Shown piece after piece: positions 1 through 64,000 of a stretch of 64,000 bases of DNA. Positions within the stretch are counted from its first letter, which is position 1, and every line of letters begins with the position of its first letter. Position numbers and translations under genes: made by a program. The notes under the pieces are model-generated. The model was not told the DNA's origin. It was given only the letters and a program-made list of their open reading frames with translations, and did no database searches. The DNA lies in the IMG/VR virus record IMGVR_UViG_3300045988_096313, positions 32,001-96,000 of that record; one strand, given 5' to 3'. The stretch comes from a virus.

Positions 1-10
1 CACAATTGTT

Positions 11-265
11 ATGAAGATGATTACCGACAAGCAGAAGAAGTTCATCAATGATATTAAAGGTGTTATCACAGAAAATGGCATAAATGTTATTGATGCATTG
101 GACTTGAATAAGTTTACTTGTTATGATGCGTCTAAGCTTATTAGTGGCTTGCTTGGTCTTAGAGATTGCTACAAGGCGATTACAAGAGGTGCATGTGTAA
201 CTAGTACAGCGTATTGCGATGAGGCTTTAGATAACGTCTTTGATACAATTGAAAAGTACAAATAA
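11..265 (+). CDS. hypothetical protein (84 aa)
   Basis: Intact ORF heading a same-strand array. N-terminal ITDKQKKFI resembles MTDKQRKYI at the start of the 44580..44828 product. Confidence 0.5.
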   Translation: MKMITDKQKKFINDIKGVITENGINVIDALDLNKFTCYDASKLISGLLGLRDCYKAITRGACVTSTAYCDEALDNVFDTIEKYK

Positions 266-272
266 CATAAAA

Positions 273-295
273 GGTGAGACACACCCAAAAAACTG
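273..295 (+). promoter_or_regulatory. conserved hairpin-box copy 1 (GGTG-AGACA-CACC + CAAAAAACTG)
   Basis: 4-bp stem and 5-nt loop at 273..285, followed by an A-rich ACTG tail. It ends 9 nt before the ATG at 305. Confidence 0.6.
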
Positions 296-304
296 TCTAA
301 GAGA

Positions 305-490
305 ATGAATAGCAAAGAATTAGTAAGAAATATGATAGCTTTCTTAAACGAGCGTCACGATATGGATTGCGCTACTTTGCGCCAGCGTTTCGCAGTATGC
401 TATGGCATGAGTGAAGACGAGGCTAAGAAAGTTATTTTGGATTTGACTATGCTTCAGATTTTTGCAGAAAATTTTGGTGTTGAAATTTAA
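305..490 (+). CDS. hypothetical protein (61 aa)
   Basis: ORF starting 9 nt after hairpin-box copy 1. Confidence 0.5.
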   Translation: MNSKELVRNMIAFLNERHDMDCATLRQRFAVCYGMSEDEAKKVILDLTMLQIFAENFGVEI

Positions 491-501
491 AACTTAGAAT
501 T

Positions 502-972
502 ATGGATAAGAATACAGCATATCAAGTAATAAGCCAATTTAAGGAAAATAATTGCAAGAGCGGAGCTTTGGCTAACGCTTTGGATGAAGCTTTGAAAGCT
601 TTGAAGCCAGTGGCTACAAATAACGTTTACGTTATCAAGTTGGCTATATTGGGGACTACGTTATCTACGTTATGGATAGAAACATCTAACGATAAGAAAA
701 GGATGCAAGCACATATTGCAGAATGGAGAAGTAAGATAGTAGAGCGATGCAAAGATGATAATAGCTCTTTCGAGTTTGATTTTCAACATGGGAGTCCTTA
801 TAATTTCACGGCAAACAAAAAGAATTGCAATGAGTTGCCTTTTTACTTTGATGGCAAACATTATTGCTTTACGATATTAAAGGGTTATAAAAGTCTTAAA
901 AGCAAATATGAGCAGAGTATCGAGCACGATATGGATGCCGTTCAAGATATGATGTCTTATTTAAATTTATAG
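502..972 (+). CDS. hypothetical protein (156 aa)
   Basis: Intact ORF in a tightly packed same-strand array. Confidence 0.55.
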   Translation: MDKNTAYQVISQFKENNCKSGALANALDEALKALKPVATNNVYVIKLAILGTTLSTLWIETSNDKKRMQAHIAEWRSKIVERCKDDNSSFEFDFQHGSPYNFTANKKNCNELPFYFDGKHYCFTILKGYKSLKSKYEQSIEHDMDAVQDMMSYLNL

Positions 973-975
973 AGC

Positions 976-1242
976 ATGAGGTTATACGAGGTAGGCTGCA
1001 TCGTCAAAGAGGTGCAGCCAAAGAATGGAGAAAAGATTTCTCTAGAGGAGGCTCAGGCTTTGGTTGATGGATATGTTGAGCTGGTTCATCTTGAAGATGA
1101 TAATATATTGTTATGTGATGAAGAAGGACTTCTCAAACATAAACCTATAAATACTTTGGCTACAATACAAGCGAAGGGGCTTGGCTGGAAAGGTAGTTAT
1201 TTGGTTGGAAGCGTGTTATTTTTAAAGGATAAGGAGTTTTAA
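976..1242 (+). CDS. hypothetical protein (88 aa)
   Basis: Intact ORF 3 nt after the previous stop. Confidence 0.5.
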   Translation: MRLYEVGCIVKEVQPKNGEKISLEEAQALVDGYVELVHLEDDNILLCDEEGLLKHKPINTLATIQAKGLGWKGSYLVGSVLFLKDKEF

Positions 1243-1246
1243 ATAT

Positions 1247-1585
1247 ATGAGTAAGGCAAGAAAGAATGATGTGAATAAGGATATACCCGAAGAGCGAATA
1301 ACTCTTAGGGTATTGAAGAATTATTCCAAGATGCAAGAAGAGTTGTGTCGTCTTCGTAAGAAAACACGTGAACAAGGCTACAGACTTAATGAACTCAACA
1401 ATCAGCTACAGAGGCTTCACTCGAAAGAAGTTAGATGTGAGTTAGAGAAGTACAGAAAGTTACTCTTAGAGCGTGATGAGTTATGTGAAAAGAATAAGGC
1501 TTTGGAGCAGGTGGTAAAGCAATACGAAGGATTAAAAAAGTTTTTTACCAATGAGTTGAACGAAAAATTGGAGGGCAAAGAATGA
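1247..1585 (+). CDS. coiled-coil protein (112 aa)
   Basis: Heptad-like charged sequence (ELCRLRKKTREQ..LERDELCEKNKALEQ). Overlaps the next gene by 4 nt (ATGA). Confidence 0.5.
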   Translation: MSKARKNDVNKDIPEERITLRVLKNYSKMQEELCRLRKKTREQGYRLNELNNQLQRLHSKEVRCELEKYRKLLLERDELCEKNKALEQVVKQYEGLKKFFTNELNEKLEGKE

Positions 1586-2307
1586 TTATCGGTTCTATGA
1601 CAGGGCGTGAACTCTTTGAGATATTCAAGAAGGATAAGTCTATGCTAGAAAAGTTTGCTATCGAAAAAGCAAAGAAACTCATCCGTGAGCTTCGTAAAGG
1701 AATGGGGCAATGCACTACTCAGTGTTATGATTTCAAGACGAAAGATGCTACCGAGTACAAAGTATGCGTGTATGTAAATAGAGGGAACATCAGACAATTC
1801 TATTTCGATATGTTTATCTATTGCAAGGAGACGAATGACTATGTATGTGCTACTTCCTTGTTGGACGAAGAGAATAGCGCAGAGCAGTTCAGTTATACGC
1901 CCCATTTCTTACGAAGATATGCCGAGCGAGCATTGGGAATAGAGAATATGCCAATTAATAGGGTATTAGCTCATATAGAAAGAGAAGTGGCTTGTACGGT
2001 GCTTATTTATAAGAATGATACAAGCAAGGTTGTAGCTACGAGTATGGGGCTTTATCTGCAAAAGATTGACTATAAGCGAGGTATTAATATCTGCAAGACT
2101 TTTGTGAGCGTAGATATGCTTAAATCTTCCAAAATTAAAGCATATATGGTAGTTGCCGACTTAATTAAAGAATATTCTGAACGATACACTAAAGTTCAAA
2201 GGAATGATAATGTACAGGTAGATTTCGCTAATGATTGTTTGAGTAGAGGTATTACTGAAAAAGATTTGGTTAATGCCTATGGTGAATATTTCAAGAACAA
2301 AAAATAA
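1582..2307 (+). CDS. hypothetical protein (241 aa)
   Basis: Long intact ORF, translationally coupled to the upstream gene. Confidence 0.55.
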   Translation: MIIGSMTGRELFEIFKKDKSMLEKFAIEKAKKLIRELRKGMGQCTTQCYDFKTKDATEYKVCVYVNRGNIRQFYFDMFIYCKETNDYVCATSLLDEENSAEQFSYTPHFLRRYAERALGIENMPINRVLAHIEREVACTVLIYKNDTSKVVATSMGLYLQKIDYKRGINICKTFVSVDMLKSSKIKAYMVVADLIKEYSERYTKVQRNDNVQVDFANDCLSRGITEKDLVNAYGEYFKNKK

Positions 2308-2322
2308 AAGAAAGGGGTTTGT

Positions 2323-3321
2323 ATGGAGAGAATGACAAGAAATGATGCCGCTGCTTATTTAGGTGTTGACCCTCAGACGATTACAAACTGGGTTAACAAG
2401 GGTTTGCTTGGAGGCTACAATGATAAGAGTAGTAAACGCTTTTGGGTGAATGCAGATGATGTTAAGAAGTATTCCGAGAAGTACAAGATGTTGTCTGTTT
2501 CAGAAGACTTGCTTGATAAAGAACAGAAAGAGTTGTTGGCAAGTGAGCGCAAGGTAAATGCGAAGATACAAATGTTAATGCATGATGCCTTGAACGTTTC
2601 TTCTTTCAGCTATGACAAAATAGGTGGTTCGCTTTGTACGTTATTGGAGTTAACGTCACAAGGTGGAATGCGAGAGAAGAAGATTATGCAAGCATTTTTT
2701 AATGGGGAAAGAATTTGTAATATAGCCGAAGAATTTGAACTTTCAAGGGAGAGGGTGCGCCAGATTGTCATTAAGGCTATCAGAAAGTTTAACTATGCGA
2801 TTGAAGAACTTGCTGACTTGAAGCAGGAGAACAATTCCTTGAAAGAAGAAATTAAGAATGTAAAAATGCAGTTGATTATGCAAGAGGGTGAAAAAGAAGA
2901 AGAACATTCTGAAGATGTTCCCCCTTCTGTGTTCTCCATCCGATTAGTTAATTGTAATTTACCAGTACGTGTCCTTAATGTGACAAAGGCAGCCAATATA
3001 GATACTATTGGAGATTTGGTACAATATTCCAAGTTCGAAATGGTAAAATTCAGAAACTTCGGAAAGAAAAGCCTTATGCAATTGGATGAATTCATTCACG
3101 AAATGGGCTTGGAATGGGGAATGGATAAGGCTAAGATATACGCAAGAGGTATTCAGCGAATGAAGGATGACACTTACATTGAAGAACTTTTTGGGATACA
3201 TCTTGCGGACATAACAAGCGATATTGAGAAAAAGTATAATCTTTCTCCGGCTGAGGCTATGAAGAGAGCTTATAGTGAAATGAAGAGATATGTAGGATTT
3301 AAAGAGAAGAGCAATGAATGA
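2323..3321 (+). CDS. putative transcription factor: N-terminal MerR/excisionase-like HTH, sigma-70 region-4-like segment and RNAP alpha-CTD-like C-terminus
   Basis: AAAYLGVDPQTITNWVNKGLL looks like an HTH. EFELSRERVRQIVIKAIRKF resembles sigma region 4.2. LPVRVLNVTKAANIDTIGDLVQYSKFEMVKFRNFGKKSLMQLDEFIHEMGL resembles the alpha-CTD helix-hairpin-helix pattern. Confidence 0.6.
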   Translation: MERMTRNDAAAYLGVDPQTITNWVNKGLLGGYNDKSSKRFWVNADDVKKYSEKYKMLSVSEDLLDKEQKELLASERKVNAKIQMLMHDALNVSSFSYDKIGGSLCTLLELTSQGGMREKKIMQAFFNGERICNIAEEFELSRERVRQIVIKAIRKFNYAIEELADLKQENNSLKEEIKNVKMQLIMQEGEKEEEHSEDVPPSVFSIRLVNCNLPVRVLNVTKAANIDTIGDLVQYSKFEMVKFRNFGKKSLMQLDEFIHEMGLEWGMDKAKIYARGIQRMKDDTYIEELFGIHLADITSDIEKKYNLSPAEAMKRAYSEMKRYVGFKEKSNE

Positions 3322-3589
3322 AGTATATAACGATGTTTTAGGTAAGGTATTAAACATTAAATCAAACAATAATATTGCCGTTAAAGTTGAACAAGGAGCA
3401 TTAGAAGTTAATCTGAAACAATGCAGTGTAAAGCGAATTATGTGGTTCTCTGTCTTCTTGGTTGATGGGTTTACTATGCGACCATGTAGCTATACTTTCT
3501 ATTCCTCTATGAGTGATGACGAGTTGGATGATACCTTTACACAAGTAGAAGACAGATTGAACTTTCTGAAAAACTTAAATTCTAAATGA
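3314..3589 (+). CDS. hypothetical protein (91 aa)
   Basis: ORF overlapping the upstream stop by 8 nt. Confidence 0.45.
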   Translation: MNEVYNDVLGKVLNIKSNNNIAVKVEQGALEVNLKQCSVKRIMWFSVFLVDGFTMRPCSYTFYSSMSDDELDDTFTQVEDRLNFLKNLNSK

Positions 3590-3590
3590 T

Positions 3591-4019
3591 ATGACGGAAC
3601 AAGAAAGAAGAGTTGTAAACCATGCAATGAAAATTTTGGAACAAAGCCAAGATGATGAGGCTAGAGTTCTGGCGGTCAGATTATTGGAGCGAGGAACAAA
3701 AGTTCCTCTTCAAAAAGTTCAGCATTATGCAGCATATTGCAAAGGCTTACGTGATGGGTATTCAAGAATATTCGACCTTATACAAGGTGGTGGGTGGCTT
3801 GCGAAAGTTAGCAAGAAGGATATGACGTACTTCGAAGCAGAGAAGAATCTTGTAGAGAGTTGTATAGATGCTTGTTATGATTATCAAATGGGTAAGTATG
3901 ATATTAGGTACAAAGATAAAGTGTTATCTAAGAGTGGTAAGCTATTGTCTTGCAAGGCAGTTTTTGTGAAACAAACGATTGCAGGTGTTGAGGTTCGTTA
4001 CAACAAAGATAAAGAATGA
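3591..4019 (+). CDS. hypothetical protein (142 aa)
   Basis: Intact ORF, last gene of the leftmost plus-strand array. Confidence 0.5.
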   Translation: MTEQERRVVNHAMKILEQSQDDEARVLAVRLLERGTKVPLQKVQHYAAYCKGLRDGYSRIFDLIQGGGWLAKVSKKDMTYFEAEKNLVESCIDACYDYQMGKYDIRYKDKVLSKSGKLLSCKAVFVKQTIAGVEVRYNKDKE

Positions 4020-4022
4020 TTG

Positions 4023-4039
4023 CACAATATAAATAAGTG
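4023..4039 (+). promoter_or_regulatory. CAC-N11-GTG dyad (CACAATATAAATAAGTG), candidate activator site
   Basis: Its first C lies exactly 61 nt upstream of the first T of the -7 box at 4084. The dyads at 9531 and 11087 have the same spacing. Confidence 0.5.
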
Positions 4040-4083
4040 AAGTTGCAAGCCTTTGATATTTAGGTACTCCCAAGGTTATTTCG

Positions 4084-4091
4084 TATCTTTG
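4084..4091 (+). promoter_or_regulatory. Bacteroidota-type -7 promoter box TATCTTTG
   Basis: Matches TAnnTTTG. Lies 24 nt upstream of the ATG at 4115. Confidence 0.6.
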
Positions 4092-4114
4092 CAAATAAAA
4101 AAGGAGATTTATAT

Positions 4115-4756
4115 ATGGCAGATAGAGGATATAGAGGCAGACCTCAACGAGGCGAAAGAGCAGATAGGCAAATCAATGCCGGACATAGCCGTGGGTTGGA
4201 TGCGGCTTTGTCCGACACTGAAGCTAAAATTAGAAAGCTAAAGACAGAACGTATTTATGCTTATGACCAAAATGGAAAAGAGATAAGCCATTCCACAAGA
4301 GGTACTTCTACAAGTACGAAATTGCCAAGTGGCTATAATTACAAAGATGCAATATTGACGCATAACCACCCAGGAGAAGGGTTGGATAGCAATATTGCAG
4401 GTAGGATAGGAAGAAGCTTTAGTAGTGCAGATATTGCTACTACGGTCATAAATAACGCATCAGAGATAAGAGCTATCACAGGCTCTTATACATACTCTAT
4501 GAAAAGACCGAAGAATGGTTGGGGAATAAGTACGCAACGTCAAGCCGTGAATGTTGCAAGAAAAATAAAGGATAGGCGTATGAAATATTTTAATTCATAT
4601 GTCGCTAAACCAAGTTCCGATTACACTCACGGAAGAATAAGTAGAGAGCAGTTGTCAATTGCTTGGGACAGAGCTGATGTAGTTAGTACTAATAAAGCTC
4701 TTCGTGAAGTCGCAAAGGAATTAGGTTGGAATTATACTCGCAAGCGTACAAGTTAA
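4115..4756 (+). CDS. hypothetical protein with JAB/MPN (RadC-type) like motif
   Basis: THNHPGEG..(15 aa)..SFSSADI fits the HxH...S..D JAMM pattern. The N-terminus is Arg-rich. It has its own promoter. Confidence 0.4.
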   Translation: MADRGYRGRPQRGERADRQINAGHSRGLDAALSDTEAKIRKLKTERIYAYDQNGKEISHSTRGTSTSTKLPSGYNYKDAILTHNHPGEGLDSNIAGRIGRSFSSADIATTVINNASEIRAITGSYTYSMKRPKNGWGISTQRQAVNVARKIKDRRMKYFNSYVAKPSSDYTHGRISREQLSIAWDRADVVSTNKALREVAKELGWNYTRKRTS

Positions 4757-4782
4757 GGCATATATTCAAAGGATGGGTAGTA

Positions 4783-5226
4783 TTACCCCTCCTCATGTGG
4801 AAAGAACTTTCCCATCATCGCAAGCGCAGTAGTACATTTTTCAAATTGTTTTTGGAATCCGTACTTCTTGGCTCTCGATTGGTTGTGATGCAGGTCATTG
4901 ATTTTGACTTGGATTGCAACCATATCTTTTGAGTCGATGATAGATTGTACGTAGTCGAAATACGGAACACCTTCCTTGTGGGTTAGGACACATACACTAT
5001 CGGCAATGTCTTTTCTAACACCTAGTGATAACAGCTTGTCGTAGGTCATATCCGTATCTTCTATCGTATCATGGAGAAATCCAACACAAATCTCTTCGGT
5101 ACTATTACCCATTTCTCCTACATGGATAGGATGCAATATCACCGGAAGTCCAACCTTATCAATCTGTCCTTTGTGCGCCTTGCAAGCGATACCGAGGCAC
5201 AATTCAATCATTTCAGAATCTTTCAT
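4783..5226 (-). CDS. HD-domain small alarmone ((p)ppGpp/ppApp) hydrolase-like protein
   Basis: AHKGQIDKVGLPVILHPIHV...FLHDTIEDT...VKINDLHHN matches the RelA/SpoT HD hydrolase (Mesh1/SAH) signature. Confidence 0.75.
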   Translation of the reverse strand: MKDSEMIELCLGIACKAHKGQIDKVGLPVILHPIHVGEMGNSTEEICVGFLHDTIEDTDMTYDKLLSLGVRKDIADSVCVLTHKEGVPYFDYVQSIIDSKDMVAIQVKINDLHHNQSRAKKYGFQKQFEKCTTALAMMGKFFPHEEG

Positions 5227-5452
5227 ATTCTTCTTTCGTTATTAGCTCACCTAACTCAAGAGCATCTTGTGCATAGGTGTTTTCATTAAACTTAAACTCC
5301 TTTGGCTTACGTCCTTTGCCTTTAGGGTAACACATAAGTTCTTTATTTACATATTGATAACGGACAACGATGTCATCCTCCCAATAGTAAACATAAACCG
5401 ACTCTCCGTTTTTAAGGAGGTGGCTGATTTTGTTCTTATCTTTATTGTTCAT
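5213..5452 (-). CDS. hypothetical protein (79 aa)
   Basis: Start moved to ATG 5452, because the ORF-track start at 5479 lies inside the -7 box at 5477..5484. Overlaps the hydrolase gene by 14 nt. Confidence 0.5.
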   Translation of the reverse strand: MNNKDKNKISHLLKNGESVYVYYWEDDIVVRYQYVNKELMCYPKGKGRKPKEFKFNENTYAQDALELGELITKEEYERF

Positions 5453-5476
5453 AGTCTTTATCTCCTTATTACAATG

Positions 5477-5484
5477 CAAAGATA
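5477..5484 (-). promoter_or_regulatory. -7 promoter box (TATCTTTG on minus strand)
   Basis: The plus strand reads CAAAGATA. Lies 25 nt upstream of ATG 5452. Confidence 0.55.
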
Positions 5485-5546
5485 TAAAAAAGATATTAAA
5501 CTTGCAAATAAATTAATGTTTATTACTTGAAATTTAAATATATTAA

Positions 5547-6176
5547 TTATTGAAACATTGCATAGTAAGCTTGTTGCATAGATACCGACCTTTGCTTCTT
5601 GCCTCCGTTACTCTTGGCGGTTCTACTTTGCTCGTATAACGCATGTCCCCAACCGGATGGTTTCTTGGTCTCTTTATAGATTTCTCGCATGGTCTTTCCA
5701 CCCAACAGCTTATAGGCTATCGAGTAATTCTCCTTGGCGTAAATCATCTTGGCAGTGTTAACTTGTATCTCACCAATAAGTCCGGTCTTCTTGTTCCGAA
5801 TATTGATGATGTTTCCTGAATAGCCAGTATCCAGTTTCTGTTCCTTGAGTCTTACGAACTCAAAGCCTTTGTATTTGCCTTTTAGGTCTTTTATGATTTT
5901 CGGAATCGAGCCCTTATCTGCGATGATGGTTGTTCTGTACGAGTCCTTTATGTCTTTAATACCATTAGCCTCGCCCTTAGCTTTTCGTACTATAGAGTCA
6001 ACACTCTTGTAATTGATAGGAGTAACCCTTGCTCCATACTTCTTAGCTATACCTTCCGCTATAGCTTGTAGCTTATTACCAACCGACTCGGCTTTTCTCC
6101 GCATAGAGGTAGCTTGTGCTCGCAGCCTAGCATATGCCCCATTATTACCTACGTCTCCCATATCTTTTTTGTGCAA
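5547..6176 (-). CDS. RelA/SpoT-like nucleotidyltransferase (small alarmone synthetase / toxSAS-like)
   Basis: YKSVDSIVRKAK, IKDSYRTTII, TGYSGNIINI and GEIQVNTAKMIYAKE align with the RVKS..S, D..G.R.I, GY.S.H and EIQ.RT..M..WAE motifs. The start is ambiguous: TTG at 6176 or ATG at 6161. Confidence 0.65.
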   Translation of the reverse strand: MHKKDMGDVGNNGAYARLRAQATSMRRKAESVGNKLQAIAEGIAKKYGARVTPINYKSVDSIVRKAKGEANGIKDIKDSYRTTIIADKGSIPKIIKDLKGKYKGFEFVRLKEQKLDTGYSGNIINIRNKKTGLIGEIQVNTAKMIYAKENYSIAYKLLGGKTMREIYKETKKPSGWGHALYEQSRTAKSNGGKKQRSVSMQQAYYAMFQ

Positions 6177-6251
6177 AAGTAACCAAAATATAAGCCAATT
6201 AATATGTTACTGCGGTATGTTATTTCACTAAAAAGACAAAGTGAAAAGACA

Positions 6252-6259
6252 CAAAGATA
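6252..6259 (-). promoter_or_regulatory. -7 promoter box (TATCTTTG on minus strand)
   Basis: The plus strand reads CAAAGATA. Divergent from the plus-strand box at 6288. Confidence 0.5.
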
Positions 6260-6287
6260 AACATTTCTCTTAAACAATTATTATTCA

Positions 6288-6295
6288 TACCTTTG
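6288..6295 (+). promoter_or_regulatory. -7 promoter box TACCTTTG
   Basis: Matches TAnnTTTG. Lies 23 nt upstream of ATG 6318. Confidence 0.55.
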
Positions 6296-6317
6296 CAAGA
6301 AACAATGAGTTGATAAG

Positions 6318-7124
6318 ATGACGAAACCAAGAGATTATTTCACAGGTAAGCAAGAAGAGTTCAAACGCTCCGAAGTGCAGATAGCACCATATAATCCAAG
6401 GAGGATTTCACCGCAGCAGAAAGCTACATTGAAACGTTCCATAAGAAAATATGGCGTTGTTGGTGGTATAACCGTCAATAAGCAAACAATGACCATCGTA
6501 GGCGGCAACCAAAAAGTAACCATCGTGGATGAGATTATGGGCTATCCCGAAAAGGATTATACTCTTTTGGCTGAGGCTGTAAATATGGATTACAAGACCG
6601 AAGTTGAACTGAATTTCATGCTTAATTCCGAGAATGCTCATGGAGAATGGGATGACATGAAAGTCCGTGAATTACTGCCGGACATAAACTATATGGATGC
6701 TGGATTAACGGAAGAAGACCTATCCTTGTTTGGATATGATGCAATGGTAAAGACTGAAGGCGAAGATGAGTTAGGTAAAGAACTCAATTCCTTACTAGAC
6801 CCATTTGCCCAAGAAAGCGAAAACAGAAAAGTGCCAGCACCAAAGGAAGTGCAAGAAGAGCAGAGACGACAGATAGAACAGAACCAAGTCATAGCCAATC
6901 AGCAACAGGAGGCTCAATACCAAGCGAATAAGGAACGTATGCAACAGGTAAAGAAAGAAGTAAATACCAAGGCAGCAGAAAAAGCATTGGAAGCCGAGTC
7001 TTACGTCATGCTATCCTTTGATAACATCGAGAACAAGGAACGATTTATGAGCACCTTTGGCTTTATTGAAACCGATAAGGTGATAAAGGGAGAAATGCTT
7101 ATGAAGGTTGCTAAACGCATATAA
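6318..7124 (+). CDS. ParB/Srx-fold N-terminal domain-like protein with acidic/Gln-rich C-terminus
   Basis: IAPYNPRRISPQQKATLKRSIRKYGVVGGITVN...IVGGNQ resembles the ParB-like nuclease domain. The canonical GxxR motif is not conserved. Confidence 0.5.
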   Translation: MTKPRDYFTGKQEEFKRSEVQIAPYNPRRISPQQKATLKRSIRKYGVVGGITVNKQTMTIVGGNQKVTIVDEIMGYPEKDYTLLAEAVNMDYKTEVELNFMLNSENAHGEWDDMKVRELLPDINYMDAGLTEEDLSLFGYDAMVKTEGEDELGKELNSLLDPFAQESENRKVPAPKEVQEEQRRQIEQNQVIANQQQEAQYQANKERMQQVKKEVNTKAAEKALEAESYVMLSFDNIENKERFMSTFGFIETDKVIKGEMLMKVAKRI

Positions 7125-7135
7125 ACAAAAACAAA

Positions 7136-7327
7136 ATGAAAGCAATGAAAAAGATTATAAGATTCACGTTAGGGTTTATAATGGCGGCAATAACAATAGG
7201 TATGCTCATTCCCTTTATGATTGCTTCTATGTTTCTTGGCAAGAGGAGAAAGAACGCATTCAATATGTGGGTGTCGTGTTTCTTTACTCCTTTGATAAAC
7301 AAGGTAGGGCAATTGGTCAACTCATAA
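7136..7327 (+). CDS. small membrane protein (63 aa)
   Basis: Hydrophobic stretch FTLGFIMAAITIGMLIPFMIASMFL. Confidence 0.45.
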   Translation: MKAMKKIIRFTLGFIMAAITIGMLIPFMIASMFLGKRRKNAFNMWVSCFFTPLINKVGQLVNS

Positions 7328-7340
7328 ATATCGAAAGATT

Positions 7341-7466
7341 ATGAAGACAAACAGGAAAAGATTAATGAAGATTGCGAACTTGGCTATAGCTATGGTATTG
7401 GCAATACCGATGTTCATTCTAGCCGTTCCTTTCTATATATATAACAAGATTAGAGGCAAGGTATAA
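7341..7466 (+). CDS. small membrane protein (41 aa)
   Basis: Hand-translated as MKTNRKRLMKIANLAIAMVLAIPMFILAVPFYIYNKIRGKV. Below the ORF-track size cutoff. Confidence 0.35.
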   Translation: MKTNRKRLMKIANLAIAMVLAIPMFILAVPFYIYNKIRGKV

Positions 7467-7512
7467 ATCCCATCTGCCCAATATATAGCGAAACAATAAT
7501 AAATACAAGAAA

Positions 7513-8091
7513 ATGGCAAAACCGAAATTTGATTACAATGGCGATGCTTTCTACGATGAGATAGAACAGCTTGCAAAGCAAGGTCAGAAGGATTCTGAAA
7601 TTGCTTACGCCCTTGGTTTGAAGTTTGGGGTTGACCTAAATCCACAGGTCTTCAACCGAATGAAAAACGGAAAATATGAGAATTGGAATGAAGACGAAAA
7701 TGCGGAAAGAGGCGAAAGAATAACTCAATCCCTCGTGCGTGGCAGAGAGTTTATTAATGCAATAGTGCGTGGTAGATACCTTAAATGTGCCCTTGGCGGT
7801 GTAAAAGTAAAAGGAAAGACGACTACCAAAAGACACATGGTTGTAGATGGAGTTATGACGGATGATATAGTAGTAGAAACTAGAGAAACAGAACAGGAAA
7901 CCCCACCTAACATACAAGCTCTTTCTACTTGGTTATTCCATTATGATATGACTTGGAGAGAGATACAGAGAGGTAAAAAGGATGAAGAGGAAAAGGGCAT
8001 TCCTTTTGACCCTAAGAAAGGTATATCCGTCAACAAGTGGATTGAAAGAGAGATTGAGCAGGAAGCAGAAGAGCAAGAGGAGGATGAATAA
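7513..8091 (+). CDS. terS: terminase small subunit (putative)
   Basis: Lies directly upstream of terL and overlaps it. N-terminal HTH-like segment QKDSEIAYALGL and an acidic C-terminus. Confidence 0.55.
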   Translation: MAKPKFDYNGDAFYDEIEQLAKQGQKDSEIAYALGLKFGVDLNPQVFNRMKNGKYENWNEDENAERGERITQSLVRGREFINAIVRGRYLKCALGGVKVKGKTTTKRHMVVDGVMTDDIVVETRETEQETPPNIQALSTWLFHYDMTWREIQRGKKDEEEKGIPFDPKKGISVNKWIEREIEQEAEEQEEDE

Positions 8092-9374
8092 TGGCAAAAA
8101 CACATTCCGTTTATTATCCGTTATATAACGACAAGACGCATTTCATTTACCTTATTACAGGAAGCCGTGCGTCAGGAAAAAGTTTCTCTGTCTCTCAGTT
8201 TATCGAAAGGCTTACTTTTGAATACAATGCCGAAAGGAAGATAGCGCATAAGATTCTTTATACACGTTACACGATGGTAAGTGCCGCTATTTCCGTAATT
8301 CCAGAGGTTAAAGAGAAGATAGAGATTGATGGCACACAGGATTACTTCAAGAATACTAAGACAGATATTGTCAACAAAATGACAGGAGCTGAAATCATGT
8401 TCCGTGGTATCAATACTTCTAGTGGTAATCAGACTGCTAAGTTGAAGTCTATTCATGGCGTGACTATATTTGTTGTTGATGAGGCTGAGGAGTGGACTAG
8501 TGAGGAAGACTTTGAGCGAATTATGCTCTCAATCCGTCAGAAAGGCTTGCACAACCGAGTAATAATCATTATGAACCCATGTGATTCTAATCATTGGGTA
8601 TATAAGCGTTTTATAGAAAAGACACACAAAGAGGTCTACTTTGATGGCGTTCCCGTCCAGATCAGTACCGACCCTAGAGTGCTTCATATACATACAACAT
8701 ACCTTGACAACATAAAGCATCTGTCACCGGAGTTCCTTAACGAGGTATTGGAAATGAAGGAGAAAGAACCTGAGAAATATGCGCATATAATGATTGGCAG
8801 ATGGTTAGATGTCTCTGAAGGTGCTATATTCAAGCATGTAGGTATCGTTGACAAGTTCCCTAGTAACGCTAGGAAAGTAGCCATCGGTGTAGACTGGGGA
8901 TATTCGAAAGACTATACTGCTATTGTGAAGTGCGGTATAGTTGACAATCGTCTTTATATAGAGGAACTTTGTTATAAAACGGAAATGTTGTCTAGTGACA
9001 TCATAAGATTCTTGCGCCCTTATGCGGACGAAGGCTTGTTTGTGTATGCAGATAGTGCTGACCCTAGACTTATAGATGAGGTAGCTCTTGGTGGAATAGT
9101 CATATATGGAGCACAAAAGGGTGCTGGTTCGATATTGGCTGGTATTGACAAGATGCAGACATTCGAAATCTTCACAACTAGGCAATCAGTCCATTTACAG
9201 AGCGAGTTCCGTAAATATGTGTGGTCAAAGGATAAGGATGGTAATTATATCAATGTTCCGGAAGACCATGACAATCATTTAATAGATGCTGCTAGGTATT
9301 ATATTCTTGCTGTATTACTCGGTAAGGTGATGAAGCCAAGGAAAGCATCTAAATCAGACTTAGGAGTGTACTAA
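8091..9374 (+). CDS. terL: terminase large subunit
   Basis: Walker A-like ITGSRASGKSFS and Walker B-like IFVVDEAEE. C-terminal nuclease-type acidic motifs (ADSADPRLI, EDHDNHLIDAARY). Confidence 0.88.
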   Translation: MAKTHSVYYPLYNDKTHFIYLITGSRASGKSFSVSQFIERLTFEYNAERKIAHKILYTRYTMVSAAISVIPEVKEKIEIDGTQDYFKNTKTDIVNKMTGAEIMFRGINTSSGNQTAKLKSIHGVTIFVVDEAEEWTSEEDFERIMLSIRQKGLHNRVIIIMNPCDSNHWVYKRFIEKTHKEVYFDGVPVQISTDPRVLHIHTTYLDNIKHLSPEFLNEVLEMKEKEPEKYAHIMIGRWLDVSEGAIFKHVGIVDKFPSNARKVAIGVDWGYSKDYTAIVKCGIVDNRLYIEELCYKTEMLSSDIIRFLRPYADEGLFVYADSADPRLIDEVALGGIVIYGAQKGAGSILAGIDKMQTFEIFTTRQSVHLQSEFRKYVWSKDKDGNYINVPEDHDNHLIDAARYYILAVLLGKVMKPRKASKSDLGVY

Positions 9375-9480
9375 ATGACAAATATAATTACTTTTGTAAG
9401 AAAAATACAAGTGTTTAAATATTAGATAGTTAGTGTAAGTACTCTATAAGGGTGAATAAACGTCTAGTGTAAATAAAAAA

Positions 9481-9527
9481 GATTGTTTACTAAATAAAGA
9501 TATATTCTTTAGTAAATAGTCTTTTTT
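9481..9527 (+). terminator. intrinsic terminator after terL
   Basis: A 14-bp stem (two G-T wobbles), GATTGTTTACTAAA/TTTAGTAAATAGTC, followed by TTTTTT. Confidence 0.75.
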
Positions 9528-9530
9528 ATT

Positions 9531-9547
9531 CACTTAAAAACTAAGTG
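9531..9547 (+). promoter_or_regulatory. CAC-N11-GTG dyad (CACTTAAAAACTAAGTG)
   Basis: Palindromic arms CACTTA/TAAGTG. The first C lies 61 nt upstream of the -7 box at 9592. Confidence 0.55.
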
Positions 9548-9591
9548 AAAGGCATACGTAGATTAAAGTGTGTAGAAACCCTGTTTATTAT

Positions 9592-9599
9592 TACCTTTG
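9592..9599 (+). promoter_or_regulatory. -7 promoter box TACCTTTG (portal promoter)
   Basis: Matches TAnnTTTG. Lies 19 nt upstream of ATG 9618. Confidence 0.6.
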
Positions 9600-9617
9600 C
9601 TTCAAAAAGTTATAAGG

Positions 9618-11030
9618 ATGTTTGTAGATTCAATTATTCAGATAAAGACATATTTTCGAAACCTCACGCTCAACGCATTGGGTGTGGAGAGAAGCATCTT
9701 CGAACGTTTGGAAGATAATGATGTTGATTCTGTCGTAAACATGATGGAACAACATGATTTCGATGTGGATAATGCTATTTCGGAATATAATCCGCAAACT
9801 CACAAGGTGATGAGCCGTGAGGATAAATGGGTAAAGGGAGAGAAGCCATATAGGACGGAGAAGTTGGCAAGGACAAGACAGAGATACATTAATGAGGTAG
9901 AATTGTTTTTTTTGTTAGGTAATCCGGTAATGTGGAAGAAGACTGAAGGTGATGATGAAGCCTTTGAGTTATACAAAAAATACTTGAAGGATATATACTT
10001 CAATACCAAACTACGCCAATGCAAGCGACTTGCAGGTTCGGAAACCGAAAGCGGTTTTGTTTTTAATTTCTCGCAAAAAAACGGAAAAATGCATGTTGAT
10101 GTGTATGTTGCAGCTCGTTCAAAGGGACATAAGATGAGAGAGTTGTTTGACCAGTATGGAAACATGCTTGCTTTTGCTATTGGTTATTCCTTAAAGCGAG
10201 AGTCAAAGACTATCGAATGTTGGGATATATTGACATCCGTTTTTAACTATCATTGTGAACGTGGTGGCTTTGGGTGGAAAGTGTATAAGTATCCTAATCC
10301 GACAGGAAAAATTAATGGCATTTATTTTCGTCAGCCAAAGGCATGGGAAGGAGCAGAACCGAGAATGGAACGTGAAGAAATGCTTGATTCCAAGATAGGA
10401 GATACTAACAACTACTTTGCTGACCCTATTGCCGCTGCAACTGCTGACGTGATACAATCAATCCCTAAGCGGAACAAGCCAGGTAAACTCATACAACTTA
10501 CAGGCAAGAACTCTAGGTTTGAATATATCAACCCACCTCAGAATTCCGAAATCCGCAAGGCAGAGAAAGAAGACTTGGCTCAGTCTATATTGTTTGATAC
10601 GTTTACACCGGATATGTCACCGGAACTGATGAAAGCTATGAGTACGCTTACAAGTGTAGGCATAAAACGAGCGTTGGTATTGGGTTACATCAAACGAGCG
10701 AACCGAATGGAAATCTATGAAGAACTTGTCGGTAGATTATCGCATGTGATTATAGCCGTTATGAAGGAACTATATCCTGAGATGAGAAGCAAGTTGGATA
10801 AGCTGGAAGTGGAGTTCGATTTCGCAGAGCCGTTCGAGGATGACAAAAAGGATAAGTGGAAAGTAATAGCGGAACTATACAATCAAGGTGTACTATCATT
10901 GGAGACTGCTGTTCAAATGTTGGCTCTTACTGATGCTCCTGCTGAAGAAATCGAAAAGATACGCAAAGATTCAGAAGATAAAGTAGCATTAGCTGCAAAA
11001 GTAAAGGGAAACGAAAACACAACTTCATAA
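9618..11030 (+). CDS. portal protein (SPP1 gp6-like)
   Basis: About 470 aa, immediately after the terminase genes. Start moved to the first ATG after the promoter, because the ORF-track TTG at 9597 lies inside the -7 box. Confidence 0.7.
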   Translation: MFVDSIIQIKTYFRNLTLNALGVERSIFERLEDNDVDSVVNMMEQHDFDVDNAISEYNPQTHKVMSREDKWVKGEKPYRTEKLARTRQRYINEVELFFLLGNPVMWKKTEGDDEAFELYKKYLKDIYFNTKLRQCKRLAGSETESGFVFNFSQKNGKMHVDVYVAARSKGHKMRELFDQYGNMLAFAIGYSLKRESKTIECWDILTSVFNYHCERGGFGWKVYKYPNPTGKINGIYFRQPKAWEGAEPRMEREEMLDSKIGDTNNYFADPIAAATADVIQSIPKRNKPGKLIQLTGKNSRFEYINPPQNSEIRKAEKEDLAQSILFDTFTPDMSPELMKAMSTLTSVGIKRALVLGYIKRANRMEIYEELVGRLSHVIIAVMKELYPEMRSKLDKLEVEFDFAEPFEDDKKDKWKVIAELYNQGVLSLETAVQMLALTDAPAEEIEKIRKDSEDKVALAAKVKGNENTTS

Positions 11031-11051
11031 TTTTAAATACTTATTGTTTTT

Positions 11052-11085
11052 GGGCGCATTTCCTGTTGGGATTTGCGCCCTTTTT
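11052..11085 (+). terminator. intrinsic terminator after portal
   Basis: GGGCGCA/TGCGCCC stem followed by TTTTT. Confidence 0.75.
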
Positions 11086-11086
11086 G

Positions 11087-11103
11087 CACTTAAATTTTAA
11101 GTG
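11087..11103 (+). promoter_or_regulatory. CAC-N11-GTG dyad (CACTTAAATTTTAAGTG)
   Basis: 7-bp arms CACTTAA/TTAAGTG. The first C lies 61 nt upstream of the -7 box at 11148. Confidence 0.55.
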
Positions 11104-11147
11104 AAAGCATTGTGGTAAAAATATAATATTATTCCTCATTTTGTTTT

Positions 11148-11155
11148 TAACTTTG
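11148..11155 (+). promoter_or_regulatory. -7 promoter box TAACTTTG
   Basis: Matches TAnnTTTG. It lies only 5 nt before ATG 11161, implying a near-leaderless transcript. Confidence 0.45.
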
Positions 11156-11160
11156 TTGGC

Positions 11161-11646
11161 ATGAACACGAATGAACTTATCATAAACGGAAAAGATGCTT
11201 GGACTACCTATCGGGTCAAGATGGGGTATGGCTTTTTGGATGCGTTGGAAGCTGACGCAGACAATAAAAGTTATATTACCAATGAAGTAAGGACAGAGAA
11301 TGGAACTAGGGTAGTTCCTATCCGTCCAAAAAAGGCTGAAAGAAGTATAACCTTGGAGTTCGTTATTGTCGGTAAAGACCATAATGATTACAACAATAGG
11401 GTAAAAGCCTTTGATACACTTATGGATAATGGTTTTGTTACGATACAGGTTCCGAAGTCGAAGGATGATGTCTATCGTTTGTTTTGTGCGAGGAAGTCGC
11501 CTACCTATTCAAGAGGAAAAGGAGGGGTTATAGGCAAGAAGAGTTTGAAGTTTGTAGAATATAATCCTACTAATAGGGGAGTGTTGACGGATTCAGATAT
11601 TGATATGTTCACGTTGAAAGAATTTGAGGATATAGAGCAATTATGA
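11161..11646 (+). CDS. distal tail protein (Dit)-like / phage tail family protein
   Basis: 161 aa, directly upstream of the giant fibre or tail-tip gene. The call rests mainly on position. Confidence 0.45.
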   Translation: MNTNELIINGKDAWTTYRVKMGYGFLDALEADADNKSYITNEVRTENGTRVVPIRPKKAERSITLEFVIVGKDHNDYNNRVKAFDTLMDNGFVTIQVPKSKDDVYRLFCARKSPTYSRGKGGVIGKKSLKFVEYNPTNRGVLTDSDIDMFTLKEFEDIEQL

Positions 11647-11694
11647 AAACTTACAAGGATATTGAGCGATTATGAAAACTTACAAGGATATTGA
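11641..11694 (+). repeat. 29-bp-period tandem duplication of the fibre start region
   Basis: TTATGAAAACTTACAAGGATATTGA occurs at 11641..11665 and again at 11670..11694. The first copy gives a 9-codon mini-ORF overlapping the Dit stop. Confidence 0.9.
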
Positions 11695-14600
11695 TATAAA
11701 GTATTACGATAATGACGGAAACATACATGTAAGATGTTCTGTTCCCGTAACACAGGATGCATTGGTTCACTATGAATTAATGCAGTCCCACTATTGTAAG
11801 CTTTCCTTTAAGCTTACTAAGCCTACATATTTCTTACTTGGTGATTTTATAGATACACCATATGGACGATTTGAACTAATAGACTTAATTAAGGCCAAGG
11901 ATAATGATACTATTGGATATTCCTATGAGATACAATTTGATGCATATTATCGTAAGTTAAAGAATAAGATCTTGAAGTATCGCCCTAATACAGGTTCACA
12001 AGAAGCGACATTCTCTCTTACTTCAAAAATAAGCACCCATGTAGAGGTGATTATGAAAAGTTTAGCTTATTATGCGAAGTTAGACAAGTCTTATCTTTAC
12101 GACCCTAAATTTGAAGGCGAAGGTACGGACTATACTTATGTTATTGATGCGAGCGTAGACGCAAATGCTGCAAAGCTTATAACCTACTCAAACACAAGTA
12201 TGTTGGATGCTATTGCAAATATTGCTCAGACGTTTGAATGTGAATGGTGGTTTGAAGGCAATATTCTACATTTTGGTACTTGCGAGAATACAAATGCGAT
12301 TGTTGATTTCAGACTAAACGACAACATCGTTTCTATGTCAAGTTCGCAAAGCCAGTCCACTTATGCAAACAGGGTATATGCTTTTGGAGCTGCAAGGAAC
12401 TTGCCTAGTGGATATAAGAATGATGCAGATGCGGACATAACAAAGGATGGTGTTGTAGAAAAACGTCTCATGCTTCCTACTTCAGCAGAATGCTCTGACA
12501 AAAACAAGCAATTGTTAGCAGAGAATGGCTTTGAGCTGAAAAACGGATATATACAAGTCGGTGGACTCCATGAAGACCAGTATGTAGAGGGAGTAACAAC
12601 AAATGATGATATTTATCCAAGAAACCTTATCAAAACGTCTAAGGTGACATCATACGAAAAAGATGTAGAGGATGAAAGTACGCCCGAAGAGGGTGATTAC
12701 ATCAAACGGACTTTCTATCGTGTAAATTCGCTTACTATTGTCAATGATGATGGCGAAAAAACAGGTGATATGGCTTTCCGAAAGGCGTATATTCTTAGTG
12801 GTAAGAATTTACATATAGTGTTCCAAAGCGGTTCACTTAATGGTATGGACTTCGAGTGTGAGTTTAATCCAGATGGAGTTTCGGAAATACTTAGAGATAA
12901 TGATGGCAATCCGATTTTAAAGTATGGAAAGGAACAGATAAATCCAAAATCACAGGTCTTTGAGATTGTTGCTAATGAGGATTATGGTCGTTTTTTGCCG
13001 GACACGGCATTACACCCAAAAGATGGAGATACTTTTGTTCTCTATAATTGGGATTCTACCAAATTGGGCGATACTTTGGTTTCTGCTGCTTCGAATGAGT
13101 TGTTGACGGACGCTATTAAAAATTTGAAGAAGTCTATGATAGACCCTACGACATATACATGTACCGCTGAGGCTAATTATTCATTCAGTCAAGGTCGTGG
13201 CAACTTTCATGGGGTAGGAGACAGGGTTAACCTTTACAATAAGGGTTATGATGACAGCTATAGGTCTTCAAGAATTATCGGCTATGAACTTAATTTGGAT
13301 ATTCCTTATGATGGAGCAAAATATTATGTCGGAGAAAAACCGTCATATTCACGGCTCAATGCAATGGAGTCTAAAATTGAGGAACTTGTTTATAACGGAC
13401 AGAGTTATCTTAATGGCAATGGAGGCGGTGGAAAATCAATTTACATTATTAAAAGTTACGACAAGACTGCACCTACTGATTACAATGTGTATTCCGCAAA
13501 GGCTGTTGACGAGCAAAGATTAAACAAACTTAAGGATGACACCGCCAAGGGAACTATCACTTGGGAGAAGGTGCAGAAGCTTCTAAGTGGTTTGCTTATC
13601 GGTAACTCCAACAATGAGAACGGAGGCTCGTGGACTCCAGATGCAGAAGGTCGTTCGCACCTCATCACAGATTACTTGGAGGTAAGAATGAAGGCTATCT
13701 TCGAGGAGCTGGTCATTAATAAAACATCCACCATCGGTGGTAAGGAGATAATCTCTCCTGCTGGTGGCGTGGTGGCTCATAAGGTAGAAGAAGTTACTGT
13801 GACATACAATAATGTGTCACAGAAGGCTTATCGTTGCTATTTCTTAGCAGAGCAAGACGGCGACAAGATAGACAACGACTTTGTTGTTGAAGACCAAGTG
13901 CGCTCGGAGTCATTCAACTTGAATGCAGGAAAGTACCACAAGACAGGCAACCACTTCTTTTGGCGATTGGCAATCGGTCGTGACGAGGAACCTGTAGAGT
14001 TGGAAGGAAAGAAATACCATTACATCGACCTCTCGGAAACGGATTGCGCAACAGGTAGCGATGTTCCTATGAAGGGCGATGTACTCAGCCAATGCGGTAA
14101 CAGAAGCGACCCTATGAGACAGAGCTGCTTGGTATTCTCTTCGGTAGATACCTATTCGCCATCCATTAGCCTCTATCACGGCATCAACAGCTATTCCTTT
14201 GCCAATAGGGAGTATGTGGAATATGGTGTGAATAAGCAGACTAACAAGGCATTCTTCCACGTCTACGGAGATATGTACTTCGGAGACCGACCTACTAGTG
14301 CCAATAACTACGAGGGTGATTCCTACGTCAAGTATGATAGCGACAAGAAGAAAGTAACCATCAAGGGAGACTTGGATATTAAGTCCACCTATGATGGCAA
14401 AACCTTGGATAAGTATATCGCAGACAAGAGTTTGGATAAGAATGCCGTTGAGACCATTATCAAGAAATCGGAGACGATTATCGACCTTCAAAACCAGATA
14501 GACGGTGCAATCGAGACATGGTTCTACGATGGCGTTCCTACATTGAAAAATGAGCCAGCAGTCGGATGGGACACGGACATGATGAAAAACCATCTTGGGG

Positions 14601-17600
14601 ATTTGTATTATGACAATAAGACGGGCAAGGCATACCGCTTTGCCAAGGATGGCTCTACCTATAAGTGGATTATCATCACAGACACGGAACTGACCAAGGC
14701 ACTCGAAGATTCAAGCCAAGCACTCAAAGATGCAAAATCAAAGAGACGTATCTTCGGCTCTCAGCCAGTTCCACCATACGACGTGAACGATATGTGGGTC
14801 AATGCCACCTATCCTAGCGATGGAAGTACCTACAAGAATGAAATCTTGAAGTGTTCCACCTCCAAGGCAGAAGGTGAAGAGTTTGATATTGCCGATTGGA
14901 AATTGGCTAGCAAGTATACCGATGACACGAAGGCAGAGGAAGCAAAGAAAGCTGCTGAGAAGGCGCAAGCAGAGATTAAGGACACGCAAACTAATTTGAT
15001 TGCCCTCGGAACGACCGTATCTAACAATAAGAAGGCTTTCGATGCTTTTACCTCTGATGGCTACTTGGATAGTTCTGAGATTGCGGCTATTGCGCAGGAT
15101 AGCAAGCGTTTGGAGGACGATTATAATGCAGCCGTTGAGTCGTATAATAATGTTGTTGGCTCTAAGTTCTTGTTAGATAAGGATGGTAAAGAAACGACCT
15201 ATAAAACGGATTTGGTTTCAGCTAAGGCTACACTCGATAGCGCAAAAAATGAACTCATTACCTATCTTTCTGACATCGTAAGCAGATACAACGCTTCTGA
15301 TTCCAATGAAAAGGCTACCATCAAGGCGGCTGCGGCTCAGAAGTATACCAACTTCACCAATGCTTATAAGGCTTTCTACGACAAGCTGGGTGTGGCGAAC
15401 AACTATATCACGTCTAATCTGTTTGATGGTCTCAATACTAAGCTCATCACCAATATGGCTGGTCTTGAATACATCAAGGCTGCACTTGTTGATGGAGACA
15501 CAGTAGTCAAGGGTGGTCTTATCCTCTCTACATTGATAGCCTTACGTAACGATAAGGGAAATGTTACCGCAGGTATCAATGGAGCGGACACGAAGGAGAA
15601 TGGCATCGCCCTTTGGCTTGGTGGTAAGGCTATCGACAAGCAAGCCTCCACGACAACAGAGGAAGAGAAGAAAATTGCTGCCAAGTCCCTCCTACGCTTT
15701 GACGGAACTGGCTACTTCGCCAACGGCAACCTTTGGTGGGACGCAGATGGTACTTTGCACGCAGACCCGACATCTTTCATTATCAACAAGAATAATGTTG
15801 GTGTACAGCTTGCTCTCTTCGCACCTGTATGGAAGAGCGGAACGACCGACACAACAAAGCTGGCAAACGTATTATCTATCGACCCACAGAAGCCTTTCAC
15901 TCATCTTGACGTATCGGGTAACGTGACAACCGAAGGCAGCTTGAAAATTGGTGGAATCTATCTATCGTATGATAGTACCAACAATGCCCTTCGACTATCC
16001 AAGGATGCGGCAGGAAAGGAGGCTGCTAACTTCTATGCTCTTGGTGGTATTACCGCATACGGAAAAGGTGCAGGTACTTCTGGCGGTGGTGGCGGCTTGA
16101 ACGGCAGTGTGAAGAGTTATTCAAATGCCTTGAAACTTACATCAGAATCGCTGAATGAGATTGCCTCTGCCTACTCCATCAAGGCTCTTGATTCTCGTAT
16201 CTCCAGCCTAGAAGGTGGTAGTGCTACTGCTATTTCTGTCAGCGGTAGCGGTAATGCGGTTACGTCTGTCACCAAGAATGGTACTACTATCAGCGTAGTT
16301 AAAGGTGCAACGTTCCTCACCAGTCATCAGTCACTTGATGGTTACGTTAATGCAATATCTGTAAGTGGAAGTGGGAATGCTATCACGTCTGTATCTAAAA
16401 GCGGAAAGGGTATTACATTTACTAAAGGTGCTACATTTTTAACTTCTCACCAAAGTCTTGCTAACTATTATACCAAAAGTAGTGTAGATTCACTTCTTAG
16501 TGGTAAGTCGGCAACTAGTCATACACATAGTGTTAAGATTAACGGTGTTACTAAAACTATTGCAGCTACTGGTGGAACTGCTGTAGATTTAGGTACTTAT
16601 CTTACTTCTCATCAATCTTTAGCAAATTATGTTACTACTACAGATAGTAGACTTAGTGATAGTCGTTATCCTAAATTTGCTAATCGTACTTGGTATTTAG
16701 TAGGATACGATGCTTATATTGGCGACCATAATTTAAGTGGTTATTTTTGTGTTAAAAGTGCTAATGATAGTACTCGAGTTGGTATTTCATTATGGAATCG
16801 TGCTGAAAATGATTATGCTAATATATGGTTCGATAATACAAATATAAACCTTGATAAACAACTTGTTATGAATAACAAGCGTATTTGGATTCAAGGTGTC
16901 GGTACTGCTGGAGGTAATAATAATAGACTTACTCTTGTAGCAGGTATGCCTAGCGGATTAGCATATAATACTTCATGCCGTGGAACGATTCTTTATTCTA
17001 ACGGTATAGCATTTGCTGACCCATATAATGGTAAATCAAATAATGATAGTGGATGGATTAGACATTTAGAAACTTCTGGTAATAGTGGAACTTTAGAAAT
17101 AGCAGTAGGTGATGATGCTTCAAATGAAGAAATTCATTTCAGATGGTATGATACTACTCCAACTTCAGAACATATAAGATATGATATAACTGTTCCTAGA
17201 GCTACAGGTACTTTAGCTTTAACTAGTCAAATACCTACTTCTCTTAAATCTCCAAATTCATTATCTTGGAGTGGTTATAATACAGGTTCTTATGATGGTT
17301 CTAGTCCTAAAAGTTTTGTTATACCTAGTAATACTAATCAGTTAACTAATGGAGCTGGTTTTATAACTTCTAGTGCTAGCATTAGTGGTAATGCTGCTAC
17401 AGCAACAAATGCTGATAAACTTGATGGTATACACGCTAATGGTCTTCTCACTGCTATATCTAATTCCGATAAAGGTATTAGTATAACAGTTGGCGGAACT
17501 ACTAAAAGTGTTAGTAATATTAGTGTTAACTATGCTAGTAGTGCTGGAAATGCTGATACTGTTGATGGTTATCATGAAAGTTCATTTCTTAGATATAGAG

Positions 17601-19477
17601 GTGAGTATGGAGATGCATCTGTAACTAAAGATGGAGTTGGAGTTTATGGTTGGGCTCATACTAATGAGGGACATAATAATTTTCATGAAAGCTATGGTGA
17701 TATAATTAATATACAAGGCTATTCTACTTGGAGAACTAGATTTGATATAGGAACTAGTGGAAGAATTAGAATAATGCATGGTATAAATACTACTACTGCA
17801 ACTCAGGTTGGTTATCTTGCTTATTTACATGATAATGTGGCTTCTGCAACTAAACTTCAAACTGCTAGAACTATTTGGGGGCAAAGCTTTGATGGTACTG
17901 GTAATGTTAATGGAACTATTTACATAAACAATAATAATTCCTCTAACGGTGCTATACGATTAAACAATGATATAAATTCTAATGCTCGTATATCTGCTAT
18001 AGATAACCAAGTAATATTTAATACTGGTGCTGCTATTCGTTTTGGTGAAACTGCTTGGGATTGGAATCAGTGGGCTGGACTTAAATATAATCATTCCTAT
18101 AAAATTATTTATCTTGGTATAGCTGATGGTTCTGCATTTAATGCTAATAACGCACAAAGTGAAGGTACGCTTAGACTTGCTGGTATTAAAACTGTAACTC
18201 CTGATAGTGGAGCTAGAATTGGAAATACTGGTGGAGATTTATATCTAGGTAATAACAATAATAGTGCTTGGGTGAAAGTTCAAGACATGTGTAGTCAACA
18301 AAATAGTAATAATTGGCGTATATATCAAGCTGGTGGTGCTGTATTTAATACTCTTACAATTAATGGTGGCAGTACTTTTAATGGTGCAGTTAAAGTTAAC
18401 AATATGCTTACTGCTAAAGCTATAATGTTTACTACTACTGATGCAAATGCGTTTGGTACTGATATAAATAATTGGGATGGTAGTATTGGGGCTAATGTTA
18501 CTAATATGTTTAATGGTATTCCTCAGGACAATATACAAGTAGAATATTCAATGGATAATGGTGCTAGTTGGAATACATATCCTGGTAATCCAGAAAGTAG
18601 ATTTAATCTTGTAAATGATAATACTAGGGTATTTAATTATTATTTAGGGTGTAATAATATGCTTGGTGATACTGAGGCTGATAAACTTGCTCAAATAAAG
18701 AAAAATCAACTTAGGGTTACTGTTAAAATTCCTGCTGAAATATATCAAGAACTTAGTTGGATAAGTGTTGACGTAAATAACGGAGTTGATATAAAATGTC
18801 AAGTATACTTTGGAAGTAGTACTGGTGGTTATAAAGAATATGTTTCTAAAATAATGTTAGGATGGGCACACAAATGTGATATTTGTGTTGGTCCTTTAAA
18901 TGTAAATGTTGGTAATGATACATATCGTTATGTAAGATTAGTATTTAGTCATCCTAGTAATAATACTGCTTTACGTAATGGTATTGTTGCTAAAATTAGA
19001 GCTTTAGCTTTAACTAAATATATTTATAATAATGGCAGATATACATTTAGTACTACTGGTCATATATATGATTATGATGCTTATATGAATACTTATTTCC
19101 CTAATAGCATTCTTGCTGCTGGTGGAGTTACAGCTTATAAATCTTCTGATGTTCGTCTTAAAACTAACATTACTAAACTTAATTGTTTAAATGTTATTAA
19201 AAGTATTGGAGGTACTTATGAATTTGATTATCTTCGTGACCATAAACATAGTATTGGTTTTATTGCTCAACATGTAAATAATCCATTACTTAAAGATATA
19301 GTTGCTAAGGATAAAGATGGTTATCTAAAGATTAACTATTGGAGTCCTAAACTTATTAGTCTTGCTTTTGGTGCTTTAACTGAAATAGATGATGAAGTTG
19401 ATAGACTTAAAGCTAGAGTTAGAGAATTAGAAACTGAAGTTGAATATTTAAAAAATAAAGATTATGCCTTACAATAG
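11672..19477 (+). CDS. giant tail fibre / tail-tip receptor-binding protein (2601 aa) with C-terminal intramolecular chaperone
   Basis: Uninterrupted 7.8-kb ORF with fibre-type repeats (NADKLDGIHA, NADTVDGYHES, SHTHS, LTSHQSL). C-terminal SSDVRLKTNI...IGFIAQHV...coiled coil matches Peptidase_S74. Confidence 0.88.
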   Translation: MKTYKDIDIKYYDNDGNIHVRCSVPVTQDALVHYELMQSHYCKLSFKLTKPTYFLLGDFIDTPYGRFELIDLIKAKDNDTIGYSYEIQFDAYYRKLKNKILKYRPNTGSQEATFSLTSKISTHVEVIMKSLAYYAKLDKSYLYDPKFEGEGTDYTYVIDASVDANAAKLITYSNTSMLDAIANIAQTFECEWWFEGNILHFGTCENTNAIVDFRLNDNIVSMSSSQSQSTYANRVYAFGAARNLPSGYKNDADADITKDGVVEKRLMLPTSAECSDKNKQLLAENGFELKNGYIQVGGLHEDQYVEGVTTNDDIYPRNLIKTSKVTSYEKDVEDESTPEEGDYIKRTFYRVNSLTIVNDDGEKTGDMAFRKAYILSGKNLHIVFQSGSLNGMDFECEFNPDGVSEILRDNDGNPILKYGKEQINPKSQVFEIVANEDYGRFLPDTALHPKDGDTFVLYNWDSTKLGDTLVSAASNELLTDAIKNLKKSMIDPTTYTCTAEANYSFSQGRGNFHGVGDRVNLYNKGYDDSYRSSRIIGYELNLDIPYDGAKYYVGEKPSYSRLNAMESKIEELVYNGQSYLNGNGGGGKSIYIIKSYDKTAPTDYNVYSAKAVDEQRLNKLKDDTAKGTITWEKVQKLLSGLLIGNSNNENGGSWTPDAEGRSHLITDYLEVRMKAIFEELVINKTSTIGGKEIISPAGGVVAHKVEEVTVTYNNVSQKAYRCYFLAEQDGDKIDNDFVVEDQVRSESFNLNAGKYHKTGNHFFWRLAIGRDEEPVELEGKKYHYIDLSETDCATGSDVPMKGDVLSQCGNRSDPMRQSCLVFSSVDTYSPSISLYHGINSYSFANREYVEYGVNKQTNKAFFHVYGDMYFGDRPTSANNYEGDSYVKYDSDKKKVTIKGDLDIKSTYDGKTLDKYIADKSLDKNAVETIIKKSETIIDLQNQIDGAIETWFYDGVPTLKNEPAVGWDTDMMKNHLGDLYYDNKTGKAYRFAKDGSTYKWIIITDTELTKALEDSSQALKDAKSKRRIFGSQPVPPYDVNDMWVNATYPSDGSTYKNEILKCSTSKAEGEEFDIADWKLASKYTDDTKAEEAKKAAEKAQAEIKDTQTNLIALGTTVSNNKKAFDAFTSDGYLDSSEIAAIAQDSKRLEDDYNAAVESYNNVVGSKFLLDKDGKETTYKTDLVSAKATLDSAKNELITYLSDIVSRYNASDSNEKATIKAAAAQKYTNFTNAYKAFYDKLGVANNYITSNLFDGLNTKLITNMAGLEYIKAALVDGDTVVKGGLILSTLIALRNDKGNVTAGINGADTKENGIALWLGGKAIDKQASTTTEEEKKIAAKSLLRFDGTGYFANGNLWWDADGTLHADPTSFIINKNNVGVQLALFAPVWKSGTTDTTKLANVLSIDPQKPFTHLDVSGNVTTEGSLKIGGIYLSYDSTNNALRLSKDAAGKEAANFYALGGITAYGKGAGTSGGGGGLNGSVKSYSNALKLTSESLNEIASAYSIKALDSRISSLEGGSATAISVSGSGNAVTSVTKNGTTISVVKGATFLTSHQSLDGYVNAISVSGSGNAITSVSKSGKGITFTKGATFLTSHQSLANYYTKSSVDSLLSGKSATSHTHSVKINGVTKTIAATGGTAVDLGTYLTSHQSLANYVTTTDSRLSDSRYPKFANRTWYLVGYDAYIGDHNLSGYFCVKSANDSTRVGISLWNRAENDYANIWFDNTNINLDKQLVMNNKRIWIQGVGTAGGNNNRLTLVAGMPSGLAYNTSCRGTILYSNGIAFADPYNGKSNNDSGWIRHLETSGNSGTLEIAVGDDASNEEIHFRWYDTTPTSEHIRYDITVPRATGTLALTSQIPTSLKSPNSLSWSGYNTGSYDGSSPKSFVIPSNTNQLTNGAGFITSSASISGNAATATNADKLDGIHANGLLTAISNSDKGISITVGGTTKSVSNISVNYASSAGNADTVDGYHESSFLRYRGEYGDASVTKDGVGVYGWAHTNEGHNNFHESYGDIINIQGYSTWRTRFDIGTSGRIRIMHGINTTTATQVGYLAYLHDNVASATKLQTARTIWGQSFDGTGNVNGTIYINNNNSSNGAIRLNNDINSNARISAIDNQVIFNTGAAIRFGETAWDWNQWAGLKYNHSYKIIYLGIADGSAFNANNAQSEGTLRLAGIKTVTPDSGARIGNTGGDLYLGNNNNSAWVKVQDMCSQQNSNNWRIYQAGGAVFNTLTINGGSTFNGAVKVNNMLTAKAIMFTTTDANAFGTDINNWDGSIGANVTNMFNGIPQDNIQVEYSMDNGASWNTYPGNPESRFNLVNDNTRVFNYYLGCNNMLGDTEADKLAQIKKNQLRVTVKIPAEIYQELSWISVDVNNGVDIKCQVYFGSSTGGYKEYVSKIMLGWAHKCDICVGPLNVNVGNDTYRYVRLVFSHPSNNTALRNGIVAKIRALALTKYIYNNGRYTFSTTGHIYDYDAYMNTYFPNSILAAGGVTAYKSSDVRLKTNITKLNCLNVIKSIGGTYEFDYLRDHKHSIGFIAQHVNNPLLKDIVAKDKDGYLKINYWSPKLISLAFGALTEIDDEVDRLKARVRELETEVEYLKNKDYALQ
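16229..16474 (+). repeat. two tandem 123-nt (41-aa) repeats inside the fibre
   Basis: AISVSGSGNAVTSVTKNGTTISVVKGATFLTSHQSLDGYVN is followed by AISVSGSGNAITSVSKSGKGITFTKGATFLTSHQSLANYYT. A partial third copy (TYLTSHQSLANYV) lies near 16600. Confidence 0.9.
19142..19474 (+). other. Peptidase_S74 / endosialidase-type intramolecular chaperone auto-cleavage domain
   Basis: SSDVRLKTNITKL..YEFDY..HSIGFIAQHV..LKINY, then the coiled coil VDRLKARVRELETEVEYLK. Confidence 0.8.
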
Positions 19478-20747
19478 TGAAACTGGAATTATTAGTGCTC
19501 CTGTTAGCATTGATGATGTTAAACAAGCTCTTGGAGAGAGTAGCAATGACCTTGCTACTCTTTGTAAGAGTGAGAATATAAATATATGGAGTAGGTATAA
19601 ACCTATTAGTTGTAAAGGTGACTTTAAAGAATATCCTATTAGAGAAGATTCTGATGAAAAAGCAACATCTTCATATAATAAGTATGCTTGTGTTGTTCGT
19701 TGTGGTATGAATATACCTATAGATACTTATAAGAACTTACGTTATAATTATGGTGGAGAAGGTTTTGCAATTAACGCTTGTGAATTTTTTTATGTGGATA
19801 ATGTATACGGTCTTTATGGTGGTATTCATGATAATACAACTACAAGGGTATCAGGAAAACATTTTCCAAAAGGTGGTGCTAATTCTCCTTATAGATTAAG
19901 TGATTTTAGAAACTATAATAGTAAAGCTGAAAGTAATATATTTCTGACTTCTCTTCCTATATTAACTAGTGTTGAAATTTATTATTCTTCAACTCCTAAA
20001 CTTAATTGTGTATTATATATGAATGCAAATGTAGGTATTAATACAAATCTTACTATGGATGATATAATACCTGATTTATCTTTAGCTTGGTCTCTTTGGG
20101 TTCAAATTCGTTATGAATCACCATATAATGTTAACGATACGATTTATAAAAATTATTATGTTGGTAATTGTAAAAAACCAACAGATTTTGTATATGTTAG
20201 TAAAGAAATAACTTTTGATATAACTGGTGATAAAAAAATTGATATTGTACCTTTTTTAGCTGATGTTCGTAACGGATATTTATACGATAATTCAAAAATA
20301 ATTTTTATAAGTCCTCCAGGTAGTATTTATTTTAGCTATTATCCTAGACAAATTAATATGGAACGTATTAAAAGTGGTTCTAGTGATTTTGTTTATTTCT
20401 CAGAATTGAGAGAATTAGTTGGTGGTACTTGTATTTGTAAAGCAAGAATACATAAACTTCCTGATGCTGCATTTACAGTTACTGATGGTATATTTAGAAG
20501 TGTTTGTGCATATGGTAATAATAAGATAACATACGGAAGAGGTTATGTATCTAATAGCTCTGGTCAAAATATATCTTCTGTAACTGTTCCTAACGGTAAT
20601 AGAACAGATTATATTGATGTATATATAAGATTTGATAATGTTTATGAAGGAGCTTATTATGGACAAAAATGTGAATTGTCTTTTGAAATTAATATAGATG
20701 GCGGATGGAAACAAGTTCCTCCAGGAGGTTATTATATTATGCATTAA
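19464..20747 (+). CDS. hypothetical protein (427 aa), probably tail-fibre associated
   Basis: Overlaps the fibre stop by 14 nt and shares the AT-rich, T-ending codon usage of the distal fibre. Confidence 0.5.
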   Translation: MPYNSETGIISAPVSIDDVKQALGESSNDLATLCKSENINIWSRYKPISCKGDFKEYPIREDSDEKATSSYNKYACVVRCGMNIPIDTYKNLRYNYGGEGFAINACEFFYVDNVYGLYGGIHDNTTTRVSGKHFPKGGANSPYRLSDFRNYNSKAESNIFLTSLPILTSVEIYYSSTPKLNCVLYMNANVGINTNLTMDDIIPDLSLAWSLWVQIRYESPYNVNDTIYKNYYVGNCKKPTDFVYVSKEITFDITGDKKIDIVPFLADVRNGYLYDNSKIIFISPPGSIYFSYYPRQINMERIKSGSSDFVYFSELRELVGGTCICKARIHKLPDAAFTVTDGIFRSVCAYGNNKITYGRGYVSNSSGQNISSVTVPNGNRTDYIDVYIRFDNVYEGAYYGQKCELSFEINIDGGWKQVPPGGYYIMH

Positions 20748-20834
20748 GAAGTAGATATTCTTAACATAATAAATATGCTAGAAATGATATTAACTTTACT
20801 TATCAAATAAGTATAATTATTTAATAATACAATT

Positions 20835-21149
20835 ATGGAAATTAAAGTAACTAAAATTGTAAGTATGACTTCTAATGTAGAAGCTACTGTAAATGAACTT
20901 AGTATTAATGCTAATGTTCGAGTTCGTAACAATGACACTATCGAAGGTGTAGATAGTGGTAATGTAATTGATAGTACTGGTGACCAACTAGCTACTTTTA
21001 GTTATTACGGAAGTAATAATCTTAATATTAATTATAACAATATTGAGAATGGTAATGTTGCTGCTGTTAGTACTGCTGTTAATGATTTCATTAAAGAACT
21101 AGAGAAAAATCCTGCTCTTGTTAGTATTGCAAATACTAGTGAAATCTAA
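20835..21149 (+). CDS. hypothetical protein (104 aa)
   Basis: Last ORF of the AT-rich cassette. Asn/Ser/Val-rich. Confidence 0.45.
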   Translation: MEIKVTKIVSMTSNVEATVNELSINANVRVRNNDTIEGVDSGNVIDSTGDQLATFSYYGSNNLNINYNNIENGNVAAVSTAVNDFIKELEKNPALVSIANTSEI

Positions 21150-21170
21150 GTGTAATGATTAGCTTGGTTT

Positions 21171-21204
21171 GTGGGTATGAAAGCAGAATGCAAGTAATAC
21201 CCAC
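21171..21204 (+). terminator. hairpin at the end of the AT-rich cassette (possible terminator)
   Basis: GTGGGTAT/ATACCCAC 8-bp stem followed by TTTCC. The T tract is weak. Confidence 0.4.
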
Positions 21205-21265
21205 TTTCCGCTAATTTGTTTAGACAAAAAGTGTTAAAAAGATGTTTTTTGTACTGATTATTTTG

Positions 21266-21273
21266 TACCTTTG
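21266..21273 (+). promoter_or_regulatory. -7 promoter box TACCTTTG
   Basis: Matches TAnnTTTG, upstream of ATG 21336. Confidence 0.55.
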
Positions 21274-21335
21274 TGTGCAAATATAAATTATTATTTTTTT
21301 TATTATTTCTACAGTTGTAGACAACCAAGTTAATT

Positions 21336-21800
21336 ATGAAGAAGATTAAGACAATCGAGGCGGTCAACGCCTACAAAACATTGAAGGGCTTTAAGACAAG
21401 CTCTTTGAGTGAGGAAACCATGTTGGCGGTATGGAAGAACATGAAGGCTCTTCGTTCTATCGCCGACACCTTCGACAAGGATAAGGATGAGGCTCAGGAT
21501 TCCTTGAAGGATGACAAGTTCGAGGAGATGCAAGGCAAGCTCAAAACCGCACAGAAAAACGAGCTCAAGATGAAGAACGATGGCTATACCTACACCAAGG
21601 AGGATGCTGAACTCTTGGAAGAGGTGAACACCTACTTTGCTGCCTTTAGCAAGAAGACCATGGAGTACTTCAACGAACTCGCCGACAAGGAGGTCGAGGT
21701 GGAAATCACCGAGGTCGAGGAAGCCGAGCTGCTTAAGGCTATCAAGGCTTGCGAGAAGAGCTTCGATGACATGGAGATGCTCGCTTGCATCTGCAAGTAA
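21336..21800 (+). CDS. acidic helical protein (154 aa), monocistronic
   Basis: Flanked by its own promoter and a strong terminator. GC-rich, C/G-ending codons unlike its neighbours. Asp/Glu/Lys-rich. Confidence 0.6.
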   Translation: MKKIKTIEAVNAYKTLKGFKTSSLSEETMLAVWKNMKALRSIADTFDKDKDEAQDSLKDDKFEEMQGKLKTAQKNELKMKNDGYTYTKEDAELLEEVNTYFAAFSKKTMEYFNELADKEVEVEITEVEEAELLKAIKACEKSFDDMEMLACICK

Positions 21801-21831
21801 CGTAAAAGAAAATGAGAATGTTTCTTTATTG

Positions 21832-21866
21832 TGGGCGGCTGATTATTTCGGTCGCCCATCATTTTT
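21832..21866 (+). terminator. intrinsic terminator
   Basis: TGGGCG/CGCCCA stem followed by ATTTTT. Confidence 0.7.
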
Positions 21867-21871
21867 ACTTA

Positions 21872-21919
21872 CAATCTGTAATTTACCCCACATTTTTGAA
21901 TGGTAAATCTTACAGATTG
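21872..21919 (+). repeat. extended 16-bp interrupted hairpin
   Basis: CAATCTGTAA-TTTACC ... GGTAAA-tc-TTACAGATTG, immediately after the terminator. Confidence 0.7.
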
Positions 21920-21962
21920 GTACTTTAGCAAAGTTTAACTCTAAAAAGTTGCTCAAAATGAA

Positions 21963-21970
21963 TATCTTTG
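21963..21970 (+). promoter_or_regulatory. -7 promoter box TATCTTTG
   Basis: Matches TAnnTTTG. Lies about 95 nt upstream of ATG 22065. Confidence 0.5.
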
Positions 21971-22064
21971 TGCAGAATTGTTTATTTTTGCGGCACTTTC
22001 CTTATTATTAAGAATGAGGAACTAAGAACAAATAATAAACCCAAAAACAAAAGGAGAAGAATTT

Positions 22065-22616
22065 ATGACTAAAGAGGAAGAAGATGAAGTCCATCGGTTA
22101 GTTCAATCAGTCGGTGTTGTACAGTTGTCAAGAGTAATGTTTAAGGGTATGGACGTTAGCGAAATGATTAACGTCATTATCCTAGCAGGTAGAGGCTACA
22201 GCGTGAAGCTACTCACTTGGTTCAAGTATTATTGTGAGGTTATGCCGCTATTCATCATGCTTTTTCATGTTGCATGCATGGTGACATTTGCATCACACGA
22301 AAAAGAAATGTGTGTGTGGTTTAAGGAGAATTGGGTATCAGCAGCATTTATCTATTTCTCTGTTTACATCCATCCGCTTGTGCTTATACTTGCAAGTAGG
22401 TTCTTCTGGCTCTGCTACAGATGGCGTATTCCTATGATTATATACCTATTCGGTATTAATGCTATACACATTGTATACTGGAATGTTTTTACCACCAACG
22501 AAATGGTGGAAGCTAATGTTGTAATACTTGTAATGACAATCATATTTTATGCATATGGTTTCGCAGATAAGTATTTCTCAGGCAAGGGCTGTCAAAGTTT
22601 AATCTCTAGATTATAA
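22065..22616 (+). CDS. multi-pass membrane protein (183 aa)
   Basis: Several hydrophobic segments (VMPLFIMLFHVACMVTF, AAFIYFSVYIHPLVLILA, VVILVMTIIFYAYGF). Confidence 0.55.
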   Translation: MTKEEEDEVHRLVQSVGVVQLSRVMFKGMDVSEMINVIILAGRGYSVKLLTWFKYYCEVMPLFIMLFHVACMVTFASHEKEMCVWFKENWVSAAFIYFSVYIHPLVLILASRFFWLCYRWRIPMIIYLFGINAIHIVYWNVFTTNEMVEANVVILVMTIIFYAYGFADKYFSGKGCQSLISRL

Positions 22617-22620
22617 TGAT

Positions 22621-22965
22621 ATGGGAAAGTTATTTGGTTATCACACCTTGGGAGTGTTATTAAAATCATTGTCTGACTCTTGCTTTCGAGCAGACGAGCA
22701 AGAGAAGAGAGGGGAGAAGGTAACTGCTTGCGGAATGAGTAGCGATGAGATAGAAGACCTTTGTGAGAACTATCTGCCGTATGCTCTCAACCCTATGCTG
22801 AGCACCGAGGAAGTTAAGGAGAAGCTGCACGTTTCAGATGCTACCCTTAATCGTATGGTGGCTAGGGGCGATTTGCCCCATGGCGAATGCAAAAAGCGAG
22901 GGCACACCCGATATTGGAAGAAGTGGGATATACTACACTTCATAAAGAGCAAGAGAGGTAAGTGA
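22621..22965 (+). CDS. excisionase/MerR-like HTH protein (114 aa)
   Basis: C-terminal LSTEEVKEKLHVSDATLNRMVARGDLP...W..W resembles the HTH_17/Xis type. Confidence 0.5.
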   Translation: MGKLFGYHTLGVLLKSLSDSCFRADEQEKRGEKVTACGMSSDEIEDLCENYLPYALNPMLSTEEVKEKLHVSDATLNRMVARGDLPHGECKKRGHTRYWKKWDILHFIKSKRGK

Positions 22966-22982
22966 TTGCCTCTCTTTTTTAT
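22952..22982. terminator. terminator between convergent genes
   Basis: AGAGAGG/CCTCTCT stem followed by TTTTTT. Confidence 0.65.
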
Positions 22983-22987
22983 TGTTT

Positions 22988-23497
22988 TCATATTTTCAAG
23001 AAGTCTTCTACATCAATGTACTCAATTCCGAAATTCTCTGCGCATTGTTTGTCGGAGTCTGAGAAGTCACCTTCTTTTCCACTGGCATCACCTATCATAA
23101 TCAGCTCACTCTTTTTCCAAGAAGAATACGACTCAAGCATTCCTGTATTTGGCTTTCTCATGCAAATCTCTGCATTTGATGGGCAATACATGGAGTTGAC
23201 AAAGATGTTGCGTCCGGTATGATGGCGAAGATATTTTTGCATAAAGCTTTCTATAGCCTTAATCTTTCCGATAAATTCCTGTTCGTCAACGAATTGAGGT
23301 ATGCCACCTTGGTTTGAAACTATTTCTACATAGTATAGGGTAGGGAACGCTTCTACTATCTTATCCAAAACCTCTTTACGTATTTTGAAATCTGTTACAT
23401 CTGTAGGAAAGGTGTTTCCTGAAATAGTCTTGATTATAGTATCGTCTAAATCAATGAATAGTACTTTTTTCTTGATTAAATATCCTTTTTCTATCAT
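22988..23497 (-). CDS. HAD-family polynucleotide 3'-phosphatase-like protein (PNK phosphatase domain only)
   Basis: FIDLDDTII (DxDxT), VSNQGGI and MIGDASGKEGDFSDSDKQCAENFG match the PNKP/T4 Pnk phosphatase motifs. There is no kinase P-loop. Start moved to ATG 23497, downstream of the promoter and box. Confidence 0.65.
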   Translation of the reverse strand: MIEKGYLIKKKVLFIDLDDTIIKTISGNTFPTDVTDFKIRKEVLDKIVEAFPTLYYVEIVSNQGGIPQFVDEQEFIGKIKAIESFMQKYLRHHTGRNIFVNSMYCPSNAEICMRKPNTGMLESYSSWKKSELIMIGDASGKEGDFSDSDKQCAENFGIEYIDVEDFLKI

Positions 23498-23553
23498 ATT
23501 TTGCTTATCCTTTATATTAATGTCATTACCTAAAAAATGAAGTTTATAAAACA

Positions 23554-23576
23554 CAGTTGTTTTGGTGTGTCTCACC
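23554..23576 (-). promoter_or_regulatory. conserved hairpin-box copy 2
   Basis: The minus strand reads GGTGAGACACACC-AAAACAACTG, 12 nt downstream of the -7 box. Confidence 0.6.
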
Positions 23577-23588
23577 TCTTTAACAATG

Positions 23589-23596
23589 CAAAGATA
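23589..23596 (-). promoter_or_regulatory. -7 promoter box (TATCTTTG on minus strand)
   Basis: The plus strand reads CAAAGATA. Confidence 0.55.
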
Positions 23597-23644
23597 CGAC
23601 AAAATGGATATTCTTGCAAATAAATTAATGCAAATTTTGAATCG

Positions 23645-23989
23645 TTATCTGTTTTTAAAGAAATTATTAATAATTCTCGAAATAGCTTCTTGTTTGATGA
23701 TGATAGGGGCATCACCTTGATATTCTATCACTTGGCAACCGCATTCCTTCCAAAATAGAGTGCTATTGATGCGCTCGCCATCTACTAAGATCCAATCCGG
23801 ATAATACTCAAAAGAATGCATCTTAGTTAAAGGAACAAGAACGAATAATTTATTTTCTTTCTTGTTTACGAGTACAGACAAGTCTGTATCATCAAATGTG
23901 ATGATAACTCGATTTTCATTCTCGGAAAGAACGTTGTAATCCTCGTTATAACGTTCGAAAAGATAATTTTTAATGCTAGAACAACTCAT
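23645..23989 (-). CDS. hypothetical protein, LVPLTK-family paralog (114 aa)
   Basis: LVPLTKMHSFEYYPDWILVDGERINSTLFWKECGCQVIEY aligns with the 58964..59260 and 62782..63081 products. Confidence 0.55.
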   Translation of the reverse strand: MSCSSIKNYLFERYNEDYNVLSENENRVIITFDDTDLSVLVNKKENKLFVLVPLTKMHSFEYYPDWILVDGERINSTLFWKECGCQVIEYQGDAPIIIKQEAISRIINNFFKNR

Positions 23990-24065
23990 ATTCTTGTAAT
24001 TTTATAGGAGGGCAGATGGAAAAATCCAAGGTCTGCCCGCCAAGTTAAACTTATAAGGAAATCTT

Positions 24066-24434
24066 CTATAATATCGACTGACAAAGCCATCCCATAAGAT
24101 AGCATGGTTCTTCGCCTTGCATATCTATTCCCAGATGGTTGCATATATGTGCTACTACATGAAACATTTCATGTGTGAGACTATTTATATACTCACCTTC
24201 AGAAGTAGACTTGCAAATGAGCACAACACTTGTGTTTTTTGAAACATTTGTGTACGTCAACCCTTTGTTTGGTGAATTGGTTGAAATGTGGTCGTATGCA
24301 TCCAACAATGGTTGTCCTTTACAATCAATGGAACTTAGTAAATCCATAGCCTCGTCAACCTCTTCTTGATTAGCAACATGACATACAATTACATTCCAAT
24401 CATATTTCTCCAAGTAAATTTCTTGTTTAATCAT
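24066..24434 (-). CDS. small HExxH-motif protein (possible metallopeptidase-like)
   Basis: HEMFHVVAH is the only recognisable motif. Confidence 0.4.
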   Translation of the reverse strand: MIKQEIYLEKYDWNVIVCHVANQEEVDEAMDLLSSIDCKGQPLLDAYDHISTNSPNKGLTYTNVSKNTSVVLICKSTSEGEYINSLTHEMFHVVAHICNHLGIDMQGEEPCYLMGWLCQSIL

Positions 24435-24859
24435 AATACATCATCCCATGGAATGCCGATACCATTATGGTTGCAATCGGCATAAAATCTGTTGAAAATA
24501 AATCCGTCTGCTTGGTCAGGGTCATCCACCATATCCTTAATGAATTGAGCCAAAGCCGCTTCATCCTTTAGAGAGGACTTAAAGAAGTCAGCTCTTGCCA
24601 TATTTGCGACATAGACAAAATCGTAATTATCAGCATTCTCCAACTTTACGTTGTTGACTTTAAGAAGTTCCTCTACAGTGTCTTTTTCTGTAGGTTCTAC
24701 TCTTTCCAATTTGCCTGTCGTTGCGTTTGTCTTTCGCATTAAGGTGATAGCCCAATCACACATCTTTTTGTTGAAGTGCCATCCATTGTAGCGAAGGTAT
24801 GCAATCATTCCTTCGGGCTTCATGTCATATGCATCAAGTGGCATTTTGTATCTTCCCAT
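24431..24859 (-). CDS. hypothetical protein (142 aa)
   Basis: Intact ORF, overlapping the next gene by 4 nt. Confidence 0.55.
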   Translation of the reverse strand: MGRYKMPLDAYDMKPEGMIAYLRYNGWHFNKKMCDWAITLMRKTNATTGKLERVEPTEKDTVEELLKVNNVKLENADNYDFVYVANMARADFFKSSLKDEAALAQFIKDMVDDPDQADGFIFNRFYADCNHNGIGIPWDDVL

Positions 24860-24910
24860 AATAAATGTTTTTAAAGGAGGTGGAGATTTCTCCCCACCTC
24901 AAGTGTAATA

Positions 24911-25147
24911 CTAATAGCGATAGCCGCCACCTCTGCGACCACCATGTCTTTCACCATAGCGGTCTTCATCGTCATCCCAATTGTCTCGGTAATCCGGCAT
25001 TGGGCTTCTGTGACCCATTCGTCCATACTTGTCATCCCCCATTTCATCAATGCAGTGCATGAGTTTACCACCATACTTAAGCATCTTCTCTACAAGTTCC
25101 GACATTTCATTTACCTTGTTTTCGGTAATTTCTATCATGTATCCCAT
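24911..25147 (-). CDS. hypothetical protein (78 aa) with Arg/Gly/Tyr-rich tail
   Basis: C-terminus reads RYGERHGGRRGGGYRY. Confidence 0.45.
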   Translation of the reverse strand: MGYMIEITENKVNEMSELVEKMLKYGGKLMHCIDEMGDDKYGRMGHRSPMPDYRDNWDDDEDRYGERHGGRRGGGYRY

Positions 25148-25153
25148 AATGAT

Positions 25154-25672
25154 TTACTTTTTTGTATTAACTTTTTCCAAAGCCACTGACAACATAGACT
25201 TAATATCGGTCAAAGTTCCCTTCATTCCGCTAACCTCGCTTTTGAGGTTATTGATGTCTTCTTCCTGTTGTCTGTCTTTGGCTATCTGTGGATTCAAGAC
25301 GGCACGCATCTTAGCGCACTCTTCCATAACCTTTTTATGGTATGGCTCGCTTTCCACAATCTCCTTGGAATGCCGATACATAGCCTCAACTTCCGCATCC
25401 ATAGCTTCACGACTTTCAGAAACCACAAGGTTCTCTGAGTTTGCGATTTGCATGTTGGATGGGAGCTGTTTGAACTCCATTTGTTCATTAGGCAATTTTA
25501 CGACAACATCAACGGTAGTCTCCATTGGTTGTGGGTTGAATTGCCCAGGAGTATATGTCGGGAACTTAGGTTGTGGGTTGCTGACCGATACAACCTGTCC
25601 GATTTTAAGACTTGGGTTTTCACCCTTGTCAAGCACATAGAATATGCTGTTAGGTCGAAGTCCTTGAAACAT
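25154..25672 (-). CDS. hypothetical protein (172 aa), C-terminal coiled coil
   Basis: Intact ORF in the minus-strand operon. Confidence 0.55.
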   Translation of the reverse strand: MFQGLRPNSIFYVLDKGENPSLKIGQVVSVSNPQPKFPTYTPGQFNPQPMETTVDVVVKLPNEQMEFKQLPSNMQIANSENLVVSESREAMDAEVEAMYRHSKEIVESEPYHKKVMEECAKMRAVLNPQIAKDRQQEEDINNLKSEVSGMKGTLTDIKSMLSVALEKVNTKK

Positions 25673-25691
25673 AGCTTTGTAATGTTAATTG

Positions 25692-26036
25692 TTAAACAAT
25701 ACCCGTCATTAGCTGAAGGGTGTTAGTATCTCGCTCGAACCAAAACTGATAAACTCCAGTTCCTGCAATGTCGGCTACCGTCAAAGGATTGCCGTTGAAC
25801 TTAGTTACAGCTTGGGTTACGCCATTGGTCTCGAAAAGGATTGGCAGCGTATTTGTCGTACCAGTCGGAATAGCTTGATGTAGGTTCACAAAGATAGTTC
25901 CCCTATAGTTAGCATTCACGAAGGCGTGGTTTCTGAACGAGAAAACGACATTTTCGGTGTTCACCACCACGCCTGTAGATGCGATAGCTGCCGAGCCGTT
26001 ACGATTAACCCATGCAAAAGGTCTCATCCATAACAT
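25692..26036 (-). CDS. hypothetical beta-rich protein (114 aa)
   Basis: Intact ORF with no recognisable motif. Confidence 0.5.
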   Translation of the reverse strand: MLWMRPFAWVNRNGSAAIASTGVVVNTENVVFSFRNHAFVNANYRGTIFVNLHQAIPTGTTNTLPILFETNGVTQAVTKFNGNPLTVADIAGTGVYQFWFERDTNTLQLMTGIV

Positions 26037-26054
26037 AGCAGCCTCCTTTCCTAA

Positions 26055-27041
26055 TTAACCCCAAAAGCTTGCATTGTTGACACCATTCAGACCATATAAG
26101 CCTGTTTGCCAAGCAACACAATTTGGAACAGCAGTAAATGGACTATAGCTTGTCGTAACTGTTGATGGAAGCTTGCACTTGATACCATCTACCTCTTTTT
26201 GCAAGCCAGCCAACATAGCGTTGACAGGTGCGATAGCTTGACCTACAATCTGAGAAGTCATGGCAGAAGACTTATAAGTTCCATTCTCTTCACGAAGATG
26301 GTCTATCTTGTCCTGCATATCTCTGAGTTCTGCTTGGCGTTGACCATTAACTACAGTCTGAGTGCTATCCTTGATAGCATTCAAGATGTCGCATGTCTGA
26401 CCCTTGGTTTCGAAAGCAACACTAGAAAAGCCTCGTTCCTGACCTACGGCTACATTGTTGATGGCATTCTGCAAAGTGCCAGTCTGCTGACACATAGCCA
26501 ACTTGACGTTTCCGTCCATAGCCGTAATATTGTTATTTACACGGCAGCAGCAATCAGCGAGTTGTGATGCAATCTGCATATTACCTTGCTGAAGAGCGTT
26601 GATGGTTTGCATTCCGCTCATGCCTACTTGGTTGCCCACGTTCTGGACTTGGGTTGTCAAGGCAGAGATAGCTTGCTGAATCTGTCCTTCAGTACAATTG
26701 AGCTGAGTAGCGAGATTACTGAGTGCATTACGATTGCCACCGATTGCATCCATAAGCAAGGAACGACCATAGTCATTGTTGATTTCGTTAGCAAGACCTG
26801 CGCCATTGCCACGACCACCAAAGCCGAAACCATTACCGCCCCAACCACAGAAGCAAAGGATAAAGAGCAGCCAAATGAACCAAGAACCATCGCCATTGCC
26901 GAATCCGTTATTACCCTTCATCGCAAGAAGAACGTTTGGATCAACGCCTCTCTGTTGGAGCAAAGGAGCTATCAAGCTCATCATTCCTCCATTGTTACCT
27001 GAACCCTCTGGATTAAAAACATAAGTTTTTGATGTCTCCAT
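26055..27041 (-). CDS. membrane-anchored Gly/Asn/Gln-rich protein (328 aa)
   Basis: Hydrophobic segment SWFIWLLFILCFCGWGG flanked by GNG/GFG repeats. Long Q/N-rich region with a CCC cluster and a C-terminal coiled coil. Confidence 0.55.
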   Translation of the reverse strand: METSKTYVFNPEGSGNNGGMMSLIAPLLQQRGVDPNVLLAMKGNNGFGNGDGSWFIWLLFILCFCGWGGNGFGFGGRGNGAGLANEINNDYGRSLLMDAIGGNRNALSNLATQLNCTEGQIQQAISALTTQVQNVGNQVGMSGMQTINALQQGNMQIASQLADCCCRVNNNITAMDGNVKLAMCQQTGTLQNAINNVAVGQERGFSSVAFETKGQTCDILNAIKDSTQTVVNGQRQAELRDMQDKIDHLREENGTYKSSAMTSQIVGQAIAPVNAMLAGLQKEVDGIKCKLPSTVTTSYSPFTAVPNCVAWQTGLYGLNGVNNASFWG

Positions 27042-27085
27042 AAGAATAATCTTTTTGTGTTAAACCTTAATTAAACTAACTCTAT

Positions 27086-27095
27086 GTAACGTTAC
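27086..27095. promoter_or_regulatory. palindrome GTAACGTTAC overlapping the predicted start of the minus-strand operon transcript
   Basis: Perfect 10-bp palindrome, 6-15 nt downstream (minus sense) of the -7 box at 27101..27108. Confidence 0.45.
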
Positions 27096-27100
27096 GGCTG

Positions 27101-27108
27101 CAAAGTTA
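27101..27108 (-). promoter_or_regulatory. -7 promoter box (TAACTTTG, context TAACTTTGCAGCCG)
   Basis: The plus strand reads CAAAGTTA. The same 14-mer context recurs at 62566. Confidence 0.5.
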
Positions 27109-27283
27109 CGAATAATAAGGATAAGATTAAATAACTCTATCAAACTTTCTTTTAATCGCTAATAATCAAGTAGTTAAGGTGATAGGAGGTAATATCATAC
27201 TTTCGAATGCATGAAAAACAAAGGCTTGTTTGCAAATTCCGTTTGCAGAAAACGATAAATGCAAACGGAACTGCAAACGGAAA

Positions 27284-27901
27284 TTAAGCACACACAAATT
27301 TGAAACCAAACTTTTCAGTATAGTATTCCTCTTTAGGGTGTCTTTTTGTCTCGGAGTCATAGCAGAGAATAAACGGCTCACCCTTAGAGTAGAAATAGTT
27401 ATAAGACTTTCGCAAATACATCTTTGCATTCAAAGCCTTTGGGGAGAGCTTTCTTATTCTTAACTTTGTCTCTTGTGGTTTGCCCGACATAACTCTAAGT
27501 TCATCCATTTTGTATTGCATGTGAAGTTTTCTTCCTTTACTTGCATATCTTTCTTTAGTCCAATAGTTTCTTAGAGACTTGTTTCGCTCTTTACGAATCC
27601 TATTTATCGTTTCTACATCGTGTTTCAAGCCAAGCTTACTGATTTGTCCTAATATTGTAGACTGAGGAATATTCGTTACTTCTGAGATTTCTCTCGCTGT
27701 CATCGTTTTGTACATGTCGGAGATTTTGCTGATAGTCTCATTGTTCAATTTATTGTCTATTTTCGTACCACCTAAAATAGTGATATACTTGTATAATGTA
27801 TGTAAGGTTACACCAGCAGCCTTGGCTACTTCCTTTCGTGGGTAGTCATTGATGTGGACTTTGATATAGTCCATCTGTTCTTGTGTTAATCTTCTTGGCA
27901 T
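27284..27901 (-). CDS. HTH DNA-binding regulator, paralog A (205 aa)
   Basis: Two HTH-like segments (PRKEVAKAAGVTLHTLYKYI; TAREISEVTNIPQSTILGQISKLG). Collinear similarity to the adjacent gene. Confidence 0.6.
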   Translation of the reverse strand: MPRRLTQEQMDYIKVHINDYPRKEVAKAAGVTLHTLYKYITILGGTKIDNKLNNETISKISDMYKTMTAREISEVTNIPQSTILGQISKLGLKHDVETINRIRKERNKSLRNYWTKERYASKGRKLHMQYKMDELRVMSGKPQETKLRIRKLSPKALNAKMYLRKSYNYFYSKGEPFILCYDSETKRHPKEEYYTEKFGFKFVCA

Positions 27902-28527
27902 TCTTCGTCCTCCTCAAAAGAAAATCCGTATTTGTTCTTGTAGAATTCTTCATCCATTCTGCGAGTATTCCGGTCATAACCTAAGATGTATGGTTCACCT
28001 TCAAACGCAAAATACCCATACTTATTTATAAGATGGTACTTGGCATGATATGATTTTATCGGCATTTCTGAAAATTTGAATTTCGTCTGCTGCGGAATAC
28101 AAGATATAACTCGGAATTTCTCCATCTGCATAGTTCTTTGCCAGCTTTTCACCCTTTTGCCAATAGTTGCTTTATCATATGCTTTTTTTAAGTTAGCCAA
28201 ACTATTCTTTTTAAGTCTTTCGATAGTTTCTTCTGAATGAGTAAGCTTTAGTCTTTTTGCCGCCTTTCCTACTGTAGATGGATGACACCCTACAATCTCG
28301 GCAATCTCTCTGACCGAATGGTCAGGATAAAGCATTGTGATTTGCTCGTCACGCTTCTTGTTGGGTTGCGGAACAGGTGTTTTATGTTCGATTTTACAAT
28401 TGCAATCATGTAGAATCTTATACAAGAATTTCACGCTGACACCCATTCTTTGTGCCAACTTGTATCTTGGTCGTTCATTTATGTGCGCCTTAATAAAGTT
28501 TATTGTGTCTTGTTCTATAACTTTCAT
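27886..28527 (-). CDS. HTH DNA-binding regulator, paralog B (213 aa)
   Basis: PRYKLAQRMGVSVKFLYKIL and SVREIAEIVGCHPSTVGKAAKRL. Shares the GEP[FY]IL.YD and KYGF.F C-terminal motifs with paralog A. Confidence 0.6.
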   Translation of the reverse strand: MKVIEQDTINFIKAHINERPRYKLAQRMGVSVKFLYKILHDCNCKIEHKTPVPQPNKKRDEQITMLYPDHSVREIAEIVGCHPSTVGKAAKRLKLTHSEETIERLKKNSLANLKKAYDKATIGKRVKSWQRTMQMEKFRVISCIPQQTKFKFSEMPIKSYHAKYHLINKYGYFAFEGEPYILGYDRNTRRMDEEFYKNKYGFSFEEDEECQED

Positions 28528-28534
28528 TTTTATT

Positions 28535-28557
28535 CAGTTTTTGTGGTGTGTCTCACC
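28535..28557 (-). promoter_or_regulatory. conserved hairpin-box copy 3
   Basis: The minus strand reads GGTGAGACACACC-ACAAAAACTG and ends 7 nt before ATG 28527. Confidence 0.6.
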
Positions 28558-28567
28558 TGTTTTTTTG

Positions 28568-28575
28568 CAAAGGTA
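28568..28575 (-). promoter_or_regulatory. -7 promoter box (TACCTTTG on minus strand)
   Basis: The plus strand reads CAAAGGTA. Confidence 0.55.
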
Positions 28576-28708
28576 ATTAGATTTTGTTGAAAAAGCAAAT
28601 ATTTTAATGTGTAATAACTTAGTTTAAGGAAATATTTAATTATTTGCACAAAAATTAATTGTGCGGTTATCCGGTTAGGCTGTTTACACATTATTATATA
28701 TAAATTAC

Positions 28709-28716
28709 TATCTTTG
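28709..28716 (+). promoter_or_regulatory. -7 promoter box TATCTTTG (lysis cassette)
   Basis: Matches TAnnTTTG. Lies 19 nt upstream of ATG 28735. Confidence 0.55.
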
Positions 28717-28734
28717 CAACAAAAACACGAGAAA

Positions 28735-29163
28735 ATGACAGCGGAAACTATTCAATTGATACAGACAGGAATTAATCTTCTTTGCGCATCGGGAGTTATC
28801 TCTACGTTGCTGTACTATAATAGTAGAAAACGAAAGGAGGCGGCACTCGCATCACAGGAAGAGAATAAGACTATTTCATCATATGCCGATGAGTGGAAGG
28901 CTCTCTATGAACGTTCCAACGAGTCGGTCGTTAATCTTAATAGTAAAGTAGATGAATTGTATGAGGAAATCAACCAATACAGAATTACGATACGCAATCT
29001 TAGGGACGAGAAGAACGATTTGAAGCTTGCCTTGCATGAGGCACAATGGAACAGATGCATCAAGGATGGATGCCAACTTAGAACTCCACCAAGAAAGCGA
29101 GAATCCTTAGAATCGTTGGTTGAAAAGGAAGAAGATGCGATATATCGTGATAGGGAGGATTAA
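28735..29163 (+). CDS. N-terminal TM + coiled-coil protein (i-spanin-like or holin accessory)
   Basis: TM segment GINLLCASGVISTLLYY followed by a coiled coil. First gene of the lysis cassette. Start moved past the promoter box. Confidence 0.4.
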   Translation: MTAETIQLIQTGINLLCASGVISTLLYYNSRKRKEAALASQEENKTISSYADEWKALYERSNESVVNLNSKVDELYEEINQYRITIRNLRDEKNDLKLALHEAQWNRCIKDGCQLRTPPRKRESLESLVEKEEDAIYRDRED

Positions 29164-29166
29164 GTT

Positions 29167-29436
29167 ATGATAAAGTATCTGAAATTACTCATACAAGTTA
29201 ATAGCGGACATTCAAGCAAGGCATTCTTCTTAGTGTCCGTGACCTTGATAGGTTTCTTGATGCTCTTAGTTGTATGCTTCATCTTAGTGTGGGAAGTGGT
29301 GACTTATGGGACGATCAAGACCGATTTGATGGGGTTAAGTGCATTTGTTGGTAGTGTAGCTAGTTTGTTCGTCACGGCTGGCATTACCAAGACGATAGGG
29401 GAACGTGGCGAACATCAAAACATAAACGACAAATAG
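29167..29436 (+). CDS. holin-like membrane protein (89 aa)
   Basis: Two hydrophobic segments (AFFLVSVTLIGFLMLLVVCFILVW; LSAFVGSVASLFVTAGI), directly upstream of the endolysin. Confidence 0.45.
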   Translation: MIKYLKLLIQVNSGHSSKAFFLVSVTLIGFLMLLVVCFILVWEVVTYGTIKTDLMGLSAFVGSVASLFVTAGITKTIGERGEHQNINDK

Positions 29437-29439
29437 ACT

Positions 29440-29988
29440 ATGGCAGACTCAAGTATTTTACAACCATTCATCCTCTCATTCGAGGGTGGATATTCTAACA
29501 AAAAGAGTGATAGGGGAGGCGCAACGATGAAAGGCGTGACTCTAGAGACGTTCCGTAAAGTTTATGGTGCTAGAAAGACCGCATCGGACTTGAAGAAGAT
29601 AACCGATGAACAATGGCATCACATATTCAAGAAATATTATTGGGATGCATGTAAGGCAGACCAAATCAACAATCAGTCAGTGGCTAACTTATTGGTTGAC
29701 TTCGCTTACAATAGTGGAGTAAGCAGAGCCGTACAAAAGATTCAGACTATCGTAGGAACGAAAGCTGATGGCATTATGGGTAACATGACCTTGGCTGCTA
29801 TTAATTCATACAAACAAGGACAATGGGCTTTGTTCGATAAGCTGAAGGTGTCACGTATTGCTTTTCTCAATGCGATTGTGAACAATGACCCAAGGCAGGG
29901 CGTGAATTTGCATGGTTGGCTTCGTAGGGTAGGGAACATACAATACGGAAAGCTCGTATGTAATACCGGAAAGATAATCACTTGGTAA
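29440..29988 (+). CDS. endolysin, GH108 N-acetylmuramidase with PG_binding_3-like C-terminus
   Basis: ILSFEGGYSNKKSDRGGATMKGVT matches the GH108 EGGY...D.GG.T motif. ADGIMGNMTLAAIN matches the peptidoglycan-binding motif. Confidence 0.8.
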   Translation: MADSSILQPFILSFEGGYSNKKSDRGGATMKGVTLETFRKVYGARKTASDLKKITDEQWHHIFKKYYWDACKADQINNQSVANLLVDFAYNSGVSRAVQKIQTIVGTKADGIMGNMTLAAINSYKQGQWALFDKLKVSRIAFLNAIVNNDPRQGVNLHGWLRRVGNIQYGKLVCNTGKIITW

Positions 29989-29994
29989 TCTATA

Positions 29995-30024
29995 TAGGGT
30001 GCATCTTATGATACACCCTATTTT
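29995..30024. terminator. bidirectional terminator between convergent genes
   Basis: TAGGGTG/CACCCTA stem followed by TTTT. Confidence 0.65.
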
Positions 30025-30205
30025 ATATACCTTTTAAATTCCTAACAATCCAAGAACCTATTGTTATATTCTCTTCTTTAGCTTTCTGTTTTATAATTTC
30101 TGCTATATCTTTAGGTATTCTAATGTGTAAATATACATGATTTAGTGCTTTTCGTCCAGATCCTTCTCTTGCACCGCCTCGTTTACTTGTTTTATTACTA
30201 TTCAT
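30023..30205 (-). CDS. ribbon-helix-helix-like DNA-binding protein with basic GGAREGSGRK arm
   Basis: The strand-helix-helix pattern VYLHIRIPKDIAEIIKQKAKEENITIGSWIVRNL. Paralogous N-terminal motif to the 60361..60549 product. Confidence 0.5.
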   Translation of the reverse strand: MNSNKTSKRGGAREGSGRKALNHVYLHIRIPKDIAEIIKQKAKEENITIGSWIVRNLKGI

Positions 30206-30225
30206 ATCTAGTTTTTATTCTTGTT

Positions 30226-30720
30226 TTAATAAATCCTTGACATTCCGGTTGGGCAGAATGATGTGCCATACGCCTTATCAATCTCTCCCAAATAGATTTC
30301 AATCTCGTTGTTTGCTTGAAGAAGCTCGCTGACGATGCGGTTTTTGTTCTCCCAATACCAAGTATCATAATCTTTACTATCGTGGTCTTCGGGAATATCG
30401 TCCGAATATTCCATAAGTCCGTCAATATCATCAATCATAGCGACCTCTCCACAATCCGCACTAAACGACACACCATCTAATCCGGACAATCTGATTTCTT
30501 CATTCAGTTCATCAATCTTTGCTAGAATGCCGTTTTCGGAAGATTCTGCGCAATTGTCAATATTGGTATGAAGTTCATGTCGCAAGCCGCATAATCTGGT
30601 AATCATGTCTGCTTGTTCTTTTGTCATACCATTACTGATGGCGATCTCTTCATTGTGAGCATTTCTTTCGGCTGCACTATTTTTGCGATACTCGTATTGT
30701 TCTTTATTAAGATAAGCCAT
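30226..30720 (-). CDS. acidic hypothetical protein (164 aa)
   Basis: Intact ORF, Asp/Glu-rich. Confidence 0.5.
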   Translation of the reverse strand: MAYLNKEQYEYRKNSAAERNAHNEEIAISNGMTKEQADMITRLCGLRHELHTNIDNCAESSENGILAKIDELNEEIRLSGLDGVSFSADCGEVAMIDDIDGLMEYSDDIPEDHDSKDYDTWYWENKNRIVSELLQANNEIEIYLGEIDKAYGTSFCPTGMSRIY

Positions 30721-30749
30721 AAAGTTGCTTTAACCGTGATAGCGAGGGC

Positions 30750-31064
30750 TTAAAATCTTTTTGTTTTCTTTCCGTTTATATATTCTTCTTGCCACATCTC
30801 TTTATAGTCAGACATATCGTCTGAATAGTAACAGATTATGGTTACTTGCGCAAGACCCGCATCTAATGATGTTGATTCTTTGTAACGCATGTTTTCAGAG
30901 CCAATATCTAACGAATACTTCTTAGCCATTTTTACAGCTTCTCTATAATTGTCTGCTCCATCGAACTCTACACTTTCGTAATCGTCTTCCACGCTACCTT
31001 TTACGTGCTGTTTAAGAGCAATTTCGTATTTTGGATATACTGTCTTTCCATAGATATTTTTCAT
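30750..31064 (-). CDS. hypothetical protein (104 aa)
   Basis: Intact ORF in the minus-strand operon. Confidence 0.5.
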   Translation of the reverse strand: MKNIYGKTVYPKYEIALKQHVKGSVEDDYESVEFDGADNYREAVKMAKKYSLDIGSENMRYKESTSLDAGLAQVTIICYYSDDMSDYKEMWQEEYINGKKTKRF

Positions 31065-31067
31065 ATC

Positions 31068-31340
31068 TTATGCCTTATCCGTGTTGGCGAGGGCTGATAG
31101 AAATTGTAATTTTAGTTTCTTAAACATAACCTTTTGGTCAAGGCTATCGGAAAAACAAAGAGAAATAGACTCTTTTAATTGTTCGTCCGTTCGGCAATCT
31201 ATATAATCTGCATAAATAGCTTCAATATAGCTATTATACCTATTAAAATCATATTTTATAGAGCCGTCAGATAGGTGAACAATATTTTTTGTTCTTCTAT
31301 CTATATTCTTGTTCTTTAGAACGTATAAAGTATTACTCAT
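31068..31340 (-). CDS. hypothetical protein (90 aa)
   Basis: Intact ORF in the minus-strand operon. Confidence 0.5.
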   Translation of the reverse strand: MSNTLYVLKNKNIDRRTKNIVHLSDGSIKYDFNRYNSYIEAIYADYIDCRTDEQLKESISLCFSDSLDQKVMFKKLKLQFLSALANTDKA

Positions 31341-31473
31341 CCTTTAATTCTTTTAGTGCATAATCCAAAAGCTTATCAATATCCATTGATAGCGAATAAC
31401 AGTTCTCGTCATCTATTCTTTCTAGCTTTTTTCGAGCACGATTTATTAATTCTATTAAATTTTCTGTATTCAT
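31333..31473 (-). CDS. hypothetical small protein (46 aa)
   Basis: Hand-translated as MNTENLIELINRARKKLERIDDENCYSLSMDIDKLLDYALKELKDE. Its stop overlaps the next start (ATGAGTAA). First ORF after the promoter at 31540. Confidence 0.35.
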   Translation of the reverse strand: MNTENLIELINRARKKLERIDDENCYSLSMDIDKLLDYALKELKDE

Positions 31474-31539
31474 ATACATTCGCTTATCCGTGGTGCGTAG
31501 GGCTTAATTGGTTATTAACCTTGTTTCTTAATTACATTG

Positions 31540-31547
31540 CAAAGATA
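31540..31547 (-). promoter_or_regulatory. -7 promoter box (TATCTTTG on minus strand)
   Basis: The plus strand reads CAAAGATA. Confidence 0.55.
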
Positions 31548-31722
31548 CAAAGAATAATTGAAAGATGCAACTAAAAACCAAAGATTTTCCTTGCAATTAA
31601 TAATATTTTACTGAAAAGAGTAGTCTCGTAAGGTTCATTAACAGAAAAGACTTATTTTTCACTTTTTCTTGTTTTGCAAAAACGAAGTCTATAATTTGTA
31701 TGGATATAGTAATATAAATGTT

Positions 31723-31730
31723 TATCTTTG
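31723..31730 (+). promoter_or_regulatory. -7 promoter box TATCTTTG
   Basis: Matches TAnnTTTG. Lies 21 nt upstream of ATG 31751. Confidence 0.55.
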
Positions 31731-31750
31731 CACTCAAAAAGGAGGTAGAT

Positions 31751-32344
31751 ATGGAACTCAGATTCGATTGGTGGCGTTGGCTCGTTACCATATTGGTAGG
31801 TTTCTTCATCATGCTGATGATGTACGGATGCCGGACAACAAGATATGTAGAAGTGGAAAAGGTGGTGCGAGACACTACTACTTATGCTCATTGGGACTCA
31901 ATCGTCAATGAAAGGGTTAAGCTCATTCGGGATAGCTTACTATCTTATCATTGGGAGCAGACCGAAAAGCATGTTAAGGACTCCACTTACATCAAGGATG
32001 ATGTCAAGACAAGGGTAGATGAGAGTGGTAAGGTGCTAGGTAAGGATTCTACTCATATAGAGATTAGATACAGGGACAGCAAGGAACTATCCAAGTTTCG
32101 TGATAGCCTTATTCATTATAAGGAGATAGCAGAGCGAGCGAGTATATATAAGGCTCAGAGGGATAGCCTAAACAGAGAATTGAGTATCGCCCAGACCAAA
32201 AAGGAATATATTGAGAAAGACTTGGAGGGATGGGATTTGTTCTATTGGAAATTCGGTATGATTTCCTTTTGGGTCGTTTCCTTGATGCTGGTTACAATGA
32301 TTTTCTTTCTCACGGTAAAATATAAGAAAAAGTTATTTTATTAG
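31751..32344 (+). CDS. unimolecular-spanin-like protein (N-terminal signal/lipobox-like, C-terminal TM)
   Basis: N-terminus WWRWLVTILVGFFIMLMMYGC (non-canonical lipobox), a charged helical middle and a C-terminal TM MISFWVVSLMLVTMIFFLTV. Start moved past the promoter. Confidence 0.4.
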   Translation: MELRFDWWRWLVTILVGFFIMLMMYGCRTTRYVEVEKVVRDTTTYAHWDSIVNERVKLIRDSLLSYHWEQTEKHVKDSTYIKDDVKTRVDESGKVLGKDSTHIEIRYRDSKELSKFRDSLIHYKEIAERASIYKAQRDSLNRELSIAQTKKEYIEKDLEGWDLFYWKFGMISFWVVSLMLVTMIFFLTVKYKKKLFY

Positions 32345-32395
32345 GTTGGTTTTTAGTTATTAAGGTTTTAGATTGGTTTAAGGTAACAACTTATG

Positions 32396-32431
32396 GAGCA
32401 GCTGCCAGTGATGGTGGTTGCTCTTTTTTTT
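32396..32431 (+). terminator. intrinsic terminator
   Basis: GAGCAGC/GTTGCTC stem (one G-T wobble) followed by TTTTTTTT. Confidence 0.75.
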
Positions 32432-32587
32432 ATCTTGAAAATGCATTAGGGTGCTAGATGTTAAAAATGCAAGTGGTTTAATGTGTTTATAGTTTTATAT
32501 ATGTAACTAAAATCGAATTGTGTGTTAAAAATTCGCAGAAAATAAAATAAAACACACTAAACCACTTGCGGATTGAAAATAAATTAG

Positions 32588-32595
32588 TATCTTTG
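32588..32595 (+). promoter_or_regulatory. -7 promoter box TATCTTTG
   Basis: Matches TAnnTTTG. It would drive the roughly 230-nt leader of the 32830 gene. Confidence 0.55.
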
Positions 32596-32601
32596 CAGCG
32601 T

Positions 32602-32736
32602 GCTTTGTTGGTGCTGACCCGCTTACAAGAATCAATAAGATTTTCCGTGGCGAAAGCCATATCACGATAATCCTTACCTAGATTTCGGGGTCAGACGAAT
32701 GAAGGGTAAGGATTTCTTTTTAGAATCCTTATTTTT
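32602..32736 (+). ncRNA. structured 5' leader with mutually exclusive antiterminator and terminator helices (riboswitch/attenuator-like)
   Basis: Helix A pairs 32614-32620 with 32688-32694. A GAAA-loop hairpin TGGC/GCCA lies near 32648-32659. The antiterminator pairs AATCCTTACC (32669-78) with GGTAAGGATT (32705-14). The terminator pairs TAAGGATT (32707-14) with AATCCTTA (32724-31), followed by TTTTT. Confidence 0.55.
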
Positions 32737-32829
32737 GAGTCGAAACATTCTTAGATAGCTCTAAGTAAGTAATGGGCTATAATTGTTGGAGTAAGCGAAA
32801 CACAAATAAGTTAAACAAATAAGGAATTT

Positions 32830-33660
32830 ATGGGAAAGCATTATTTACATATACGTATGGACTTGGTAAAGAAGTATACCTATGGTGCGTCATCATCAGA
32901 AGTGAAGGCGCACAAGGAGACGCTTTGCTTTGCTATTTGGTGTAAGATGCAACACAGAAATTCTGTAATATTTAACTTAACCATTAAGGATGTAAAGAAA
33001 AAACTCGGTGTAGGCTATCCAAAGGCAAGAAAATTGCTAAAGGATGTCAAGGAGGATGGACTCTTTACAGAACTTGGTAACGGGCGATTTATCGTGAATA
33101 CGTTCCGTGATAAAGAAAAGAAGACCAATAAAAAGGGCGGTCGCTTCCAAGGGGCTTATGTTTGTCGTATTCCTATTAGCAAGAACTATAAGCTAAAGGA
33201 GTTATATTCTATAGTCAACAATATTTTGTACACATCGGTTATTAGTGGTGCTCGTCAAGACTGTTTTAACGTTGGAAACAATAATTGTGCTTGGCATCAA
33301 CTAACTACTAACTCGTTTGCAAAGGTTGTGAATATGGGACATGGCTCTATATGCCGAATCAAGAAGAATCTTATCAGCAAAGGTAAGATTAAGTCCACGT
33401 ATGCGGAAATGCACATGGCAGATGATAGAAACGAGGGAGAGATGGAACGAACATTGCAAAGGTTTGGTCGTAGGAACTTTACGTTTAACGTAGGTAACTT
33501 GCACTATTTAATCATACCTTGCTCTTACTCTTTTGGAGACCGAGAGACTTCTGTTGCTATCAAGCACAGAATCTATGGTTATAAATTGAAGGGACATCGA
33601 ATGCAAATAAAGGAAAATGGCACAATAGGAAATCTACCTGATGACTTCTATGGTGGATAA
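32830..33660 (+). CDS. hypothetical protein with two winged-helix-like segments (possible replication initiator)
   Basis: TIKDVKKKLGVGYPKARKLLKDVKEDGLF and FAKVVNMGHGSICRIKKNLISKGKI. The Rep call is an inference from architecture and context only. Confidence 0.4.
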   Translation: MGKHYLHIRMDLVKKYTYGASSSEVKAHKETLCFAIWCKMQHRNSVIFNLTIKDVKKKLGVGYPKARKLLKDVKEDGLFTELGNGRFIVNTFRDKEKKTNKKGGRFQGAYVCRIPISKNYKLKELYSIVNNILYTSVISGARQDCFNVGNNNCAWHQLTTNSFAKVVNMGHGSICRIKKNLISKGKIKSTYAEMHMADDRNEGEMERTLQRFGRRNFTFNVGNLHYLIIPCSYSFGDRETSVAIKHRIYGYKLKGHRMQIKENGTIGNLPDDFYGG

Positions 33661-33772
33661 GTTCTATTTTGGACATTTTCATATTAGTAGTTAGTTGGAA
33701 TAAGTATAGGAGTCTTTAAGAGGCTAACGTGTTCCTTGACATATTACGTGTTATTATTATATATACGAGATT

Positions 33773-34963
33773 ATGAAGAAGATAGAAGAAAAGTACTTGG
33801 AATCAGAACATCAAGTTAGAGCTTATGATGTTTATCTGAGTTCATATCGTGTGAAAGGTGCAAATCGAGTGTTGGCTTGTAGTCGATTGTATGATGGTGA
33901 CAAATTCATTCGTGACAACTTCCTGGTCAACGAGCAACAAGCCGACAAAATAGAGGCTATGTTTGACTTGGTTAATAGAATGTTGGAAACTTGTAAGGAT
34001 ATAGATTTGTTTACGATTCGTGTTTCAAACAAAACTTTTGCGAATTTAGTGAAGAATGCTGACTTTGCGGAAGAGTCTAATCGCTACTTTGGCAATATAT
34101 CTAGATTCAAACGTCTGCTTGGCAAGAGGGAGGTGATAATTGTTATTCCCAATTGGTGTACCGCAAACAAAAAAGATTATGCTATTGACGAAATGGCAAA
34201 GGATTTGTATGCGAAGATACCATCTTCCCGAGTCTTTTCGGGTTTCTGTATAAAGAAAAATTGGATAGAAAAGGGCTTTATCGAAGATTTGTGGGACTTG
34301 TTATGGAAAAACGAATGGAGACAGAAAGATGGAAACTATTGTGATGATTGGCGAACATTGGCAGGTGCTTACAATTCCGTTTTGCGAACAGGCAAGAATG
34401 CAAAGTATGGCAAGGTTCAACCTAAGAAAGAAGAAACTGTTGTGGAAAGAAAAAGGCTTCTTCCAAACTATATTTGCTATACAGATGGCAGCTGCGATAA
34501 CTATTCCACCCATAAGGCAGGTGGTTCTGCGTATATTGTTGTGAATACATCTACAGGTGAACTTGAAAAGGTCAAGACACACCATTGCTTGCATACTACC
34601 AATAATAGAATGGAGATGTTAGCGATAATATCAGCCGTTAATTATTGCCCGAAAGGTTCTGTCATAGAGGTTCGAAGTGATTCCAAGTACGCATTAAAGA
34701 TGTTCCGCTATACAGATTGGGAAATAGGCGCAGATATAAAGAACACAGACTTAATCAAGTTGTATCGTAAGTGTGCAAAGGATAAGCTTGTTATTTTGAC
34801 TTGGGTAAAGGGACATAATGGTGATGATTTGAACGAGCAAGCGGATTGCTTGGCTTTTGGTGCATATGAGAAAGCATTAAAAGAGAATGGCTTACCAATG
34901 GCTCCTGAGAAGTATCGTGCTATGAGACGAGGCAAGCAGACTGTGTTTGAAACAGATAATTAA
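33773..34963 (+). CDS. RNase HI domain protein with a roughly 230-aa unknown N-terminal domain
   Basis: C-terminal CYTDGSC (D), NNRMEMLAI (E), VRSDSKYAL (D), VKGHNGDDLNEQADCLA (D), giving the RNase H DEDD set. Confidence 0.75.
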   Translation: MKKIEEKYLESEHQVRAYDVYLSSYRVKGANRVLACSRLYDGDKFIRDNFLVNEQQADKIEAMFDLVNRMLETCKDIDLFTIRVSNKTFANLVKNADFAEESNRYFGNISRFKRLLGKREVIIVIPNWCTANKKDYAIDEMAKDLYAKIPSSRVFSGFCIKKNWIEKGFIEDLWDLLWKNEWRQKDGNYCDDWRTLAGAYNSVLRTGKNAKYGKVQPKKEETVVERKRLLPNYICYTDGSCDNYSTHKAGGSAYIVVNTSTGELEKVKTHHCLHTTNNRMEMLAIISAVNYCPKGSVIEVRSDSKYALKMFRYTDWEIGADIKNTDLIKLYRKCAKDKLVILTWVKGHNGDDLNEQADCLAFGAYEKALKENGLPMAPEKYRAMRRGKQTVFETDN

Positions 34964-34981
34964 AGAAAAATTTGATTTATT

Positions 34982-35332
34982 ATGAAAGAGTTAAGTTTTG
35001 ATAAGCTATACGTAAATTTTAGCAATTTATATTGTGAGTATCGTAGTAGAAAGCAATTCTTGAAGTGGTTGAAATCCTCAAAGAATCTTTCTGAAGAGTT
35101 GTTTGAAGTAACGCCAAGTGAAGGTGGTTCGTTTGATGTTGTGTTGTCTTTTGAAGAGATAAAGGATGTATTCCCGATTATGGAGAATTCATTGCCTAAG
35201 TACGAAAACGATATAAAGCAAGTTCTTTTGGCTATAAAGGAAATGGGACAGCTTGAAGTTGCAAAGATATGGCATGAGGATGATTGGGGTGATGGCTTTG
35301 TAGAGGATTTTTGTAAAACACATGATATTTAA
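34982..35332 (+). CDS. hypothetical protein (116 aa)
   Basis: Intact ORF whose stop overlaps the MTase start. Confidence 0.5.
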   Translation: MKELSFDKLYVNFSNLYCEYRSRKQFLKWLKSSKNLSEELFEVTPSEGGSFDVVLSFEEIKDVFPIMENSLPKYENDIKQVLLAIKEMGQLEVAKIWHEDDWGDGFVEDFCKTHDI

Positions 35333-36381
35333 TGAGGATACGGACGTTTGAACTTTGTGCCGGATATGACTCTCAACTGATGGCTTTAGAGCGGTTGAAG
35401 AAGAAATATTCTGATTTCGATTACGAGTGCATCGGCTGGTCGGAGATAGAGCCAAGTGCAATAGCCTTGCATAATGCTTGTTTTCCTAGTCTATCCTGCA
35501 AGAATTTCGGTGATATGACAAAGATAGATTGGAGCAAGGTTGAAGACTTTGACTTGCTGACATATTCAACACCTTGCCAGTCCATTTCGCAAGCCGGAAA
35601 GCAGAAAGGAATAGAGGAGGGGAGTAACACCCGTTCCTCTATCCTTTGGCTTACAAGAAACGCCATTATTACCACGAGACCGAAATACCTCTTGATGGAG
35701 AATGTTGAGGCTTTGGTTCAAACAAAGTTCATCGGGTTCTTCAATAAGTGGCGTAAGGAGTTGGAATCCTATGGATATGTCAACTATGCTAAGGTGATAA
35801 ATGCAGCCGATTGTGGTGTTCCTCAGAACAGAAAGCGTGTCTTTATGCTCTCTATACGAAATGATGGAGAAAAGACCGATTATCACTTTCCGAGAAAGAT
35901 AAAGCTGGAGAAACACTTAGTTGATGTCTTGGAGGAAAATGTGGACGAGAAGTACTTTTTGAGCGATGCCCTGCTATGTAAAGAGAAGTTTGTGTCAAAT
36001 GAAAGGAAAGAGCCTATGAGTGCAGCTATAAGAACTCGTTCTGAGGGGAAGTGGATAAAAGGCGAAATGCATAGTCCAAAGGTCGAGCTTGGAAAGAATA
36101 TAGCCAATACCATTACATCTGCGAGCAAGGACTCCTTGGTTGTGCTTGGAGAGACAAGGTTGCGCATTAGGCGTTTGACTCCGAGAGAACTCTTCCGCTT
36201 AATGAACGTTGACGAAGAATACATAGACAAGATGCTTGAAAGTGGAGTGTCGAAGTCAAGTCTTCAAAAGGCAGCTGGAAATTCGATTGTCGTAGCTTGC
36301 ATGGAAAGGATATTAGAGGAACTTTGGTTTAATAGCAAAGAGTTCGACGTTTCCGATGACGGACAATTATATATATTTTAG
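35332..36381 (+). CDS. DNA (cytosine-5)-methyltransferase
   Basis: FELCAGYDS (motif I-like), TYSTPCQSISQAGK (PCQ, motif IV), LLMENV (motif VI), QNRKRVF (motif VIII), GNSIVV (motif X). Confidence 0.85.
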   Translation: MRIRTFELCAGYDSQLMALERLKKKYSDFDYECIGWSEIEPSAIALHNACFPSLSCKNFGDMTKIDWSKVEDFDLLTYSTPCQSISQAGKQKGIEEGSNTRSSILWLTRNAIITTRPKYLLMENVEALVQTKFIGFFNKWRKELESYGYVNYAKVINAADCGVPQNRKRVFMLSIRNDGEKTDYHFPRKIKLEKHLVDVLEENVDEKYFLSDALLCKEKFVSNERKEPMSAAIRTRSEGKWIKGEMHSPKVELGKNIANTITSASKDSLVVLGETRLRIRRLTPRELFRLMNVDEEYIDKMLESGVSKSSLQKAAGNSIVVACMERILEELWFNSKEFDVSDDGQLYIF

Positions 36382-36401
36382 CATATGTTTATAAGGGTAG
36401 C

Positions 36402-36509
36402 CATATTATCGTGGATTGCAAGCGGTTCGATTCTGACATCTTTTTCCGCAAGGATGCTTGTCAATGGATTCAGATGCAACCTAAAGAAATGCTATCAATG
36501 GTAGCGTAA
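36402..36509 (+). pseudogene. 3' fragment of an LVPLTK-family gene
   Basis: Encodes ..IIVDCKRFDSDIFFRKDACQWIQMQPKEMLSMVA*. The last 81 nt differ at only 3 positions from the 3' end of 62782..63081 (reverse complement). No N-terminal part is present. Confidence 0.75.
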
Positions 36510-36576
36510 AGAAACAAGGTATAATTTTTCGGTGAAAGTTCTTGCCAATTCCCTTGCATATATGAAGAAATTTTCG

Positions 36577-36584
36577 TATCTTTG
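36577..36584 (+). promoter_or_regulatory. -7 promoter box TATCTTTG upstream of tnpB
   Basis: Matches TAnnTTTG. The upstream TTGCATAT resembles the promoter modules at 39.06 kb and 44.24 kb. Confidence 0.55.
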
Positions 36585-36596
36585 CAAGTGGATTTC

Positions 36597-36621
36597 GGTG
36601 AGACACACCTTTCAAAAACTG
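36597..36621 (+). promoter_or_regulatory. conserved hairpin-box copy 4
   Basis: GGTGAGACACACC-TTTCAAAAACTG. Lies 12 nt after the -7 box and ends 16 nt before the tnpB ATG. Confidence 0.6.
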
Positions 36622-36637
36622 TTTAAAATTTAGGGAT

Positions 36638-37774
36638 ATGATTTCATACAAGTATAAGCTATATCGGACAAAGAAGACGAAGCATTTGGATAAGATGCTC
36701 CGAGAGGCTTGCTATGTTTGGAATCATGCGCTTGCCTTGCAGATGAGGTACTATAAGCTGTACCACAAGTATATTCCAAAATTTACGATGTTTAAGCATT
36801 TCTCTAAGCGATATAAGCCAATATTGCTTAACGGTCATACCATTAGAGAAATTTTAGAGCGTTTGGATATAGCTTACCAACGTTTCTTCAAACACGATGC
36901 GAAGCGTCCACCGAAATTCAAAAAGGCATCTGAGTTTTGCTCATTTGTTTTTACTGATTGTGGTTATTCTCTTAGTGGAAATGAGTTGGCGATAAACAAG
37001 ATTAAGAAGTCCTTCAAGTTCTTTCTGAGCCGTTCCTACGATGGCAAGGTCAAGAGGGTGTCAGTTAAGCGCAACAAGTTGGGCGAGTACTTCATTATCC
37101 TTTGCTTAGATAAAGAAGCCAGACCTTACGGAAAGTCACACGATGGTGCATCCGTTGGCATCGACTTTGGATTGAAGAAGTACCTGACTTTGAGCGATGG
37201 GCGTGAGATTGATAATCCTCAGTTCCTTAAAGCTGACTTGCAGGAGCTTAGGCGCAGGTCTCGCAACTTCTCGAAGTGCAAGAAGGGCAGCAACAACCGC
37301 AAACGAAAGAAGCTGGAGTTGGAGCGATTGTATCGAAACATCGTGAACAAGCGTTCCGATTTTCAGTGGAAGTTGGCGCATGAGTTGTGCAAGCGTTATG
37401 ACTTGATTTGCTTGGAGGATTTGAACTTGGAGGGAATGATAAAGCGTTGGGGACGCAAGATGTCTGACTTGGCTCATGGCGATTTCGTTGTGAAGTTGGA
37501 GCACGTAGCGAAGAAGTATGGCGTTCAGGTTCATAAGATAGACCGCTTCTTCCCTTCGAGCCGTCTCTGTACCTGTGGTTACAAGAATGATAAGCTGTCA
37601 TTGAGTGATAGGATTTGGACTTGTCCTAGTTGTGGTGCAGTTCATCCTAGAGACCTCTTCGCAGCTGAGAATATACTTCGGCAGGGCATTGCCGAATTGG
37701 GGAGTGGTAGTAAGTCACCCAAGCACTCGCAAGGGCGCAGCCACGTTAGCCACCCAACAATTCCTTGCAAATAA
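36638..37774 (+). CDS. tnpB: TnpB (OrfB) RNA-guided RuvC nuclease
   Basis: Typical N-terminus MISYKYKLYRTKKT. RuvC triad candidates VGIDFGLKK (D), ICLEDLNL (E), HPRDLFAAENI (D). Zinc ribbon CTCG...CPSCG. Confidence 0.85.
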   Translation: MISYKYKLYRTKKTKHLDKMLREACYVWNHALALQMRYYKLYHKYIPKFTMFKHFSKRYKPILLNGHTIREILERLDIAYQRFFKHDAKRPPKFKKASEFCSFVFTDCGYSLSGNELAINKIKKSFKFFLSRSYDGKVKRVSVKRNKLGEYFIILCLDKEARPYGKSHDGASVGIDFGLKKYLTLSDGREIDNPQFLKADLQELRRRSRNFSKCKKGSNNRKRKKLELERLYRNIVNKRSDFQWKLAHELCKRYDLICLEDLNLEGMIKRWGRKMSDLAHGDFVVKLEHVAKKYGVQVHKIDRFFPSSRLCTCGYKNDKLSLSDRIWTCPSCGAVHPRDLFAAENILRQGIAELGSGSKSPKHSQGRSHVSHPTIPCK

Positions 37775-37785
37775 GCAAGGAAGTA
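37560..37785 (+). ncRNA. predicted omega/reRNA scaffold region of TnpB (position inferred, not demonstrated)
   Basis: In characterised TnpB systems the guide RNA scaffold overlaps the tnpB 3' end. An 8-bp hairpin TTCCTTGC/GCAAGGAA (37761..37782) spans the stop codon. Confidence 0.3.
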
Positions 37786-38087
37786 TGCCAACAGCTATGT
37801 TTATTTTAAATATTGATGATATGATGTTTTTGAATAATAAAGAGAAAAAGGAGAAAGCAAATGCTATCTCATACAAGATAGAGGAGTACATCTGGGGACG
37901 TAAGGATTTCGTTACCGACTGCCCCTATGGAGAGAAAGGCAGATATACCAACGCCATTAATAAGGTTGGTGATTTGGGATGTAACACTTGCAAATGGCAG
38001 GTAAGGCATAGCCCAAGAGCGCAAGTTGTGACGTGCTCCCATCCAAAGGAGGAGAATTGCGAGGTTAAGAAACAGTTTAAGGATTAA
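37785..38087 (+). CDS. hypothetical Cys-containing protein (100 aa)
   Basis: Start moved to ATG 37785, 3 nt after the hairpin. The longer ORF-track version overlaps tnpB out of frame. Confidence 0.45.
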   Translation: MPTAMFILNIDDMMFLNNKEKKEKANAISYKIEEYIWGRKDFVTDCPYGEKGRYTNAINKVGDLGCNTCKWQVRHSPRAQVVTCSHPKEENCEVKKQFKD

Positions 38088-38500
38088 TGATTATGGATAA
38101 AGAAAAGTTAAAGAAAGATTACGAGAATGCTTGTAATGCTTATTTGAAGGCATTTTGTGAGAAGCATGAGTTTTACGGATTAGATAATCCGGAGACATTT
38201 TGGATAGGAGACCAAGTTGGAGGAATAGCCAATTGCGGTGATTTTACCTTCGATATGGCTACTATTGTAACTGATATAGACAAGGAGGCTCCAGAGGAAG
38301 AGTTGTTGAAATGGTATGACTATACGATTGAAGCCAGTGACTTCAATTTACCTGTTCCAAACTTCGACCATTGGCTGATGGGATGTCCTATAACACCAAG
38401 TAAATGGTTTGAGAATATGCGAGCAAAGCGCAAGGAGTTTGAGGACTTGTTGAAACAAGAAAACGAAAGACTGAAAAATGGAAAAGAGCAATCTTTATAA
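38087..38500 (+). CDS. hypothetical protein (137 aa)
   Basis: TAATG overlap with the upstream gene. Confidence 0.5.
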   Translation: MIMDKEKLKKDYENACNAYLKAFCEKHEFYGLDNPETFWIGDQVGGIANCGDFTFDMATIVTDIDKEAPEEELLKWYDYTIEASDFNLPVPNFDHWLMGCPITPSKWFENMRAKRKEFEDLLKQENERLKNGKEQSL

Positions 38501-38756
38501 TCATTTGCAAAGGCTCTTTGATGAGGGGCTCTGCATGAAGACTACCGAACTTGAATTCGGTACACTTGAAGTAACGGTTGAGAATCGAAGCCAAGACAAG
38601 AAAATCACATTCTTAGCAAATGGTATAGAGGATGCAAAGCAGAAAGCCATGGAGTGGCAAGTTGGTCAGATGCTGCTGAATTCCGAAGATTTCGAGGAGG
38701 TTGTTATGTTCTTGGCTCAAAGAAAGAAACTTAAAAAGGAAATGTCAAATGGATAA
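38478..38756 (+). CDS. hypothetical protein (92 aa)
   Basis: Intact ORF overlapping the upstream gene. Confidence 0.5.
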   Translation: MEKSNLYNHLQRLFDEGLCMKTTELEFGTLEVTVENRSQDKKITFLANGIEDAKQKAMEWQVGQMLLNSEDFEEVVMFLAQRKKLKKEMSNG

Positions 38757-38910
38757 GAATTTTAGAAGTTGTTTTTGTTGCGTCCATTTCTTGGAAATAC
38801 AAAATACAAGTACAGGAAACGTTTTGAAATGCAAGAAGGGTAGCACTACGAAAGTGCAAGGGAAGCGACTGACAGAAATCGCTGCAAGATGCAGAAATTA
38901 TAAAGCGTGA
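38749..38910 (+). CDS. small Cys-rich protein (53 aa)
   Basis: MDKNFRSCFCCVHF...C..C. Start chosen at the ATG overlapping the previous stop. Confidence 0.4.
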   Translation: MDKNFRSCFCCVHFLEIQNTSTGNVLKCKKGSTTKVQGKRLTEIAARCRNYKA

Positions 38911-38928
38911 GCCACACGTTAAAAACTG
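38906..38928 (+). promoter_or_regulatory. conserved hairpin-box copy 5 (variant CGTG-AGCCA-CACG)
   Basis: CGTGAGCCACACG-TTAAAAACTG overlapping the stop of the previous gene. It is followed after 12 nt by only an 8-codon ORF. Confidence 0.5.
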
Positions 38929-39084
38929 ACTTTGATTAATATGGTTACAAAAACTTTCAATTGTTAGAACGCATAAAATGCAAAAATCTACTAAATGAAT
39001 GGTTGTATTAATGTTTAAAGATTAAAATACTTTAAACGTGTACATAAACACATTAAATAATTTGCATATTTCGATATTAGTTTG

Positions 39085-39092
39085 TATCTTTG
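39085..39092 (+). promoter_or_regulatory. -7 promoter box TATCTTTG with TTTG 24 nt upstream
   Basis: Matches TAnnTTTG. A candidate -33 TTTG lies at 39061. Confidence 0.6.
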
Positions 39093-39129
39093 CACTGTAA
39101 TTAAGAGACAAAGATTACTAATTTGAAAA

Positions 39130-39152
39130 GGTGAGACACACCATAAAAACTG
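39130..39152 (+). promoter_or_regulatory. conserved hairpin-box copy 6
   Basis: GGTGAGACACACC-ATAAAAACTG, ending 6 nt before ATG 39159. Confidence 0.6.
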
Positions 39153-39158
39153 GTGATA

Positions 39159-39467
39159 ATGACAAAGAAAGAAATTTTAAAACAATGGCTTGAAGAACCA
39201 AAAGTGAAATATTGTGGCAATTCAAATTTCACATTAGGTTATGGTGATGGTTGGGATTGGGTTAAAGATACCCTACGACCAACTATCACGAAGAATGCGA
39301 TGTTCCTTAGACTCTTGGAGCATGTTTTCCGTGAGATAGAAGAATTTCTTAAGCCCAAGTCTGGGAAACCGAGCGAAGAGGATTGTACCTTGTATTCTGT
39401 TGGATACAAAGATGGAGTCAAGGATGCTATAATAGCAATAAAGAATAGATTTGAAATATATAAATAG
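39159..39467 (+). CDS. hypothetical protein (102 aa)
   Basis: First gene after the promoter-box module. ATG 39159 preferred over GTG 39153. Confidence 0.5.
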   Translation: MTKKEILKQWLEEPKVKYCGNSNFTLGYGDGWDWVKDTLRPTITKNAMFLRLLEHVFREIEEFLKPKSGKPSEEDCTLYSVGYKDGVKDAIIAIKNRFEIYK

Positions 39468-39476
39468 GAGGTTTTA

Positions 39477-39767
39477 ATGGATTTAGGTAAGGCGATTAAG
39501 ACAATTAGGGTAAGCAAGGGCTTGACCCAACGACAACTGGCTATGGCTATCGGTTGTAGTGAGACGAATATGTTGTTTATGGAGACCGGAAGAACGTTTC
39601 CACGTAAGAGTAAGATAGATGCAATATGCAAGGTGTTGGGGATTCCGGTGTCCTATTTGTTAATGTTCTCAATTACACAGGATGATATTCCTGAAGGCAA
39701 GCAGAGTTTGTACACAAGCATCGTTGAGCCGATGCGTAACGAATTTACTAGGGAGTTACTGCGATGA
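39477..39767 (+). CDS. XRE-family HTH transcriptional regulator
   Basis: IRVSKGLTQRQLAMAIGCSETNMLFMETGRTFP matches the Cro/C1-type HTH. Confidence 0.7.
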   Translation: MDLGKAIKTIRVSKGLTQRQLAMAIGCSETNMLFMETGRTFPRKSKIDAICKVLGIPVSYLLMFSITQDDIPEGKQSLYTSIVEPMRNEFTRELLR

Positions 39768-39994
39768 AAAGATACTTTTATTTTTCCGCAAGATTCATCA
39801 AGGATGGACGTATGAGGTATTCCGCCGGAATATCGGAATCAGATGATGGATATTTTGATTTTGTTAAGACCACAAAGGATATTGCACAAGAAGAAGGGGT
39901 TGATGTCAAAAATATTATTATAGTTTTTTGGACAGAGACCAATTCTATTATGAAGGATAAGTTTGAAGCTTTAAAAGAAGAGGAAAATTGGTAG
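39764..39994 (+). CDS. hypothetical protein (76 aa)
   Basis: ATGA overlap with the upstream gene. Confidence 0.5.
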   Translation: MKRYFYFSARFIKDGRMRYSAGISESDDGYFDFVKTTKDIAQEEGVDVKNIIIVFWTETNSIMKDKFEALKEEENW

Positions 39995-40176
39995 AATTTT
40001 ACTTTGAAGGGAATATCATTTGGAAAAATTACGACTTCCATTTCATGCCTTGTGTTGGAGATAAGGTCGTAATAAACAATCTTACATATAAAATTAAGAC
40101 TCGTGTGTTCAAGTGTGATGGGAAGACAGTTAAAGTTGTTTTAAAAAAGGTAGATAATGAAATTACGAATAGTTAA
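39988..40176 (+). CDS. hypothetical protein (62 aa)
   Basis: Overlapping ORF in the same-strand array. Confidence 0.45.
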   Translation: MVEFYFEGNIIWKNYDFHFMPCVGDKVVINNLTYKIKTRVFKCDGKTVKVVLKKVDNEITNS

Positions 40177-40498
40177 ACATGTTTGTACCGATGGAGTAGA
40201 AAGAGGTATTTTGGAGTACCGCAATCATTGGTGGGAGAAATGGATGCCATTACATCAAGACGGCAAGCTGGCTTATGTTGCGTTTATGGGAACGAAACCA
40301 TATAAGTCATTGCAGGAAGAGTGCTTTGATGTACTTGGATTGAATGAAGAGCAGATAAATGTTCGTGAACAGATGTTCCGCTATATCTTGGATGCAAAAG
40401 AGGTATATGTTGGTGCTAGAATAGGCAACGAATATCATATCGGCTATGATGTTGATAATGATGAGAGTCTTGAAACGCTTAGAAATTTGGAGGACTAG
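40157..40498 (+). CDS. hypothetical protein (113 aa)
   Basis: Intact ORF in the same-strand array. Confidence 0.5.
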   Translation: MKLRIVKHVCTDGVERGILEYRNHWWEKWMPLHQDGKLAYVAFMGTKPYKSLQEECFDVLGLNEEQINVREQMFRYILDAKEVYVGARIGNEYHIGYDVDNDESLETLRNLED

Positions 40499-40500
40499 TT

Positions 40501-40797
40501 ATGTTCGTAAAGATTTTTTCGGTTAAGACCGATATTGTTTATCGTAGAGAGGAGAGCTTGAATCTCTTCGAAGGCAAGAAGAAACTTGATAAGGTGGTGT
40601 CAGGTCGGGTATTCAAGGAACAAATCAAGTTGCTTGGTTTTACCATCAGGACAAAGTATTATTATCAGATTTGTTGTCCGCAAGTCAATATGAATGATAC
40701 CCATGAGGTTATCGTATTGAATAAGGTCGAGGATTTGGTAAGAACGGGGTGCTATAACAAGGTTGTTGAATATTCTGTTAGAAAACATCATGCCTAG
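40501..40797 (+). CDS. hypothetical protein (98 aa)
   Basis: Intact ORF in the same-strand array. Confidence 0.5.
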   Translation: MFVKIFSVKTDIVYRREESLNLFEGKKKLDKVVSGRVFKEQIKLLGFTIRTKYYYQICCPQVNMNDTHEVIVLNKVEDLVRTGCYNKVVEYSVRKHHA

Positions 40798-41614
40798 TGT
40801 AAATTGTTTCAGAAGAGTCTTGTTGAACGTAGGTGGCAAGAAGATAATCATCAGTGTTCCGCATGGAATGACCGAAACCGAAGTAAACAAGGTTATGATT
40901 GTTACTAGAGGTTATCTTCAGCAATATGTCTATGTTGAAATGGTGTTGGCAGAGTGCTTCATGCAGAAAATCGAAAAGAGTATTCTGAAGAAGAAATGCG
41001 TTAGGTTTGAAGTTAAGAAGAAGTGGGTGGACTGCAAGAAGAACCTTCGCAAGGCGGTTAAGTATTATGACGCTTATGTTCCTAATGCAGATTTCAATAA
41101 CGAATTCGCAATGACGTTCTATGACAAGATAAGTGGAGATTTGTATAAGTTGCGAGATAAGATTGCGGTGAGGTTGCAGAACTTAGGAATTGGTGAAAAA
41201 TCGGGAGTTTATGCGAATGCAATCATCCTTTATAATCTTACCAACCTTTGTTTGGGCACTTATGAGAATATCATCCGTAAGCTGTTTGAAGAGTTGCACG
41301 TTAACTTAATGCAAGCGTTCAAGGACTTTGCCCCTATCTTGGCCTTTGAAAACTCTTATGACTTCATGGCATTAGTGATGGATAAGGATTTCGAGAGACT
41401 GGCTGACCATTTGATGACGAAAGAAATACTTTCTTATTTCGACAAGGTGAGAAAAGGTGTCTTTGACGAACAGACATTGAATGAGGCGGCTATCAACGCA
41501 ACGGAAGACATGATGGGCGACGAGAAGGATTTGCAGCGGACATACATAGGAATTAGTGACTTTATGAAGAGTGACTATCCATTGGAGAGTGTGACATCTA
41601 AGAAAGCAAGCTGA
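40790..41614 (+). CDS. hypothetical protein (274 aa)
   Basis: Start placed at ATG 40790, overlapping the upstream stop (ATGCCTAG). The ORF-track start at 40763 is possible. Confidence 0.5.
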   Translation: MPSVNCFRRVLLNVGGKKIIISVPHGMTETEVNKVMIVTRGYLQQYVYVEMVLAECFMQKIEKSILKKKCVRFEVKKKWVDCKKNLRKAVKYYDAYVPNADFNNEFAMTFYDKISGDLYKLRDKIAVRLQNLGIGEKSGVYANAIILYNLTNLCLGTYENIIRKLFEELHVNLMQAFKDFAPILAFENSYDFMALVMDKDFERLADHLMTKEILSYFDKVRKGVFDEQTLNEAAINATEDMMGDEKDLQRTYIGISDFMKSDYPLESVTSKKAS

Positions 41615-41871
41615 TGAAAATCGAACCAAGTGAGTTCTTGTCGATAGGTAATGAATTTCAGAAAATCTTCGGTGTTAGCTTTGGAAAGTTCATTGATATG
41701 CGGTTTCTTTTAGCGAGAAAAGAGTTGGTCTTTAACTTACTGAAGTTCACGGATTGGCTTGAAGAACGTTATCCAGATGAGTGTTCCATTGATGAAGTGA
41801 GTTACAATGCGGTTGTCGAGCGAAAGTTTGGCAAGCGAGGTGTTAAAATGATTAAGAAGTTGATAGGATGA
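41614..41871 (+). CDS. hypothetical protein (85 aa)
   Basis: Start overlaps the upstream stop, and the stop overlaps the Dam start. Confidence 0.5.
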   Translation: MKIEPSEFLSIGNEFQKIFGVSFGKFIDMRFLLARKELVFNLLKFTDWLEERYPDECSIDEVSYNAVVERKFGKRGVKMIKKLIG

Positions 41872-42593
41872 AGTACATGGGTAGTAAGGCTAGAATCGTG
41901 CATGAGATATTGCCGATTATGCTGGACAAAGAGCATAATACGTTTGTAGATGCTTTCTGTGGTGGCTGTAGCGTTATTGAGAACGTTCCGGACACGTATC
42001 GCAGGATTGCCAACGACAAGAATAAGTACCTTATCGAAATGTGGAAGTATCTACAGAACGATGGATTTGTCTTCAACCATATTAGTAAGACGTTGTATGA
42101 CTTTGCACGAGATTGTTATCACGGAAAGAATAATTTCTTTACCGAAGCTGGTGTTGGACTAATAGGGTTTATGGCTAGCTTTAATGGCCGTTTCTTTGAT
42201 GGTGGCTATAGCGGACATAATGTTGTCGGCAAGAACGGAAAGGCTAGAGATTACATAAGGGAGCAGATAGAAAATACAATGCGTGATGTGCCTCTTCTCA
42301 AAGGTGTTGAGTTCTATAGCGGCAGTTATGATGAACTTGTGATACCGGATAGGAGTATAGTGTATTGCGATCCACCTTACAAATCTACGAAAAAGTATGA
42401 TGTATCAAAGAATTTCGATTACGAAAACTTCTATATATGGTGCATGGAAATGGCTAGAAGAGGTCATAAGGTATTTATCAGCGAGTACCAGATGCCGCAA
42501 GAGTTCAGATGTGTTTGGGAAAAGGAAGTAACAAACTCTCTTAACCCGAATATCACAAAGAGACCAGTTGAAAGGTTATTTACGATAGATTAA
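41868..42593 (+). CDS. DNA N6-adenine methyltransferase (Dam / D12 class)
   Basis: N-terminal MKYMGSKARI, FVDAFCGGCSV (AdoMet motif) and VYCDPPY (catalytic DPPY). Confidence 0.85.
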   Translation: MKYMGSKARIVHEILPIMLDKEHNTFVDAFCGGCSVIENVPDTYRRIANDKNKYLIEMWKYLQNDGFVFNHISKTLYDFARDCYHGKNNFFTEAGVGLIGFMASFNGRFFDGGYSGHNVVGKNGKARDYIREQIENTMRDVPLLKGVEFYSGSYDELVIPDRSIVYCDPPYKSTKKYDVSKNFDYENFYIWCMEMARRGHKVFISEYQMPQEFRCVWEKEVTNSLNPNITKRPVERLFTID

Positions 42594-42600
42594 AATCGGT

Positions 42601-42759
42601 ATGAAAGAAACTTGTTGCTTAGAAGATACGCTTTACAACACAAAGCGTTACTTCACTTTGGAAAATGGTGTAGTATCAGGAACGGAACTTTCGCAGGAAG
42701 ACTTTAATGTGTTCCTCGACCTTGCAAGTCGTCTTGGTTATAATGTAGTGAAACTATGA
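42601..42759 (+). CDS. hypothetical small protein (52 aa)
   Basis: Hand-translated as MKETCCLEDTLYNTKRYFTLENG.... ATGA overlap with the next small ORF. Confidence 0.35.
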   Translation: MKETCCLEDTLYNTKRYFTLENGVVSGTELSQEDFNVFLDLASRLGYNVVKL

Positions 42760-42917
42760 CAAGGCGAGTAAACAAGGATTGTCCGTTCACAGCAGAAGAA
42801 CTGGATGGGTTCAGAGCTGCTTTGTATAGTGTGAATACATCGTTTCTCTGCTGCAATGCAGCTCCGGTAGATTGGGCAGCAGGATGGCAGCGGTATGATA
42901 TAAGGAAGACGAGGTAG
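42756..42917 (+). CDS. hypothetical small protein (53 aa)
   Basis: Hand-translated as MTRRVNKDCPFTAEELDGFRAALYSVNTSFLCCNAAPVDWAAGWQRYDIRKTR. Confidence 0.35.
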   Translation: MTRRVNKDCPFTAEELDGFRAALYSVNTSFLCCNAAPVDWAAGWQRYDIRKTR

Positions 42918-43364
42918 GATTCCATAATCTACAAATACCCACGTGTCAAAGCCGTGTGATGCCTTGCGTGGGGGCGGGATTGTAAACTTAGGAGTCGCAC
43001 GGCTTTATTTGGAAGTTTCATAACTACAATAGCCTATCGCTAATGGTTGTTCCCTTGGGCAGGGAGATAGTTAATACCGCATCGTAAGATGTGAACACTT
43101 GAAATTTGTCGGCAATCATTGGCAAATGCCTATTAGTCAGCGGCAGAAACCCTTGGGCAAGGTTGGAAATGGTGCAAAGTCTTCAAATTCGCATCTGTCG
43201 CTGACAAACGGATGAGTGGCATTGGCAACTGAAAGCAATGCGACCCTCGCAAACTTGGAGCGGATTTTCTGATTAAATATTCCGTGTACCAGGTCACTGG
43301 GGAGGTGTTGACATCAACAAGGGTTTAAATCCCTTGTCATCCACTAATTTTAAAAGGTTAAATT
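42918..43364 (+). ncRNA. ORF-free 447-nt GC-richer region with multiple helices and two degenerate roughly 100-nt repeats (candidate structured RNA or cis-acting DNA site)
   Basis: 9-bp helix 42948-56/42998-43006. 11-bp helix 43136-46/43195-43205. GUAA-loop hairpin 43078-93. Two hairpins share the loop TTGGGCA on different stems (TCCC/GGGA at 43051-65; AACC/GGTT at 43148-64). CATTGGCAA occurs twice. 6-bp helix 43219-24/43236-41. Confidence 0.45.
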
Positions 43365-43592
43365 ATGAATGAATATTGTAAGAATTTGATTTCAAATGGT
43401 GTTCCTAGCTGGATAGTAGAGGAGGCTTATAAATTTACAATTGAGCCTTTGAAATCAACAGAAGGCTTGGTAGAAATTGATAAGGAAAATAGTGAGCTAT
43501 ATAGAAATGTCATTATCGCAGCCTACATTGAGGGTGCTAGTGCTACATTGGAAAAAGTGCAAAGATATTATGGCAGTGAGGAACATAGTTAG
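43365..43592 (+). CDS. hypothetical protein (75 aa)
   Basis: First ORF after the non-coding region. Confidence 0.45.
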   Translation: MNEYCKNLISNGVPSWIVEEAYKFTIEPLKSTEGLVEIDKENSELYRNVIIAAYIEGASATLEKVQRYYGSEEHS

Positions 43593-43809
43593 ACAATGGA
43601 ACGAGGCAACAGGAGGATATTCGTACCGCTTCAAAGGTGGAGATATTTTCCTTCGCTTGGTAAAGGCTGATGGTATTTATGAATTGCGTAACCCTATAGG
43701 TTATGGTGTTCAAGTAGTCAAATGCAAAGACTTGGATGAAGCAGATGCAAAAGCCAAGGAAGTGCTAGAAGCTTTTTTTGAAGACAAAGTTAACATAAAA
43801 GTTATTTGA
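43570..43809 (+). CDS. hypothetical protein (79 aa)
   Basis: Start placed at ATG 43570, overlapping the end of the upstream gene. Confidence 0.45.
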   Translation: MAVRNIVRQWNEATGGYSYRFKGGDIFLRLVKADGIYELRNPIGYGVQVVKCKDLDEADAKAKEVLEAFFEDKVNIKVI

Positions 43810-43811
43810 TT

Positions 43812-44081
43812 ATGGACTTAGAAATGTTGATTGATAAGATAGACTTTAGTCAAGGTGCAAGGCAGATAGCCAAGCAAGCCTTGGAGTTGGGAATAAAATA
43901 TCAAAAGGAAGATGCTTGGCATTCGGTTGAAGAATTGCCGGAGCACAACAGACGCATTGTCGGTTTGACCAAGGTTCGCAAGCGTTTCAAGCATCTGAAT
44001 TTCTTAGGAGAGGAATGGTGGAAGAAGTTTACGAAGTCAAATGCTATCTATAAATGGGCTTATGTGGACGATTTAGTTTGA
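43812..44081 (+). CDS. DUF551-like small protein
   Basis: WHSVEELPEHNRRIV core and a C-terminal YKWAYVDDLV motif shared with paralogs. Confidence 0.5.
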   Translation: MDLEMLIDKIDFSQGARQIAKQALELGIKYQKEDAWHSVEELPEHNRRIVGLTKVRKRFKHLNFLGEEWWKKFTKSNAIYKWAYVDDLV

Positions 44082-44128
44082 TAGTAATCGTAGAAATCCA
44101 TAATGCTATTTTGTTTTAAATGTTTGCC

Positions 44129-44167
44129 CCATCACTATATATAATAATGTAGTGGTGGTTTTTTTTT
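44129..44167 (+). terminator. intrinsic terminator
   Basis: CCATCACTA/TAGTGGTGG stem (one wobble) followed by TTTTTTTTT. Confidence 0.75.
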
Positions 44168-44261
44168 GTTAACGTCAGCAAATTATTCGTTTATATTATT
44201 ATAGAGTGTTAAAGGTTATAAGAAATACATTAAATAACTTGCATATTTCGGGATTTATTCG

Positions 44262-44269
44262 TATCTTTG
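44262..44269 (+). promoter_or_regulatory. -7 promoter box TATCTTTG
   Basis: Matches TAnnTTTG. Confidence 0.6.
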
Positions 44270-44305
44270 CATCGTAGTTAAGAAACAAAGGTTACTAATT
44301 TAAAA

Positions 44306-44328
44306 GGTGAGACACACCTTAAAAACTG
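44306..44328 (+). promoter_or_regulatory. conserved hairpin-box copy 7
   Basis: GGTGAGACACACC-TTAAAAACTG, ending 10 nt before GTG 44339. Confidence 0.6.
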
Positions 44329-44338
44329 TAAGAAGAAA

Positions 44339-44599
44339 GTGGAAAAGAATAATGTTTATGTAGAGGTGTTGGCAAAGATTGCCAGCCTCATGGGTAGAAC
44401 AAAGGAGTCTATCCAGATGTCGTCTTCAAATACTCATACGAGTATTACGATGTTTGCTGAAAATAATAGCAAGATTATTGGAAATTGGTATTTTGATGCT
44501 TCCGATAGCAAGGAGTTGGTGGATGCTACTTTCAATGGTCTGAAGGCTTTGGTTGAGTCTCTTGAGCACAATAAGAGCAATGACGGACAAGCAGCGTAA
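44339..44599 (+). CDS. hypothetical protein (86 aa, GTG start)
   Basis: First ORF after promoter-box module B. Confidence 0.45.
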   Translation: MEKNNVYVEVLAKIASLMGRTKESIQMSSSNTHTSITMFAENNSKIIGNWYFDASDSKELVDATFNGLKALVESLEHNKSNDGQAA

Positions 44600-44828
44600 G
44601 TACATAGAAAGACTTATCAAGAAAGTGTTTCGTAATGCAGATTCGCAGAGCGAAATACTTTCTAGATTGGATAGGGTTAAGATTTCAAGCCATCAAGCTT
44701 CGGTAATGATACATGCATTGAAGTTAGAGTGCAATATCGGTCGCTCCGTTCCGGCATATATGTTAATGGCAAACAATCTAAATTCAAAAATGGATGAGTT
44801 CTTTAGTATATTAGGGTACGATGAATGA
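44580..44828 (+). CDS. hypothetical protein (82 aa)
   Basis: Start at ATG 44580 (MTDKQRKYIERL), similar to the N-terminus of the 11..265 product. Confidence 0.45.
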   Translation: MTDKQRKYIERLIKKVFRNADSQSEILSRLDRVKISSHQASVMIHALKLECNIGRSVPAYMLMANNLNSKMDEFFSILGYDE

Positions 44829-44857
44829 CGTATTCTTCAAGAAGAAAAGAAGTTGAT

Positions 44858-45133
44858 ATGAAAAAGGTAATTATGATAATAGCCGTTGCCGCCATTTTGG
44901 TAGGTTGCAAAGGTAAGGGTACAAGAGTCCAAATCTCGGATTCTGTTGACAAATTCAATGTCGAGAAATTGTTTGTTGTTGATAGTATAACAGTGTACAG
45001 GTTCTATGACCAAGGAAATGCTATCTATTTCACTAACCGGAAAGGTAGGGTAGATGCAACCCATTCTGAGTACAATCCGGTTACTCACACATACAATGAC
45101 GAGGTTAACGAAACTTTATGTGAAGGAGACTGA
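44858..45133 (+). CDS. lipoprotein (91 aa)
   Basis: Signal peptide MKKVIMIIAVAAILVGC with an LVGC lipobox. Confidence 0.55.
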   Translation: MKKVIMIIAVAAILVGCKGKGTRVQISDSVDKFNVEKLFVVDSITVYRFYDQGNAIYFTNRKGRVDATHSEYNPVTHTYNDEVNETLCEGD

Positions 45134-45136
45134 AAA

Positions 45137-45367
45137 ATGGAAAAGAGATTAACTAAGGAAGAGTTCCTGAAGGATTTATGGCATCCATACAATGAAGAGC
45201 CTAGAAATGACTCTAAAATTGTATACGAAGATTGCGATAGAGACATTCATAACAAACAATACATTAAAGAAGACTACGAAGAGGGTTGGAGGGATTTTGT
45301 TTGTTTTTATAGCGTTTGGAAATGGGCTTATAAAGATGATTTACTTCCAAAGGAAGGAGGTGAATAA
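45137..45367 (+). CDS. DUF551-like small protein
   Basis: LWHPYNEEPRNDSKIV core and a C-terminal WKWAYKDDLLPKEGGE. Confidence 0.5.
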   Translation: MEKRLTKEEFLKDLWHPYNEEPRNDSKIVYEDCDRDIHNKQYIKEDYEEGWRDFVCFYSVWKWAYKDDLLPKEGGE

Positions 45368-45555
45368 TGACAAAATGGTACTCTGCAAAAGAAGCTCCAA
45401 ACTACGAAGAATGGATTCTTACAGAATGGTATGATGGAGACGATGGATGTCTTAAGTACGAAGCTGATTATCTTTACTCTTTTGTTTATTGGAAAGATTA
45501 TGTAAAGAGAAACAACATCACAAAGTGGTGCTATATTAAAGACATAAAAGATTAG
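45367..45555 (+). CDS. DUF551-like small protein
   Basis: KWYSAKEAPNYEEWIL core and a C-terminal TKWCYIKDIKD. Confidence 0.5.
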   Translation: MTKWYSAKEAPNYEEWILTEWYDGDDGCLKYEADYLYSFVYWKDYVKRNNITKWCYIKDIKD

Positions 45556-45654
45556 GCGTATGAAAGAACTTAAGAAGATGTTTGCTGAGCGTGTTTTCGA
45601 TAATAGAAATAAAGGTTTGTAGTGTTAGTCCAAATTTAAAAAGGAGGTTTGATT

Positions 45655-45873
45655 ATGAAATTATCTGAAATAGAATTAGAATTTTTGTATGAAAAATCAG
45701 CAGAGTTGTTTAGAGATAAAGTAAAACAACGAGGGGAAGATTACGAGCATTATAATAGATGCGCTTGCCCTGATGCTGTTCGCAGAACTCATCTACGAAC
45801 TCTCGCAAGAGAATCCATAGAAGATGTCAAGATTTTAATTGATGAACTACGTAATAATGGTTATGAAGCTTAA
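45655..45873 (+). CDS. hypothetical protein (72 aa)
   Basis: ATG 45655 preferred over the ORF-track TTG at 45649. Confidence 0.45.
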   Translation: MKLSEIELEFLYEKSAELFRDKVKQRGEDYEHYNRCACPDAVRRTHLRTLARESIEDVKILIDELRNNGYEA

Positions 45874-45877
45874 TAAA

Positions 45878-46297
45878 ATGGTTTTAGACAATAAGAAAAT
45901 AGAAGAAGCTGCACAAGGAGCAGCAGACTTGTATGAGCAAGACTTGCCTATAATGTCTTATAATGAAGACACAGAGGTTGATGGCCAGCATCATTTCTGC
46001 CAAGAGTTTGGCGCAGAGTTGTTTAAGGATGGTGTTAAGTGGGCTATCAATGAATTCCAGAAGAGCTTGTGTCACCCTGCTAGCGAAGTTCCTCAAATTG
46101 GCAGAGGAAGAGTTCTTGCATACTCTATAGACTGCTGTTATAGAAATCTTTACAACCTATACGATATGATGTCCAAGACCGATTGTAACACATATCAAGA
46201 AATGTGGGAATTAGAAGTTAAGGCATACGATTTGGATGGTTGGATATACGCAGATGAATTGTTTGGTTTAATTATAGAAGGAGGCAATCATGATTAA
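45878..46297 (+). CDS. DUF551-like protein, paralog of 54480..54803
   Basis: LDNKKIEEAAQGAADLYEQ...DGVKWAINEFQKSLCHPASEVP aligns with DDKKIEAAAFEEY...EGAKWAIKAFLEGLWHQTNKEP. Confidence 0.5.
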   Translation: MVLDNKKIEEAAQGAADLYEQDLPIMSYNEDTEVDGQHHFCQEFGAELFKDGVKWAINEFQKSLCHPASEVPQIGRGRVLAYSIDCCYRNLYNLYDMMSKTDCNTYQEMWELEVKAYDLDGWIYADELFGLIIEGGNHD

Positions 46298-46514
46298 GGA
46301 AGTAACAATGTACTCTGTCGTTTGTGACAGATGTGGAAAGACTTATGGTGTGGACGATGGCATAGACTGCTGGGTAGACATCTGTACCGCTAGAGAGCAA
46401 GCAATGGAAAGCGAATGGGCGGAGATAGGTGATAAACACTACTGTCCAGACTGCTACGAGTTTGAAGAGAAACTTGATGAGTATATTCCCAAAAAGAAAG
46501 GAGGTGAACAATGA
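46290..46514 (+). CDS. zinc-ribbon small protein, paralog of 50730..50945
   Basis: MYSVVCDRCG...KHYCPDCYEFE aligns with MYQIVCDRCG...KHYCPDCYEVE. Confidence 0.5.
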   Translation: MIKEVTMYSVVCDRCGKTYGVDDGIDCWVDICTAREQAMESEWAEIGDKHYCPDCYEFEEKLDEYIPKKKGGEQ

Positions 46515-46672
46515 AAAAGAATAAGCACTCATTAAAGATAAGTCGTAGTTTCTTTGGTGATACTACCCTTGATGGATATCCAATAGCAACATATTCAAAT
46601 GACGAATTGAAGATTCTAAAGAACCTGCTAACAAAGGTTCTGTGTGAAGTAAATGAATATATAAAAGACTAG
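46511..46672 (+). CDS. hypothetical small protein (53 aa)
   Basis: Hand-translated. ATGA overlap upstream, and it ends in the junction TAGGCGTATG. Confidence 0.35.
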   Translation: MKKNKHSLKISRSFFGDTTLDGYPIATYSNDELKILKNLLTKVLCEVNEYIKD

Positions 46673-46676
46673 GCGT

Positions 46677-46865
46677 ATGAAAGAGCTTAAAGTTGGAGAA
46701 AAGACCAAATGTGTCGTCACTATTAAAGCTGTTAGATGTGGTACATGCGAGGAATGTTTATTTTATGATGAATATTATCACTGTGCTAATGAAAAAAAAA
46801 TCGAATGTTTGGGTAAGTATCGCTCAGATGGAGAGAATGTAATCTTTAAATTGGTAAAGGAGTAA
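46677..46865 (+). CDS. small Cys-rich protein (62 aa)
   Basis: VRCGTCEECLFYDEYYHCANEKKIEC. Confidence 0.45.
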   Translation: MKELKVGEKTKCVVTIKAVRCGTCEECLFYDEYYHCANEKKIECLGKYRSDGENVIFKLVKE

Positions 46866-46869
46866 GCGT

Positions 46870-46992
46870 ATGAGTTACGAATCAAGAAGTAGATGTAAGG
46901 AAAGACAAATAACACCTTGTGGAATTTGTCCTTTAATGTTTAAGTGTCCTTATGATGAAGATGAGGATAAGTATAATCATCGTAAAAAGTAA
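46870..46992 (+). CDS. hypothetical small Cys-rich protein (40 aa)
   Basis: Hand-translated as MSYESRSRCKERQITPCGICPLMFKCPYDEDEDKYNHRKK. Flanked by TAAGCGTATG-type junctions. Confidence 0.3.
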   Translation: MSYESRSRCKERQITPCGICPLMFKCPYDEDEDKYNHRKK

Positions 46993-46997
46993 AGCGT

Positions 46998-47381
46998 ATG
47001 GCGCAGAAATATATTAAAGATGACATTGTAATGTATAAAAACAGAATACATACAATCATAGATACACTTGGACTAAATAATTATGAATTATCTTATGTAA
47101 GACATTCTGTAAATCAAGCTGAATTATCAGGCATTCCTCTTACTCTAGAGATTCTAGAGAAGAACGGATGGGTAAAAGATACGCATCGCCATTGTTTGGA
47201 TGAAATGCCGGCAGAGGCTTATGGAAAGAAGGACTTCCCGTTATCGTATTTTAATGTGACTTTTGGAAAGACAAGAATACAGGCTTCTCATGATTGCCTG
47301 TTTGTTAGAAATCTAAAATATGTGTCAGATTTACAACACCTTCTCTTCGGTCTAGGGCTTAACTCAGAAATGGAGGTGTAG
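46998..47381 (+). CDS. hypothetical protein (127 aa)
   Basis: Intact ORF in the array. Confidence 0.5.
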   Translation: MAQKYIKDDIVMYKNRIHTIIDTLGLNNYELSYVRHSVNQAELSGIPLTLEILEKNGWVKDTHRHCLDEMPAEAYGKKDFPLSYFNVTFGKTRIQASHDCLFVRNLKYVSDLQHLLFGLGLNSEMEV

Positions 47382-47383
47382 GT

Positions 47384-47551
47384 ATGGCTATATTATTATT
47401 AACATTAACAATGATTTTGGATATTACGGTACAATTTGGAATGGATAGAACTGAAAGTGTATGGTATGTTCCTATAAGTATCTTTGTTTTTATTTTAAGT
47501 GTAGCCGCTTTAGTGGTAGCATTTTTGGGTTTGATATATTTGATTGTTTAA
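47384..47551 (+). CDS. small two-TM membrane protein (55 aa)
   Basis: Hand-translated as MAILLLTLTMILDITVQFGMDRTESVWYVPISIFVFILSVAALVVAFLGLIYLIV. Confidence 0.4.
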   Translation: MAILLLTLTMILDITVQFGMDRTESVWYVPISIFVFILSVAALVVAFLGLIYLIV

Positions 47552-47577
47552 CGCCTTCGGGCATAACTTTTAAAGAT

Positions 47578-47883
47578 ATGACAAAAGAAGAATTAAAAGC
47601 AAAGGTTGCAAAGCAACAAAGTATCATTAATGATGCTAACAATCAGATTTGTTCTGATGTGAAGGAGTACATAGAAAGTCTTCCATACAAGGTTGGTGAC
47701 AAAGTTAGCTGTTCTAGATGTGATGTTTGTTGGATTGCAAGCATTGTTCCAGAGCGAGGTTATAAAGGTTATACTGGCGAGATTGATGTAAGAATCAACC
47801 CTGCTAAGAAAGATGGCACTCGCTCCAGTAGAGAGTTTGTACTATGGAGTATGGAAATTGATAGTATCAAGAAGATTGATTAA
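47578..47883 (+). CDS. hypothetical protein (101 aa)
   Basis: Start placed at ATG 47578 (MTKEELKAK). The longer ORF-track version overlaps the membrane ORF. Confidence 0.45.
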   Translation: MTKEELKAKVAKQQSIINDANNQICSDVKEYIESLPYKVGDKVSCSRCDVCWIASIVPERGYKGYTGEIDVRINPAKKDGTRSSREFVLWSMEIDSIKKID

Positions 47884-47914
47884 TCATCCTGCAAAGGATA
47901 TAAAAAGTAGTAAT

Positions 47915-48127
47915 ATGGATATTGATAAATTAGAAAGAGCAAATATCTTAGCAAAAAGTTTGATTCCTAAAGTAGATAACCTCTTAAATATGGGTTCAGT
48001 TATAAATAGTAAACTTGCTGATGCCATTTTGGGACTATCACAGCGTGATAAGGAATTTGAAACTAAATTCAAGAAGCTTCTGAATGAAACAAAACAGAGA
48101 TTTCAGAAAGAGTTTGATGAACTTTAG
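47915..48127 (+). CDS. hypothetical protein (70 aa)
   Basis: Start placed at ATG 47915 (MDIDKLERAN). Confidence 0.4.
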   Translation: MDIDKLERANILAKSLIPKVDNLLNMGSVINSKLADAILGLSQRDKEFETKFKKLLNETKQRFQKEFDEL

Positions 48128-48165
48128 TAACTAACCATTCCTTTTGGGATATAAATATAAGTAAT

Positions 48166-48315
48166 ATGGAAGAAATTTCTTTTAAAGTAATTCTGAGAGG
48201 TGAAGAATTAGACAAGGCGGAAGAATATCTTTATAGTATCAAAAATGCTATTAAAGAAGATATTGTAGAACAGAATTGTGAATTTGAAGATTTTGATGTA
48301 TTGATAACAGAGTAA
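48166..48315 (+). CDS. hypothetical small protein (49 aa)
   Basis: Hand-translated as MEEISFKVILRGEELDKAEEY.... Flanked by the direct 12-mer AGTAACTAACCA at 48126 and 48311. Confidence 0.3.
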   Translation: MEEISFKVILRGEELDKAEEYLYSIKNAIKEDIVEQNCEFEDFDVLITE

Positions 48316-48321
48316 CTAACC

Positions 48322-48549
48322 ACCCTCTCCTTGGTGAAGTTAAGATAATAATGAAAAAGTCGTGCTCGAATTAGATTGGTTGGCATCAGGTGTAGCCGTA
48401 AAATATCAATTACCGCTTGACAATTCACCTCAGAGCACTCTTATGTGGAAAAGGCATCAAGCATTTAGTACACATTGAAGAACGTTAATGAGTGAAAGGC
48501 TCATAAAGACTCCAATCCGTTATTATTTTAACAACATCAGGGAGAGGGT
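48322..48549 (+). ncRNA. candidate structured RNA (about 228 nt) closed by a 15-bp long-range helix
   Basis: 48322-48336 pairs with 48535-48549 (9 Watson-Crick pairs, then 6 more including two G-T wobbles valid only on the plus strand). Nested helices: GTGCTC/GAGCAC (48362-67/48433-38), AGGTG/CACCT (48388-92/48426-30), ATGAG/CTCAT (48488-92/48500-04). No plus-strand ORF above the size cutoff. Confidence 0.45.
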
Positions 48550-48563
48550 AAAAAGAAGAGAAT

Positions 48564-48695
48564 ATGGATGCAGGCAAAATAACATTAGGTAGCTATATTG
48601 CCTATCTCAAAAGTATGTATCAGCGATATGGTAATATAAGTATTACGCAACTAAAGCATATAGAAAGAAACAGGAAAAAGGAGAATAAACAATGA
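48564..48695 (+). CDS. hypothetical small protein (43 aa)
   Basis: Hand-translated. ATGA overlap with the next gene. Confidence 0.3.
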   Translation: MDAGKITLGSYIAYLKSMYQRYGNISITQLKHIERNRKKENKQ

Positions 48696-49096
48696 GCATA
48701 TATGTAACAATAAACTTGGATAGCTTGATATGCAAGCTGTCTAATAAAGAATTATATGATTTCATGATTGAAACATTCCGTGATAGAGTACCTGATGAAT
48801 CTCATATAAGCCTTATAACAGAAATGTTTAAGGTTATGTATGATACAGACCAAGAAGATGCACTTGCCAAAATGGTTGCTAACATACAAGGAAGAAGACC
48901 AAAGCAAGTGTCTCCCGTATGGGTTTCTGTCAAGGATAGACTTCCACCAGTAGATAAAGAAGCTGTAGTACTCACTACAGATGGTGAAATATGTTTCGGA
49001 CATATAGTAGATAAAAAGATAGCCAAAGACTACAACGGATGGAATATTCCTGATGTAGAATACTGGCTACCATTCGTTGACCCAAAAGATGAATAA
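48692..49096 (+). CDS. DUF551 domain protein
   Basis: WVSVKDRLPPVDKEAVVLTTDGEICFGH...EYWLPF is the characteristic DUF551 pattern. Confidence 0.6.
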   Translation: MSIYVTINLDSLICKLSNKELYDFMIETFRDRVPDESHISLITEMFKVMYDTDQEDALAKMVANIQGRRPKQVSPVWVSVKDRLPPVDKEAVVLTTDGEICFGHIVDKKIAKDYNGWNIPDVEYWLPFVDPKDE

Positions 49097-49098
49097 TT

Positions 49099-49434
49099 AT
49101 GGATTTTATGAACTCAGAGCGTAAAGCACGCAAACCTCACAAATGTTATATGTGTGGTTGTGAAATAGAAGTAGGACATAAATATATTCGTCAGTTTGTA
49201 CCAGAATACAGGTCTGCAACCTGTATGCACAAGGAATGTGTAGACCTTCTAAGCTATGAAGGTTTCTGTGATGAAGAATCTAGCGAGGGTACAAGTGATG
49301 ATTTCTTTTGCAACGCAATCTTTGATTACGTCAATAGGTATCATACTTCTTCTGATGGCAAAGCGTTAGATGAAGGTTGGGATGCGCCTATATATGAACA
49401 AGTAAAACTAATTTTAAAAGAATTGGAGGATTGA
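49099..49434 (+). CDS. Cys-rich hypothetical protein (111 aa)
   Basis: HKCYMCGCEIEVGHKY...CMHKEC. Confidence 0.5.
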   Translation: MDFMNSERKARKPHKCYMCGCEIEVGHKYIRQFVPEYRSATCMHKECVDLLSYEGFCDEESSEGTSDDFFCNAIFDYVNRYHTSSDGKALDEGWDAPIYEQVKLILKELED

Positions 49435-49436
49435 TT

Positions 49437-49592
49437 ATGACAAAATTTAAAGTAGTTAGATATTGGGATACATATCCCGATGGAGTTGTTGCAACTTGTG
49501 ACACAGAGGAGGAGGCTGAAAAGATACGTAAGAAATATCTTAGTAATTGCAAGCCTATGTATGACTATTTGGTTAGAAAGGAGAACGAGTAA
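49437..49592 (+). CDS. hypothetical small protein (51 aa)
   Basis: Hand-translated as MTKFKVVRYWDTYPDGVVATCDTEEEAEKIRKKY.... Confidence 0.35.
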   Translation: MTKFKVVRYWDTYPDGVVATCDTEEEAEKIRKKYLSNCKPMYDYLVRKENE

Positions 49593-49759
49593 TGACTAGA
49601 GAAGAGTTAAGAAATAATTATGGAAATGACATCTGTGAGTTATGCCACCGTGAGTTCTATACTAGCAGAGCATACCCAGAATCACTTTGCGAAGGTCTGT
49701 TTTGCGAAGAGGCAGAAGATGACTACGCAGCAGAAAATAACATAGAGTTGGAGGATTGA
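49592..49759 (+). CDS. hypothetical small protein (55 aa)
   Basis: Hand-translated as MTREELRNNYGNDICELCHREFY.... TAATG overlap upstream. Confidence 0.35.
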   Translation: MTREELRNNYGNDICELCHREFYTSRAYPESLCEGLFCEEAEDDYAAENNIELED

Positions 49760-49760
49760 T

Positions 49761-50015
49761 ATGACAGAAGAAATTTATAACAAAGCTACAAACTTAAGAA
49801 GTTTAATTGAAAAAGACAAGAAGACTCTTAAGTATTGGAAGGAAGCAGTAGATGCAACAGAAGAAACTATCACATTGTCTAACGGATTAGGATATAATGG
49901 ATATGTAAAAACATCTATTGCTATGTTTATATCTTTCAAAGAATTGAAAGATATGGCTATTGAGAGACTTACAAAGAGTTTAGAACGACATCAAAAAATG
50001 TATGAAGAATTATAA
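49761..50015 (+). CDS. hypothetical protein (84 aa)
   Basis: Intact ORF in the array. Confidence 0.45.
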   Translation: MTEEIYNKATNLRSLIEKDKKTLKYWKEAVDATEETITLSNGLGYNGYVKTSIAMFISFKELKDMAIERLTKSLERHQKMYEEL

Positions 50016-50029
50016 TGGAGAACTAAATT

Positions 50030-50458
50030 ATGGACAGAAATCAAGCTAAAGAATTTTATCCTATTCTGCAAGCTTATGCTGAAGGAAAGGTAATAGAGTG
50101 TAGAACCAAACCAAGTGCCATAGAAGATGAGAACGTTCCGAATGAATGGGCAGAAATAAAGGTTATAGAGTTTAATGGCAATAAAGAGTATCGCATTAAG
50201 CCAAATCTAGAACCAGAGTCAGAGTACCGTCCTTTCAAGGATGCTATAGAGTGCTGGACTGAAATGCGTAAGCATAAGCCGTTTTCAATTTTGAAGGATA
50301 AAAAAGATGGACATCGGATTCAAATCTCTTCTATCTCTGATGGAATTAATTCAATTAGTTCAAGTCCAGATTCAAATTTTTGCTGTGATTTTAAATACAG
50401 AATGGATTCATGTACCTTTGATGATGGGGCTCCATTCGGCGTAAAAGTGGAGGAATAG
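50030..50458 (+). CDS. hypothetical protein (142 aa)
   Basis: Intact ORF in the array. Confidence 0.5.
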   Translation: MDRNQAKEFYPILQAYAEGKVIECRTKPSAIEDENVPNEWAEIKVIEFNGNKEYRIKPNLEPESEYRPFKDAIECWTEMRKHKPFSILKDKKDGHRIQISSISDGINSISSSPDSNFCCDFKYRMDSCTFDDGAPFGVKVEE

Positions 50459-50460
50459 TT

Positions 50461-50703
50461 ATGGAAATTAATGAAAAAATAAATGAAATAATTCAACAAG
50501 CAAAAGAAGAAGGAGATTATAAGGAAGATTTTGACGCATTTGAACAAGCGATATATGACCAAGGTTTTCATAATGCAATTTCTTTCATGCTGTGGAATCC
50601 AAGCGAGCGAAGTTGTTCTAATTGTCAGTATCAGCACAGTAGACAGCTATGTGGGGAAGAGTACTGCGGGCAAAAATACTGGAGACCAAAATTGGAGGAA
50701 TAG
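50461..50703 (+). CDS. hypothetical protein (80 aa)
   Basis: Intact ORF in the array. Confidence 0.45.
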   Translation: MEINEKINEIIQQAKEEGDYKEDFDAFEQAIYDQGFHNAISFMLWNPSERSCSNCQYQHSRQLCGEEYCGQKYWRPKLEE

Positions 50704-50729
50704 ATATGCCATGTAAAGAAGAATAGCTT

Positions 50730-50945
50730 ATGTATAGACCGATTACAATGTATCAGATTGTTTGCGATAGATGCGGAGAAGTGTTTGGTGGTACAGATAC
50801 TTGCTCTGCACTATTCAGTAACAAAGAAGTTGATATTGGTGACTACTCTGATTGGGAAATGATAGATAGCAAACACTATTGTCCCGATTGTTATGAAGTA
50901 GAGGTCATTGATGGAGTGTATAACGTTAAAGCAAAGGAGAAATAG
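50730..50945 (+). CDS. zinc-ribbon small protein, paralog of 46290..46514
   Basis: Shared CDRCG...HYCPDCYE motifs. Confidence 0.5.
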   Translation: MYRPITMYQIVCDRCGEVFGGTDTCSALFSNKEVDIGDYSDWEMIDSKHYCPDCYEVEVIDGVYNVKAKEK

Positions 50946-50947
50946 AT

Positions 50948-51262
50948 ATGGAAGTATTAAAAGACATAAGTCAGTTAACAAAAGGTTGCGGAGTGACATT
51001 CATTAAAAATGATAATTTCCACTTCTACGAGTACCTTATGGTACACCCTAATCGTGAAACCTATTATCTTTTTATAGATAACTGGACGCAAGACGTTGTA
51101 CGAATACACGTCAGCGAACTCTTAAATGGAGATTACTATATAGGTGAATATGATACTGTTTTCGTTAATAAAAAGATGATAGAATTTTATAAACGTATGA
51201 TTCACTGTCACGAGAATAGAATTAAAGAGAGTTTAAAGAAAAATAGTTATGGCAACCTATAG
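50948..51262 (+). CDS. hypothetical protein (104 aa)
   Basis: Intact ORF in the array. Confidence 0.5.
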   Translation: MEVLKDISQLTKGCGVTFIKNDNFHFYEYLMVHPNRETYYLFIDNWTQDVVRIHVSELLNGDYYIGEYDTVFVNKKMIEFYKRMIHCHENRIKESLKKNSYGNL

Positions 51263-51503
51263 AATAGTAGATATGTATCGTAAAAGCAAGGCTGTTAGAG
51301 GCATACATTACGATTCTTGGAATGAGCAAATCCTTGCTTATCGTGTAGATAAAAGACATTCATTGCTCTTTGGGCTTATCCATTATTGGGATTATGGCGC
51401 ATATAACCTTTGTCCAGAGTATTTGTTTCCTTCGGTTGATAAAGCCAAGGAGGCTATATTAAAAGTGAACAAAAATAGAAGAGTGACAATTTTACATAAA
51501 TAG
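51249..51503 (+). CDS. hypothetical protein (84 aa)
   Basis: Intact ORF overlapping the upstream gene. Confidence 0.45.
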   Translation: MATYRIVDMYRKSKAVRGIHYDSWNEQILAYRVDKRHSLLFGLIHYWDYGAYNLCPEYLFPSVDKAKEAILKVNKNRRVTILHK

Positions 51504-51506
51504 CTT

Positions 51507-51884
51507 ATGAAAATAGAAAACATAAAGTTCAAGGCTAAACGTCTTGACAACGGAGAATTGGTTTATGGTAGCCTAATCAGAAGTACTGCTGGGATAAAAG
51601 AAAGAGCTTACATAGTAGATAATTTTAGTAGTATGAGCGATTATAGTGTTATTGGTATTGACCATTCTACCATCTGCCAGTTTACAGGGCTGAAAGACAA
51701 GAACGGAACACCTATCTATGAAGGCGATATAGTTATATACAAAGACAACAATGCTGAGAGGCGAGGTGCTATTGTTTGGGACAACGAATCAATAGCATTC
51801 TGCTTTGAAAAAGGTTTCTTCTTGTGCCATTTCCCTTCAAAAAATATGGTCGTTGTTGGCAATAAATTCGATAAAAATAAGTAG
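51507..51884 (+). CDS. YopX family protein
   Basis: KFKAKRLDNGELVYGSL...CQFTGLKDKNGTPIYEGDIV matches the YopX pattern. Confidence 0.7.
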   Translation: MKIENIKFKAKRLDNGELVYGSLIRSTAGIKERAYIVDNFSSMSDYSVIGIDHSTICQFTGLKDKNGTPIYEGDIVIYKDNNAERRGAIVWDNESIAFCFEKGFFLCHFPSKNMVVVGNKFDKNK

Positions 51885-51887
51885 CTT

Positions 51888-52268
51888 ATGAATATAGCAA
51901 TTTTGTATATTTGTGTAAGCATTGTCTATATCTTCTTTGTCTGTTTAGATGGAGAAGATGTAAAGCCAAAATGGAAACAATGGCTAGCTGAAAAACTAGG
52001 CATCAAACCAAATATAGAAGTTAGATACATAGAGCCACAAATCGTTAAGCTTCATTCAAGGGTTGCAATATCACGTTTTGAAATGGAGTACTATGGTCGT
52101 GATAAATCTAGCATGGTACAATTGAAGAGAAGAGCAATAGAAAGTGTGTACGATGAAATTCTTAAGGGAATGAAGGCAAATGGATTGGTTTCCATTTCGC
52201 AATATAATGACATTTATAGTAATAACACTATTTATGAGGGGACATGTGAAATTTATAAAAATAATTAG
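51888..52268 (+). CDS. hypothetical protein with N-terminal TM (126 aa)
   Basis: MNIAILYICVSIVYIFFVCL. Confidence 0.45.
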   Translation: MNIAILYICVSIVYIFFVCLDGEDVKPKWKQWLAEKLGIKPNIEVRYIEPQIVKLHSRVAISRFEMEYYGRDKSSMVQLKRRAIESVYDEILKGMKANGLVSISQYNDIYSNNTIYEGTCEIYKNN

Positions 52269-52271
52269 TAT

Positions 52272-52532
52272 ATGAAGATAAGACAAGCTAAGAAGATAAT
52301 GAAGCAAGTCTATAAAACCCGATATTGGGCTTATAGACAAGGCTATTATTGTGGCAAAACGGATGCAGGAAAACTAGCCGGAGACCATCGTTTGTTAAAG
52401 GCTATGCGTCTTACACAGAAGTGGGAAATCCGCAAGATGCGAAATAAAATATTGAAGAAGAATCCGTTCAAACCGAGAGACCTTCGACGTAGTGTTTTAA
52501 AATTAATGAGATATGGATGTAGCAATGCTTAA
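52272..52532 (+). CDS. highly basic small protein (86 aa)
   Basis: Lys/Arg-rich throughout (RQAKKIMKQVYKTRYW...RKMRNKILKK...RDLRRSVLKLMR). Confidence 0.45.
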   Translation: MKIRQAKKIMKQVYKTRYWAYRQGYYCGKTDAGKLAGDHRLLKAMRLTQKWEIRKMRNKILKKNPFKPRDLRRSVLKLMRYGCSNA

Positions 52533-52589
52533 TCGTAAAATTCTCGGTGTAGATTTTGAATATAAAAACTTCTAAAATGAAAAAGAGAT

Positions 52590-53018
52590 ATGGAAATTAA
52601 AGATAACAAATTAGTCCTTGATATTCCTGAAGGAATGGAAGTGGACGTTGAAAAAAGTGACTTGAAAGCTGGCATTATTATGCTTAGAAAAAAGGTAATC
52701 TGCTATGCGGATGTCTTATCTGCTTTAGCTGAGGAAGGTGTTTGTCCCGTTGACATGAAAGTTCCTGGTTTGATTGCAGGAAAGATAATCGCATTAGCTA
52801 GGTTAATGACCATAGCTAAGTACTATAATGGAGATTGGAAACCGGATTGGAAGTCTAAAGAATATAAGCATAATATCATGCGAACCAGCGAATATGGTAT
52901 AACTTCTAGTGGTAATTATAACGAAGGTGCTATTTACTTCAAGAACAAAGAAGATGCCCAAGCCGTTATTGATAATCCGAATTTCAGAAGTATTCTTGAT
53001 GCAATCTATAAGGACTAA
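52590..53018 (+). CDS. hypothetical protein (142 aa)
   Basis: Intact ORF in the array. Confidence 0.5.
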   Translation: MEIKDNKLVLDIPEGMEVDVEKSDLKAGIIMLRKKVICYADVLSALAEEGVCPVDMKVPGLIAGKIIALARLMTIAKYYNGDWKPDWKSKEYKHNIMRTSEYGITSSGNYNEGAIYFKNKEDAQAVIDNPNFRSILDAIYKD

Positions 53019-53023
53019 GGCTT

Positions 53024-53263
53024 ATGAAAGAAATGTTCTTTAAGAGTGTAAAGTTCCGTGAAGTTCAGCATTGGTCATTCTCGGATGAATATATAACCGC
53101 ATACGTGTCGGTGAACCATGTTCCAAAGATGCACATGAGTGTTAATACACCTCGTGACGAATATGGATTTGCGAAAGGCAAACCAAAGCGTTACTTTAGA
53201 GTGGGGTTTGGAAAATGGCTTACCGAAAGAGCGTTTATTAAAAAATATTTTAGCGAAGAATAA
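53024..53263 (+). CDS. hypothetical protein (79 aa)
   Basis: Intact ORF in the array. Confidence 0.45.
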   Translation: MKEMFFKSVKFREVQHWSFSDEYITAYVSVNHVPKMHMSVNTPRDEYGFAKGKPKRYFRVGFGKWLTERAFIKKYFSEE

Positions 53264-54316
53264 ATGAATATAAAAAAGTCTGATATGGAAACAAAGATTA
53301 ATATAGAGGAAATCCTTAAGGATAAGCCGCAAGGAACAAAGCTGTATGACTGGTTGTATAATATAGACGTGGAGTTAGATACTATCAGTACTACAGATAC
53401 AGAAACAGTCGTTTGGTGTACAAATGAGACTGATAATAATACAACATGCCATCGTGGTTATTCCGGATTTGGTACAGTAAGAGGATGCAATGATGGCTTA
53501 CAGATTCTTCTTCCATCTAAGGAAATGCGTGATTGGCGCAAGTTCTCTTGGAAGAAGGGCGATGTTCTGGTTAGCAATGATAGCGACACACATATAATCT
53601 TTAAGGGTTTCTCAAAAAGTGATTATACTACATTTGAAGGTAAACACTGGATTAGTGTAAGTAAAAAGAGACATGTATCTTGTTTGAAAATGCAGAATGT
53701 ACAAGATTATCATATTGAAGATAACAAAGAATCTGCTCAGACCTACATCAACACCATCGAGGAAAGATTGGGTGGTAAGCTCAATCGTGAAACCTTCGAG
53801 ATTGAGAAGGTTCAGCCAGAGTTCAAGGATGGGGATATAATCTATGCAGAAAGTGATGCTTATCATTATCCTTCGATTCATATTTTAAACACTAATTGTG
53901 ATTCAAGACGTTATTATGCTAGGTTAGTAATTAATGGTAGTTATGATGGAGCTATCGACTATGATATATCAGCATTTGATGACGCTGCCCCAGATAGACT
54001 TCGCTTTGCAACAGAAGAAGAGAGACAACAACTCTTCAAAGCTCTTGCAAATGAAGGCAAGGCTTGGGATGCTGAGAAGAAAATGATTGTGGTCTTGAAG
54101 TCATTGTGGACTCCAAAGCCTTTTGATAAGGTGCTGGTTAGAAATTCGGATGCAGATAAATGGTTGGCAGGGTTCTTCGAGAAATTCGAGAAGTCTTGGA
54201 ATAATCCATACCATATAATGAATCTTCATCACATGACAGATTTTGCTTTTAAGCAGTGCATTCCTTACGAGGGTAACGAATCATTGTTAGGTACAACTAA
54301 AGATGTGGAGGGCTAA
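53264..54316 (+). CDS. hypothetical protein (350 aa)
   Basis: Largest ORF of the small-gene array, with no recognisable motif. Confidence 0.55.
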   Translation: MNIKKSDMETKINIEEILKDKPQGTKLYDWLYNIDVELDTISTTDTETVVWCTNETDNNTTCHRGYSGFGTVRGCNDGLQILLPSKEMRDWRKFSWKKGDVLVSNDSDTHIIFKGFSKSDYTTFEGKHWISVSKKRHVSCLKMQNVQDYHIEDNKESAQTYINTIEERLGGKLNRETFEIEKVQPEFKDGDIIYAESDAYHYPSIHILNTNCDSRRYYARLVINGSYDGAIDYDISAFDDAAPDRLRFATEEERQQLFKALANEGKAWDAEKKMIVVLKSLWTPKPFDKVLVRNSDADKWLAGFFEKFEKSWNNPYHIMNLHHMTDFAFKQCIPYEGNESLLGTTKDVEG

Positions 54317-54319
54317 GAT

Positions 54320-54466
54320 ATGGACGAAGCTTTTAAGAAAGAACTTATAAAACATTGCAAAAGGCAGATACAATACTTTAAGAGAATGGGCAGAACTGAT
54401 TCTTTCGCATATAAGGAACATGTTATCTTGCTTAGTTTTCTCGAACGTCCATATTTACCTTTTTAA
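54320..54466 (+). CDS. hypothetical small protein (48 aa)
   Basis: Hand-translated as MDEAFKKELIKHCKRQIQYFKRMGRTDSFAYKEHVILLSFLERPYLPF. Confidence 0.3.
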   Translation: MDEAFKKELIKHCKRQIQYFKRMGRTDSFAYKEHVILLSFLERPYLPF

Positions 54467-54479
54467 TACAACAATAGTT

Positions 54480-54803
54480 ATGATAGACGATAAGAAAATA
54501 GAAGCTGCCGCTTTTGAGGAATACCCTCTTAACAGCGATGGAAATATTATAGGAAGAAATGGTTTCAAAGAAGGTGCTAAGTGGGCTATCAAAGCGTTTT
54601 TAGAAGGCTTGTGGCATCAAACAAATAAAGAGCCAGAAGGATATGATGAATGGATATTGCTACACTATAATGTAGGAAACTATTATTCATTAGCCCAAGT
54701 CAAAGACTTCAAATCTTGGAAAGGATTTGTTGAGAGAGCACCTATAGAAAACTGGCTCTATATTGATGATTTAGAATCAAAGGAAGGAGGTGAATGCAAA
54801 TGA
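54480..54803 (+). CDS. DUF551-like protein, paralog of 45878..46297
   Basis: Start at ATG 54480 by alignment to its paralog. C-terminal ENWLYIDDLESKEGGECK. Confidence 0.5.
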   Translation: MIDDKKIEAAAFEEYPLNSDGNIIGRNGFKEGAKWAIKAFLEGLWHQTNKEPEGYDEWILLHYNVGNYYSLAQVKDFKSWKGFVERAPIENWLYIDDLESKEGGECK

Positions 54804-54973
54804 CCGATGCAGAATTCTATAAGTTTGTGCTTGTACTAGAGAATGAAGCGTTTCGGTTTTCGAGAAGCCAAAACGAATTTAAGGAACATCGGGGGATTAT
54901 AGAACAGTCCTTCAAGCTAGGAGGATTGTTCATCCTTAGAGAACTGAAAAAGTATTTTAATCAAAAGAAGTAA
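54800..54973 (+). CDS. hypothetical small protein (57 aa)
   Basis: Hand-translated. ATGA overlap upstream, ending in the TAAGCGTATG junction. Confidence 0.35.
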   Translation: MTDAEFYKFVLVLENEAFRFSRSQNEFKEHRGIIEQSFKLGGLFILRELKKYFNQKK

Positions 54974-54977
54974 GCGT

Positions 54978-55151
54978 ATGAAAAAAGTTTCTTTGACTGA
55001 TGATGAGATGGAATTACTTATTATCGGGTTGCATTGTGTAGATAGGTCTAATTATAACAACTACGGACGATATTACGACTCTTATGATAAAGTGTCGCAA
55101 ATGAAGGAAGAACTTAGGATTAAACTTAAGAGAACGTTGTATAATTTTTAG
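54978..55151 (+). CDS. hypothetical small protein (57 aa)
   Basis: Hand-translated as MKKVSLTDDEMELLIIGLHCVDRSNYNNYGRYYDSYDKVSQMKEELRIKLKRTLYNF. Confidence 0.35.
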   Translation: MKKVSLTDDEMELLIIGLHCVDRSNYNNYGRYYDSYDKVSQMKEELRIKLKRTLYNF

Positions 55152-55181
55152 TTTTGAATAGTAGTTTAAATATATTAAGAT

Positions 55182-55457
55182 ATGGAATTAAAGATAAAAA
55201 CGCATCATGCATTGCCTTGCCGTGCAGAGGTATTCACCATTAACGGAAAGAATGCCGAACAAAACGATTTTGGCGATATGTATGACCATCATGCTCAAGA
55301 TGCAGAGCCTTATGCTTGTGCCGATATGAGCTTTGACCCAAAGCCTCCAACAAAGGAAGTACTAGACCGATATAATATAACGGATAAAGAATATTATGAA
55401 ATCTGCAACGAACTAGAATGTGAGTTGTGCGTTGGTCGTTGCGGATGGTGTGTTTGA
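55182..55457 (+). CDS. Cys-rich hypothetical protein (91 aa)
   Basis: C-terminal CELCVGRCGWCV. Confidence 0.45.
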   Translation: MELKIKTHHALPCRAEVFTINGKNAEQNDFGDMYDHHAQDAEPYACADMSFDPKPPTKEVLDRYNITDKEYYEICNELECELCVGRCGWCV

Positions 55458-55485
55458 TAGTATTTGAGAATAAACAATATAAGCA

Positions 55486-55665
55486 ATGACAAAGGAAGAA
55501 ATATTAGAGAAGGCATCCGACTTTGAGGATGAAGATGAGTTTGTGAAGTGTGATAGATTGCCGTTCACTGAGGAATGGTGGCTTTTGCATCAACTAGTGT
55601 ATCATCTTGGCTTGACTTGTACCTATACAGGTCGTGGTTATATAATTGAGAAACTTAAAGATTAG
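55486..55665 (+). CDS. hypothetical small protein (59 aa)
   Basis: Hand-translated as MTKEEILEKASDFEDEDEFVKCDRLPFTEEWW.... Confidence 0.35.
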   Translation: MTKEEILEKASDFEDEDEFVKCDRLPFTEEWWLLHQLVYHLGLTCTYTGRGYIIEKLKD

Positions 55666-55678
55666 TAAAGTTTAAGAG

Positions 55679-55701
55679 CGTGAGACACACGTTAAAAACT
55701 G
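55679..55701 (+). promoter_or_regulatory. conserved hairpin-box copy 8 (CGTG-AGACA-CACG)
   Basis: CGTGAGACACACG-TTAAAAACTG with no adjacent -7 box. Ends 14 nt before ATG 55716. Confidence 0.6.
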
Positions 55702-55715
55702 AAAAGAAGAAACAA

Positions 55716-56471
55716 ATGGAAAGTAAGATTGTTTTGACAAAAGAAAGCTCTTCATTGGATTTGGAGAGTTACTTTCGTGGAGTTTTGGAATTAGATAAGC
55801 AGAGAAAGGAATATCCTGTAAATCTTGATGAAGTTTGGCAACTTTGCTATGCGGAGAAAGGAAAGGCAGTGCGTGCATTGAAGACCAACTTCATTGAGAA
55901 TGTGGATTTTATCAGTATTGCCAAAAATGGCAAAACTGCAACAGGTGGTTACAAAGAGGTTAGCTATCACCTCACCTCCGCTTGTTTGGAATATTTTGTT
56001 GCTCGCAAGGTTCGTCCGGTGTTTGAAGTGTACCGCAAGGTCTTTCATTGTGTAGCACAAGGCATGATACCTTCTTATCAGATTGAAGACCCAATTGAGA
56101 GAGCGAAGCGTTGGATAAAGGAGCAGGAAGAGAAGAAAGCTATTGAGGAAAAGAACAAGGAAATGCAGCCAAAGGCAGAATACTTTGATAACTTAGTTGA
56201 CAAAGGCTTGCTTACGAACTTCCGAGATACAGCAAAGGAGATTGGTATGAAGCAGAATCTGTTCATCAAAATCTTGATTAAGAAGAAATACGTCTATCGT
56301 GATAAACAGAATCACATTAAGCCATATTCACAATACAATGATGACTTGTTTAAGGTGAAAGACTGGGGAAATGACAAAGCTGTTGGTACAAGAACACTTA
56401 TCACACCAAAGGGAAAGGAGACATTCAGACTGCTTTTCGGAAATGGTAATATGCCTTCGTTGAATTTCTAG
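55716..56471 (+). CDS. phage antirepressor, KilAC domain protein
   Basis: C-terminal KAEYFDNLVDKGLLTNFRDTAKEIGMKQNLFIKILIKKKYVYRD matches the KilAC/ANT pattern. Start moved to the first ATG after the box. Confidence 0.7.
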   Translation: MESKIVLTKESSSLDLESYFRGVLELDKQRKEYPVNLDEVWQLCYAEKGKAVRALKTNFIENVDFISIAKNGKTATGGYKEVSYHLTSACLEYFVARKVRPVFEVYRKVFHCVAQGMIPSYQIEDPIERAKRWIKEQEEKKAIEEKNKEMQPKAEYFDNLVDKGLLTNFRDTAKEIGMKQNLFIKILIKKKYVYRDKQNHIKPYSQYNDDLFKVKDWGNDKAVGTRTLITPKGKETFRLLFGNGNMPSLNF

Positions 56472-56568
56472 GTAGAAGGAGAGGAATGTTACTTCCCCTC
56501 CTTTGCCTTAATCTCAAGCTCGATAGGCTTGCCGCAATGAGGGCAGATGATAGCCGGAGATTATATAA

Positions 56569-56588
56569 AGTGAGTCACACAAAAACTG
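56569..56588 (+). promoter_or_regulatory. conserved hairpin-box copy 9 (degenerate, AGTG-AGTCA-CACA)
   Basis: AGTGAGTCACACA-AAAACTG, ending 7 nt before ATG 56596. The closing pair is not complementary. Confidence 0.45.
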
Positions 56589-56595
56589 AAAAATT

Positions 56596-57306
56596 ATGGA
56601 AATTGATAAAAGTAAAGTGTATTATTCCGTGGAGGGATTTCCTTTTAAGATTGTAAAAATGACATCAAAGTTGACTTGTATTGTTTTTGCTTTCAAACAA
56701 GGATTTATGAAAGGAGTAAGAATAGACAAGATTAACAATGTTTCTTTTCTTATAAATGGAAAAGGTTACTTTGATGTAACTACCATTGAGGAGTATTGTG
56801 ATAAGTATAATTCAAAAGCGTACCAAATTTGGACTGGTATTTTATGCCGCATAGGGGTATCTGGGTATAAAGATGTGAGTGTTTGTAAGGAGTGGTTATT
56901 GTTCTCTCGTTTTGAAAAATTTCATACCAGGTGGTATCAAGAAGGTTATGCAATAGATAAAGATTTGCTTTCGGGTGATACTAAGATATATTCCCCTGAT
57001 ACTTGTACTTATATGCCGGGTTATTTGAACAATTCAATAACTCCCGAATTTAGTAAACGAGAATATGATTTTAAGAAATCTAATGGTATCTATTATTATG
57101 ATATAGCTGATATAAAACAACGTATTTATAGTTCCACAAAGGATGGAATTATTCACAAATACGCCATTTGTAGATGCATAAGGGTTAAAACGTATTATTC
57201 TTCGTGTTGGAAGTTTTTGCGTCCGGAAGCGAGAGAAAAGATAGAAAATATGTATCAGGTAGAACATTTAGAAAAGTATATAAAGGAACACTTAAAGGAG
57301 GATTAA
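56596..57306 (+). CDS. hypothetical protein (236 aa)
   Basis: Intact ORF following box copy 9. Confidence 0.5.
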   Translation: MEIDKSKVYYSVEGFPFKIVKMTSKLTCIVFAFKQGFMKGVRIDKINNVSFLINGKGYFDVTTIEEYCDKYNSKAYQIWTGILCRIGVSGYKDVSVCKEWLLFSRFEKFHTRWYQEGYAIDKDLLSGDTKIYSPDTCTYMPGYLNNSITPEFSKREYDFKKSNGIYYYDIADIKQRIYSSTKDGIIHKYAICRCIRVKTYYSSCWKFLRPEAREKIENMYQVEHLEKYIKEHLKED

Positions 57307-57317
57307 TCCTCCTTTAA
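57292..57317. terminator. perfect 26-nt palindrome between convergent genes (bidirectional terminator candidate)
   Basis: TTAAAGGAGGATT|AATCCTCCTTTAA. Overlaps the stop of the 56596..57306 gene. Confidence 0.6.
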
Positions 57318-57373
57318 ATTAATTCCCATATTAATAGGTTTGCCACAAAGAAGCCAATTTAACTTGGTTGGCT

Positions 57374-57697
57374 CTATTTCGTCTTTGAAGAAATTTCCAG
57401 CTTATCAACAATAGAACGAAGTTCTTGCAAGGAAGATGCGACAAATGTATCTCCATTTTCTGAGCGGACAAATGCGCAGAAGTTAAACCTTGGTGAACAC
57501 TCGCAGTAGATGTCTTCTGGGTCAACAAATAGTTGCCAAGTTGGAACACCAAGAAGTTGTGCCATTTCTTCCAATCTTGCTTTTGTAGGGTTGCCATTGA
57601 TAAGGTTTGTAATGGCTTGCTTTGAAATCCCCAACATTTGGGCAAACTCTGTTTTTGAGATACCCTTTTGCTTTAAAATACTTTCTAGTCTATACAT
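57374..57697 (-). CDS. XRE/cI-Cro-type HTH repressor-like protein
   Basis: LKQKGISKTEFAQMLGISKQAITNLINGNPT. Divergently transcribed from the 57979 operon. Confidence 0.75.
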   Translation of the reverse strand: MYRLESILKQKGISKTEFAQMLGISKQAITNLINGNPTKARLEEMAQLLGVPTWQLFVDPEDIYCECSPRFNFCAFVRSENGDTFVASSLQELRSIVDKLEISSKTK

Positions 57698-57737
57698 ATT
57701 ATACCTTATTATATATTAATACAAACTTATTCGTATG

Positions 57738-57745
57738 CAAAGATA
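57738..57745 (-). promoter_or_regulatory. -7 promoter box (TATCTTTG on minus strand)
   Basis: The plus strand reads CAAAGATA. Confidence 0.55.
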
Positions 57746-57760
57746 CGGCAAAAACCATAA

Positions 57761-57780
57761 AGTACAAAGAAAATAGTACT
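57761..57780. promoter_or_regulatory. operator-like repeat O1 (AGTACAAAGAAAATAGTACT)
   Basis: 20-mer with inverted arms AGTAC/GTACT. Lies 16-35 nt upstream of the minus-strand -7 box. Confidence 0.55.
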
Positions 57781-57834
57781 AATAAATGTAAATAAGAGAG
57801 TAGTAAAAACATCTTTTTATAAATAATAGTTAAA

Positions 57835-57854
57835 AGTACAAAGAAAATGGTACT
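57835..57854. promoter_or_regulatory. operator-like repeat O2 (AGTACAAAGAAAATGGTACT)
   Basis: 19 of 20 positions identical to O1. Lies 29-48 nt upstream of the plus-strand -7 box. Confidence 0.55.
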
Positions 57855-57882
57855 TTTATTTGGTGGATTACAAAAATGTTTG

Positions 57883-57890
57883 TATCTTTG
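57883..57890 (+). promoter_or_regulatory. -7 promoter box TATCTTTG
   Basis: Matches TAnnTTTG. Confidence 0.55.
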
Positions 57891-57947
57891 CAATGTCTTT
57901 AAGAGATAAAGGCTTTAAAGTTTAACTATTAATTGCTGTTATGCAGC

Positions 57948-57961
57948 CGAGTCGGCACTCG
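57948..57961 (+). promoter_or_regulatory. variant leader hairpin CGAGT-CGGC-ACTCG followed by TAAAACGGT
   Basis: 5-bp stem and 4-nt loop, ending 17 nt before ATG 57979. The same 24-mer recurs inverted at 63821..63844. Confidence 0.5.
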
Positions 57962-57978
57962 TAAAACGGTTTGAGGAT

Positions 57979-58317
57979 ATGACTACTTCAATTAAGAACA
58001 AGATGAGAAAGGTAATGCAGTTGGCACATAGAGCCTATCAGTTGAAATCAGCTTATATGAGTTGGGCAGAATGCTTGAAGCAAGCTTGGCAGGTAATCAA
58101 GCTGAAGGCTCGCATGAAGAAGCAGGTCGTTGAGTTCTACTTTCAGAAGATGAATGGTGAGGTAAGACAAGCCTTTGGTACTCTCCTTCAGAGCCACATT
58201 GACTATACTCCAAATGGTACAGGGCATGCAGCATCAAGAGATTGCATCCGCTATTGGGATGAAGCAAAGGGCGCATGGAGACAATTCAAGGCTTACAACT
58301 TCTTGCGAGTTGCATAA
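57979..58317 (+). CDS. hypothetical protein (112 aa), paralog of 63475..63810
   Basis: Roughly 75-80% amino-acid identity (by-eye estimate) to the inverted copy. Confidence 0.6.
   Translation: MTTSIKNKMRKVMQLAHRAYQLKSAYMSWAECLKQAWQVIKLKARMKKQVVEFYFQKMNGEVRQAFGTLLQSHIDYTPNGTGHAASRDCIRYWDEAKGAWRQFKAYNFLRVA
58027..58161 (+). repeat. 135-bp perfect inverted repeat, arm 1
   Basis: Identical to the reverse complement of 63628..63762 (checked base by base). Confidence 0.95.
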
Positions 58318-58356
58318 AGATATATTCACGTTCTAAGGTGTTTGGCGAGGCTTAAT

Positions 58357-58386
58357 AGGGGGTGTGCCTTTAAACACCCCTTTAGT
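58357..58386 (+). terminator. intrinsic terminator candidate
   Basis: GGGGTGT/ACACCCC stem followed by TTTAGTTT. Confidence 0.55.
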
Positions 58387-58411
58387 TTAGGACTTTTAAA
58401 GTATTTGAGAT

Positions 58412-58660
58412 ATGGAGACAATTGCTAAGTGTTTGAAAGAAGTGTTCTACAAAGGGCATCATATTACCAAGGTGGAGGACGTATTCGGTCAGATTGCCGT
58501 TCGCATTGATAATGTTGTTGAACCGGACTATGCTAGCATAGCAGAGGCGAAACGTGTAATCAATGGTAAAGCCCCAAAGTGGTTTAATGATGGTTATATG
58601 TGGGACGAAGCCAGCAAGAAAGTTGTAAAAGACCCTAACGCTTTCCGATGGGAGGAGTAA
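58412..58660 (+). CDS. hypothetical protein (82 aa)
   Basis: Intact ORF. Confidence 0.45.
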   Translation: METIAKCLKEVFYKGHHITKVEDVFGQIAVRIDNVVEPDYASIAEAKRVINGKAPKWFNDGYMWDEASKKVVKDPNAFRWEE

Positions 58661-58959
58661 GAAAACATAAGGTAAAGAACTTAAAACAATTGGTTATGGA
58701 AAAGTTTATTGATGGCAGTTATGTATTCGAGAAAACAAATGAGTTTCCGGATGGCTACGAAATTTGGGCGATTGGTCGAAGAAATTTCGAGCACAAAGGC
58801 TACGTACCATTGTGTGAGGTTGATGAGAACTACAACGTCAAAAGAGATACCTTGAAGGCTTTGAAAGTCAAGGATGAAGCATTTGCTTTGGCTTTGCTCT
58901 ATGAAGCCGTTAAACGAGGTGTCAACAAGAAGAAGTATAACAAAATGTTAAGTGCATAA
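58648..58959 (+). CDS. hypothetical protein (103 aa)
   Basis: Overlaps the upstream gene by 13 nt. An alternative start lies at 58696. Confidence 0.45.
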   Translation: MGGVRKHKVKNLKQLVMEKFIDGSYVFEKTNEFPDGYEIWAIGRRNFEHKGYVPLCEVDENYNVKRDTLKALKVKDEAFALALLYEAVKRGVNKKKYNKMLSA

Positions 58960-58963
58960 GAAC

Positions 58964-59260
58964 ATGGATGAGAATTTCTTGAATGTGCTCTATATCGAGC
59001 ACACGGACAAAATAGGCGTTCTAAAGGACGATAAGAACGAAAGGGTATCGGTTGTTCGTGGGACAGACAAAACGCTTGTAGAACGCAAAAGAGAGGGCAA
59101 AACGTACCTTCTTGTACCATTAACAAAGAACCATACTTTCAAGTGCAATGGCGATAGCTTGGAGGTTGATGGCAAGATTATCCCTAGCAAGGTATTTTTC
59201 CGTAAGGATGGTGCTCAGTGGATTGAGATTGACAAAGAAACGTTATTTAAGGTTGCGTAA
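58964..59260 (+). CDS. hypothetical protein, LVPLTK-family paralog (98 aa)
   Basis: MDENFLNVLYIEHTDKIGVL...LVPLTKNHTFKCNGDSLEVDGKIIPSKVFFRKDGAQWIEI aligns with the 62782..63081 product. Confidence 0.55.
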   Translation: MDENFLNVLYIEHTDKIGVLKDDKNERVSVVRGTDKTLVERKREGKTYLLVPLTKNHTFKCNGDSLEVDGKIIPSKVFFRKDGAQWIEIDKETLFKVA

Positions 59261-59280
59261 GGAATTAGGAGGTTTAAGCT

Positions 59281-59538
59281 ATGAAACTATATGTAGTAAT
59301 ATCTTCATACCAACATGGATTGGGTGAAGCAGTGGAGGTTGACGCAGAAGTCTTCTCTACCATTGATAAGGCAAGAAAAGCGATAAGACACAAAGGGATG
59401 AACACTTTGGAGAATTACAAGCGAGTTTTGAATTGGGATGATTATCTATACAATATCTCAGATTCTTTCTTCCATATCTCAGACAGCGAAGGAGAAACGT
59501 GGGACAATTTCGACATCGTAGAACAAGAATTAAAATAA
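59281..59538 (+). CDS. hypothetical protein (85 aa)
   Basis: Intact ORF. Confidence 0.45.
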   Translation: MKLYVVISSYQHGLGEAVEVDAEVFSTIDKARKAIRHKGMNTLENYKRVLNWDDYLYNISDSFFHISDSEGETWDNFDIVEQELK

Positions 59539-59545
59539 TAAAGCT

Positions 59546-59794
59546 ATGAAGATTGATGTTATCAAAAATATTATAGAAGATGCGAAGGAGTGTGGTTGCC
59601 TTATGACGATTACACTTGCAAATGGACAGGTATCTCATGTAAACTTCAGTAAGCATATAAAGAAGTTTACTATAACAGATGATGTTATCTTAGACGAGGA
59701 TGGGCATCTTGTGACAATAATTGATACGGATGGAAGTTGTGACTACATTGATAGCGATTCCATCATTCGCATATTTAGTAAAGAAGGTTTATAA
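59546..59794 (+). CDS. hypothetical protein (82 aa)
   Basis: Intact ORF of the same length as the next gene. Weak similarity around YID..SI. Confidence 0.45.
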   Translation: MKIDVIKNIIEDAKECGCLMTITLANGQVSHVNFSKHIKKFTITDDVILDEDGHLVTIIDTDGSCDYIDSDSIIRIFSKEGL

Positions 59795-59813
59795 CAATTG
59801 ATTAGATAAGAAT

Positions 59814-60062
59814 ATGGATGCTGGTCATGTGAATGTGATATTGGGCAAAGCCGAGGACAAAGGTCTTAGAGGAACTATCAACTTGGTAGGTGGAGCAAAA
59901 ATAAGTTTCGACTTCAATGGTATTGGTATTGAAACATCTTTCAATTGCAATACAAAGAACAGAACACTTATGATTGGAAGTGGAAGTACAGTAGTGTTTA
60001 CACGTAAATATATTGATTGTAGCTCTATCCAGTATATTGAAGTGTTTGAACGTACAAAATAA
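59814..60062 (+). CDS. hypothetical protein (82 aa)
   Basis: Intact ORF. Confidence 0.45.
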   Translation: MDAGHVNVILGKAEDKGLRGTINLVGGAKISFDFNGIGIETSFNCNTKNRTLMIGSGSTVVFTRKYIDCSSIQYIEVFERTK

Positions 60063-60079
60063 TTATAGGAGACAAGAAT

Positions 60080-60364
60080 ATGAATATACTAGACTATTAT
60101 GAGGTTGTCACCTCAAAGATTTTCAAGTTGGAAAGCATGAACGAGGGGCTTGTATTGATAGCACCGGAGCAGGAGGTAGATGGAGTCCGTTCCTTGATGG
60201 TGGGATTATATGTTCCTGAGCATGAACGATACAAGATATATACTTTCCGTTCATCTATGAACGAGGGCGAACTTGGCGACAAGTACAAGGCGATGGTCGG
60301 CACGATGAATGTACTTAAACCGGATTGGGACAGAATTAGAAAGAAAAGACGGAAGAGGATTTAA
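60080..60364 (+). CDS. hypothetical protein (94 aa)
   Basis: Intact ORF, convergent with the RHH gene (4-nt overlap). Confidence 0.45.
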   Translation: MNILDYYEVVTSKIFKLESMNEGLVLIAPEQEVDGVRSLMVGLYVPEHERYKIYTFRSSMNEGELGDKYKAMVGTMNVLKPDWDRIRKKRRKRI

Positions 60365-60549
60365 CCTCTTACCGCCTTAAGGATGCATTCGTTGATGAAG
60401 TCACTCTTGTTTCCGTCTAAGGAATTGAGGATGTCGAGCGTTTCTTCTGTGGCAGAAAAGAACATACGTTTAGCGCATTTTTTCTTGCGTCCACACCCTT
60501 CTCTTGCACCTCCCCATGACTTGGTTGTCTTTTCTTCGTTTGTGCCCAT
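60361..60549 (-). CDS. ribbon-helix-helix-like protein with basic WGGAREGCGRKKK arm
   Basis: The strand-helix-helix pattern RMFFSATEETLDILNSLDGNKSDFINECILKAV. Paralogous arm to the 30023..30205 product. Confidence 0.5.
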   Translation of the reverse strand: MGTNEEKTTKSWGGAREGCGRKKKCAKRMFFSATEETLDILNSLDGNKSDFINECILKAVRG

Positions 60550-60583
60550 ACGTTAAAAATTTGGTGGTTTGAAATAAATTTCG

Positions 60584-60591
60584 TACCTTTG
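60584..60591 (+). promoter_or_regulatory. -7 promoter box TACCTTTG driving the antisense small RNA
   Basis: Matches TAnnTTTG. Its end lies 5 nt before the first paired base of the RNA (60596). Confidence 0.5.
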
Positions 60592-60595
60592 CAAC

Positions 60596-60733
60596 GAAAT
60601 CCCAAGGTGGGAGGCGGTGGTGTGAACACTACCTCCCTGTTGGAAATCTAAGCTTTACAATTCAATTGTAAGAGCAACTTTGATTTTCCAAATCCGAACT
60701 GAAATGTAAACTCTCATACGGCTTTGGGATTTC
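60596..60733 (+). ncRNA. candidate 138-nt structured small RNA, antisense to the 5' leader of the RHH gene
   Basis: P1 pairs GAAATCCCAA (60596-605) with TTGGGATTTC (60724-33). A hairpin GGGAGG...CCTCCC lies at 60609-37, and its inner G-T wobble is valid only on the plus strand. P2 pairs TTGGAAATC (60640-48) with GATTTTCCAA (60682-91), enclosing a TTACA/TGTAA hairpin. Confidence 0.5.
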
Positions 60734-60793
60734 ATTTCACCTACTCTTTCAGGTTTTCGGCATCCCCTTTGCAATCTCTCATTGATTACACAG

Positions 60794-60801
60794 CAAAGAT
60801 A
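60794..60801 (-). promoter_or_regulatory. -7 promoter box (TATCTTTG on minus strand) for the RHH gene
   Basis: The plus strand reads CAAAGATA. Implies a leader of about 240 nt. Confidence 0.5.
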
Positions 60802-60811
60802 CGAAAAATAT

Positions 60812-60834
60812 TTGAAATATGCAAACTATTTCAA
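60812..60834. promoter_or_regulatory. dyad TTGAAATA-N7-TATTTCAA (operator candidate)
   Basis: 8-bp inverted arms, 11-40 nt upstream of the minus-strand -7 box. Confidence 0.45.
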
Positions 60835-60896
60835 GATTATTTTAAGAAAATATGAAAATAAATTAGAGTTTTCTTGCATTTCACGAAGGTTTTTAT

Positions 60897-60904
60897 TACC
60901 TTTG
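60897..60904 (+). promoter_or_regulatory. -7 promoter box TACCTTTG
   Basis: Matches TAnnTTTG. Lies 29 nt upstream of ATG 60933. Confidence 0.55.
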
Positions 60905-60932
60905 CGAATGTAAACATCAAAACAATGAGCTT

Positions 60933-61337
60933 ATGAAAGTATTATCAATTCGTCAGCCGTATGCTTGGTTAATCGCTATCGGCTGCAAGACCATTGAAAA
61001 CAGAACCTGGAATAGAAAGTTCCGTGGTCGTTTCCTTATTCATGCTAGCCAAGCCAAACCTGAAAAACTTGACGGATGGCAGGAGAGCGCAATGAAGAAA
61101 TATTGCCAAGAGCATGGTATTGTTATTCCGGACTTCAAAGACTTGCCAACGTCAGCCATTATCGGCAGTGTAGAGTTGGATGATATTCAATTTCATGAGG
61201 CTTATCCGGATGCATTTGCTGAAGATTTCCAATATCATTGGTTCTTGAAGAATGCTAAATTGTTCGATGAGCCGATTAGAAACGTCAAAGGCAAGTTGTT
61301 CCTCTGGGATTATGAGTATAATGAAGCCGAAATGTAA
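60933..61337 (+). CDS. ASCH domain protein
   Basis: MKVLSIRQPYAWLIAIGCKTIENRTW..RGRFLIHAS is the typical ASCH/PUA-like N-terminus. Confidence 0.75.
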   Translation: MKVLSIRQPYAWLIAIGCKTIENRTWNRKFRGRFLIHASQAKPEKLDGWQESAMKKYCQEHGIVIPDFKDLPTSAIIGSVELDDIQFHEAYPDAFAEDFQYHWFLKNAKLFDEPIRNVKGKLFLWDYEYNEAEM

Positions 61338-61437
61338 AATAACAATACTTTTGTAATAAAAATACAAGCCATTGAAAATTAGCGCAAAAGTGTTTGTTCT
61401 TCTAAGAGATAGATAAGAAGTAAATGTAAAAATAAAG

Positions 61438-61470
61438 AAAGCCCCAATCTCGTTAGAGGTTGAGGCTTTT
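61438..61470. terminator. terminator between convergent ASCH and Rha genes
   Basis: AAAGCCCCAA/TTGAGGCTTT stem. The single mismatch becomes a G-U wobble on the minus strand. T and A runs lie on both sides. Confidence 0.6.
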
Positions 61471-61471
61471 A

Positions 61472-61494
61472 CAGTTGTCCTAGTGTGTCTCACT
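61472..61494 (-). promoter_or_regulatory. conserved hairpin-box copy 10 (AGTG-AGACA-CACT)
   Basis: The minus strand reads AGTGAGACACACT-AGGACAACTG. It overlaps the 3' end of the Rha gene, just before the terminator. Confidence 0.5.
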
Positions 61495-62331
61495 GCTTGC
61501 AAACATATCTACTTGCTTGGATGGTTTGTAGCCGATGATTTCCAATACCTCCTCAAACTTGTTGTCATACCACTTCGGAATGGTTTGCCCAGGCACATCC
61601 TTGTAGATGTCATTCAAAGCATACACCAAACCTTTCTCGGTGACGGAATAGTACTTGTGAACCTTTCCGTGCGTACCCTTTCGGGTCTTCTCTTCCAATA
61701 AGCCAGCAGTCAATGCCATCTTATTGAACTTGATAGCAGACAACACAACTCCACGTTCTTTCAATAATTCGCTGACTGCGTGCGAAGCACCATTCGGAGC
61801 GTGGACGTAATCGGGAACCGGAACACCATAAGGCTCTGCTATCTGGCTTACCAACTGCAAGCGAGCAGCATCACTATATCGCAACGAGTCCATTACCCAA
61901 TTGGCAACCGTCAACTTGTCTTGCAAGAAACTTTGCTGAGGCTTCATTTGCTCGGCTTGCATCTTGGCTTGTGCTTGCTCACGATGCTTGATTTCCAACT
62001 CCTCCCAACGCAAAATCAACTTCGCTCTTGCCTCGTCATTGAACTTGGTCGCAATGTAAAGACTCTCACGTTTGGTAAGGGAATAACAAGGACGCTCACG
62101 TCCGTTTTCATCTAAGTAAGAGCAGAGGGAAAAATTTCCCCGAGCCACCTTAAACCATGATTCTTCCATTTTACGAATAGCTTTCATCACATCTGCGTGA
62201 CGTTTATTTGCTATTGTAGCAATTTCTAACGAGGTGATTCTTTCTTCTCCATCACCTGTCGTACCAGATTTCACACTGCCCGATGGGAACACTGGCGGAT
62301 TCACCATCATCCGGTTTACATTTTCTGTCAT
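61480..62331 (-). CDS. Rha-family phage regulatory protein / antirepressor-like
   Basis: ITSLEIATIANKRHADVMKAIRKMEESW matches the Phage_pRha N-terminal domain. Confidence 0.7.
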   Translation of the reverse strand: MTENVNRMMVNPPVFPSGSVKSGTTGDGEERITSLEIATIANKRHADVMKAIRKMEESWFKVARGNFSLCSYLDENGRERPCYSLTKRESLYIATKFNDEARAKLILRWEELEIKHREQAQAKMQAEQMKPQQSFLQDKLTVANWVMDSLRYSDAARLQLVSQIAEPYGVPVPDYVHAPNGASHAVSELLKERGVVLSAIKFNKMALTAGLLEEKTRKGTHGKVHKYYSVTEKGLVYALNDIYKDVPGQTIPKWYDNKFEEVLEIIGYKPSKQVDMFASSETH

Positions 62332-62385
62332 AGTAACTCCAAATTTAAATTGTTAATAATTATATTTGGCTGTGGTGGAAACGAA

Positions 62386-62424
62386 AAGCCCCATCCGCTA
62401 ATGTGGAAAGTGCGAACGGGGCTT
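62386..62424 (-). terminator. terminator-like hairpin inside the Rha leader
   Basis: The minus strand reads AAGCCCC-(25 nt)-GGGGCTT followed by TTCGTTTCC. It lies between the -7 box at 62566 and ATG 62331. Confidence 0.4.
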
Positions 62425-62565
62425 AGCCACTTGCCCACTAAAGTAGAGAGATGAGCTTGTGGCAATTCTCCACGCTTGGAGAAAGTGAAATATCTAACAA
62501 ATTTTAATAGTTTCAATATCCTTATTAGCCGTGCTCTCTACTTCACAACCTTGTTGTTTCGGCTG

Positions 62566-62573
62566 CAAAGTTA
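62566..62573 (-). promoter_or_regulatory. -7 promoter box (TAACTTTG, context TAACTTTGCAGCCG)
   Basis: The plus strand reads CAAAGTTA. The extended context matches the promoter at 27101. Confidence 0.5.
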
Positions 62574-62616
62574 ATGCTTTTCTCTTTAACTTGCAAACGC
62601 TTTAGTGTTTTATTTA

Positions 62617-62630
62617 AAACGTTAACGTTT
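62617..62630. promoter_or_regulatory. palindrome AAACGTTAACGTTT upstream of the Rha promoter
   Basis: Perfect 14-bp palindrome centred about 50 nt upstream (minus sense) of the -7 box. Confidence 0.45.
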
Positions 62631-62738
62631 GTTTTACTTTGGAGGACTTCTGTCCTCGCCAGCACGACCAGCTATCGTGGCACGTTGCTGCACATTACTT
62701 CTTCTTTCCATTATTCACGGAATTTAATTGTTAAACAT

Positions 62739-62746
62739 CAAAGATA
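62739..62746 (-). promoter_or_regulatory. -7 promoter box (TATCTTTG on minus strand)
   Basis: The plus strand reads CAAAGATA. Downstream lie only a 25-codon ORF and hairpins. Confidence 0.4.
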
Positions 62747-62751
62747 ATGTG

Positions 62752-62772
62752 CAGTTTATAGTGTGCCTCACC
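62752..62772 (-). promoter_or_regulatory. conserved hairpin-box copy 11 (GGTG-AGGCA-CACT, G-U closing pair)
   Basis: The minus strand reads GGTGAGGCACACT-ATAAACTG, immediately 3' of the 62782..63081 gene. Confidence 0.5.
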
Positions 62773-62781
62773 TTATATATA

Positions 62782-63081
62782 TTATGCTACCATTGATAGC
62801 ATTTCTTTTGATTGCATCTGAATCCATTGACAAGCATCCTTGCGGAAAAAGATGTCAGAATCGAGCTGCTTGCCATCCACAATGATGTAATTACCCTTAT
62901 ACTCAAATTTGTGGTTTCGGGTCAATGGGACTAGCAGATAGACCGCCATGTCCTTTTTATCCAACACCAGTGTAAGGTCAGTACCCAATATATGTGAAAT
63001 AGTGTTGTCTTTGTCGTCACACAATACACCAATCTTCTCATCGTAGCTCACGTAGAGAGCATCCATTAAATTCTTATCCAT
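62782..63081 (-). CDS. hypothetical protein, LVPLTK-family paralog (99 aa)
   Basis: Start moved to ATG 63081 (MDKNLMDALYVSY) by alignment to 58964..59260. The ORF-track N-terminus covers box copy 12. Confidence 0.55.
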   Translation of the reverse strand: MDKNLMDALYVSYDEKIGVLCDDKDNTISHILGTDLTLVLDKKDMAVYLLVPLTRNHKFEYKGNYIIVDGKQLDSDIFFRKDACQWIQMQSKEMLSMVA

Positions 63082-63114
63082 ATCTCTTAAATATTTAATG
63101 TTCAAAGTCCGGTG

Positions 63115-63135
63115 CAGTTTAGCGTGTGCCTCACG
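63115..63135 (-). promoter_or_regulatory. conserved hairpin-box copy 12 (CGTG-AGGCA-CACG)
   Basis: The minus strand reads CGTGAGGCACACG-CTAAACTG in the intergenic gap, 33 nt before ATG 63081. Confidence 0.55.
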
Positions 63136-63142
63136 AAATCTA

Positions 63143-63442
63143 TTACAAATCACACTCGTATGAGTATTGCTTTTTCAGCTTGTTCAATGCGTTCTCGGTA
63201 ACGTAGTAGATGTTATCGAAATATTCGCTTTTCTTGATGCTTCGGCTTTCTTTCAGCTCTACCTTGTGATTGAATGTCACTTCGTAGCGGTTTGCGATGC
63301 TTGTAATCAAGAAATCGACCTCACGCTTATGTCTGTCCAGCTCGGTCTCTTTATACTCACCACGCTTGATAAATGCGTCCTTGTTCGTCTCTTCGATGGT
63401 TGCAACCATATTGCCTTGCATCACGATAATCTTTGCGCTCAT
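63143..63442 (-). CDS. hypothetical protein (99 aa)
   Basis: ATG 63442 is preferred. The ORF-track start at 63517 would overlap the upstream gene by 43 nt. Confidence 0.45.
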   Translation of the reverse strand: MSAKIIVMQGNMVATIEETNKDAFIKRGEYKETELDRHKREVDFLITSIANRYEVTFNHKVELKESRSIKKSEYFDNIYYVTENALNKLKKQYSYECDL

Positions 63443-63474
63443 ATATAGTTTCTTTTTAATCGTTAATAATCTTG

Positions 63475-63810
63475 TTAAGCAACTCGAATCAAGTTGTAGT
63501 TCTTGAATTGTCTCCACTCTCCCTTGACCTCATCCCAGTACTTGGTGCAGTCCTTGCAAGCGTAACCCTTGCCGTTTGGAGTGTAGTCAATGTGACTCTC
63601 CATCAAAGTGCCGAAAGCCTGACGAATCTCACCATTCATCTTCTGAAAGTAGAACTCAACGACCTGCTTCTTCATGCGAGCCTTCAGCTTGATTACCTGC
63701 CAAGCTTGCTTCAAGCATTCTGCCCAACTCATATAAGCTGATTTCAACTGATAGGCTCTATGCGCCATATTCATCACTTCTCTCATCATATTCTTAAAAA
63801 TAGTAGCCAT
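63475..63810 (-). CDS. hypothetical protein (111 aa), paralog of 57979..58317
   Basis: ATG 63810 is preferred, by analogy with the plus-strand copy. Confidence 0.6.
   Translation of the reverse strand: MATIFKNMMREVMNMAHRAYQLKSAYMSWAECLKQAWQVIKLKARMKKQVVEFYFQKMNGEIRQAFGTLMESHIDYTPNGKGYACKDCTKYWDEVKGEWRQFKNYNLIRVA
63628..63762 (-). repeat. 135-bp perfect inverted repeat, arm 2
   Basis: Reverse complement identical to 58027..58161. Confidence 0.95.
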
Positions 63811-63828
63811 AATCACTATACCGTTTTA

Positions 63829-63842
63829 CGAGTGCCGACTCG
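63829..63842 (-). promoter_or_regulatory. variant leader hairpin CGAGT-CGGC-ACTCG (inverted copy)
   Basis: The 24-mer CCGAGTCGGCACTCGTAAAACGGT is shared with 57947..57970. Confidence 0.5.
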
Positions 63843-63902
63843 GAGGTGCAACCTCAGCTAAATTAATAATGTTATTGTGACCTTTCTTTCTTAATCACGA
63901 TG

Positions 63903-63910
63903 CAAAGGTA
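63903..63910 (-). promoter_or_regulatory. -7 promoter box (TACCTTTG on minus strand)
   Basis: The plus strand reads CAAAGGTA. TGTAACGT-type repeats lie at 63919, 63951 and 63986, upstream in the minus sense. Confidence 0.5.
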
Positions 63911-64000
63911 ACATATTTACGTTACACTGCCAAATATTTTAGAAAGAAAATGTAACGTATTTAGGTTAATTAACAAATATTCATTTGTAACGTACTATTC

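Follow-up and report, generated by a model that had tools for sequence, protein, structure and literature searches.

Exchange of tail-fibre modules is textbook phage biology: in T-even phages, recombination between conserved motifs swaps the gp37/gp38 adhesins of the distal tail-fibre locus, and tail-fibre mosaicism extends across lambda, P2, Mu and T4. Because of this the principle is not new, and the locus described here, in a 64,000-nucleotide stretch of an uncultured virus record (IMG/VR IMGVR_UViG_3300045988_096313, positions 32,001 to 96,000; hereafter the window), adds a thoroughly documented example to what was already known; here the swap of host-recognition parts between phages is real, though mosaic. 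As in those phages, distal receptor-binding modules are traded between otherwise dissimilar phages with the N-terminal anchor kept, short conserved motifs or repeats mark the breakpoints, and the fibre tip moves together with an accessory or adhesin gene downstream of it. Unlike in those phages, exchange here links a lineage of crAss-like podophages with a large siphophage-like family of Segatella copri prophages, the conserved motifs are LTSHQSL and SDVRLK, and a contrast in GC3 (0.1 vs 0.4-0.5) makes module origin directly visible.

Two further systems bear on parts of the locus. Endosialidase K1F and the T5 L-shaped fibre pb1 belong to the fibres and spikes that end in a Peptidase_S74 intramolecular chaperone, and the window fibre likewise has S74 at its extreme C-terminus, starting from an SD-x-RLK motif, such that cleavage after trimer folding would be expected by analogy; unlike in K1F and pb1, the chaperone domain is itself exchangeable in the window's family, where it occurs in two compositional types (A and B). 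The T5-like phages DT57C and DT571/2 carry branched lateral fibres made of LtfA and LtfB (PMC4728585); there the long fibre gene has a second gene behind it, and the protein encoded by that gene is proposed to bind to the fibre and add a second specificity. The window has the same arrangement, with the giant fibre gene followed by a gene for a 427-aa protein (p427) whose conserved N-terminus and variable C-terminus would fit the LtfA/LtfB logic; attachment is putative, as is a place for p427 in the virion, the p427 model is of low confidence, and the likeness to LtfB is one of gene arrangement.

For Crassvirales, the sections of PMC10136315 on tail-spike genes report striking diversity, horizontal transfer of BACON repeats and rapid evolution, and this hypervariable tail-spike region may be likened to the AT-rich cassette, which in the contigs of the low-GC lineage lies directly upstream of the crAss ring genes. 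Those same sections do not describe fibre-module sharing between crAss and non-crAss phages or S. copri prophages, and the literature searched gave no description of crAss/S. copri phage fibre-module exchange; such a paper may still exist. The reading that we consider probable is that the AT-rich stretch consists of exchangeable host-recognition modules that are native to a lineage of crAss-like podophages and reside in an unrelated S. copri phage family.

The fibre gene and its GC3 break

The fibre is encoded by a single ORF, directly preceded by a Dit-like gene (11161-11646), and the features of the locus are as follows:

11672..19477, + strand: giant tail-fibre ORF, 2601 aa (ORF list; PHROG tail families at aa 1-1238; Pfam Peptidase_S74)
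11672..13531, + strand: module N, the proximal, lineage-specific anchor; GC3 0.33, window-like
13532..16330, + strand: module M, shaft, the left flank outside the cassette; GC3 0.51, above the window background
16322..16621, + strand: junction zone, three LTSHQSL motifs (nt 16322, 16445, 16607) in repeats of roughly 41-54 aa
16331..17829, + strand: module C1, AT-rich distal shaft; GC3 ~0.1, a patchwork of sub-modules
17830..19144, + strand: module C2, fibre tip, with a jelly-roll domain at nt ~18509-19021 (aa ~2280-2450)
19145..19477, + strand: S74 intramolecular chaperone domain (Pfam PF13884), type B, AT-rich, starting at SDVRLK
19423..19604, + strand: conserved linker, fibre end and p427 start; 91-95% nt identity
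19464..20747, + strand: p427, accessory gene, with a 14-nt overlap with the fibre stop; GC3 0.10
20835..21152, + strand: p104, optional 104-aa gene (ORF 20835-21149; unit defined by alignment ends)
21153..21331, + strand: AT-rich spacer, 179 nt, holding a hairpin (locus comparison)

Within this one ORF, GC3 falls from 0.51 to 0.106 at nt 16331 (2-lnL interval 16319-16349). Breaks were placed by a three-segment maximum-likelihood fit over ORF 11672-19477, which returned segments with GC3 of 0.33, 0.51 and 0.106 separated at 13532 and 16331 and raised lnL from -1598 to -1393, with a delta-lnL of 205 for the breakpoint at 16331. GC1 and GC2 hold steady at ~0.43 and ~0.45 as GC3 goes from ~0.5 to ~0.1, meaning that the change is one at synonymous sites. 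The preliminary description had reported a drop in G+C inside one continuous ORF from six hand-counted 60-nt lines, with codons ending in T or A past ~16.4 kb, and these observations held throughout: all six values (45, 50, 32, 37, 28 and 52%) were exact, the ORF is uninterrupted, the GC3 profile has a clear breakpoint, and T and A make up 61-67% and 21-29%, respectively, of the cassette's third positions. Its statement that low GC persists through the S74 domain and the 427-aa and 104-aa genes was borne out as well (GC3 ~0.10 overall; 0.10 in the 427-aa ORF and 0.11 in the 104-aa ORF). G+C is 30.9% in 16352-21204 vs 38.4% in the rest of the window, and the 95 other window ORFs have a GC3 of 0.40 +/- 0.08 (minimum 0.20), leaving the cassette >3 sd lower. 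Phage tRNAs offsetting the AT-rich codons were rejected, as tRNA genes were not found in the window. DGR-type hypermutation was discounted on principle: its targets are adenines within a short variable repeat, and it cannot produce a 4.8-kb synonymous shift common to another phage lineage.

The break at 16331 coincides with the first LTSHQSL motif, and a GC3 break lies near an SH[QK]SL motif in 103 of 109 distinct relatives (median distance 17 codons). Alignment ends recur in the junction zone in many relatives, at 16314-16330 and at 16618/16634. A nucleotide-level tandem repeat at the junction was dropped as a candidate, TRF having found none; the repeats show at the protein level only. Module N is 75-95% identical (aa) within the window's family and absent from crAss-like fibres, and module M, with a GC3 of ~0.52 across the family, is 39-47% identical (aa) to the N-terminal part of the crAss-like fibre. 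The best matches of module C1 (96-98% nt) lie in the window's own family, and crAss-like contigs carry C1 at 74-76% aa identity.

Structural prediction for the fibre tip gave an AF2 model with pLDDT 79-95 for residues 180-350, and Foldseek against PDB returned 27 matches at E<=1e-3, the top ones being CBM32. Many CBM32 structures matched (E 9e-5 to 1e-3, probability 1.00, TMt 0.5-0.6), without a Pfam sequence match, and a PDB sequence search with the fibre's C-terminal 1048 aa gave no matches; the modelled fold suggests a domain resembling CBM32 or F5/8 type C glycan-binding modules. Peptidase_S74 (PF13884) was found at aa 2492-2536 of 2601 (31.3 bits vs a cut-off of 22), with SDVRLK at aa 2492 aligned to profile position 1, and in alignment A2 the residues S392, D393, R395, L396 and K397 of the S74 cleavage motif are invariant or nearly so. 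The window's type B domain (GC3 0.06-0.1 for the type) is 88-94% identical (aa) to those of crAss-like contigs and ~60% to the GC-rich type A (GC3 ~0.62) of most family members; type B is rare in the family.

Two phage lineages with the same modules

Judged by its sequence matches, the window's phage itself is not crAss-like. Its TerL is nearest to that of Bacteroides phage BS-TP2 (67.6% aa), followed by Riemerella siphoviruses (47%), and a TMP_3 tape-measure gene adjoins the fibre in one relative, in addition to the Dit-like gene of the window. The family has ~38% GC and sizes of 60-130 kb, and relatives are integrated as prophages in S. copri chromosomes, those of strains HDD04 and N016-9 among them, where the AT-rich distal fibre persists among neighbouring genes with GC3 of 0.36-0.68. 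Among GenBank phages (INPHARED), close matches were limited to the unannotated faecal contigs MT835636 and MT836190. DNA matches of the cassette to Acinetobacter and Synechococcus fibres, 70-80 nt long, were dismissed as trivial.

A lower-GC phage lineage of the kind that the preliminary description had postulated as the source was found: contigs of 92-98 kb and ~30% GC, with GC3 of 0.06-0.22 in all ORFs, hold the same genes in native composition. Genes flanking the cassette in L048 match Pfam CrAss_Ring_2 (2.1e-49) and CrAss_Ring_1 (8.4e-9), both above cut-off, and likewise in L277 and L278. These donor-type contigs, in which the ring genes placed directly downstream of the cassette are tail ring genes, are 74.5% nt identical over 2.4 kb to cr8_1 (92.7 kb; Intestiviridae, Obtuvirinae, Fohxhuevirus), and on this basis they are assigned to Crassvirales, probably close to cr8_1 within Intestiviridae/Obtuvirinae. 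L025 and L048 match window positions 18959-21152 at 89% nt (L063 from 19054), L082, L060 and L277 match 17830-21152 at 81-86% nt, collinear from 17830, and L003 matches 19423-20791 at 95% nt. The flanks are unrelated: the 10-kb flanks of the crAss-like contigs have no DNA match elsewhere in the 64-kb window, and their proteins are 29-44% identical to those of the window or unmatched.

The preliminary description had further proposed that the fibre end, its chaperone and two accessory genes were acquired as a block. That is right only in part: the stretch from 17830/18959 to 21152 is the only one collinear with the crAss-like arrangement, the 4.8 kb as a whole is a mosaic, and the left junction is common to ~100 relatives, so that single-block acquisition is too simple and is not supported. 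Across 16.3-21.2 kb the closest relative switches every 0.3-1.5 kb, about ten times, and most of 16331-18950 is best matched (90-98% nt) in the window's own family and not in the crAss-like contigs that were sampled. About 100 relatives, S. copri prophages included, have both the AT-rich distal fibre and the GC3 break at the SHQSL repeats. Alignment ends recur at 16314-16330, 16618/34, 19149, 19423, 19604, 20791, 20835 and 21152, and, with motifs at 16322, 16445, 16607 and 19145, fall at conserved linkers. Copies of p427 interleave between the lineages, with mean nt identities of 93.3% within the family, 92.2% between lineages and 91.6% within the crAss-like group, and the nearest neighbour of each crAss-like copy is a family copy (92.7-95.6% nt for L003, L025, L048 and L063, four contigs with no sign of chimerism).

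The preliminary description had proposed looking for alternative cassettes at the same junction in related phages, and relatives do carry them in the same slots: S74 of type A or B, different p427 alleles, and p104 present or absent. The linker 19423..19604 is kept in relatives with a different downstream allele (L093, L133, L148, L157, L185 and L089). p427, which we take as a putative second adhesin, combines a conserved N-terminal ~155 aa with a variable C-terminal beta-sandwich and is nearly universal in the family; alternative alleles in its slot (336-477 aa; GC3 0.23, 0.40 and 0.57) have only the N-terminal ~155 aa in common. For p427, an alignment of 28 sequences gave a poor AF2 model (mean pLDDT 38.8), in which residues 310-427 alone form a moderately confident beta-sandwich, and Foldseek with this model gave nothing at E<=1e-3, CBM21-like matches at ~4e-3 being taken as uninformative. 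A PDB sequence search with p427 returned no matches, nor did Pfam and PHROGs for p427, p104 or p154, a family gene found beside p104 in some relatives.

p104 travels as a unit whose limits are precisely its start codon and the position 3 nt past its stop; it is present, absent or truncated among relatives and uncommon in the window's family. Homology of p104 to the 101-aa ORF that lies 3' of the fibre in most relatives was rejected (BLASTP E=26). The end of the unit, at 21152, is the right limit of sequence shared with crAss-like phages, and the right compositional edge follows at ~21356 (interval 21306-21362), the start of the next gene. The cassette had been thought to end at a hairpin at 21171..21204, and a hairpin does exist there (8-bp stem; region z-score -4.2), but neither edge coincides with it; as cassette end or terminator it was rejected, homology stopping 19 nt earlier and a terminator scan finding no canonical terminator at 21171-21204.

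Probable direction of transfer and alternative explanations

The direction of transfer, which we infer from composition alone, would run from the crAss-like lineage into the S. copri family: cassette RSCU correlates at r=0.98 with the genes that the crAss-like contigs carry outside the cassette vs r=0.69 with the window's own genes, and T occupies a fraction of 0.61-0.67 of third positions in the cassette vs 0.57-0.62 in crAss-like genes. The opposite direction, or a third party, is unlikely; here the modules would come from the S. copri phage family or an unsampled low-GC lineage, with crAss-like phages as recipients. It would suit the sampling, p427 and the AT-rich modules being present in at least 120 loci of the family vs ~15 crAss-like contigs, and exchange in the opposite direction does occur, as the crAss-like L003 carries GC-rich modules (S74 type A and a 101-aa ORF). 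Yet the codon usage of the modules follows the crAss-like and not the family backbone, the crAss-like fibre is AT-rich end to end with its own anchor included, and a shift in GC3 from 0.4 to 0.1 needs far more synonymous change than a divergence of 5-19% nt permits.

Distinctly improbable is that the window contig is an assembly chimera, passing from a family phage into a crAss-like one and back via shared sequence. Some long IMG/VR contigs are hybrid at exactly this locus, with 3300045988_064312 (167 kb), 3300045988_068777 (126 kb) and 3300029413_000001 (222 kb) swapping backbones at the cassette, and therefore assembly chimeras do occur here; the spacer 21153-21331, without a counterpart in any of the 169 loci compared, and the rarity of S74 type B in the family would also fit. 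Against a chimera, the left junction is in frame in one ORF and common to >100 contigs and complete S. copri chromosomes, both flanks come from the same family, independent family contigs carry S74 type B (L185 at 95% nt, and L204), and p104 sits beside the family genes p154 and p183 in L171-174 and L181-185. Moreover, the exit point needs shared sequence, and crAss-like similarity stops at 21152, with none there.

Least probable is that the distal fibre grew AT-rich in situ without transfer, through selection (slow translation for trimeric-fibre folding, restriction-site avoidance or late-expression timing) or local mutational bias: the AT-rich state is stable across the family (p427 GC3 0.089-0.137 in 120 loci), holds in S. 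copri prophages despite their GC-richer neighbours and is confined to synonymous positions, but the same sequences occur at 81-95% nt in crAss-like genomes whose backbone is likewise AT-rich and matches in RSCU, and the GC3 of same-slot alleles (0.23-0.57) and of the alternative S74 (0.62) means that position does not impose AT-richness.

Proposed exchange at linkers and its possible consequences

Under the module-exchange reading, both phage kinds would meet in the same cell, and homologous recombination at short conserved linkers would exchange the distal shaft, the glycan-binding-like tip, the S74 folding chaperone, the 427-aa protein and the 104-aa gene, with the lineage-specific N-terminal anchor staying in place. 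The recurrent alignment ends suggest as candidate linkers the LTSHQSL repeats, the cleavage motif SDVRLK of the chaperone, the first ~140 nt of p427 and the exact gene ends. Exchange would have been repeated and in small pieces, which would make the window's cassette a mosaic, and its last 2.2-3.3 kb would reproduce the crAss-like gene arrangement. The cassette may influence host range, for which the CBM32-like fold of the tip gives indirect support.

Whether this amounts to one pool of receptor-binding modules, shared by Obtuvirinae-like, virulent-type crAss-like phages and temperate S. copri phages through repeated recent transfer, we regard as evenly balanced. If so, the two phage types would infect the same S. 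copri cells together, competing for one set of surface glycans, prophage fibres would be a reservoir of crAss host-range determinants, and shared fibre modules could identify the host of a crAss lineage not yet cultured.

The codon contrast (GC3 0.1 vs 0.4-0.5) tags the origin of each module across hundreds of genomes, so that the sequence itself reveals donor, recipient and breakpoints. The natural splice points (LTSHQSL repeats, SDVRLK and the p427 5' linker) could guide host-range engineering of gut Bacteroidota phages. A practical hazard is that metagenome assemblers fuse both phage types at the shared cassette. The tie between an uncultured crAss-like lineage and phages integrated in S. 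copri yields a host prediction that is concrete and can be tested; according to PMC10136315, the crAss group concerned is common in a cohort of rural Malawian infants.

Composition and gene content of the fibre locus

The locus comprises the following features:

8091-9374, terminase
9597-11030, SPP1-type portal
11161-11646, Dit-like tail protein
11672-19477, fibre (2601 aa), after the Dit-like gene
fibre aa 2492-2536, Peptidase_S74 chaperone domain (31.3 bits), starting at SDVRLK
19464-20747, p427 (427-aa product), overlapping the fibre stop by 14 nt

This order is unusual in having no capsid or tape-measure genes between terminase, portal, Dit-like protein and fibre; in L166, a relative whose fibre anchor differs, tape-measure (TMP_3) is followed by a 146-aa gene and then the fibre.

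The preliminary description had reported a sharp G+C drop inside one continuous ORF from six hand-counted 60-nt lines, all of which proved exact on recount. GC was 30.9% across 16352-21204 vs 38.4% in the remaining window, and along ORF 11672-19477 GC3 fell from ~0.5 to ~0.1 with GC1 and GC2 steady near 0.43 and 0.45; the shift is at synonymous sites. A three-segment likelihood fit gave GC3 values of 0.33 (11672-13531), 0.51 (13532-16330) and 0.106 (16331-19477) for a gain of 205 lnL units, placing a compositional break within 16319-16349 and so confirming the drop. GC3 was 0.10 in p427 and 0.11 in the 104-aa ORF p104 (20835-21149), the other 95 window ORFs averaging 0.40 ± 0.08 with none below 0.20, and T occupied 61-67% of third positions in this AT-rich cassette. 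Its end had been placed at a hairpin (21171-21204), which is real but not terminator-like, and GC recovers only at ~21356 (interval 21306-21362), the start of the next gene. The intervening AT-rich 179-nt spacer (21153-21331), which contains this 8-bp-stem hairpin, had no counterpart among the 169 loci compared. By eye, TACCTTTG (~21268) and TATCTTTG (~21963) match TAnnTTTG, the -7 promoter motif of Bacteroidota, and such candidate promoters would agree with a host from that phylum.

The 154-aa gene directly after the cassette (p154, 21336-21800) has the window's highest GC3 (0.74; ~0.65 family-wide) and occurs as two allelic types, ~92% and ~60% identical in amino acids to the window's, whereas its crAss-like counterpart, the gene after p104, is 35% identical with GC3 ~0.1. 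The locus thus alternates very AT-rich and very GC-rich modules. Within the fibre, segment 13532-16330 (module M) exceeds the window's 0.40 background at GC3 0.51, as it does in ~146 relatives, and lies nearer to genes around Segatella copri prophages (0.42-0.58), which hints at a further compositional layer that is host-like.

Modelled with AlphaFold, the fibre's last 501 residues were confidently predicted only at aa ~2280-2450 (pLDDT 79-95); this domain gave 27 PDB matches at E≤1e-3 to CBM32/F5-8-type-C glycan-binding jelly rolls, a structural likeness that supports a putative receptor-binding tip. Neither p427, whose structure model was poor, nor p104 had relatives in Pfam, PHROG or PDB. 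The HxH-containing peptide SATSHTHSV (16520-16545; fibre aa ~1617-1625) lies between LTSHQSL repeats and may resemble metal-binding HxH motifs in the fibre shafts of other phages.

Phage family and host

The window's phage is a member of a large family represented by contigs from the human gut (~60-130 kb, 38-40% GC), its TerL being closest to that of Bacteroides phage BS-TP2 (67.6% aa) and then to Riemerella siphoviruses. Family-type fibres with p427 were found in the S. copri HDD04 chromosome (CP152484.1, 864942-886237) and within a 1.64-Mb contig of S. copri N016-9, and a further contig, from an S. copri assembly, is syntenic with the window. S. copri is therefore very probably the host, and some of the family, at least, are temperate. 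A ParB-like or methyltransferase-like protein (6318-7124; PHROG 1.4e-54/3.5e-19) and a weakly matched excisionase-like N-terminus (2323-3321; 1.4e-6) would both fit a lifestyle that is temperate or episomal.

Three smaller observations concern this genome and its relatives. A 1.46-kb insertion relative to MT836190 (36331-37791; local GC ~46%), whose 378-aa ORF (36638-37774) strongly matches a PHROG transposase (1.5e-87), probably represents an IS element unique to this genome. The 1.7 kb at 29991-31723, with three small minus-strand ORFs where MT836190 has ~130 nt, is a further indel between close relatives. A 1.2-kb contig carrying p427 alone (CAAGCO010000034.1; 80% aa identity) was placed in a 'Bacilli bacterium' MAG; misbinning is the likeliest explanation, not a Firmicutes host.

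Modules shared with a crAss-like lineage

A lower-GC phage lineage had been proposed as the cassette's source, and crAss-like contigs indeed carry its genes in native composition. A subset of p427-bearing contigs (92-98 kb) is 27-33% GC throughout, with every ORF at GC3 0.06-0.22 except the GC-rich ORFs of L003; flank genes match the crAss-specific Pfam families CrAss_Ring_2 (2e-49) and CrAss_Ring_1 (8e-9), and nucleotide identity to cr8_1 (Crassvirales; Intestiviridae; Obtuvirinae) is 74.5%. Their native order is a fibre with the AT-rich S74 version (type B), p427 or another allele, p104, a 165-aa gene and ring genes. Among these contigs, L025 and L048 each gave one alignment to the window (18959-21152, 89% nt), L063 matched from 19054, L082, L060 and L277 matched 17830-21152 at 81-86%, and L003 matched 19423-20791 at 95%, with shorter crAss-like matches at 16355-16658 and 17408-17602. 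The lineage sharing this sequence is otherwise unrelated: its 10-kb flanks gave no further match to any part of the window's 64 kb, and flank proteins were 29-44% identical or unmatched. Cassette RSCU correlated with non-cassette genes of crAss-like contigs at r=0.98 but with the genes of the window itself at r=0.69, a signature of lateral transfer, and by composition the crAss-like background is where the modules belong.

Acquisition as a single block oversimplifies this stretch, along which (16.3-21.2 kb, sliding) the nearest relative changes ~10 times at 89-98% nt each, from L102 through L132, L085, L057 and L037 to crAss-like L063, L003 and L063. Alignment ends common to many relatives lie at 16086, 16325/30, 16618/34, 17245, 17408, 17576, 17830, ~18350, 18959, 19149, 19423, 19604, 20791, 20835, 21152 and 21332. 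Module boundaries recur at conserved motifs: of three LTSHQSL motifs (nt 16322, 16445, 16607), the first is the site of the GC3 break, and the end at 19149 coincides with SDVRLK (nt 19145). An SH[QK]SL motif is found close to the GC3 drop in 103 of 109 distinct relatives' fibres (median distance 17 codons), which makes the left junction a family property, not a private event.

Alternative alleles occupy the same slots. Most relatives carry the GC-rich S74 version (type A; ~60% aa identity, GC3 ~0.62) followed by a 101-aa ORF without homologue in the window; the window's type B was otherwise seen among family contigs only in L185 and L204, and p104 is present in about 10-15. Near-universal p427 (120 loci, GC3 0.089-0.137) shares no more than its first ~155 residues with other alleles of its slot (336-477 aa, GC3 0.08-0.57); receptor-binding proteins are usually built in this way, conserved at the attachment end and variable at the distal end. 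CrAss-like L003 bears type A plus the 101-aa ORF, such that module traffic runs both ways. Copies of p427 are unsorted by lineage (mean nt identity 93.3% in the family, 92.2% between lineages, 91.6% in crAss-like contigs), and the nearest neighbour of each crAss-like copy is a family copy (92.7-95.6% for L003, L025, L048 and L063, in which we saw no sign of chimerism). This interleaving argues for repeated, recent exchange.

Probable direction of exchange and alternative origins

The AT-rich modules would have moved, on balance, from crAss-like phages to the S. copri phage family, because their composition equals that of the crAss backbone and because a drift of GC3 from 0.4 to 0.1 would have left more than the 5-19% divergence observed. 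A third low-GC donor is possible. An assembly chimera is unlikely for sub-block 18959-21152: hybrid contigs do occur at this locus and the 21153-21331 spacer is unique among the loci compared, but the reading frame continues across the junctions, independent contigs show the same features, and the exit point at 21152 lacks common sequence. In-place selection or mutational bias towards AT is contradicted by the same sequence in the crAss-like lineage and by GC-rich alleles in the same slots.

Under exchange between the two lineages, modules may recombine when phages of both kinds co-infect a cell or when a lysogen is infected by a crAss-like phage, which would imply that both lineages use S. 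copri, and the modules would set adsorption specificity. In its working the cassette parallels the tail-fibre mosaicism long known in T-even, lambda, P2 and Mu phages. The window's fibre uses the S74-chaperone design. The crAss tail-spike region is known as hypervariable (PMC10136315); our literature search found no description of crAss fibre modules shared with non-crAss phages. Fibre-module exchange is itself already known, and this is a new instance, unusually legible and involving Crassvirales and S. copri phages, whose value lies chiefly in the lead it gives on the host and in its mapped splice points.

Three contigs of 126-222 kb (IMGVR_UViG_3300045988_064312, with L060/L082/L189/L206; 3300045988_068777, with L190/L201/L202; 3300029413_000001, with L085/L178/L200/L342) switch between 38-45% GC and crAss-like 30% GC backbones exactly at the cassette, some with two copies. 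Chimeric assembly or concatenation is the probable cause, a caution for viral-genome catalogues.

Follow-up and report, generated by a model that had tools for sequence, protein, structure and literature searches.

A folded mRNA leader with alternative pairings upstream of a putative replication-initiator gene in a human-gut phage

What a compact, folded leader does in front of a phage gene for a DNA-binding protein is the question raised by a locus in an uncultured human-gut phage of Bacteroidota type. The leader is about 230 nt long and largely untranslated, and occupies positions 32596-32832 (+ strand) of the window, by which we mean the whole stretch of 64,000 nt that was analysed (positions 32,001 to 96,000 of IMG/VR record IMGVR_UViG_3300045988_096313). 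A first-pass annotation had proposed a riboswitch- or attenuator-like leader in which three tiers of competing helices end in an intrinsic terminator. Bacteroidota mostly do without Shine-Dalgarno-led initiation and have unusual promoters, so that post-transcriptional control in these bacteria and their phages is poorly known; in the window the Shine-Dalgarno-like sequence AGGA is scarce, standing upstream of 10 of 54 genes. An evolutionarily supported, apparently bistable RNA at the head of a phage replication/DNA-modification block would offer, in its segments a, b, c and d (Table 1), a mutable model for translation or termination gating in Bacteroidota, and could become a regulatory part in engineered Bacteroides or Bacteroides phages.

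Table 1. Positions of the predicted features of the leader and its promoter in the window
Feature	Positions	Strand	Remarks
-33-like element ACTTGC	32564-32569	+	read from the sequence; its TTG precedes the -7 box by about 20 nt
-7 promoter box TATCTTTG	32588-32595	+	fits the consensus TAnnTTTG
P1, 5' strand	32603-32620	+	core CTGACCC 32614-20; outer extension CUUUGUU 32603-09; RNAalifold
P2 hairpin GAAUC / GAUUU	32629-32643	+	contains TAAGATT; stem invariant, loop alone varies
P3 hairpin, GAAA tetraloop	32647-32660	+	closing pair 32647:32660 is G-U, G-C or A-U
P4 local hairpin	32665-32687	+	would mask part of segment a in the P1 state
Segment a (AAUCCUUACCU)	32669-32679	+	5' side of helix a:b (antiterminator; pseudoknot with P1)
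P1, 3' strand	32688-32704	+	core GGGTCAG 32688-94; in the loop between a and b
Short upstream ORF (MKGKDFF...)	32699-32758	+	19 codons; spans b and c
Segment b (GGGUAAGGAUU)	32704-32714	+	partner of either a or c
Segment c (UAGAAUCCUUAUUU) and U-run	32721-32736	+	partner of b (weak terminator-like hairpin) or d
P5 hairpin AUAGCUC / GGGCUAU	32755-32780	+	3' part of the leader
Segment d (AAAUAAGGAAUUUA) and AUG start codon	32817-32832	+	ribosome-binding region, complementary to c
Regulated gene	32830-33660	+	276-aa protein, two winged helix-turn-helix domains

Promoter, leader and conserved fold

The promoter of Bacteroidota that is recognized by sigma-ABfr has TAnnTTTG at -7 and a TTTG-like element near -33 (PMC7366714), and both features are present in the predicted promoter of the leader: the -7 box TATCTTTG, placed at 32588 by the first-pass annotation and read at 32588-95, and CTTG at 32565-68. 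Both are conserved, as the sole substitution in the -7 box among relatives sits at an 'n' position and CTTGC is unchanged across the relatives' alignment despite variable flanks; by analogy with the published Bacteroides consensus (PMC7366714), ACTTGC would be the -33 element. TAnnTTTG boxes number 100 in the window against 74 +/- 9 expected, and TATCTTTG recurs upstream of genes. Nearly all types of leader found at this position in related phages have their -7 box 120-246 nt upstream of the ATG; one locus (L127) has a TTCG variant, and in another (L126) the box lies merely 38 nt from the ATG. We infer from the position of the box that transcription starts at about 32598-32603.

The earlier description of an ORF-free leader of about 230 nt stands as far as a structured, non-coding leader is concerned, and fails on the ORF, since 19 codons run from ATG 32699 to TAG 32758. 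The corresponding ORF has 12 codons in most relatives and 10 in a short variant; its stop lies about 25 nt past segment c in the window and just 3' of c in the relatives. It ends 72 nt upstream of the AUG (farther in relatives) and is thus not coupled to the main start codon, and a more distant set of relatives, A' (whose proteins are about 60-62% identical to the window's by global alignment), does not conserve its frame with respect to b.

Folding of 32600-32740 on the + strand gives a minimum free energy of -44.2 kcal/mol (z = -3.92), matched by 0 of 200 shuffles, and the - strand folds less well (z = -2.18). Among relatives with the window's own type of leader (type A), the 5' domain has 17 segregating sites in 137, against 66 in 276 third-codon positions of the downstream gene (p = 0.006), while the upstream spacer has 80 in 141; these 5' 137 nt are also more conserved than the leader's 3' part. 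Where pairs in the helices depart from Watson-Crick, nearly all of them are G-U when read on the + strand.

Long-range closure of the 5' domain by P1 had been proposed for the two 7-nt cores, and the relatives bear it out: at the pair 32619:32689 the leader haplotypes divide evenly between C-G and A-U, and three loci (L019, L032 and L036) have an extra C:G pair inserted. The duplex energy is -23.2 kcal/mol, and by RNAalifold, with the start taken as above, pairing would begin at about the fifth transcribed base. In A', P1 is built anew from unrelated sequence (-22 to -39 kcal/mol). Within P1, the hairpin TGGC-GAAA-GCCA was rightly read (32648-59, in P3), and P4 displays no covariation and has no counterpart in A'. 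The supposed third tier, in which TAAGATT would act as an anti-antiterminator, is not borne out: the motif, at 32636-42 and not 32635-41, lies within the local hairpin P2, is absent from A', and changes at its first base without compensation. In the 3' part of the leader 25 haplotypes have A-U and 7 have U-A at the P5 pair 32757:32778, a compensatory exchange, and A' has homologous P5-like helices (ATGGC/GTCAT).

Covariation in homologous leaders, which the first-pass annotation had named as a check, is accordingly found for P1, a:b and P5, and not for b:c and c:d, which have no double changes; sequences of type A have diverged little, and one or two events may lie behind each covarying pair. 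On these comparisons of sequence, the leader is a real, conserved and folded element at the level of RNA, for which two competing shapes are possible.

Competing segments, termination and translation

Segment b can pair with either a or c. The antiterminator claimed earlier, a 10-bp helix of AATCCTTACC (32669-78) with GGTAAGGATT (32705-14), is perfectly complementary and backed by comparison: A' keeps a:b through two compensatory changes (T-A to C-G and A-T to G-C) and three wobble changes, and the change of A to G at 32670 in L059 leaves a G-U pair. Together, P1 and a:b have the topology of an H-type pseudoknot. The competition between a:b and b:c for their shared segment likewise holds, the two helices being mutually exclusive. 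A perfect 10-bp inverted repeat arises in 28 of 5000 dinucleotide shuffles, and one whose 3' arm also opens a second helix of 8 bp in 0 of 5000. Positions 32664-32730 are invariant but for the compensated site 32689, and the stretch 32700-32719 is practically so among relatives (pi = 0.001). The first reading had overlooked that c is also complementary to 32817-30, where 13 of 14 positions pair (-9.1 kcal/mol); all but one of 33 haplotypes keep this pairing, the exception being a U-U mismatch at 32730:32821. Since its partner here is the ribosome-binding region, segment c points to translational control. The short type-A variant recreates a helix between its c' and the start codon as part of its minimum-free-energy fold, and in another variant (MHQIR) d lies 13 nt from the AUG, so that occlusion by c:d would there be indirect.

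When successively longer prefixes of the transcript are folded, P1 forms in those up to 32704, a:b in those ending at 32716-22, and P1 with b:c from 32732 onward, while inclusion of the start region gives a:b with c:d; such flips of the minimum free energy with transcript length arise in random sequences too. The two states, when forced, are nearly isoenergetic (-65.2 and -66.7, 1.5 kcal/mol apart).

We hypothesize, with about even confidence, that the leader is a cis-acting, bistable RNA switch of four segments whose main output is probably the control of translation initiation. In this hypothesis 32596-32832 would form the 5' leader of the mRNA from the gene that opens the replication/DNA-modification block, and would carry four alternately complementary segments, a AAUCCUUACC (from 32669), b GGUAAGGAUU (from 32705), c AAUCCUUA (from 32724) and d UAAGGAAU (from 32820), the last adjoining the AUG. 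In state I the long P1 would close around P2, P3 and P4 and mask a, b:c would form, and the ribosome-binding region d would stay open; in state II a:b would form across P1 as a pseudoknot and free c, and c:d would cover the ribosome-binding site and the start codon. The choice between them would presumably be set via the invariant 5' domain, by a protein, a trans RNA, the kinetics of co-transcriptional folding or translation of the upstream ORF, rather than by a metabolite. Which state is ON we infer from the pairings, and the assignment is uncertain because the weak terminator and the free ribosome-binding site of state I would act in opposite directions. The scarcity of Shine-Dalgarno-like sequences before the window's genes also counts against the hypothesis. 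Translation initiation is probably affected more than transcription termination, although in the window the b:c hairpin may in addition end some transcripts early, near 32736.

A transcription attenuator, in which b:c and the U-run would be an intrinsic terminator releasing an RNA of about 135 nt, with a:b as antiterminator and the decision falling at 32716-32736, we consider unlikely. Its geometry fits, with a hairpin of 8-10 bp followed by U5 in the window; the prefixes fold in the order it needs, a:b first and b:c once c has been made; and the covariation backs a:b. The terminator announced by the first-pass annotation is indeed there as a helix, 8 bp of TAAGGATT (32707-14) and AATCCTTA (32724-31) followed by TTTTT (32732-36), but not as a strong terminator. 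Its stem holds two G-C pairs under a loop of 9 nt, as against the stable, G+C-rich, short-loop form expected of a terminator; the window's hairpin has -10.1 kcal/mol and that of most relatives -7.8, whereas a real terminator about 300 nt upstream (32395-32432) has -20.1. A consensus terminator scan does not list the b:c hairpin, owing to its having only two G-C pairs. The U-run varies among relatives (AUUUUUG, GUUUUG, AUUUUG, AUUAUG), with GUUUUG in 22 and AUUAUG in 3 of the 33 haplotypes, so that the window's U5 is the longest of the family; the short variant retains the b:c hairpin with no U-run, and A' lacks segment c entirely.

Much the same features bear on the idea that the 5' part is an independent gene for a trans-acting sRNA with incidental read-through into the mRNA, or that the leader is under antisense control of the pT181 type; we regard this as very unlikely. 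A promoter, a structure and a hairpin with a U-run are hallmarks of intergenic sRNAs in Bacteroides (PMC7366714), and the stronger conservation of the 5' 137 nt would suit an sRNA. Against it, besides the weak terminator and the short variant without a U-run, the 3' part of the leader has a covarying helix and a ribosome-binding site complementary to c, and between 32596 and the ATG there is no further promoter box save a chance match, specific to the window, inside the U-run. Antisense control, which the first-pass annotation had brought up, finds no support on the - strand, where 32596-33377 has no TAnnTTTG box (a search for this type of promoter only) from which a countertranscript could start.

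It also seems quite unlikely that the leader does not switch at all and is a static, pseudoknotted element that stabilizes the mRNA or fixes a low rate of translation. A' has P1 and a:b alone, without a competing c, so that the logic of four segments is not general and the A' structure may be no more than a static pseudoknot; the leader is paired in P1 from near its very 5' end; and unrelated leader types share just the topology of a 5' end joined to a downstream loop. A static element would nevertheless leave unexplained the nearly isoenergetic alternative folds, an arrangement of a, b and c that defies chance, the invariance from a to c, and the pairing of c' with the start codon that the short variant has recreated.

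Exchange of promoter-leader units among relatives

Three alleles of the protein family that share at most about 20% identity have one and the same leader in front of them, and proteins that are 97% identical carry unrelated leaders. Where the downstream allele has been exchanged, segment d has remained part of the leader, with breakpoints at the start codon; from this pattern of sequence relationships, the promoter-leader unit is an exchangeable cassette, and its swapping provides a testable view of the evolution of regulatory modules in phages. Other phages have unrelated pseudoknot or kissing-loop leaders at the same position, in which, before genes of the same family, a helix next to the AUG has a loop that pairs with the 5' end of the leader. 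In type B this kissing interaction comprises 7 bp, paired throughout in all 15 distinct sequences and with 3 compensatory positions, and P1 of type C has 3 compensatory positions as well. A covariance model of the type-A leader (R1) matches type-A leaders only and none of the leaders of diverged homologues, which are thus not detectably homologous to it. Protein searches of IMG/VR for more diverged loci with P0002, P0014 and P0019 found none, the contigs of P0014 and P0005 being too short for such a comparison.

This reassortment weighs on the proposal that the repeats AATCCTTA / TAAGGATT are sites in DNA, operators or iterons bound by the winged-helix protein for autoregulation or as an origin. 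Close to a gene for a DNA-binding protein, a motif of 8-10 nt occurs four to five times in alternating orientation, with a further copy at 32036-48; the homologue in L126, 42% identical, has iteron-like direct repeats upstream; and inverted half-sites bound by a dimer would co-vary as well. One leader before three dissimilar alleles, and unrelated leaders before nearly identical proteins, are however hard to reconcile with DNA sites specific to the protein. Moreover, P1, P5 and the type-B kissing loops co-vary though they are not repeats of the motif, the mismatches are G-T in the sense of the + strand and not A-C, the + strand folds better than the - strand, and the copy at 32036 is absent where the upstream gene is replaced. 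We therefore regard DNA-level sites as highly improbable.

The sequence at 32036-48 is a 13-nt complement of segment a and, as it is lost where the upstream gene differs, probably incidental. A large inverted repeat upstream of the promoter (32458-88 / 32550-80) was considered as an RNA helix and rejected, because its pairing is not preserved and many positions are A-C or otherwise mismatched.

A broader reading, rather unlikely and drawn by analogy with plasmid incompatibility determinants, is that promoter-leader units are interchangeable RNA control cassettes that determine specificity for a trans-acting factor of phage or host, or for an RNA. It is based on at least four unrelated folds, in each of which the leader's 5' end pairs with a loop whose helix lies near the start codon. 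If true, such cassettes would let related gut phages co-infect without cross-regulating the synthesis of their replication initiators. A variant of this reading, in which type A would be a new class of riboswitch, is less likely.

The downstream gene and likenesses to known systems

The gene behind the leader is the first of a rightward block that includes genes for an RNase H-domain protein and a C5 methylase. It had been called Rep-like: its product has two winged helix-turn-helix domains, and its identity as a replication initiator is plausible. A first AlphaFold model was poor (pLDDT 56), and one from a deep alignment reached pLDDT 89.5 with two winged-helix domains. Pfam finds generic helix-turn-helix domains only, and PDB searches returned nothing with the protein sequence and no significant match with the deep-alignment model; matches in BFVD include a few named 'replication protein O' or 'replication initiator' (E 5e-5 to 1e-3, TM 0.3-0.5). 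The protein is a putative phage replication initiator.

A leader before a (putative) replication-initiator gene, with a preemptor helix (a:b) and a hairpin with U-run (b:c) contending for one segment, is reminiscent of pT181 repC and of repR in pIP501 and pAMbeta1. Unlike in those plasmids, a TAnnTTTG promoter for a countertranscript is missing from the opposite strand, the terminator is weak, with a U-run that is not conserved, c has an extra pairing with the ribosome-binding site, the host is of the Bacteroidota with a different type of promoter, and the Rep is putative.

Translation of repZ/repA in IncI-alpha, IncB and IncL/M plasmids depends on a pseudoknot (Asano & Mizobuchi; Praszkier & Pittard; summarised in PMC8053102). 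Shared with them are a short ORF in the leader and a long-range contact between the 5' leader and a structure at the rep ribosome-binding site that would decide translation. In contrast to IncI-alpha and IncB, the pseudoknot of P1 and a:b in the window lies about 95-115 nt upstream of the AUG and not next to the ribosome-binding site, a placement met only in the non-homologous type-B leaders, whose kissing loop abuts the AUG and which are the closest likeness; there is also no evident antisense Inc RNA, the upstream ORF is uncoupled, and the sequences are unrelated.

The platforms of translational riboswitches (among them pseudoknot classes such as SAM-II and preQ1) resemble the leader in a P1-closed 5' domain with pseudoknot topology and in mutually exclusive sequestrator and anti-sequestrator helices, the last of which covers the ribosome-binding site. 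A metabolite riboswitch of a new class, with the four-way junction of P1-P4 as its aptamer, would accommodate a multi-stem junction with a GNRA loop, the very high conservation of unpaired nucleotides within type A, and the switch-like expression platform of exclusive a:b, b:c and c:d helices. It would also fit the absence of the leader from Rfam: as the first reading had matched it to no riboswitch class, so Rfam 15 has no match in 32596-32832 at gathering thresholds, nor at E <= 10 on a slice of 601 nt, nor in 12 loci with other leader types. We nonetheless hold this reading to be extremely unlikely. A' keeps P1 and a:b but has an unrelated purine-rich stretch in place of the P2-P3-P4 hairpins, so that A and A' have no conserved ligand core in common; the regulated gene, for a phage DNA-binding protein, is neither metabolic nor for transport; and the element occurs in a single narrow group of phages only, with none found in 185,579 GTDB genomes searched via the downstream gene's protein. 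Nor was any tRNA or tmRNA found.

The pseudoknot operator of T4 gene 32 and put of HK022 (PMC9378689) are, like this leader, cis-acting folded RNAs that open an early or replication unit of a phage. Of these, put acts without a ligand on downstream terminators, and the gene 32 leader autoregulates translation through its 5' pseudoknot. Neither has sequence or Rfam similarity to the leader, and autoregulation by the encoded winged-helix protein, considered here too, is unlikely because leader types and protein alleles reassort. Catalogues of structured RNAs from viruses and microbiomes (PMC10690425, PMC8040213; 10,006 candidates) draw on the same sources, IMG/VR and the human gut, and report such cis-regulatory motifs upstream of phage genes. 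The gut phage group to which the window belongs is itself abundant, with more than 100 contigs in IMG/VR.

Competing helices, locus and gene product

The helices that a first-pass annotation had placed in this leader, read there as riboswitch- or attenuator-like, are all present where claimed, save that TAAGATT, its proposed third tier, is present one base away from the position given (Table). The competing-helix arrangement exceeds chance: the 141 nt from 32600 to 32740 fold on the + strand with an MFE of -44.2 kcal/mol (z = -3.9, unmatched in 200 shuffles) and on the - strand with a z of only -2.2, a perfect 10-bp inverted repeat arises in 0.6% of 5000 dinucleotide shuffles, and a 10-bp helix with a second 8-bp helix starting in its 3' arm arises in none of the 5000.

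Table. Positions of the leader, its elements and neighbouring features in the window
Feature	Position	Strand	Remark
CTAGGTAAGGATT	32036-32048	+	13 nt, within upstream gene
GibS/FopS-like region	32303-32434	+	upstream gene's 3' end and terminator
Strong terminator	32395-32432		upstream of leader; ends gene for 208-aa membrane protein
Imperfect inverted repeat	32458-32488 / 32550-32580		31 nt; adjoins and overlaps -33 region
Leader	32596-32832	+	
P1 (closing helix)	32603-20 / 32688-704		encloses hairpins P2, P3, P4
TAAGATT	32636-42		
Segment a	32669-79		
Upstream ORF (MKGKDFF...)	32699-32758	+	starts just 5' of b
Segment b	32704-14		
Segment c	32721-36		includes U-run; UAGAAUCCUUAUUU at 32721-34
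TATTTTTG	32730-32737	+	U-run
P5 (hairpin)	32755-80		
Segment d	32817-32		ribosome-binding region and AUG; AAAUAAGGAAUUUA at 32817-30
276-aa protein gene	32830-33660	+	first of rightward block, directly downstream of leader
TATCTTTG box	36577-84		near TnpB gene
TnpB / IS605 OrfB-type gene	36638-37774	+	domains OrfB_IS605 and Cas12f1-like TNB
DUF805b RNA (RF02914)	60738-60770	-	40.3 bits, E = 6e-8, above gathering score

The window comes from an uncultured human-gut phage whose near relatives among GenBank phage records are only unannotated human faecal virome contigs, and the same locus is found on hundreds of gut contigs of 60-290 kb (IMG/VR and ENA). The -7 promoter consensus of Bacteroidota is TAnnTTTG (PMC7366714); since such boxes are enriched in the window (100 observed versus 74 +/- 9 expected) and a TATCTTTG box is found repeatedly before its genes, the host almost certainly belongs to the Bacteroidota. 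After the 276-aa protein gene the rightward block continues with an RNase H-domain protein, a 116-aa ORF, a C5 cytosine methylase and TnpB, the last lying inside the phage with a TATCTTTG box nearby. DUF805b RNA is the sole Rfam family found in the window. GibS and FopS are small RNAs of Bacteroides, and both give sub-threshold matches (23.5 and 20.8 bits) at the end of the gene upstream of the leader, which may yield a 3'-UTR-derived RNA resembling a host sRNA; the hairpin there, whose loop is GCCAGUGAUGGU, persists in three diverged loci (L082, L144 and L145), although their stem sequences differ.

The description of the 276-aa protein as Rep-like is no more than plausible; it is suggested because an AlphaFold model from an 81-sequence alignment is confident (pLDDT 89.5) and contains two winged helix-turn-helix units, a few of its BFVD matches, the rest being uncharacterised phage proteins, are named replication protein O or replication initiator (E 5e-5 to 1e-3, TM 0.3-0.5), and an RNase H gene follows in loci with the window's leader type (A) and its diverged form (A'). 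Also in its favour, a 42%-identical homologue (L126) has directly upstream at least six GAAATCGTGCG repeats, in two clusters ~150-270 nt from the gene, that look like iterons and would fit a replication-initiator role of the family. Specific support came neither from Pfam, which returned generic helix-turn-helix families only, nor from a PDB structural search with the model, which gave no significant match. The family is narrow, with 10 clusters at 56% identity or more and ~100 by profile search, and no member was found in 185,579 GTDB genomes.

Selection, covariation and the proposed terminator

Type A was represented by 96 loci with 33 distinct leader sequences. Diversity (pi) among them falls sharply at the promoter, from 0.16 in the spacer (32435-32575) to 0.05, and is 0.023 in the 5' part of the leader (32600-32736), 0.059 in its 3' part and 0.063 at third-codon positions of the downstream gene; segregating sites number 17/137 in the 5' domain versus 66/276 at third-codon positions (p = 0.006). 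Across a, b and c (32664-32730) only one site varies, and it is compensated. In P1, the haplotypes divide equally between C-G and A-U at the pair 32619:32689, and one inserted C and one inserted G lengthen the helix in a second lineage (L019, L032 and L036); in P5, downstream, the pair 32757:32778 alternates between A-U and U-A. Non-Watson-Crick pairs are G-U in the + strand sense. Covariation within type A, in a shallow alignment, is limited but specific, and these comparisons show that the leader is an RNA-level element under selection.

Three lineages (L082, L144 and L145-148), whose proteins are ~60-62% identical to the window's by global alignment, carry the A' leaders, in which the 3' part is homologous to type A and the 5' part is remodelled. 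Their P1 is long and built of entirely different sequence (duplexes of -21.9 to -39.0 kcal/mol), and a:b is kept in all of them (GGAAACCCUUAC/GUAGGGGUUUCC, GAAACCCUUACC/GGUAGGGGUUUC and GGACCCUUAC/GUAGGGGUCU), with two compensatory changes relative to the window (U-A to C-G, A-U to G-C) and three wobble changes. The covariation in homologous leaders proposed as a check by the first-pass annotation was accordingly found in P1 and a:b, which together give an H-type pseudoknot topology, as a and b flank the 3' strand of P1.

By sequence, these relatives confirm P1 and a:b but not the terminator that had been proposed at b:c: segment c, the third copy, is absent from A' leaders, which therefore have no terminator hairpin. 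The b:c helix does exist, with only 2 G-C pairs and a 9-nt loop; its energy is -10.1 kcal/mol in the window but just -7.8 in most relatives, whereas the real terminator 300 nt upstream reaches -20.1. A consensus terminator scan did not call b:c. The U-run is variable, being U5 in the window and two other haplotypes only (n = 33), GUUUUG in 22/33, AUUUUG in 5 and AUUAUG in 3. In the window alone the U-run also fits the -7 box consensus, probably by chance, since relatives carry TTGTTTTG or TATTTTGA there.

Exchange of promoter-leader cassettes

A scan of IMG/VR with the invariant core gave at least 119 stretches, and among the 110 of those matches listed that could be classified by downstream sequence, the type-A leader precedes the window-type gene at 62 loci, a 274-aa protein beginning MHQIR at 41 and a 297-aa protein beginning MRNRTLNIP at 7, that is, three alleles of no more than ~20% identity. 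The MHQIR protein is a remote relative of the family (hhalign probability 95%, 18% identity), and the N-terminus of the 297-aa protein fits the family consensus NIPxxL, by eye only. In the MHQIR version the junction lies immediately after d, so that d is part of the leader. The leader before the 297-aa protein is truncated within the loop between b and c; it retains the b:c hairpin but no U-run, and in its MFE fold the start codon, AUGAGGA, is paired with a new c'. Conversely, L108 and L116 have proteins 97% identical and upstream genes ~92-96% identical, with unrelated promoter-leader segments (types B and C) and a breakpoint at the ATG, while the type-B leaders of L108 and L127 are 89% identical and precede proteins that match at 41%. 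These loci show that the promoter-leader unit is an exchangeable cassette with breakpoints at the start codon, exchange being seen across L108, L116, L127 and L132 (and L152-L256).

Leaders of types B and C have the same general topology as type A. In type B a kissing contact joins the loop of a 5' hairpin to the 7-nt loop of a hairpin of 16 bp that ends 10-14 nt before the AUG; across 15 distinct sequences the seven pairs of this contact are all intact (100% paired) and three positions are compensatory, versus only 25-40% paired in slid controls. In percent paired, double-change cells and covariation score the contact exceeded all 500 shuffles; in the two measures counting pairs or pair types it did not. 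Type-C leaders form P1 from GUGUCGGC/GCCGACAC or, in a second lineage, from GUAGUGG/CCACUAC (three compensatory positions); they also have a GAAA hairpin and a helix AAAGGAUUUC/GGAAUCCUUU, whose loop contains the 3' strand of P1 and after which come U7 and the AUG. Unrelated leaders share one topology, in which a helix close to the start codon pairs through its loop with the leader's 5' end. Leader RNAs with alternative helices before replication or early genes are of a well-known kind; the window's motif and its sister cassettes are absent from Rfam 15, types B and C having no match there. We consider the cassette exchange and this common topology the most interesting results. In one homologue, L081 (2650-2770), an extra upstream unit, comprising a TACCTTTG box, a structure of ~90 nt and a strong hairpin with a U6 terminator, precedes a second promoter and a shorter leader, and may be a separate small RNA.

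Alternative folds and possible triggers

Folding of transcript prefixes gives P1 with P2, P3 and P4 at an end of 32704, a:b at 32716-22, P1 plus b:c from 32732 onward, and a:b plus c:d once the start region is included; global folds with one or other helix forced lie 1.5 kcal/mol apart. Four segments, a, b, c and d, thus form a chain in the leader, as in a classical attenuator, except that the last of them is the ribosome-binding region. Segment c is complementary to d at 13/14 positions extending into the AUG, RNAalifold, given the full leader, predicts a:b plus c:d, and the c:d pairs are kept in all but one haplotype, with one-sided changes only. A cis-acting, bistable 5' leader is the reading with the best support; its main output, we think, would be access to the ribosome-binding region (c:d versus b:c), with perhaps a minor share of termination at the weak b:c hairpin in the window.

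A metabolite is an unlikely trigger because no core is conserved between A and A': hairpins P2, P3 and P4 are absent in A', where P1 instead encloses an unrelated purine-rich stretch, leaving no conserved candidate ligand pocket. Antisense RNA from the leader is improbable since the - strand has no TAnnTTTG promoter box between 32596 and 33377, and the encoded protein is a doubtful trigger since leaders and alleles reassort. Within the upstream gene, CTAGGTAAGGATT is a perfect complement of segment a and is kept wherever that gene is kept; it is lost where the upstream gene differs although the leader does not, and is probably incidental. The hypervariable spacer before the leader holds repeated TTGAAAAT / GTTAAAAAT motifs and an inverted repeat (81% complementary) whose pairing is not maintained among relatives, and which could be a DNA-level operator or origin feature.

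The candidate triggers left for the bistable leader would be recognition of the invariant 5' domain by a trans-acting factor, the kinetics of folding, or translation of the upstream ORF. This ORF is 19 codons long in the window, against 12 codons in most relatives and only 10 in the short-leader variant, and stops just 3' of c in relatives and ~25 nt past c in the window; A' leaders have AUG or UUG at its start site, in another frame relative to b.
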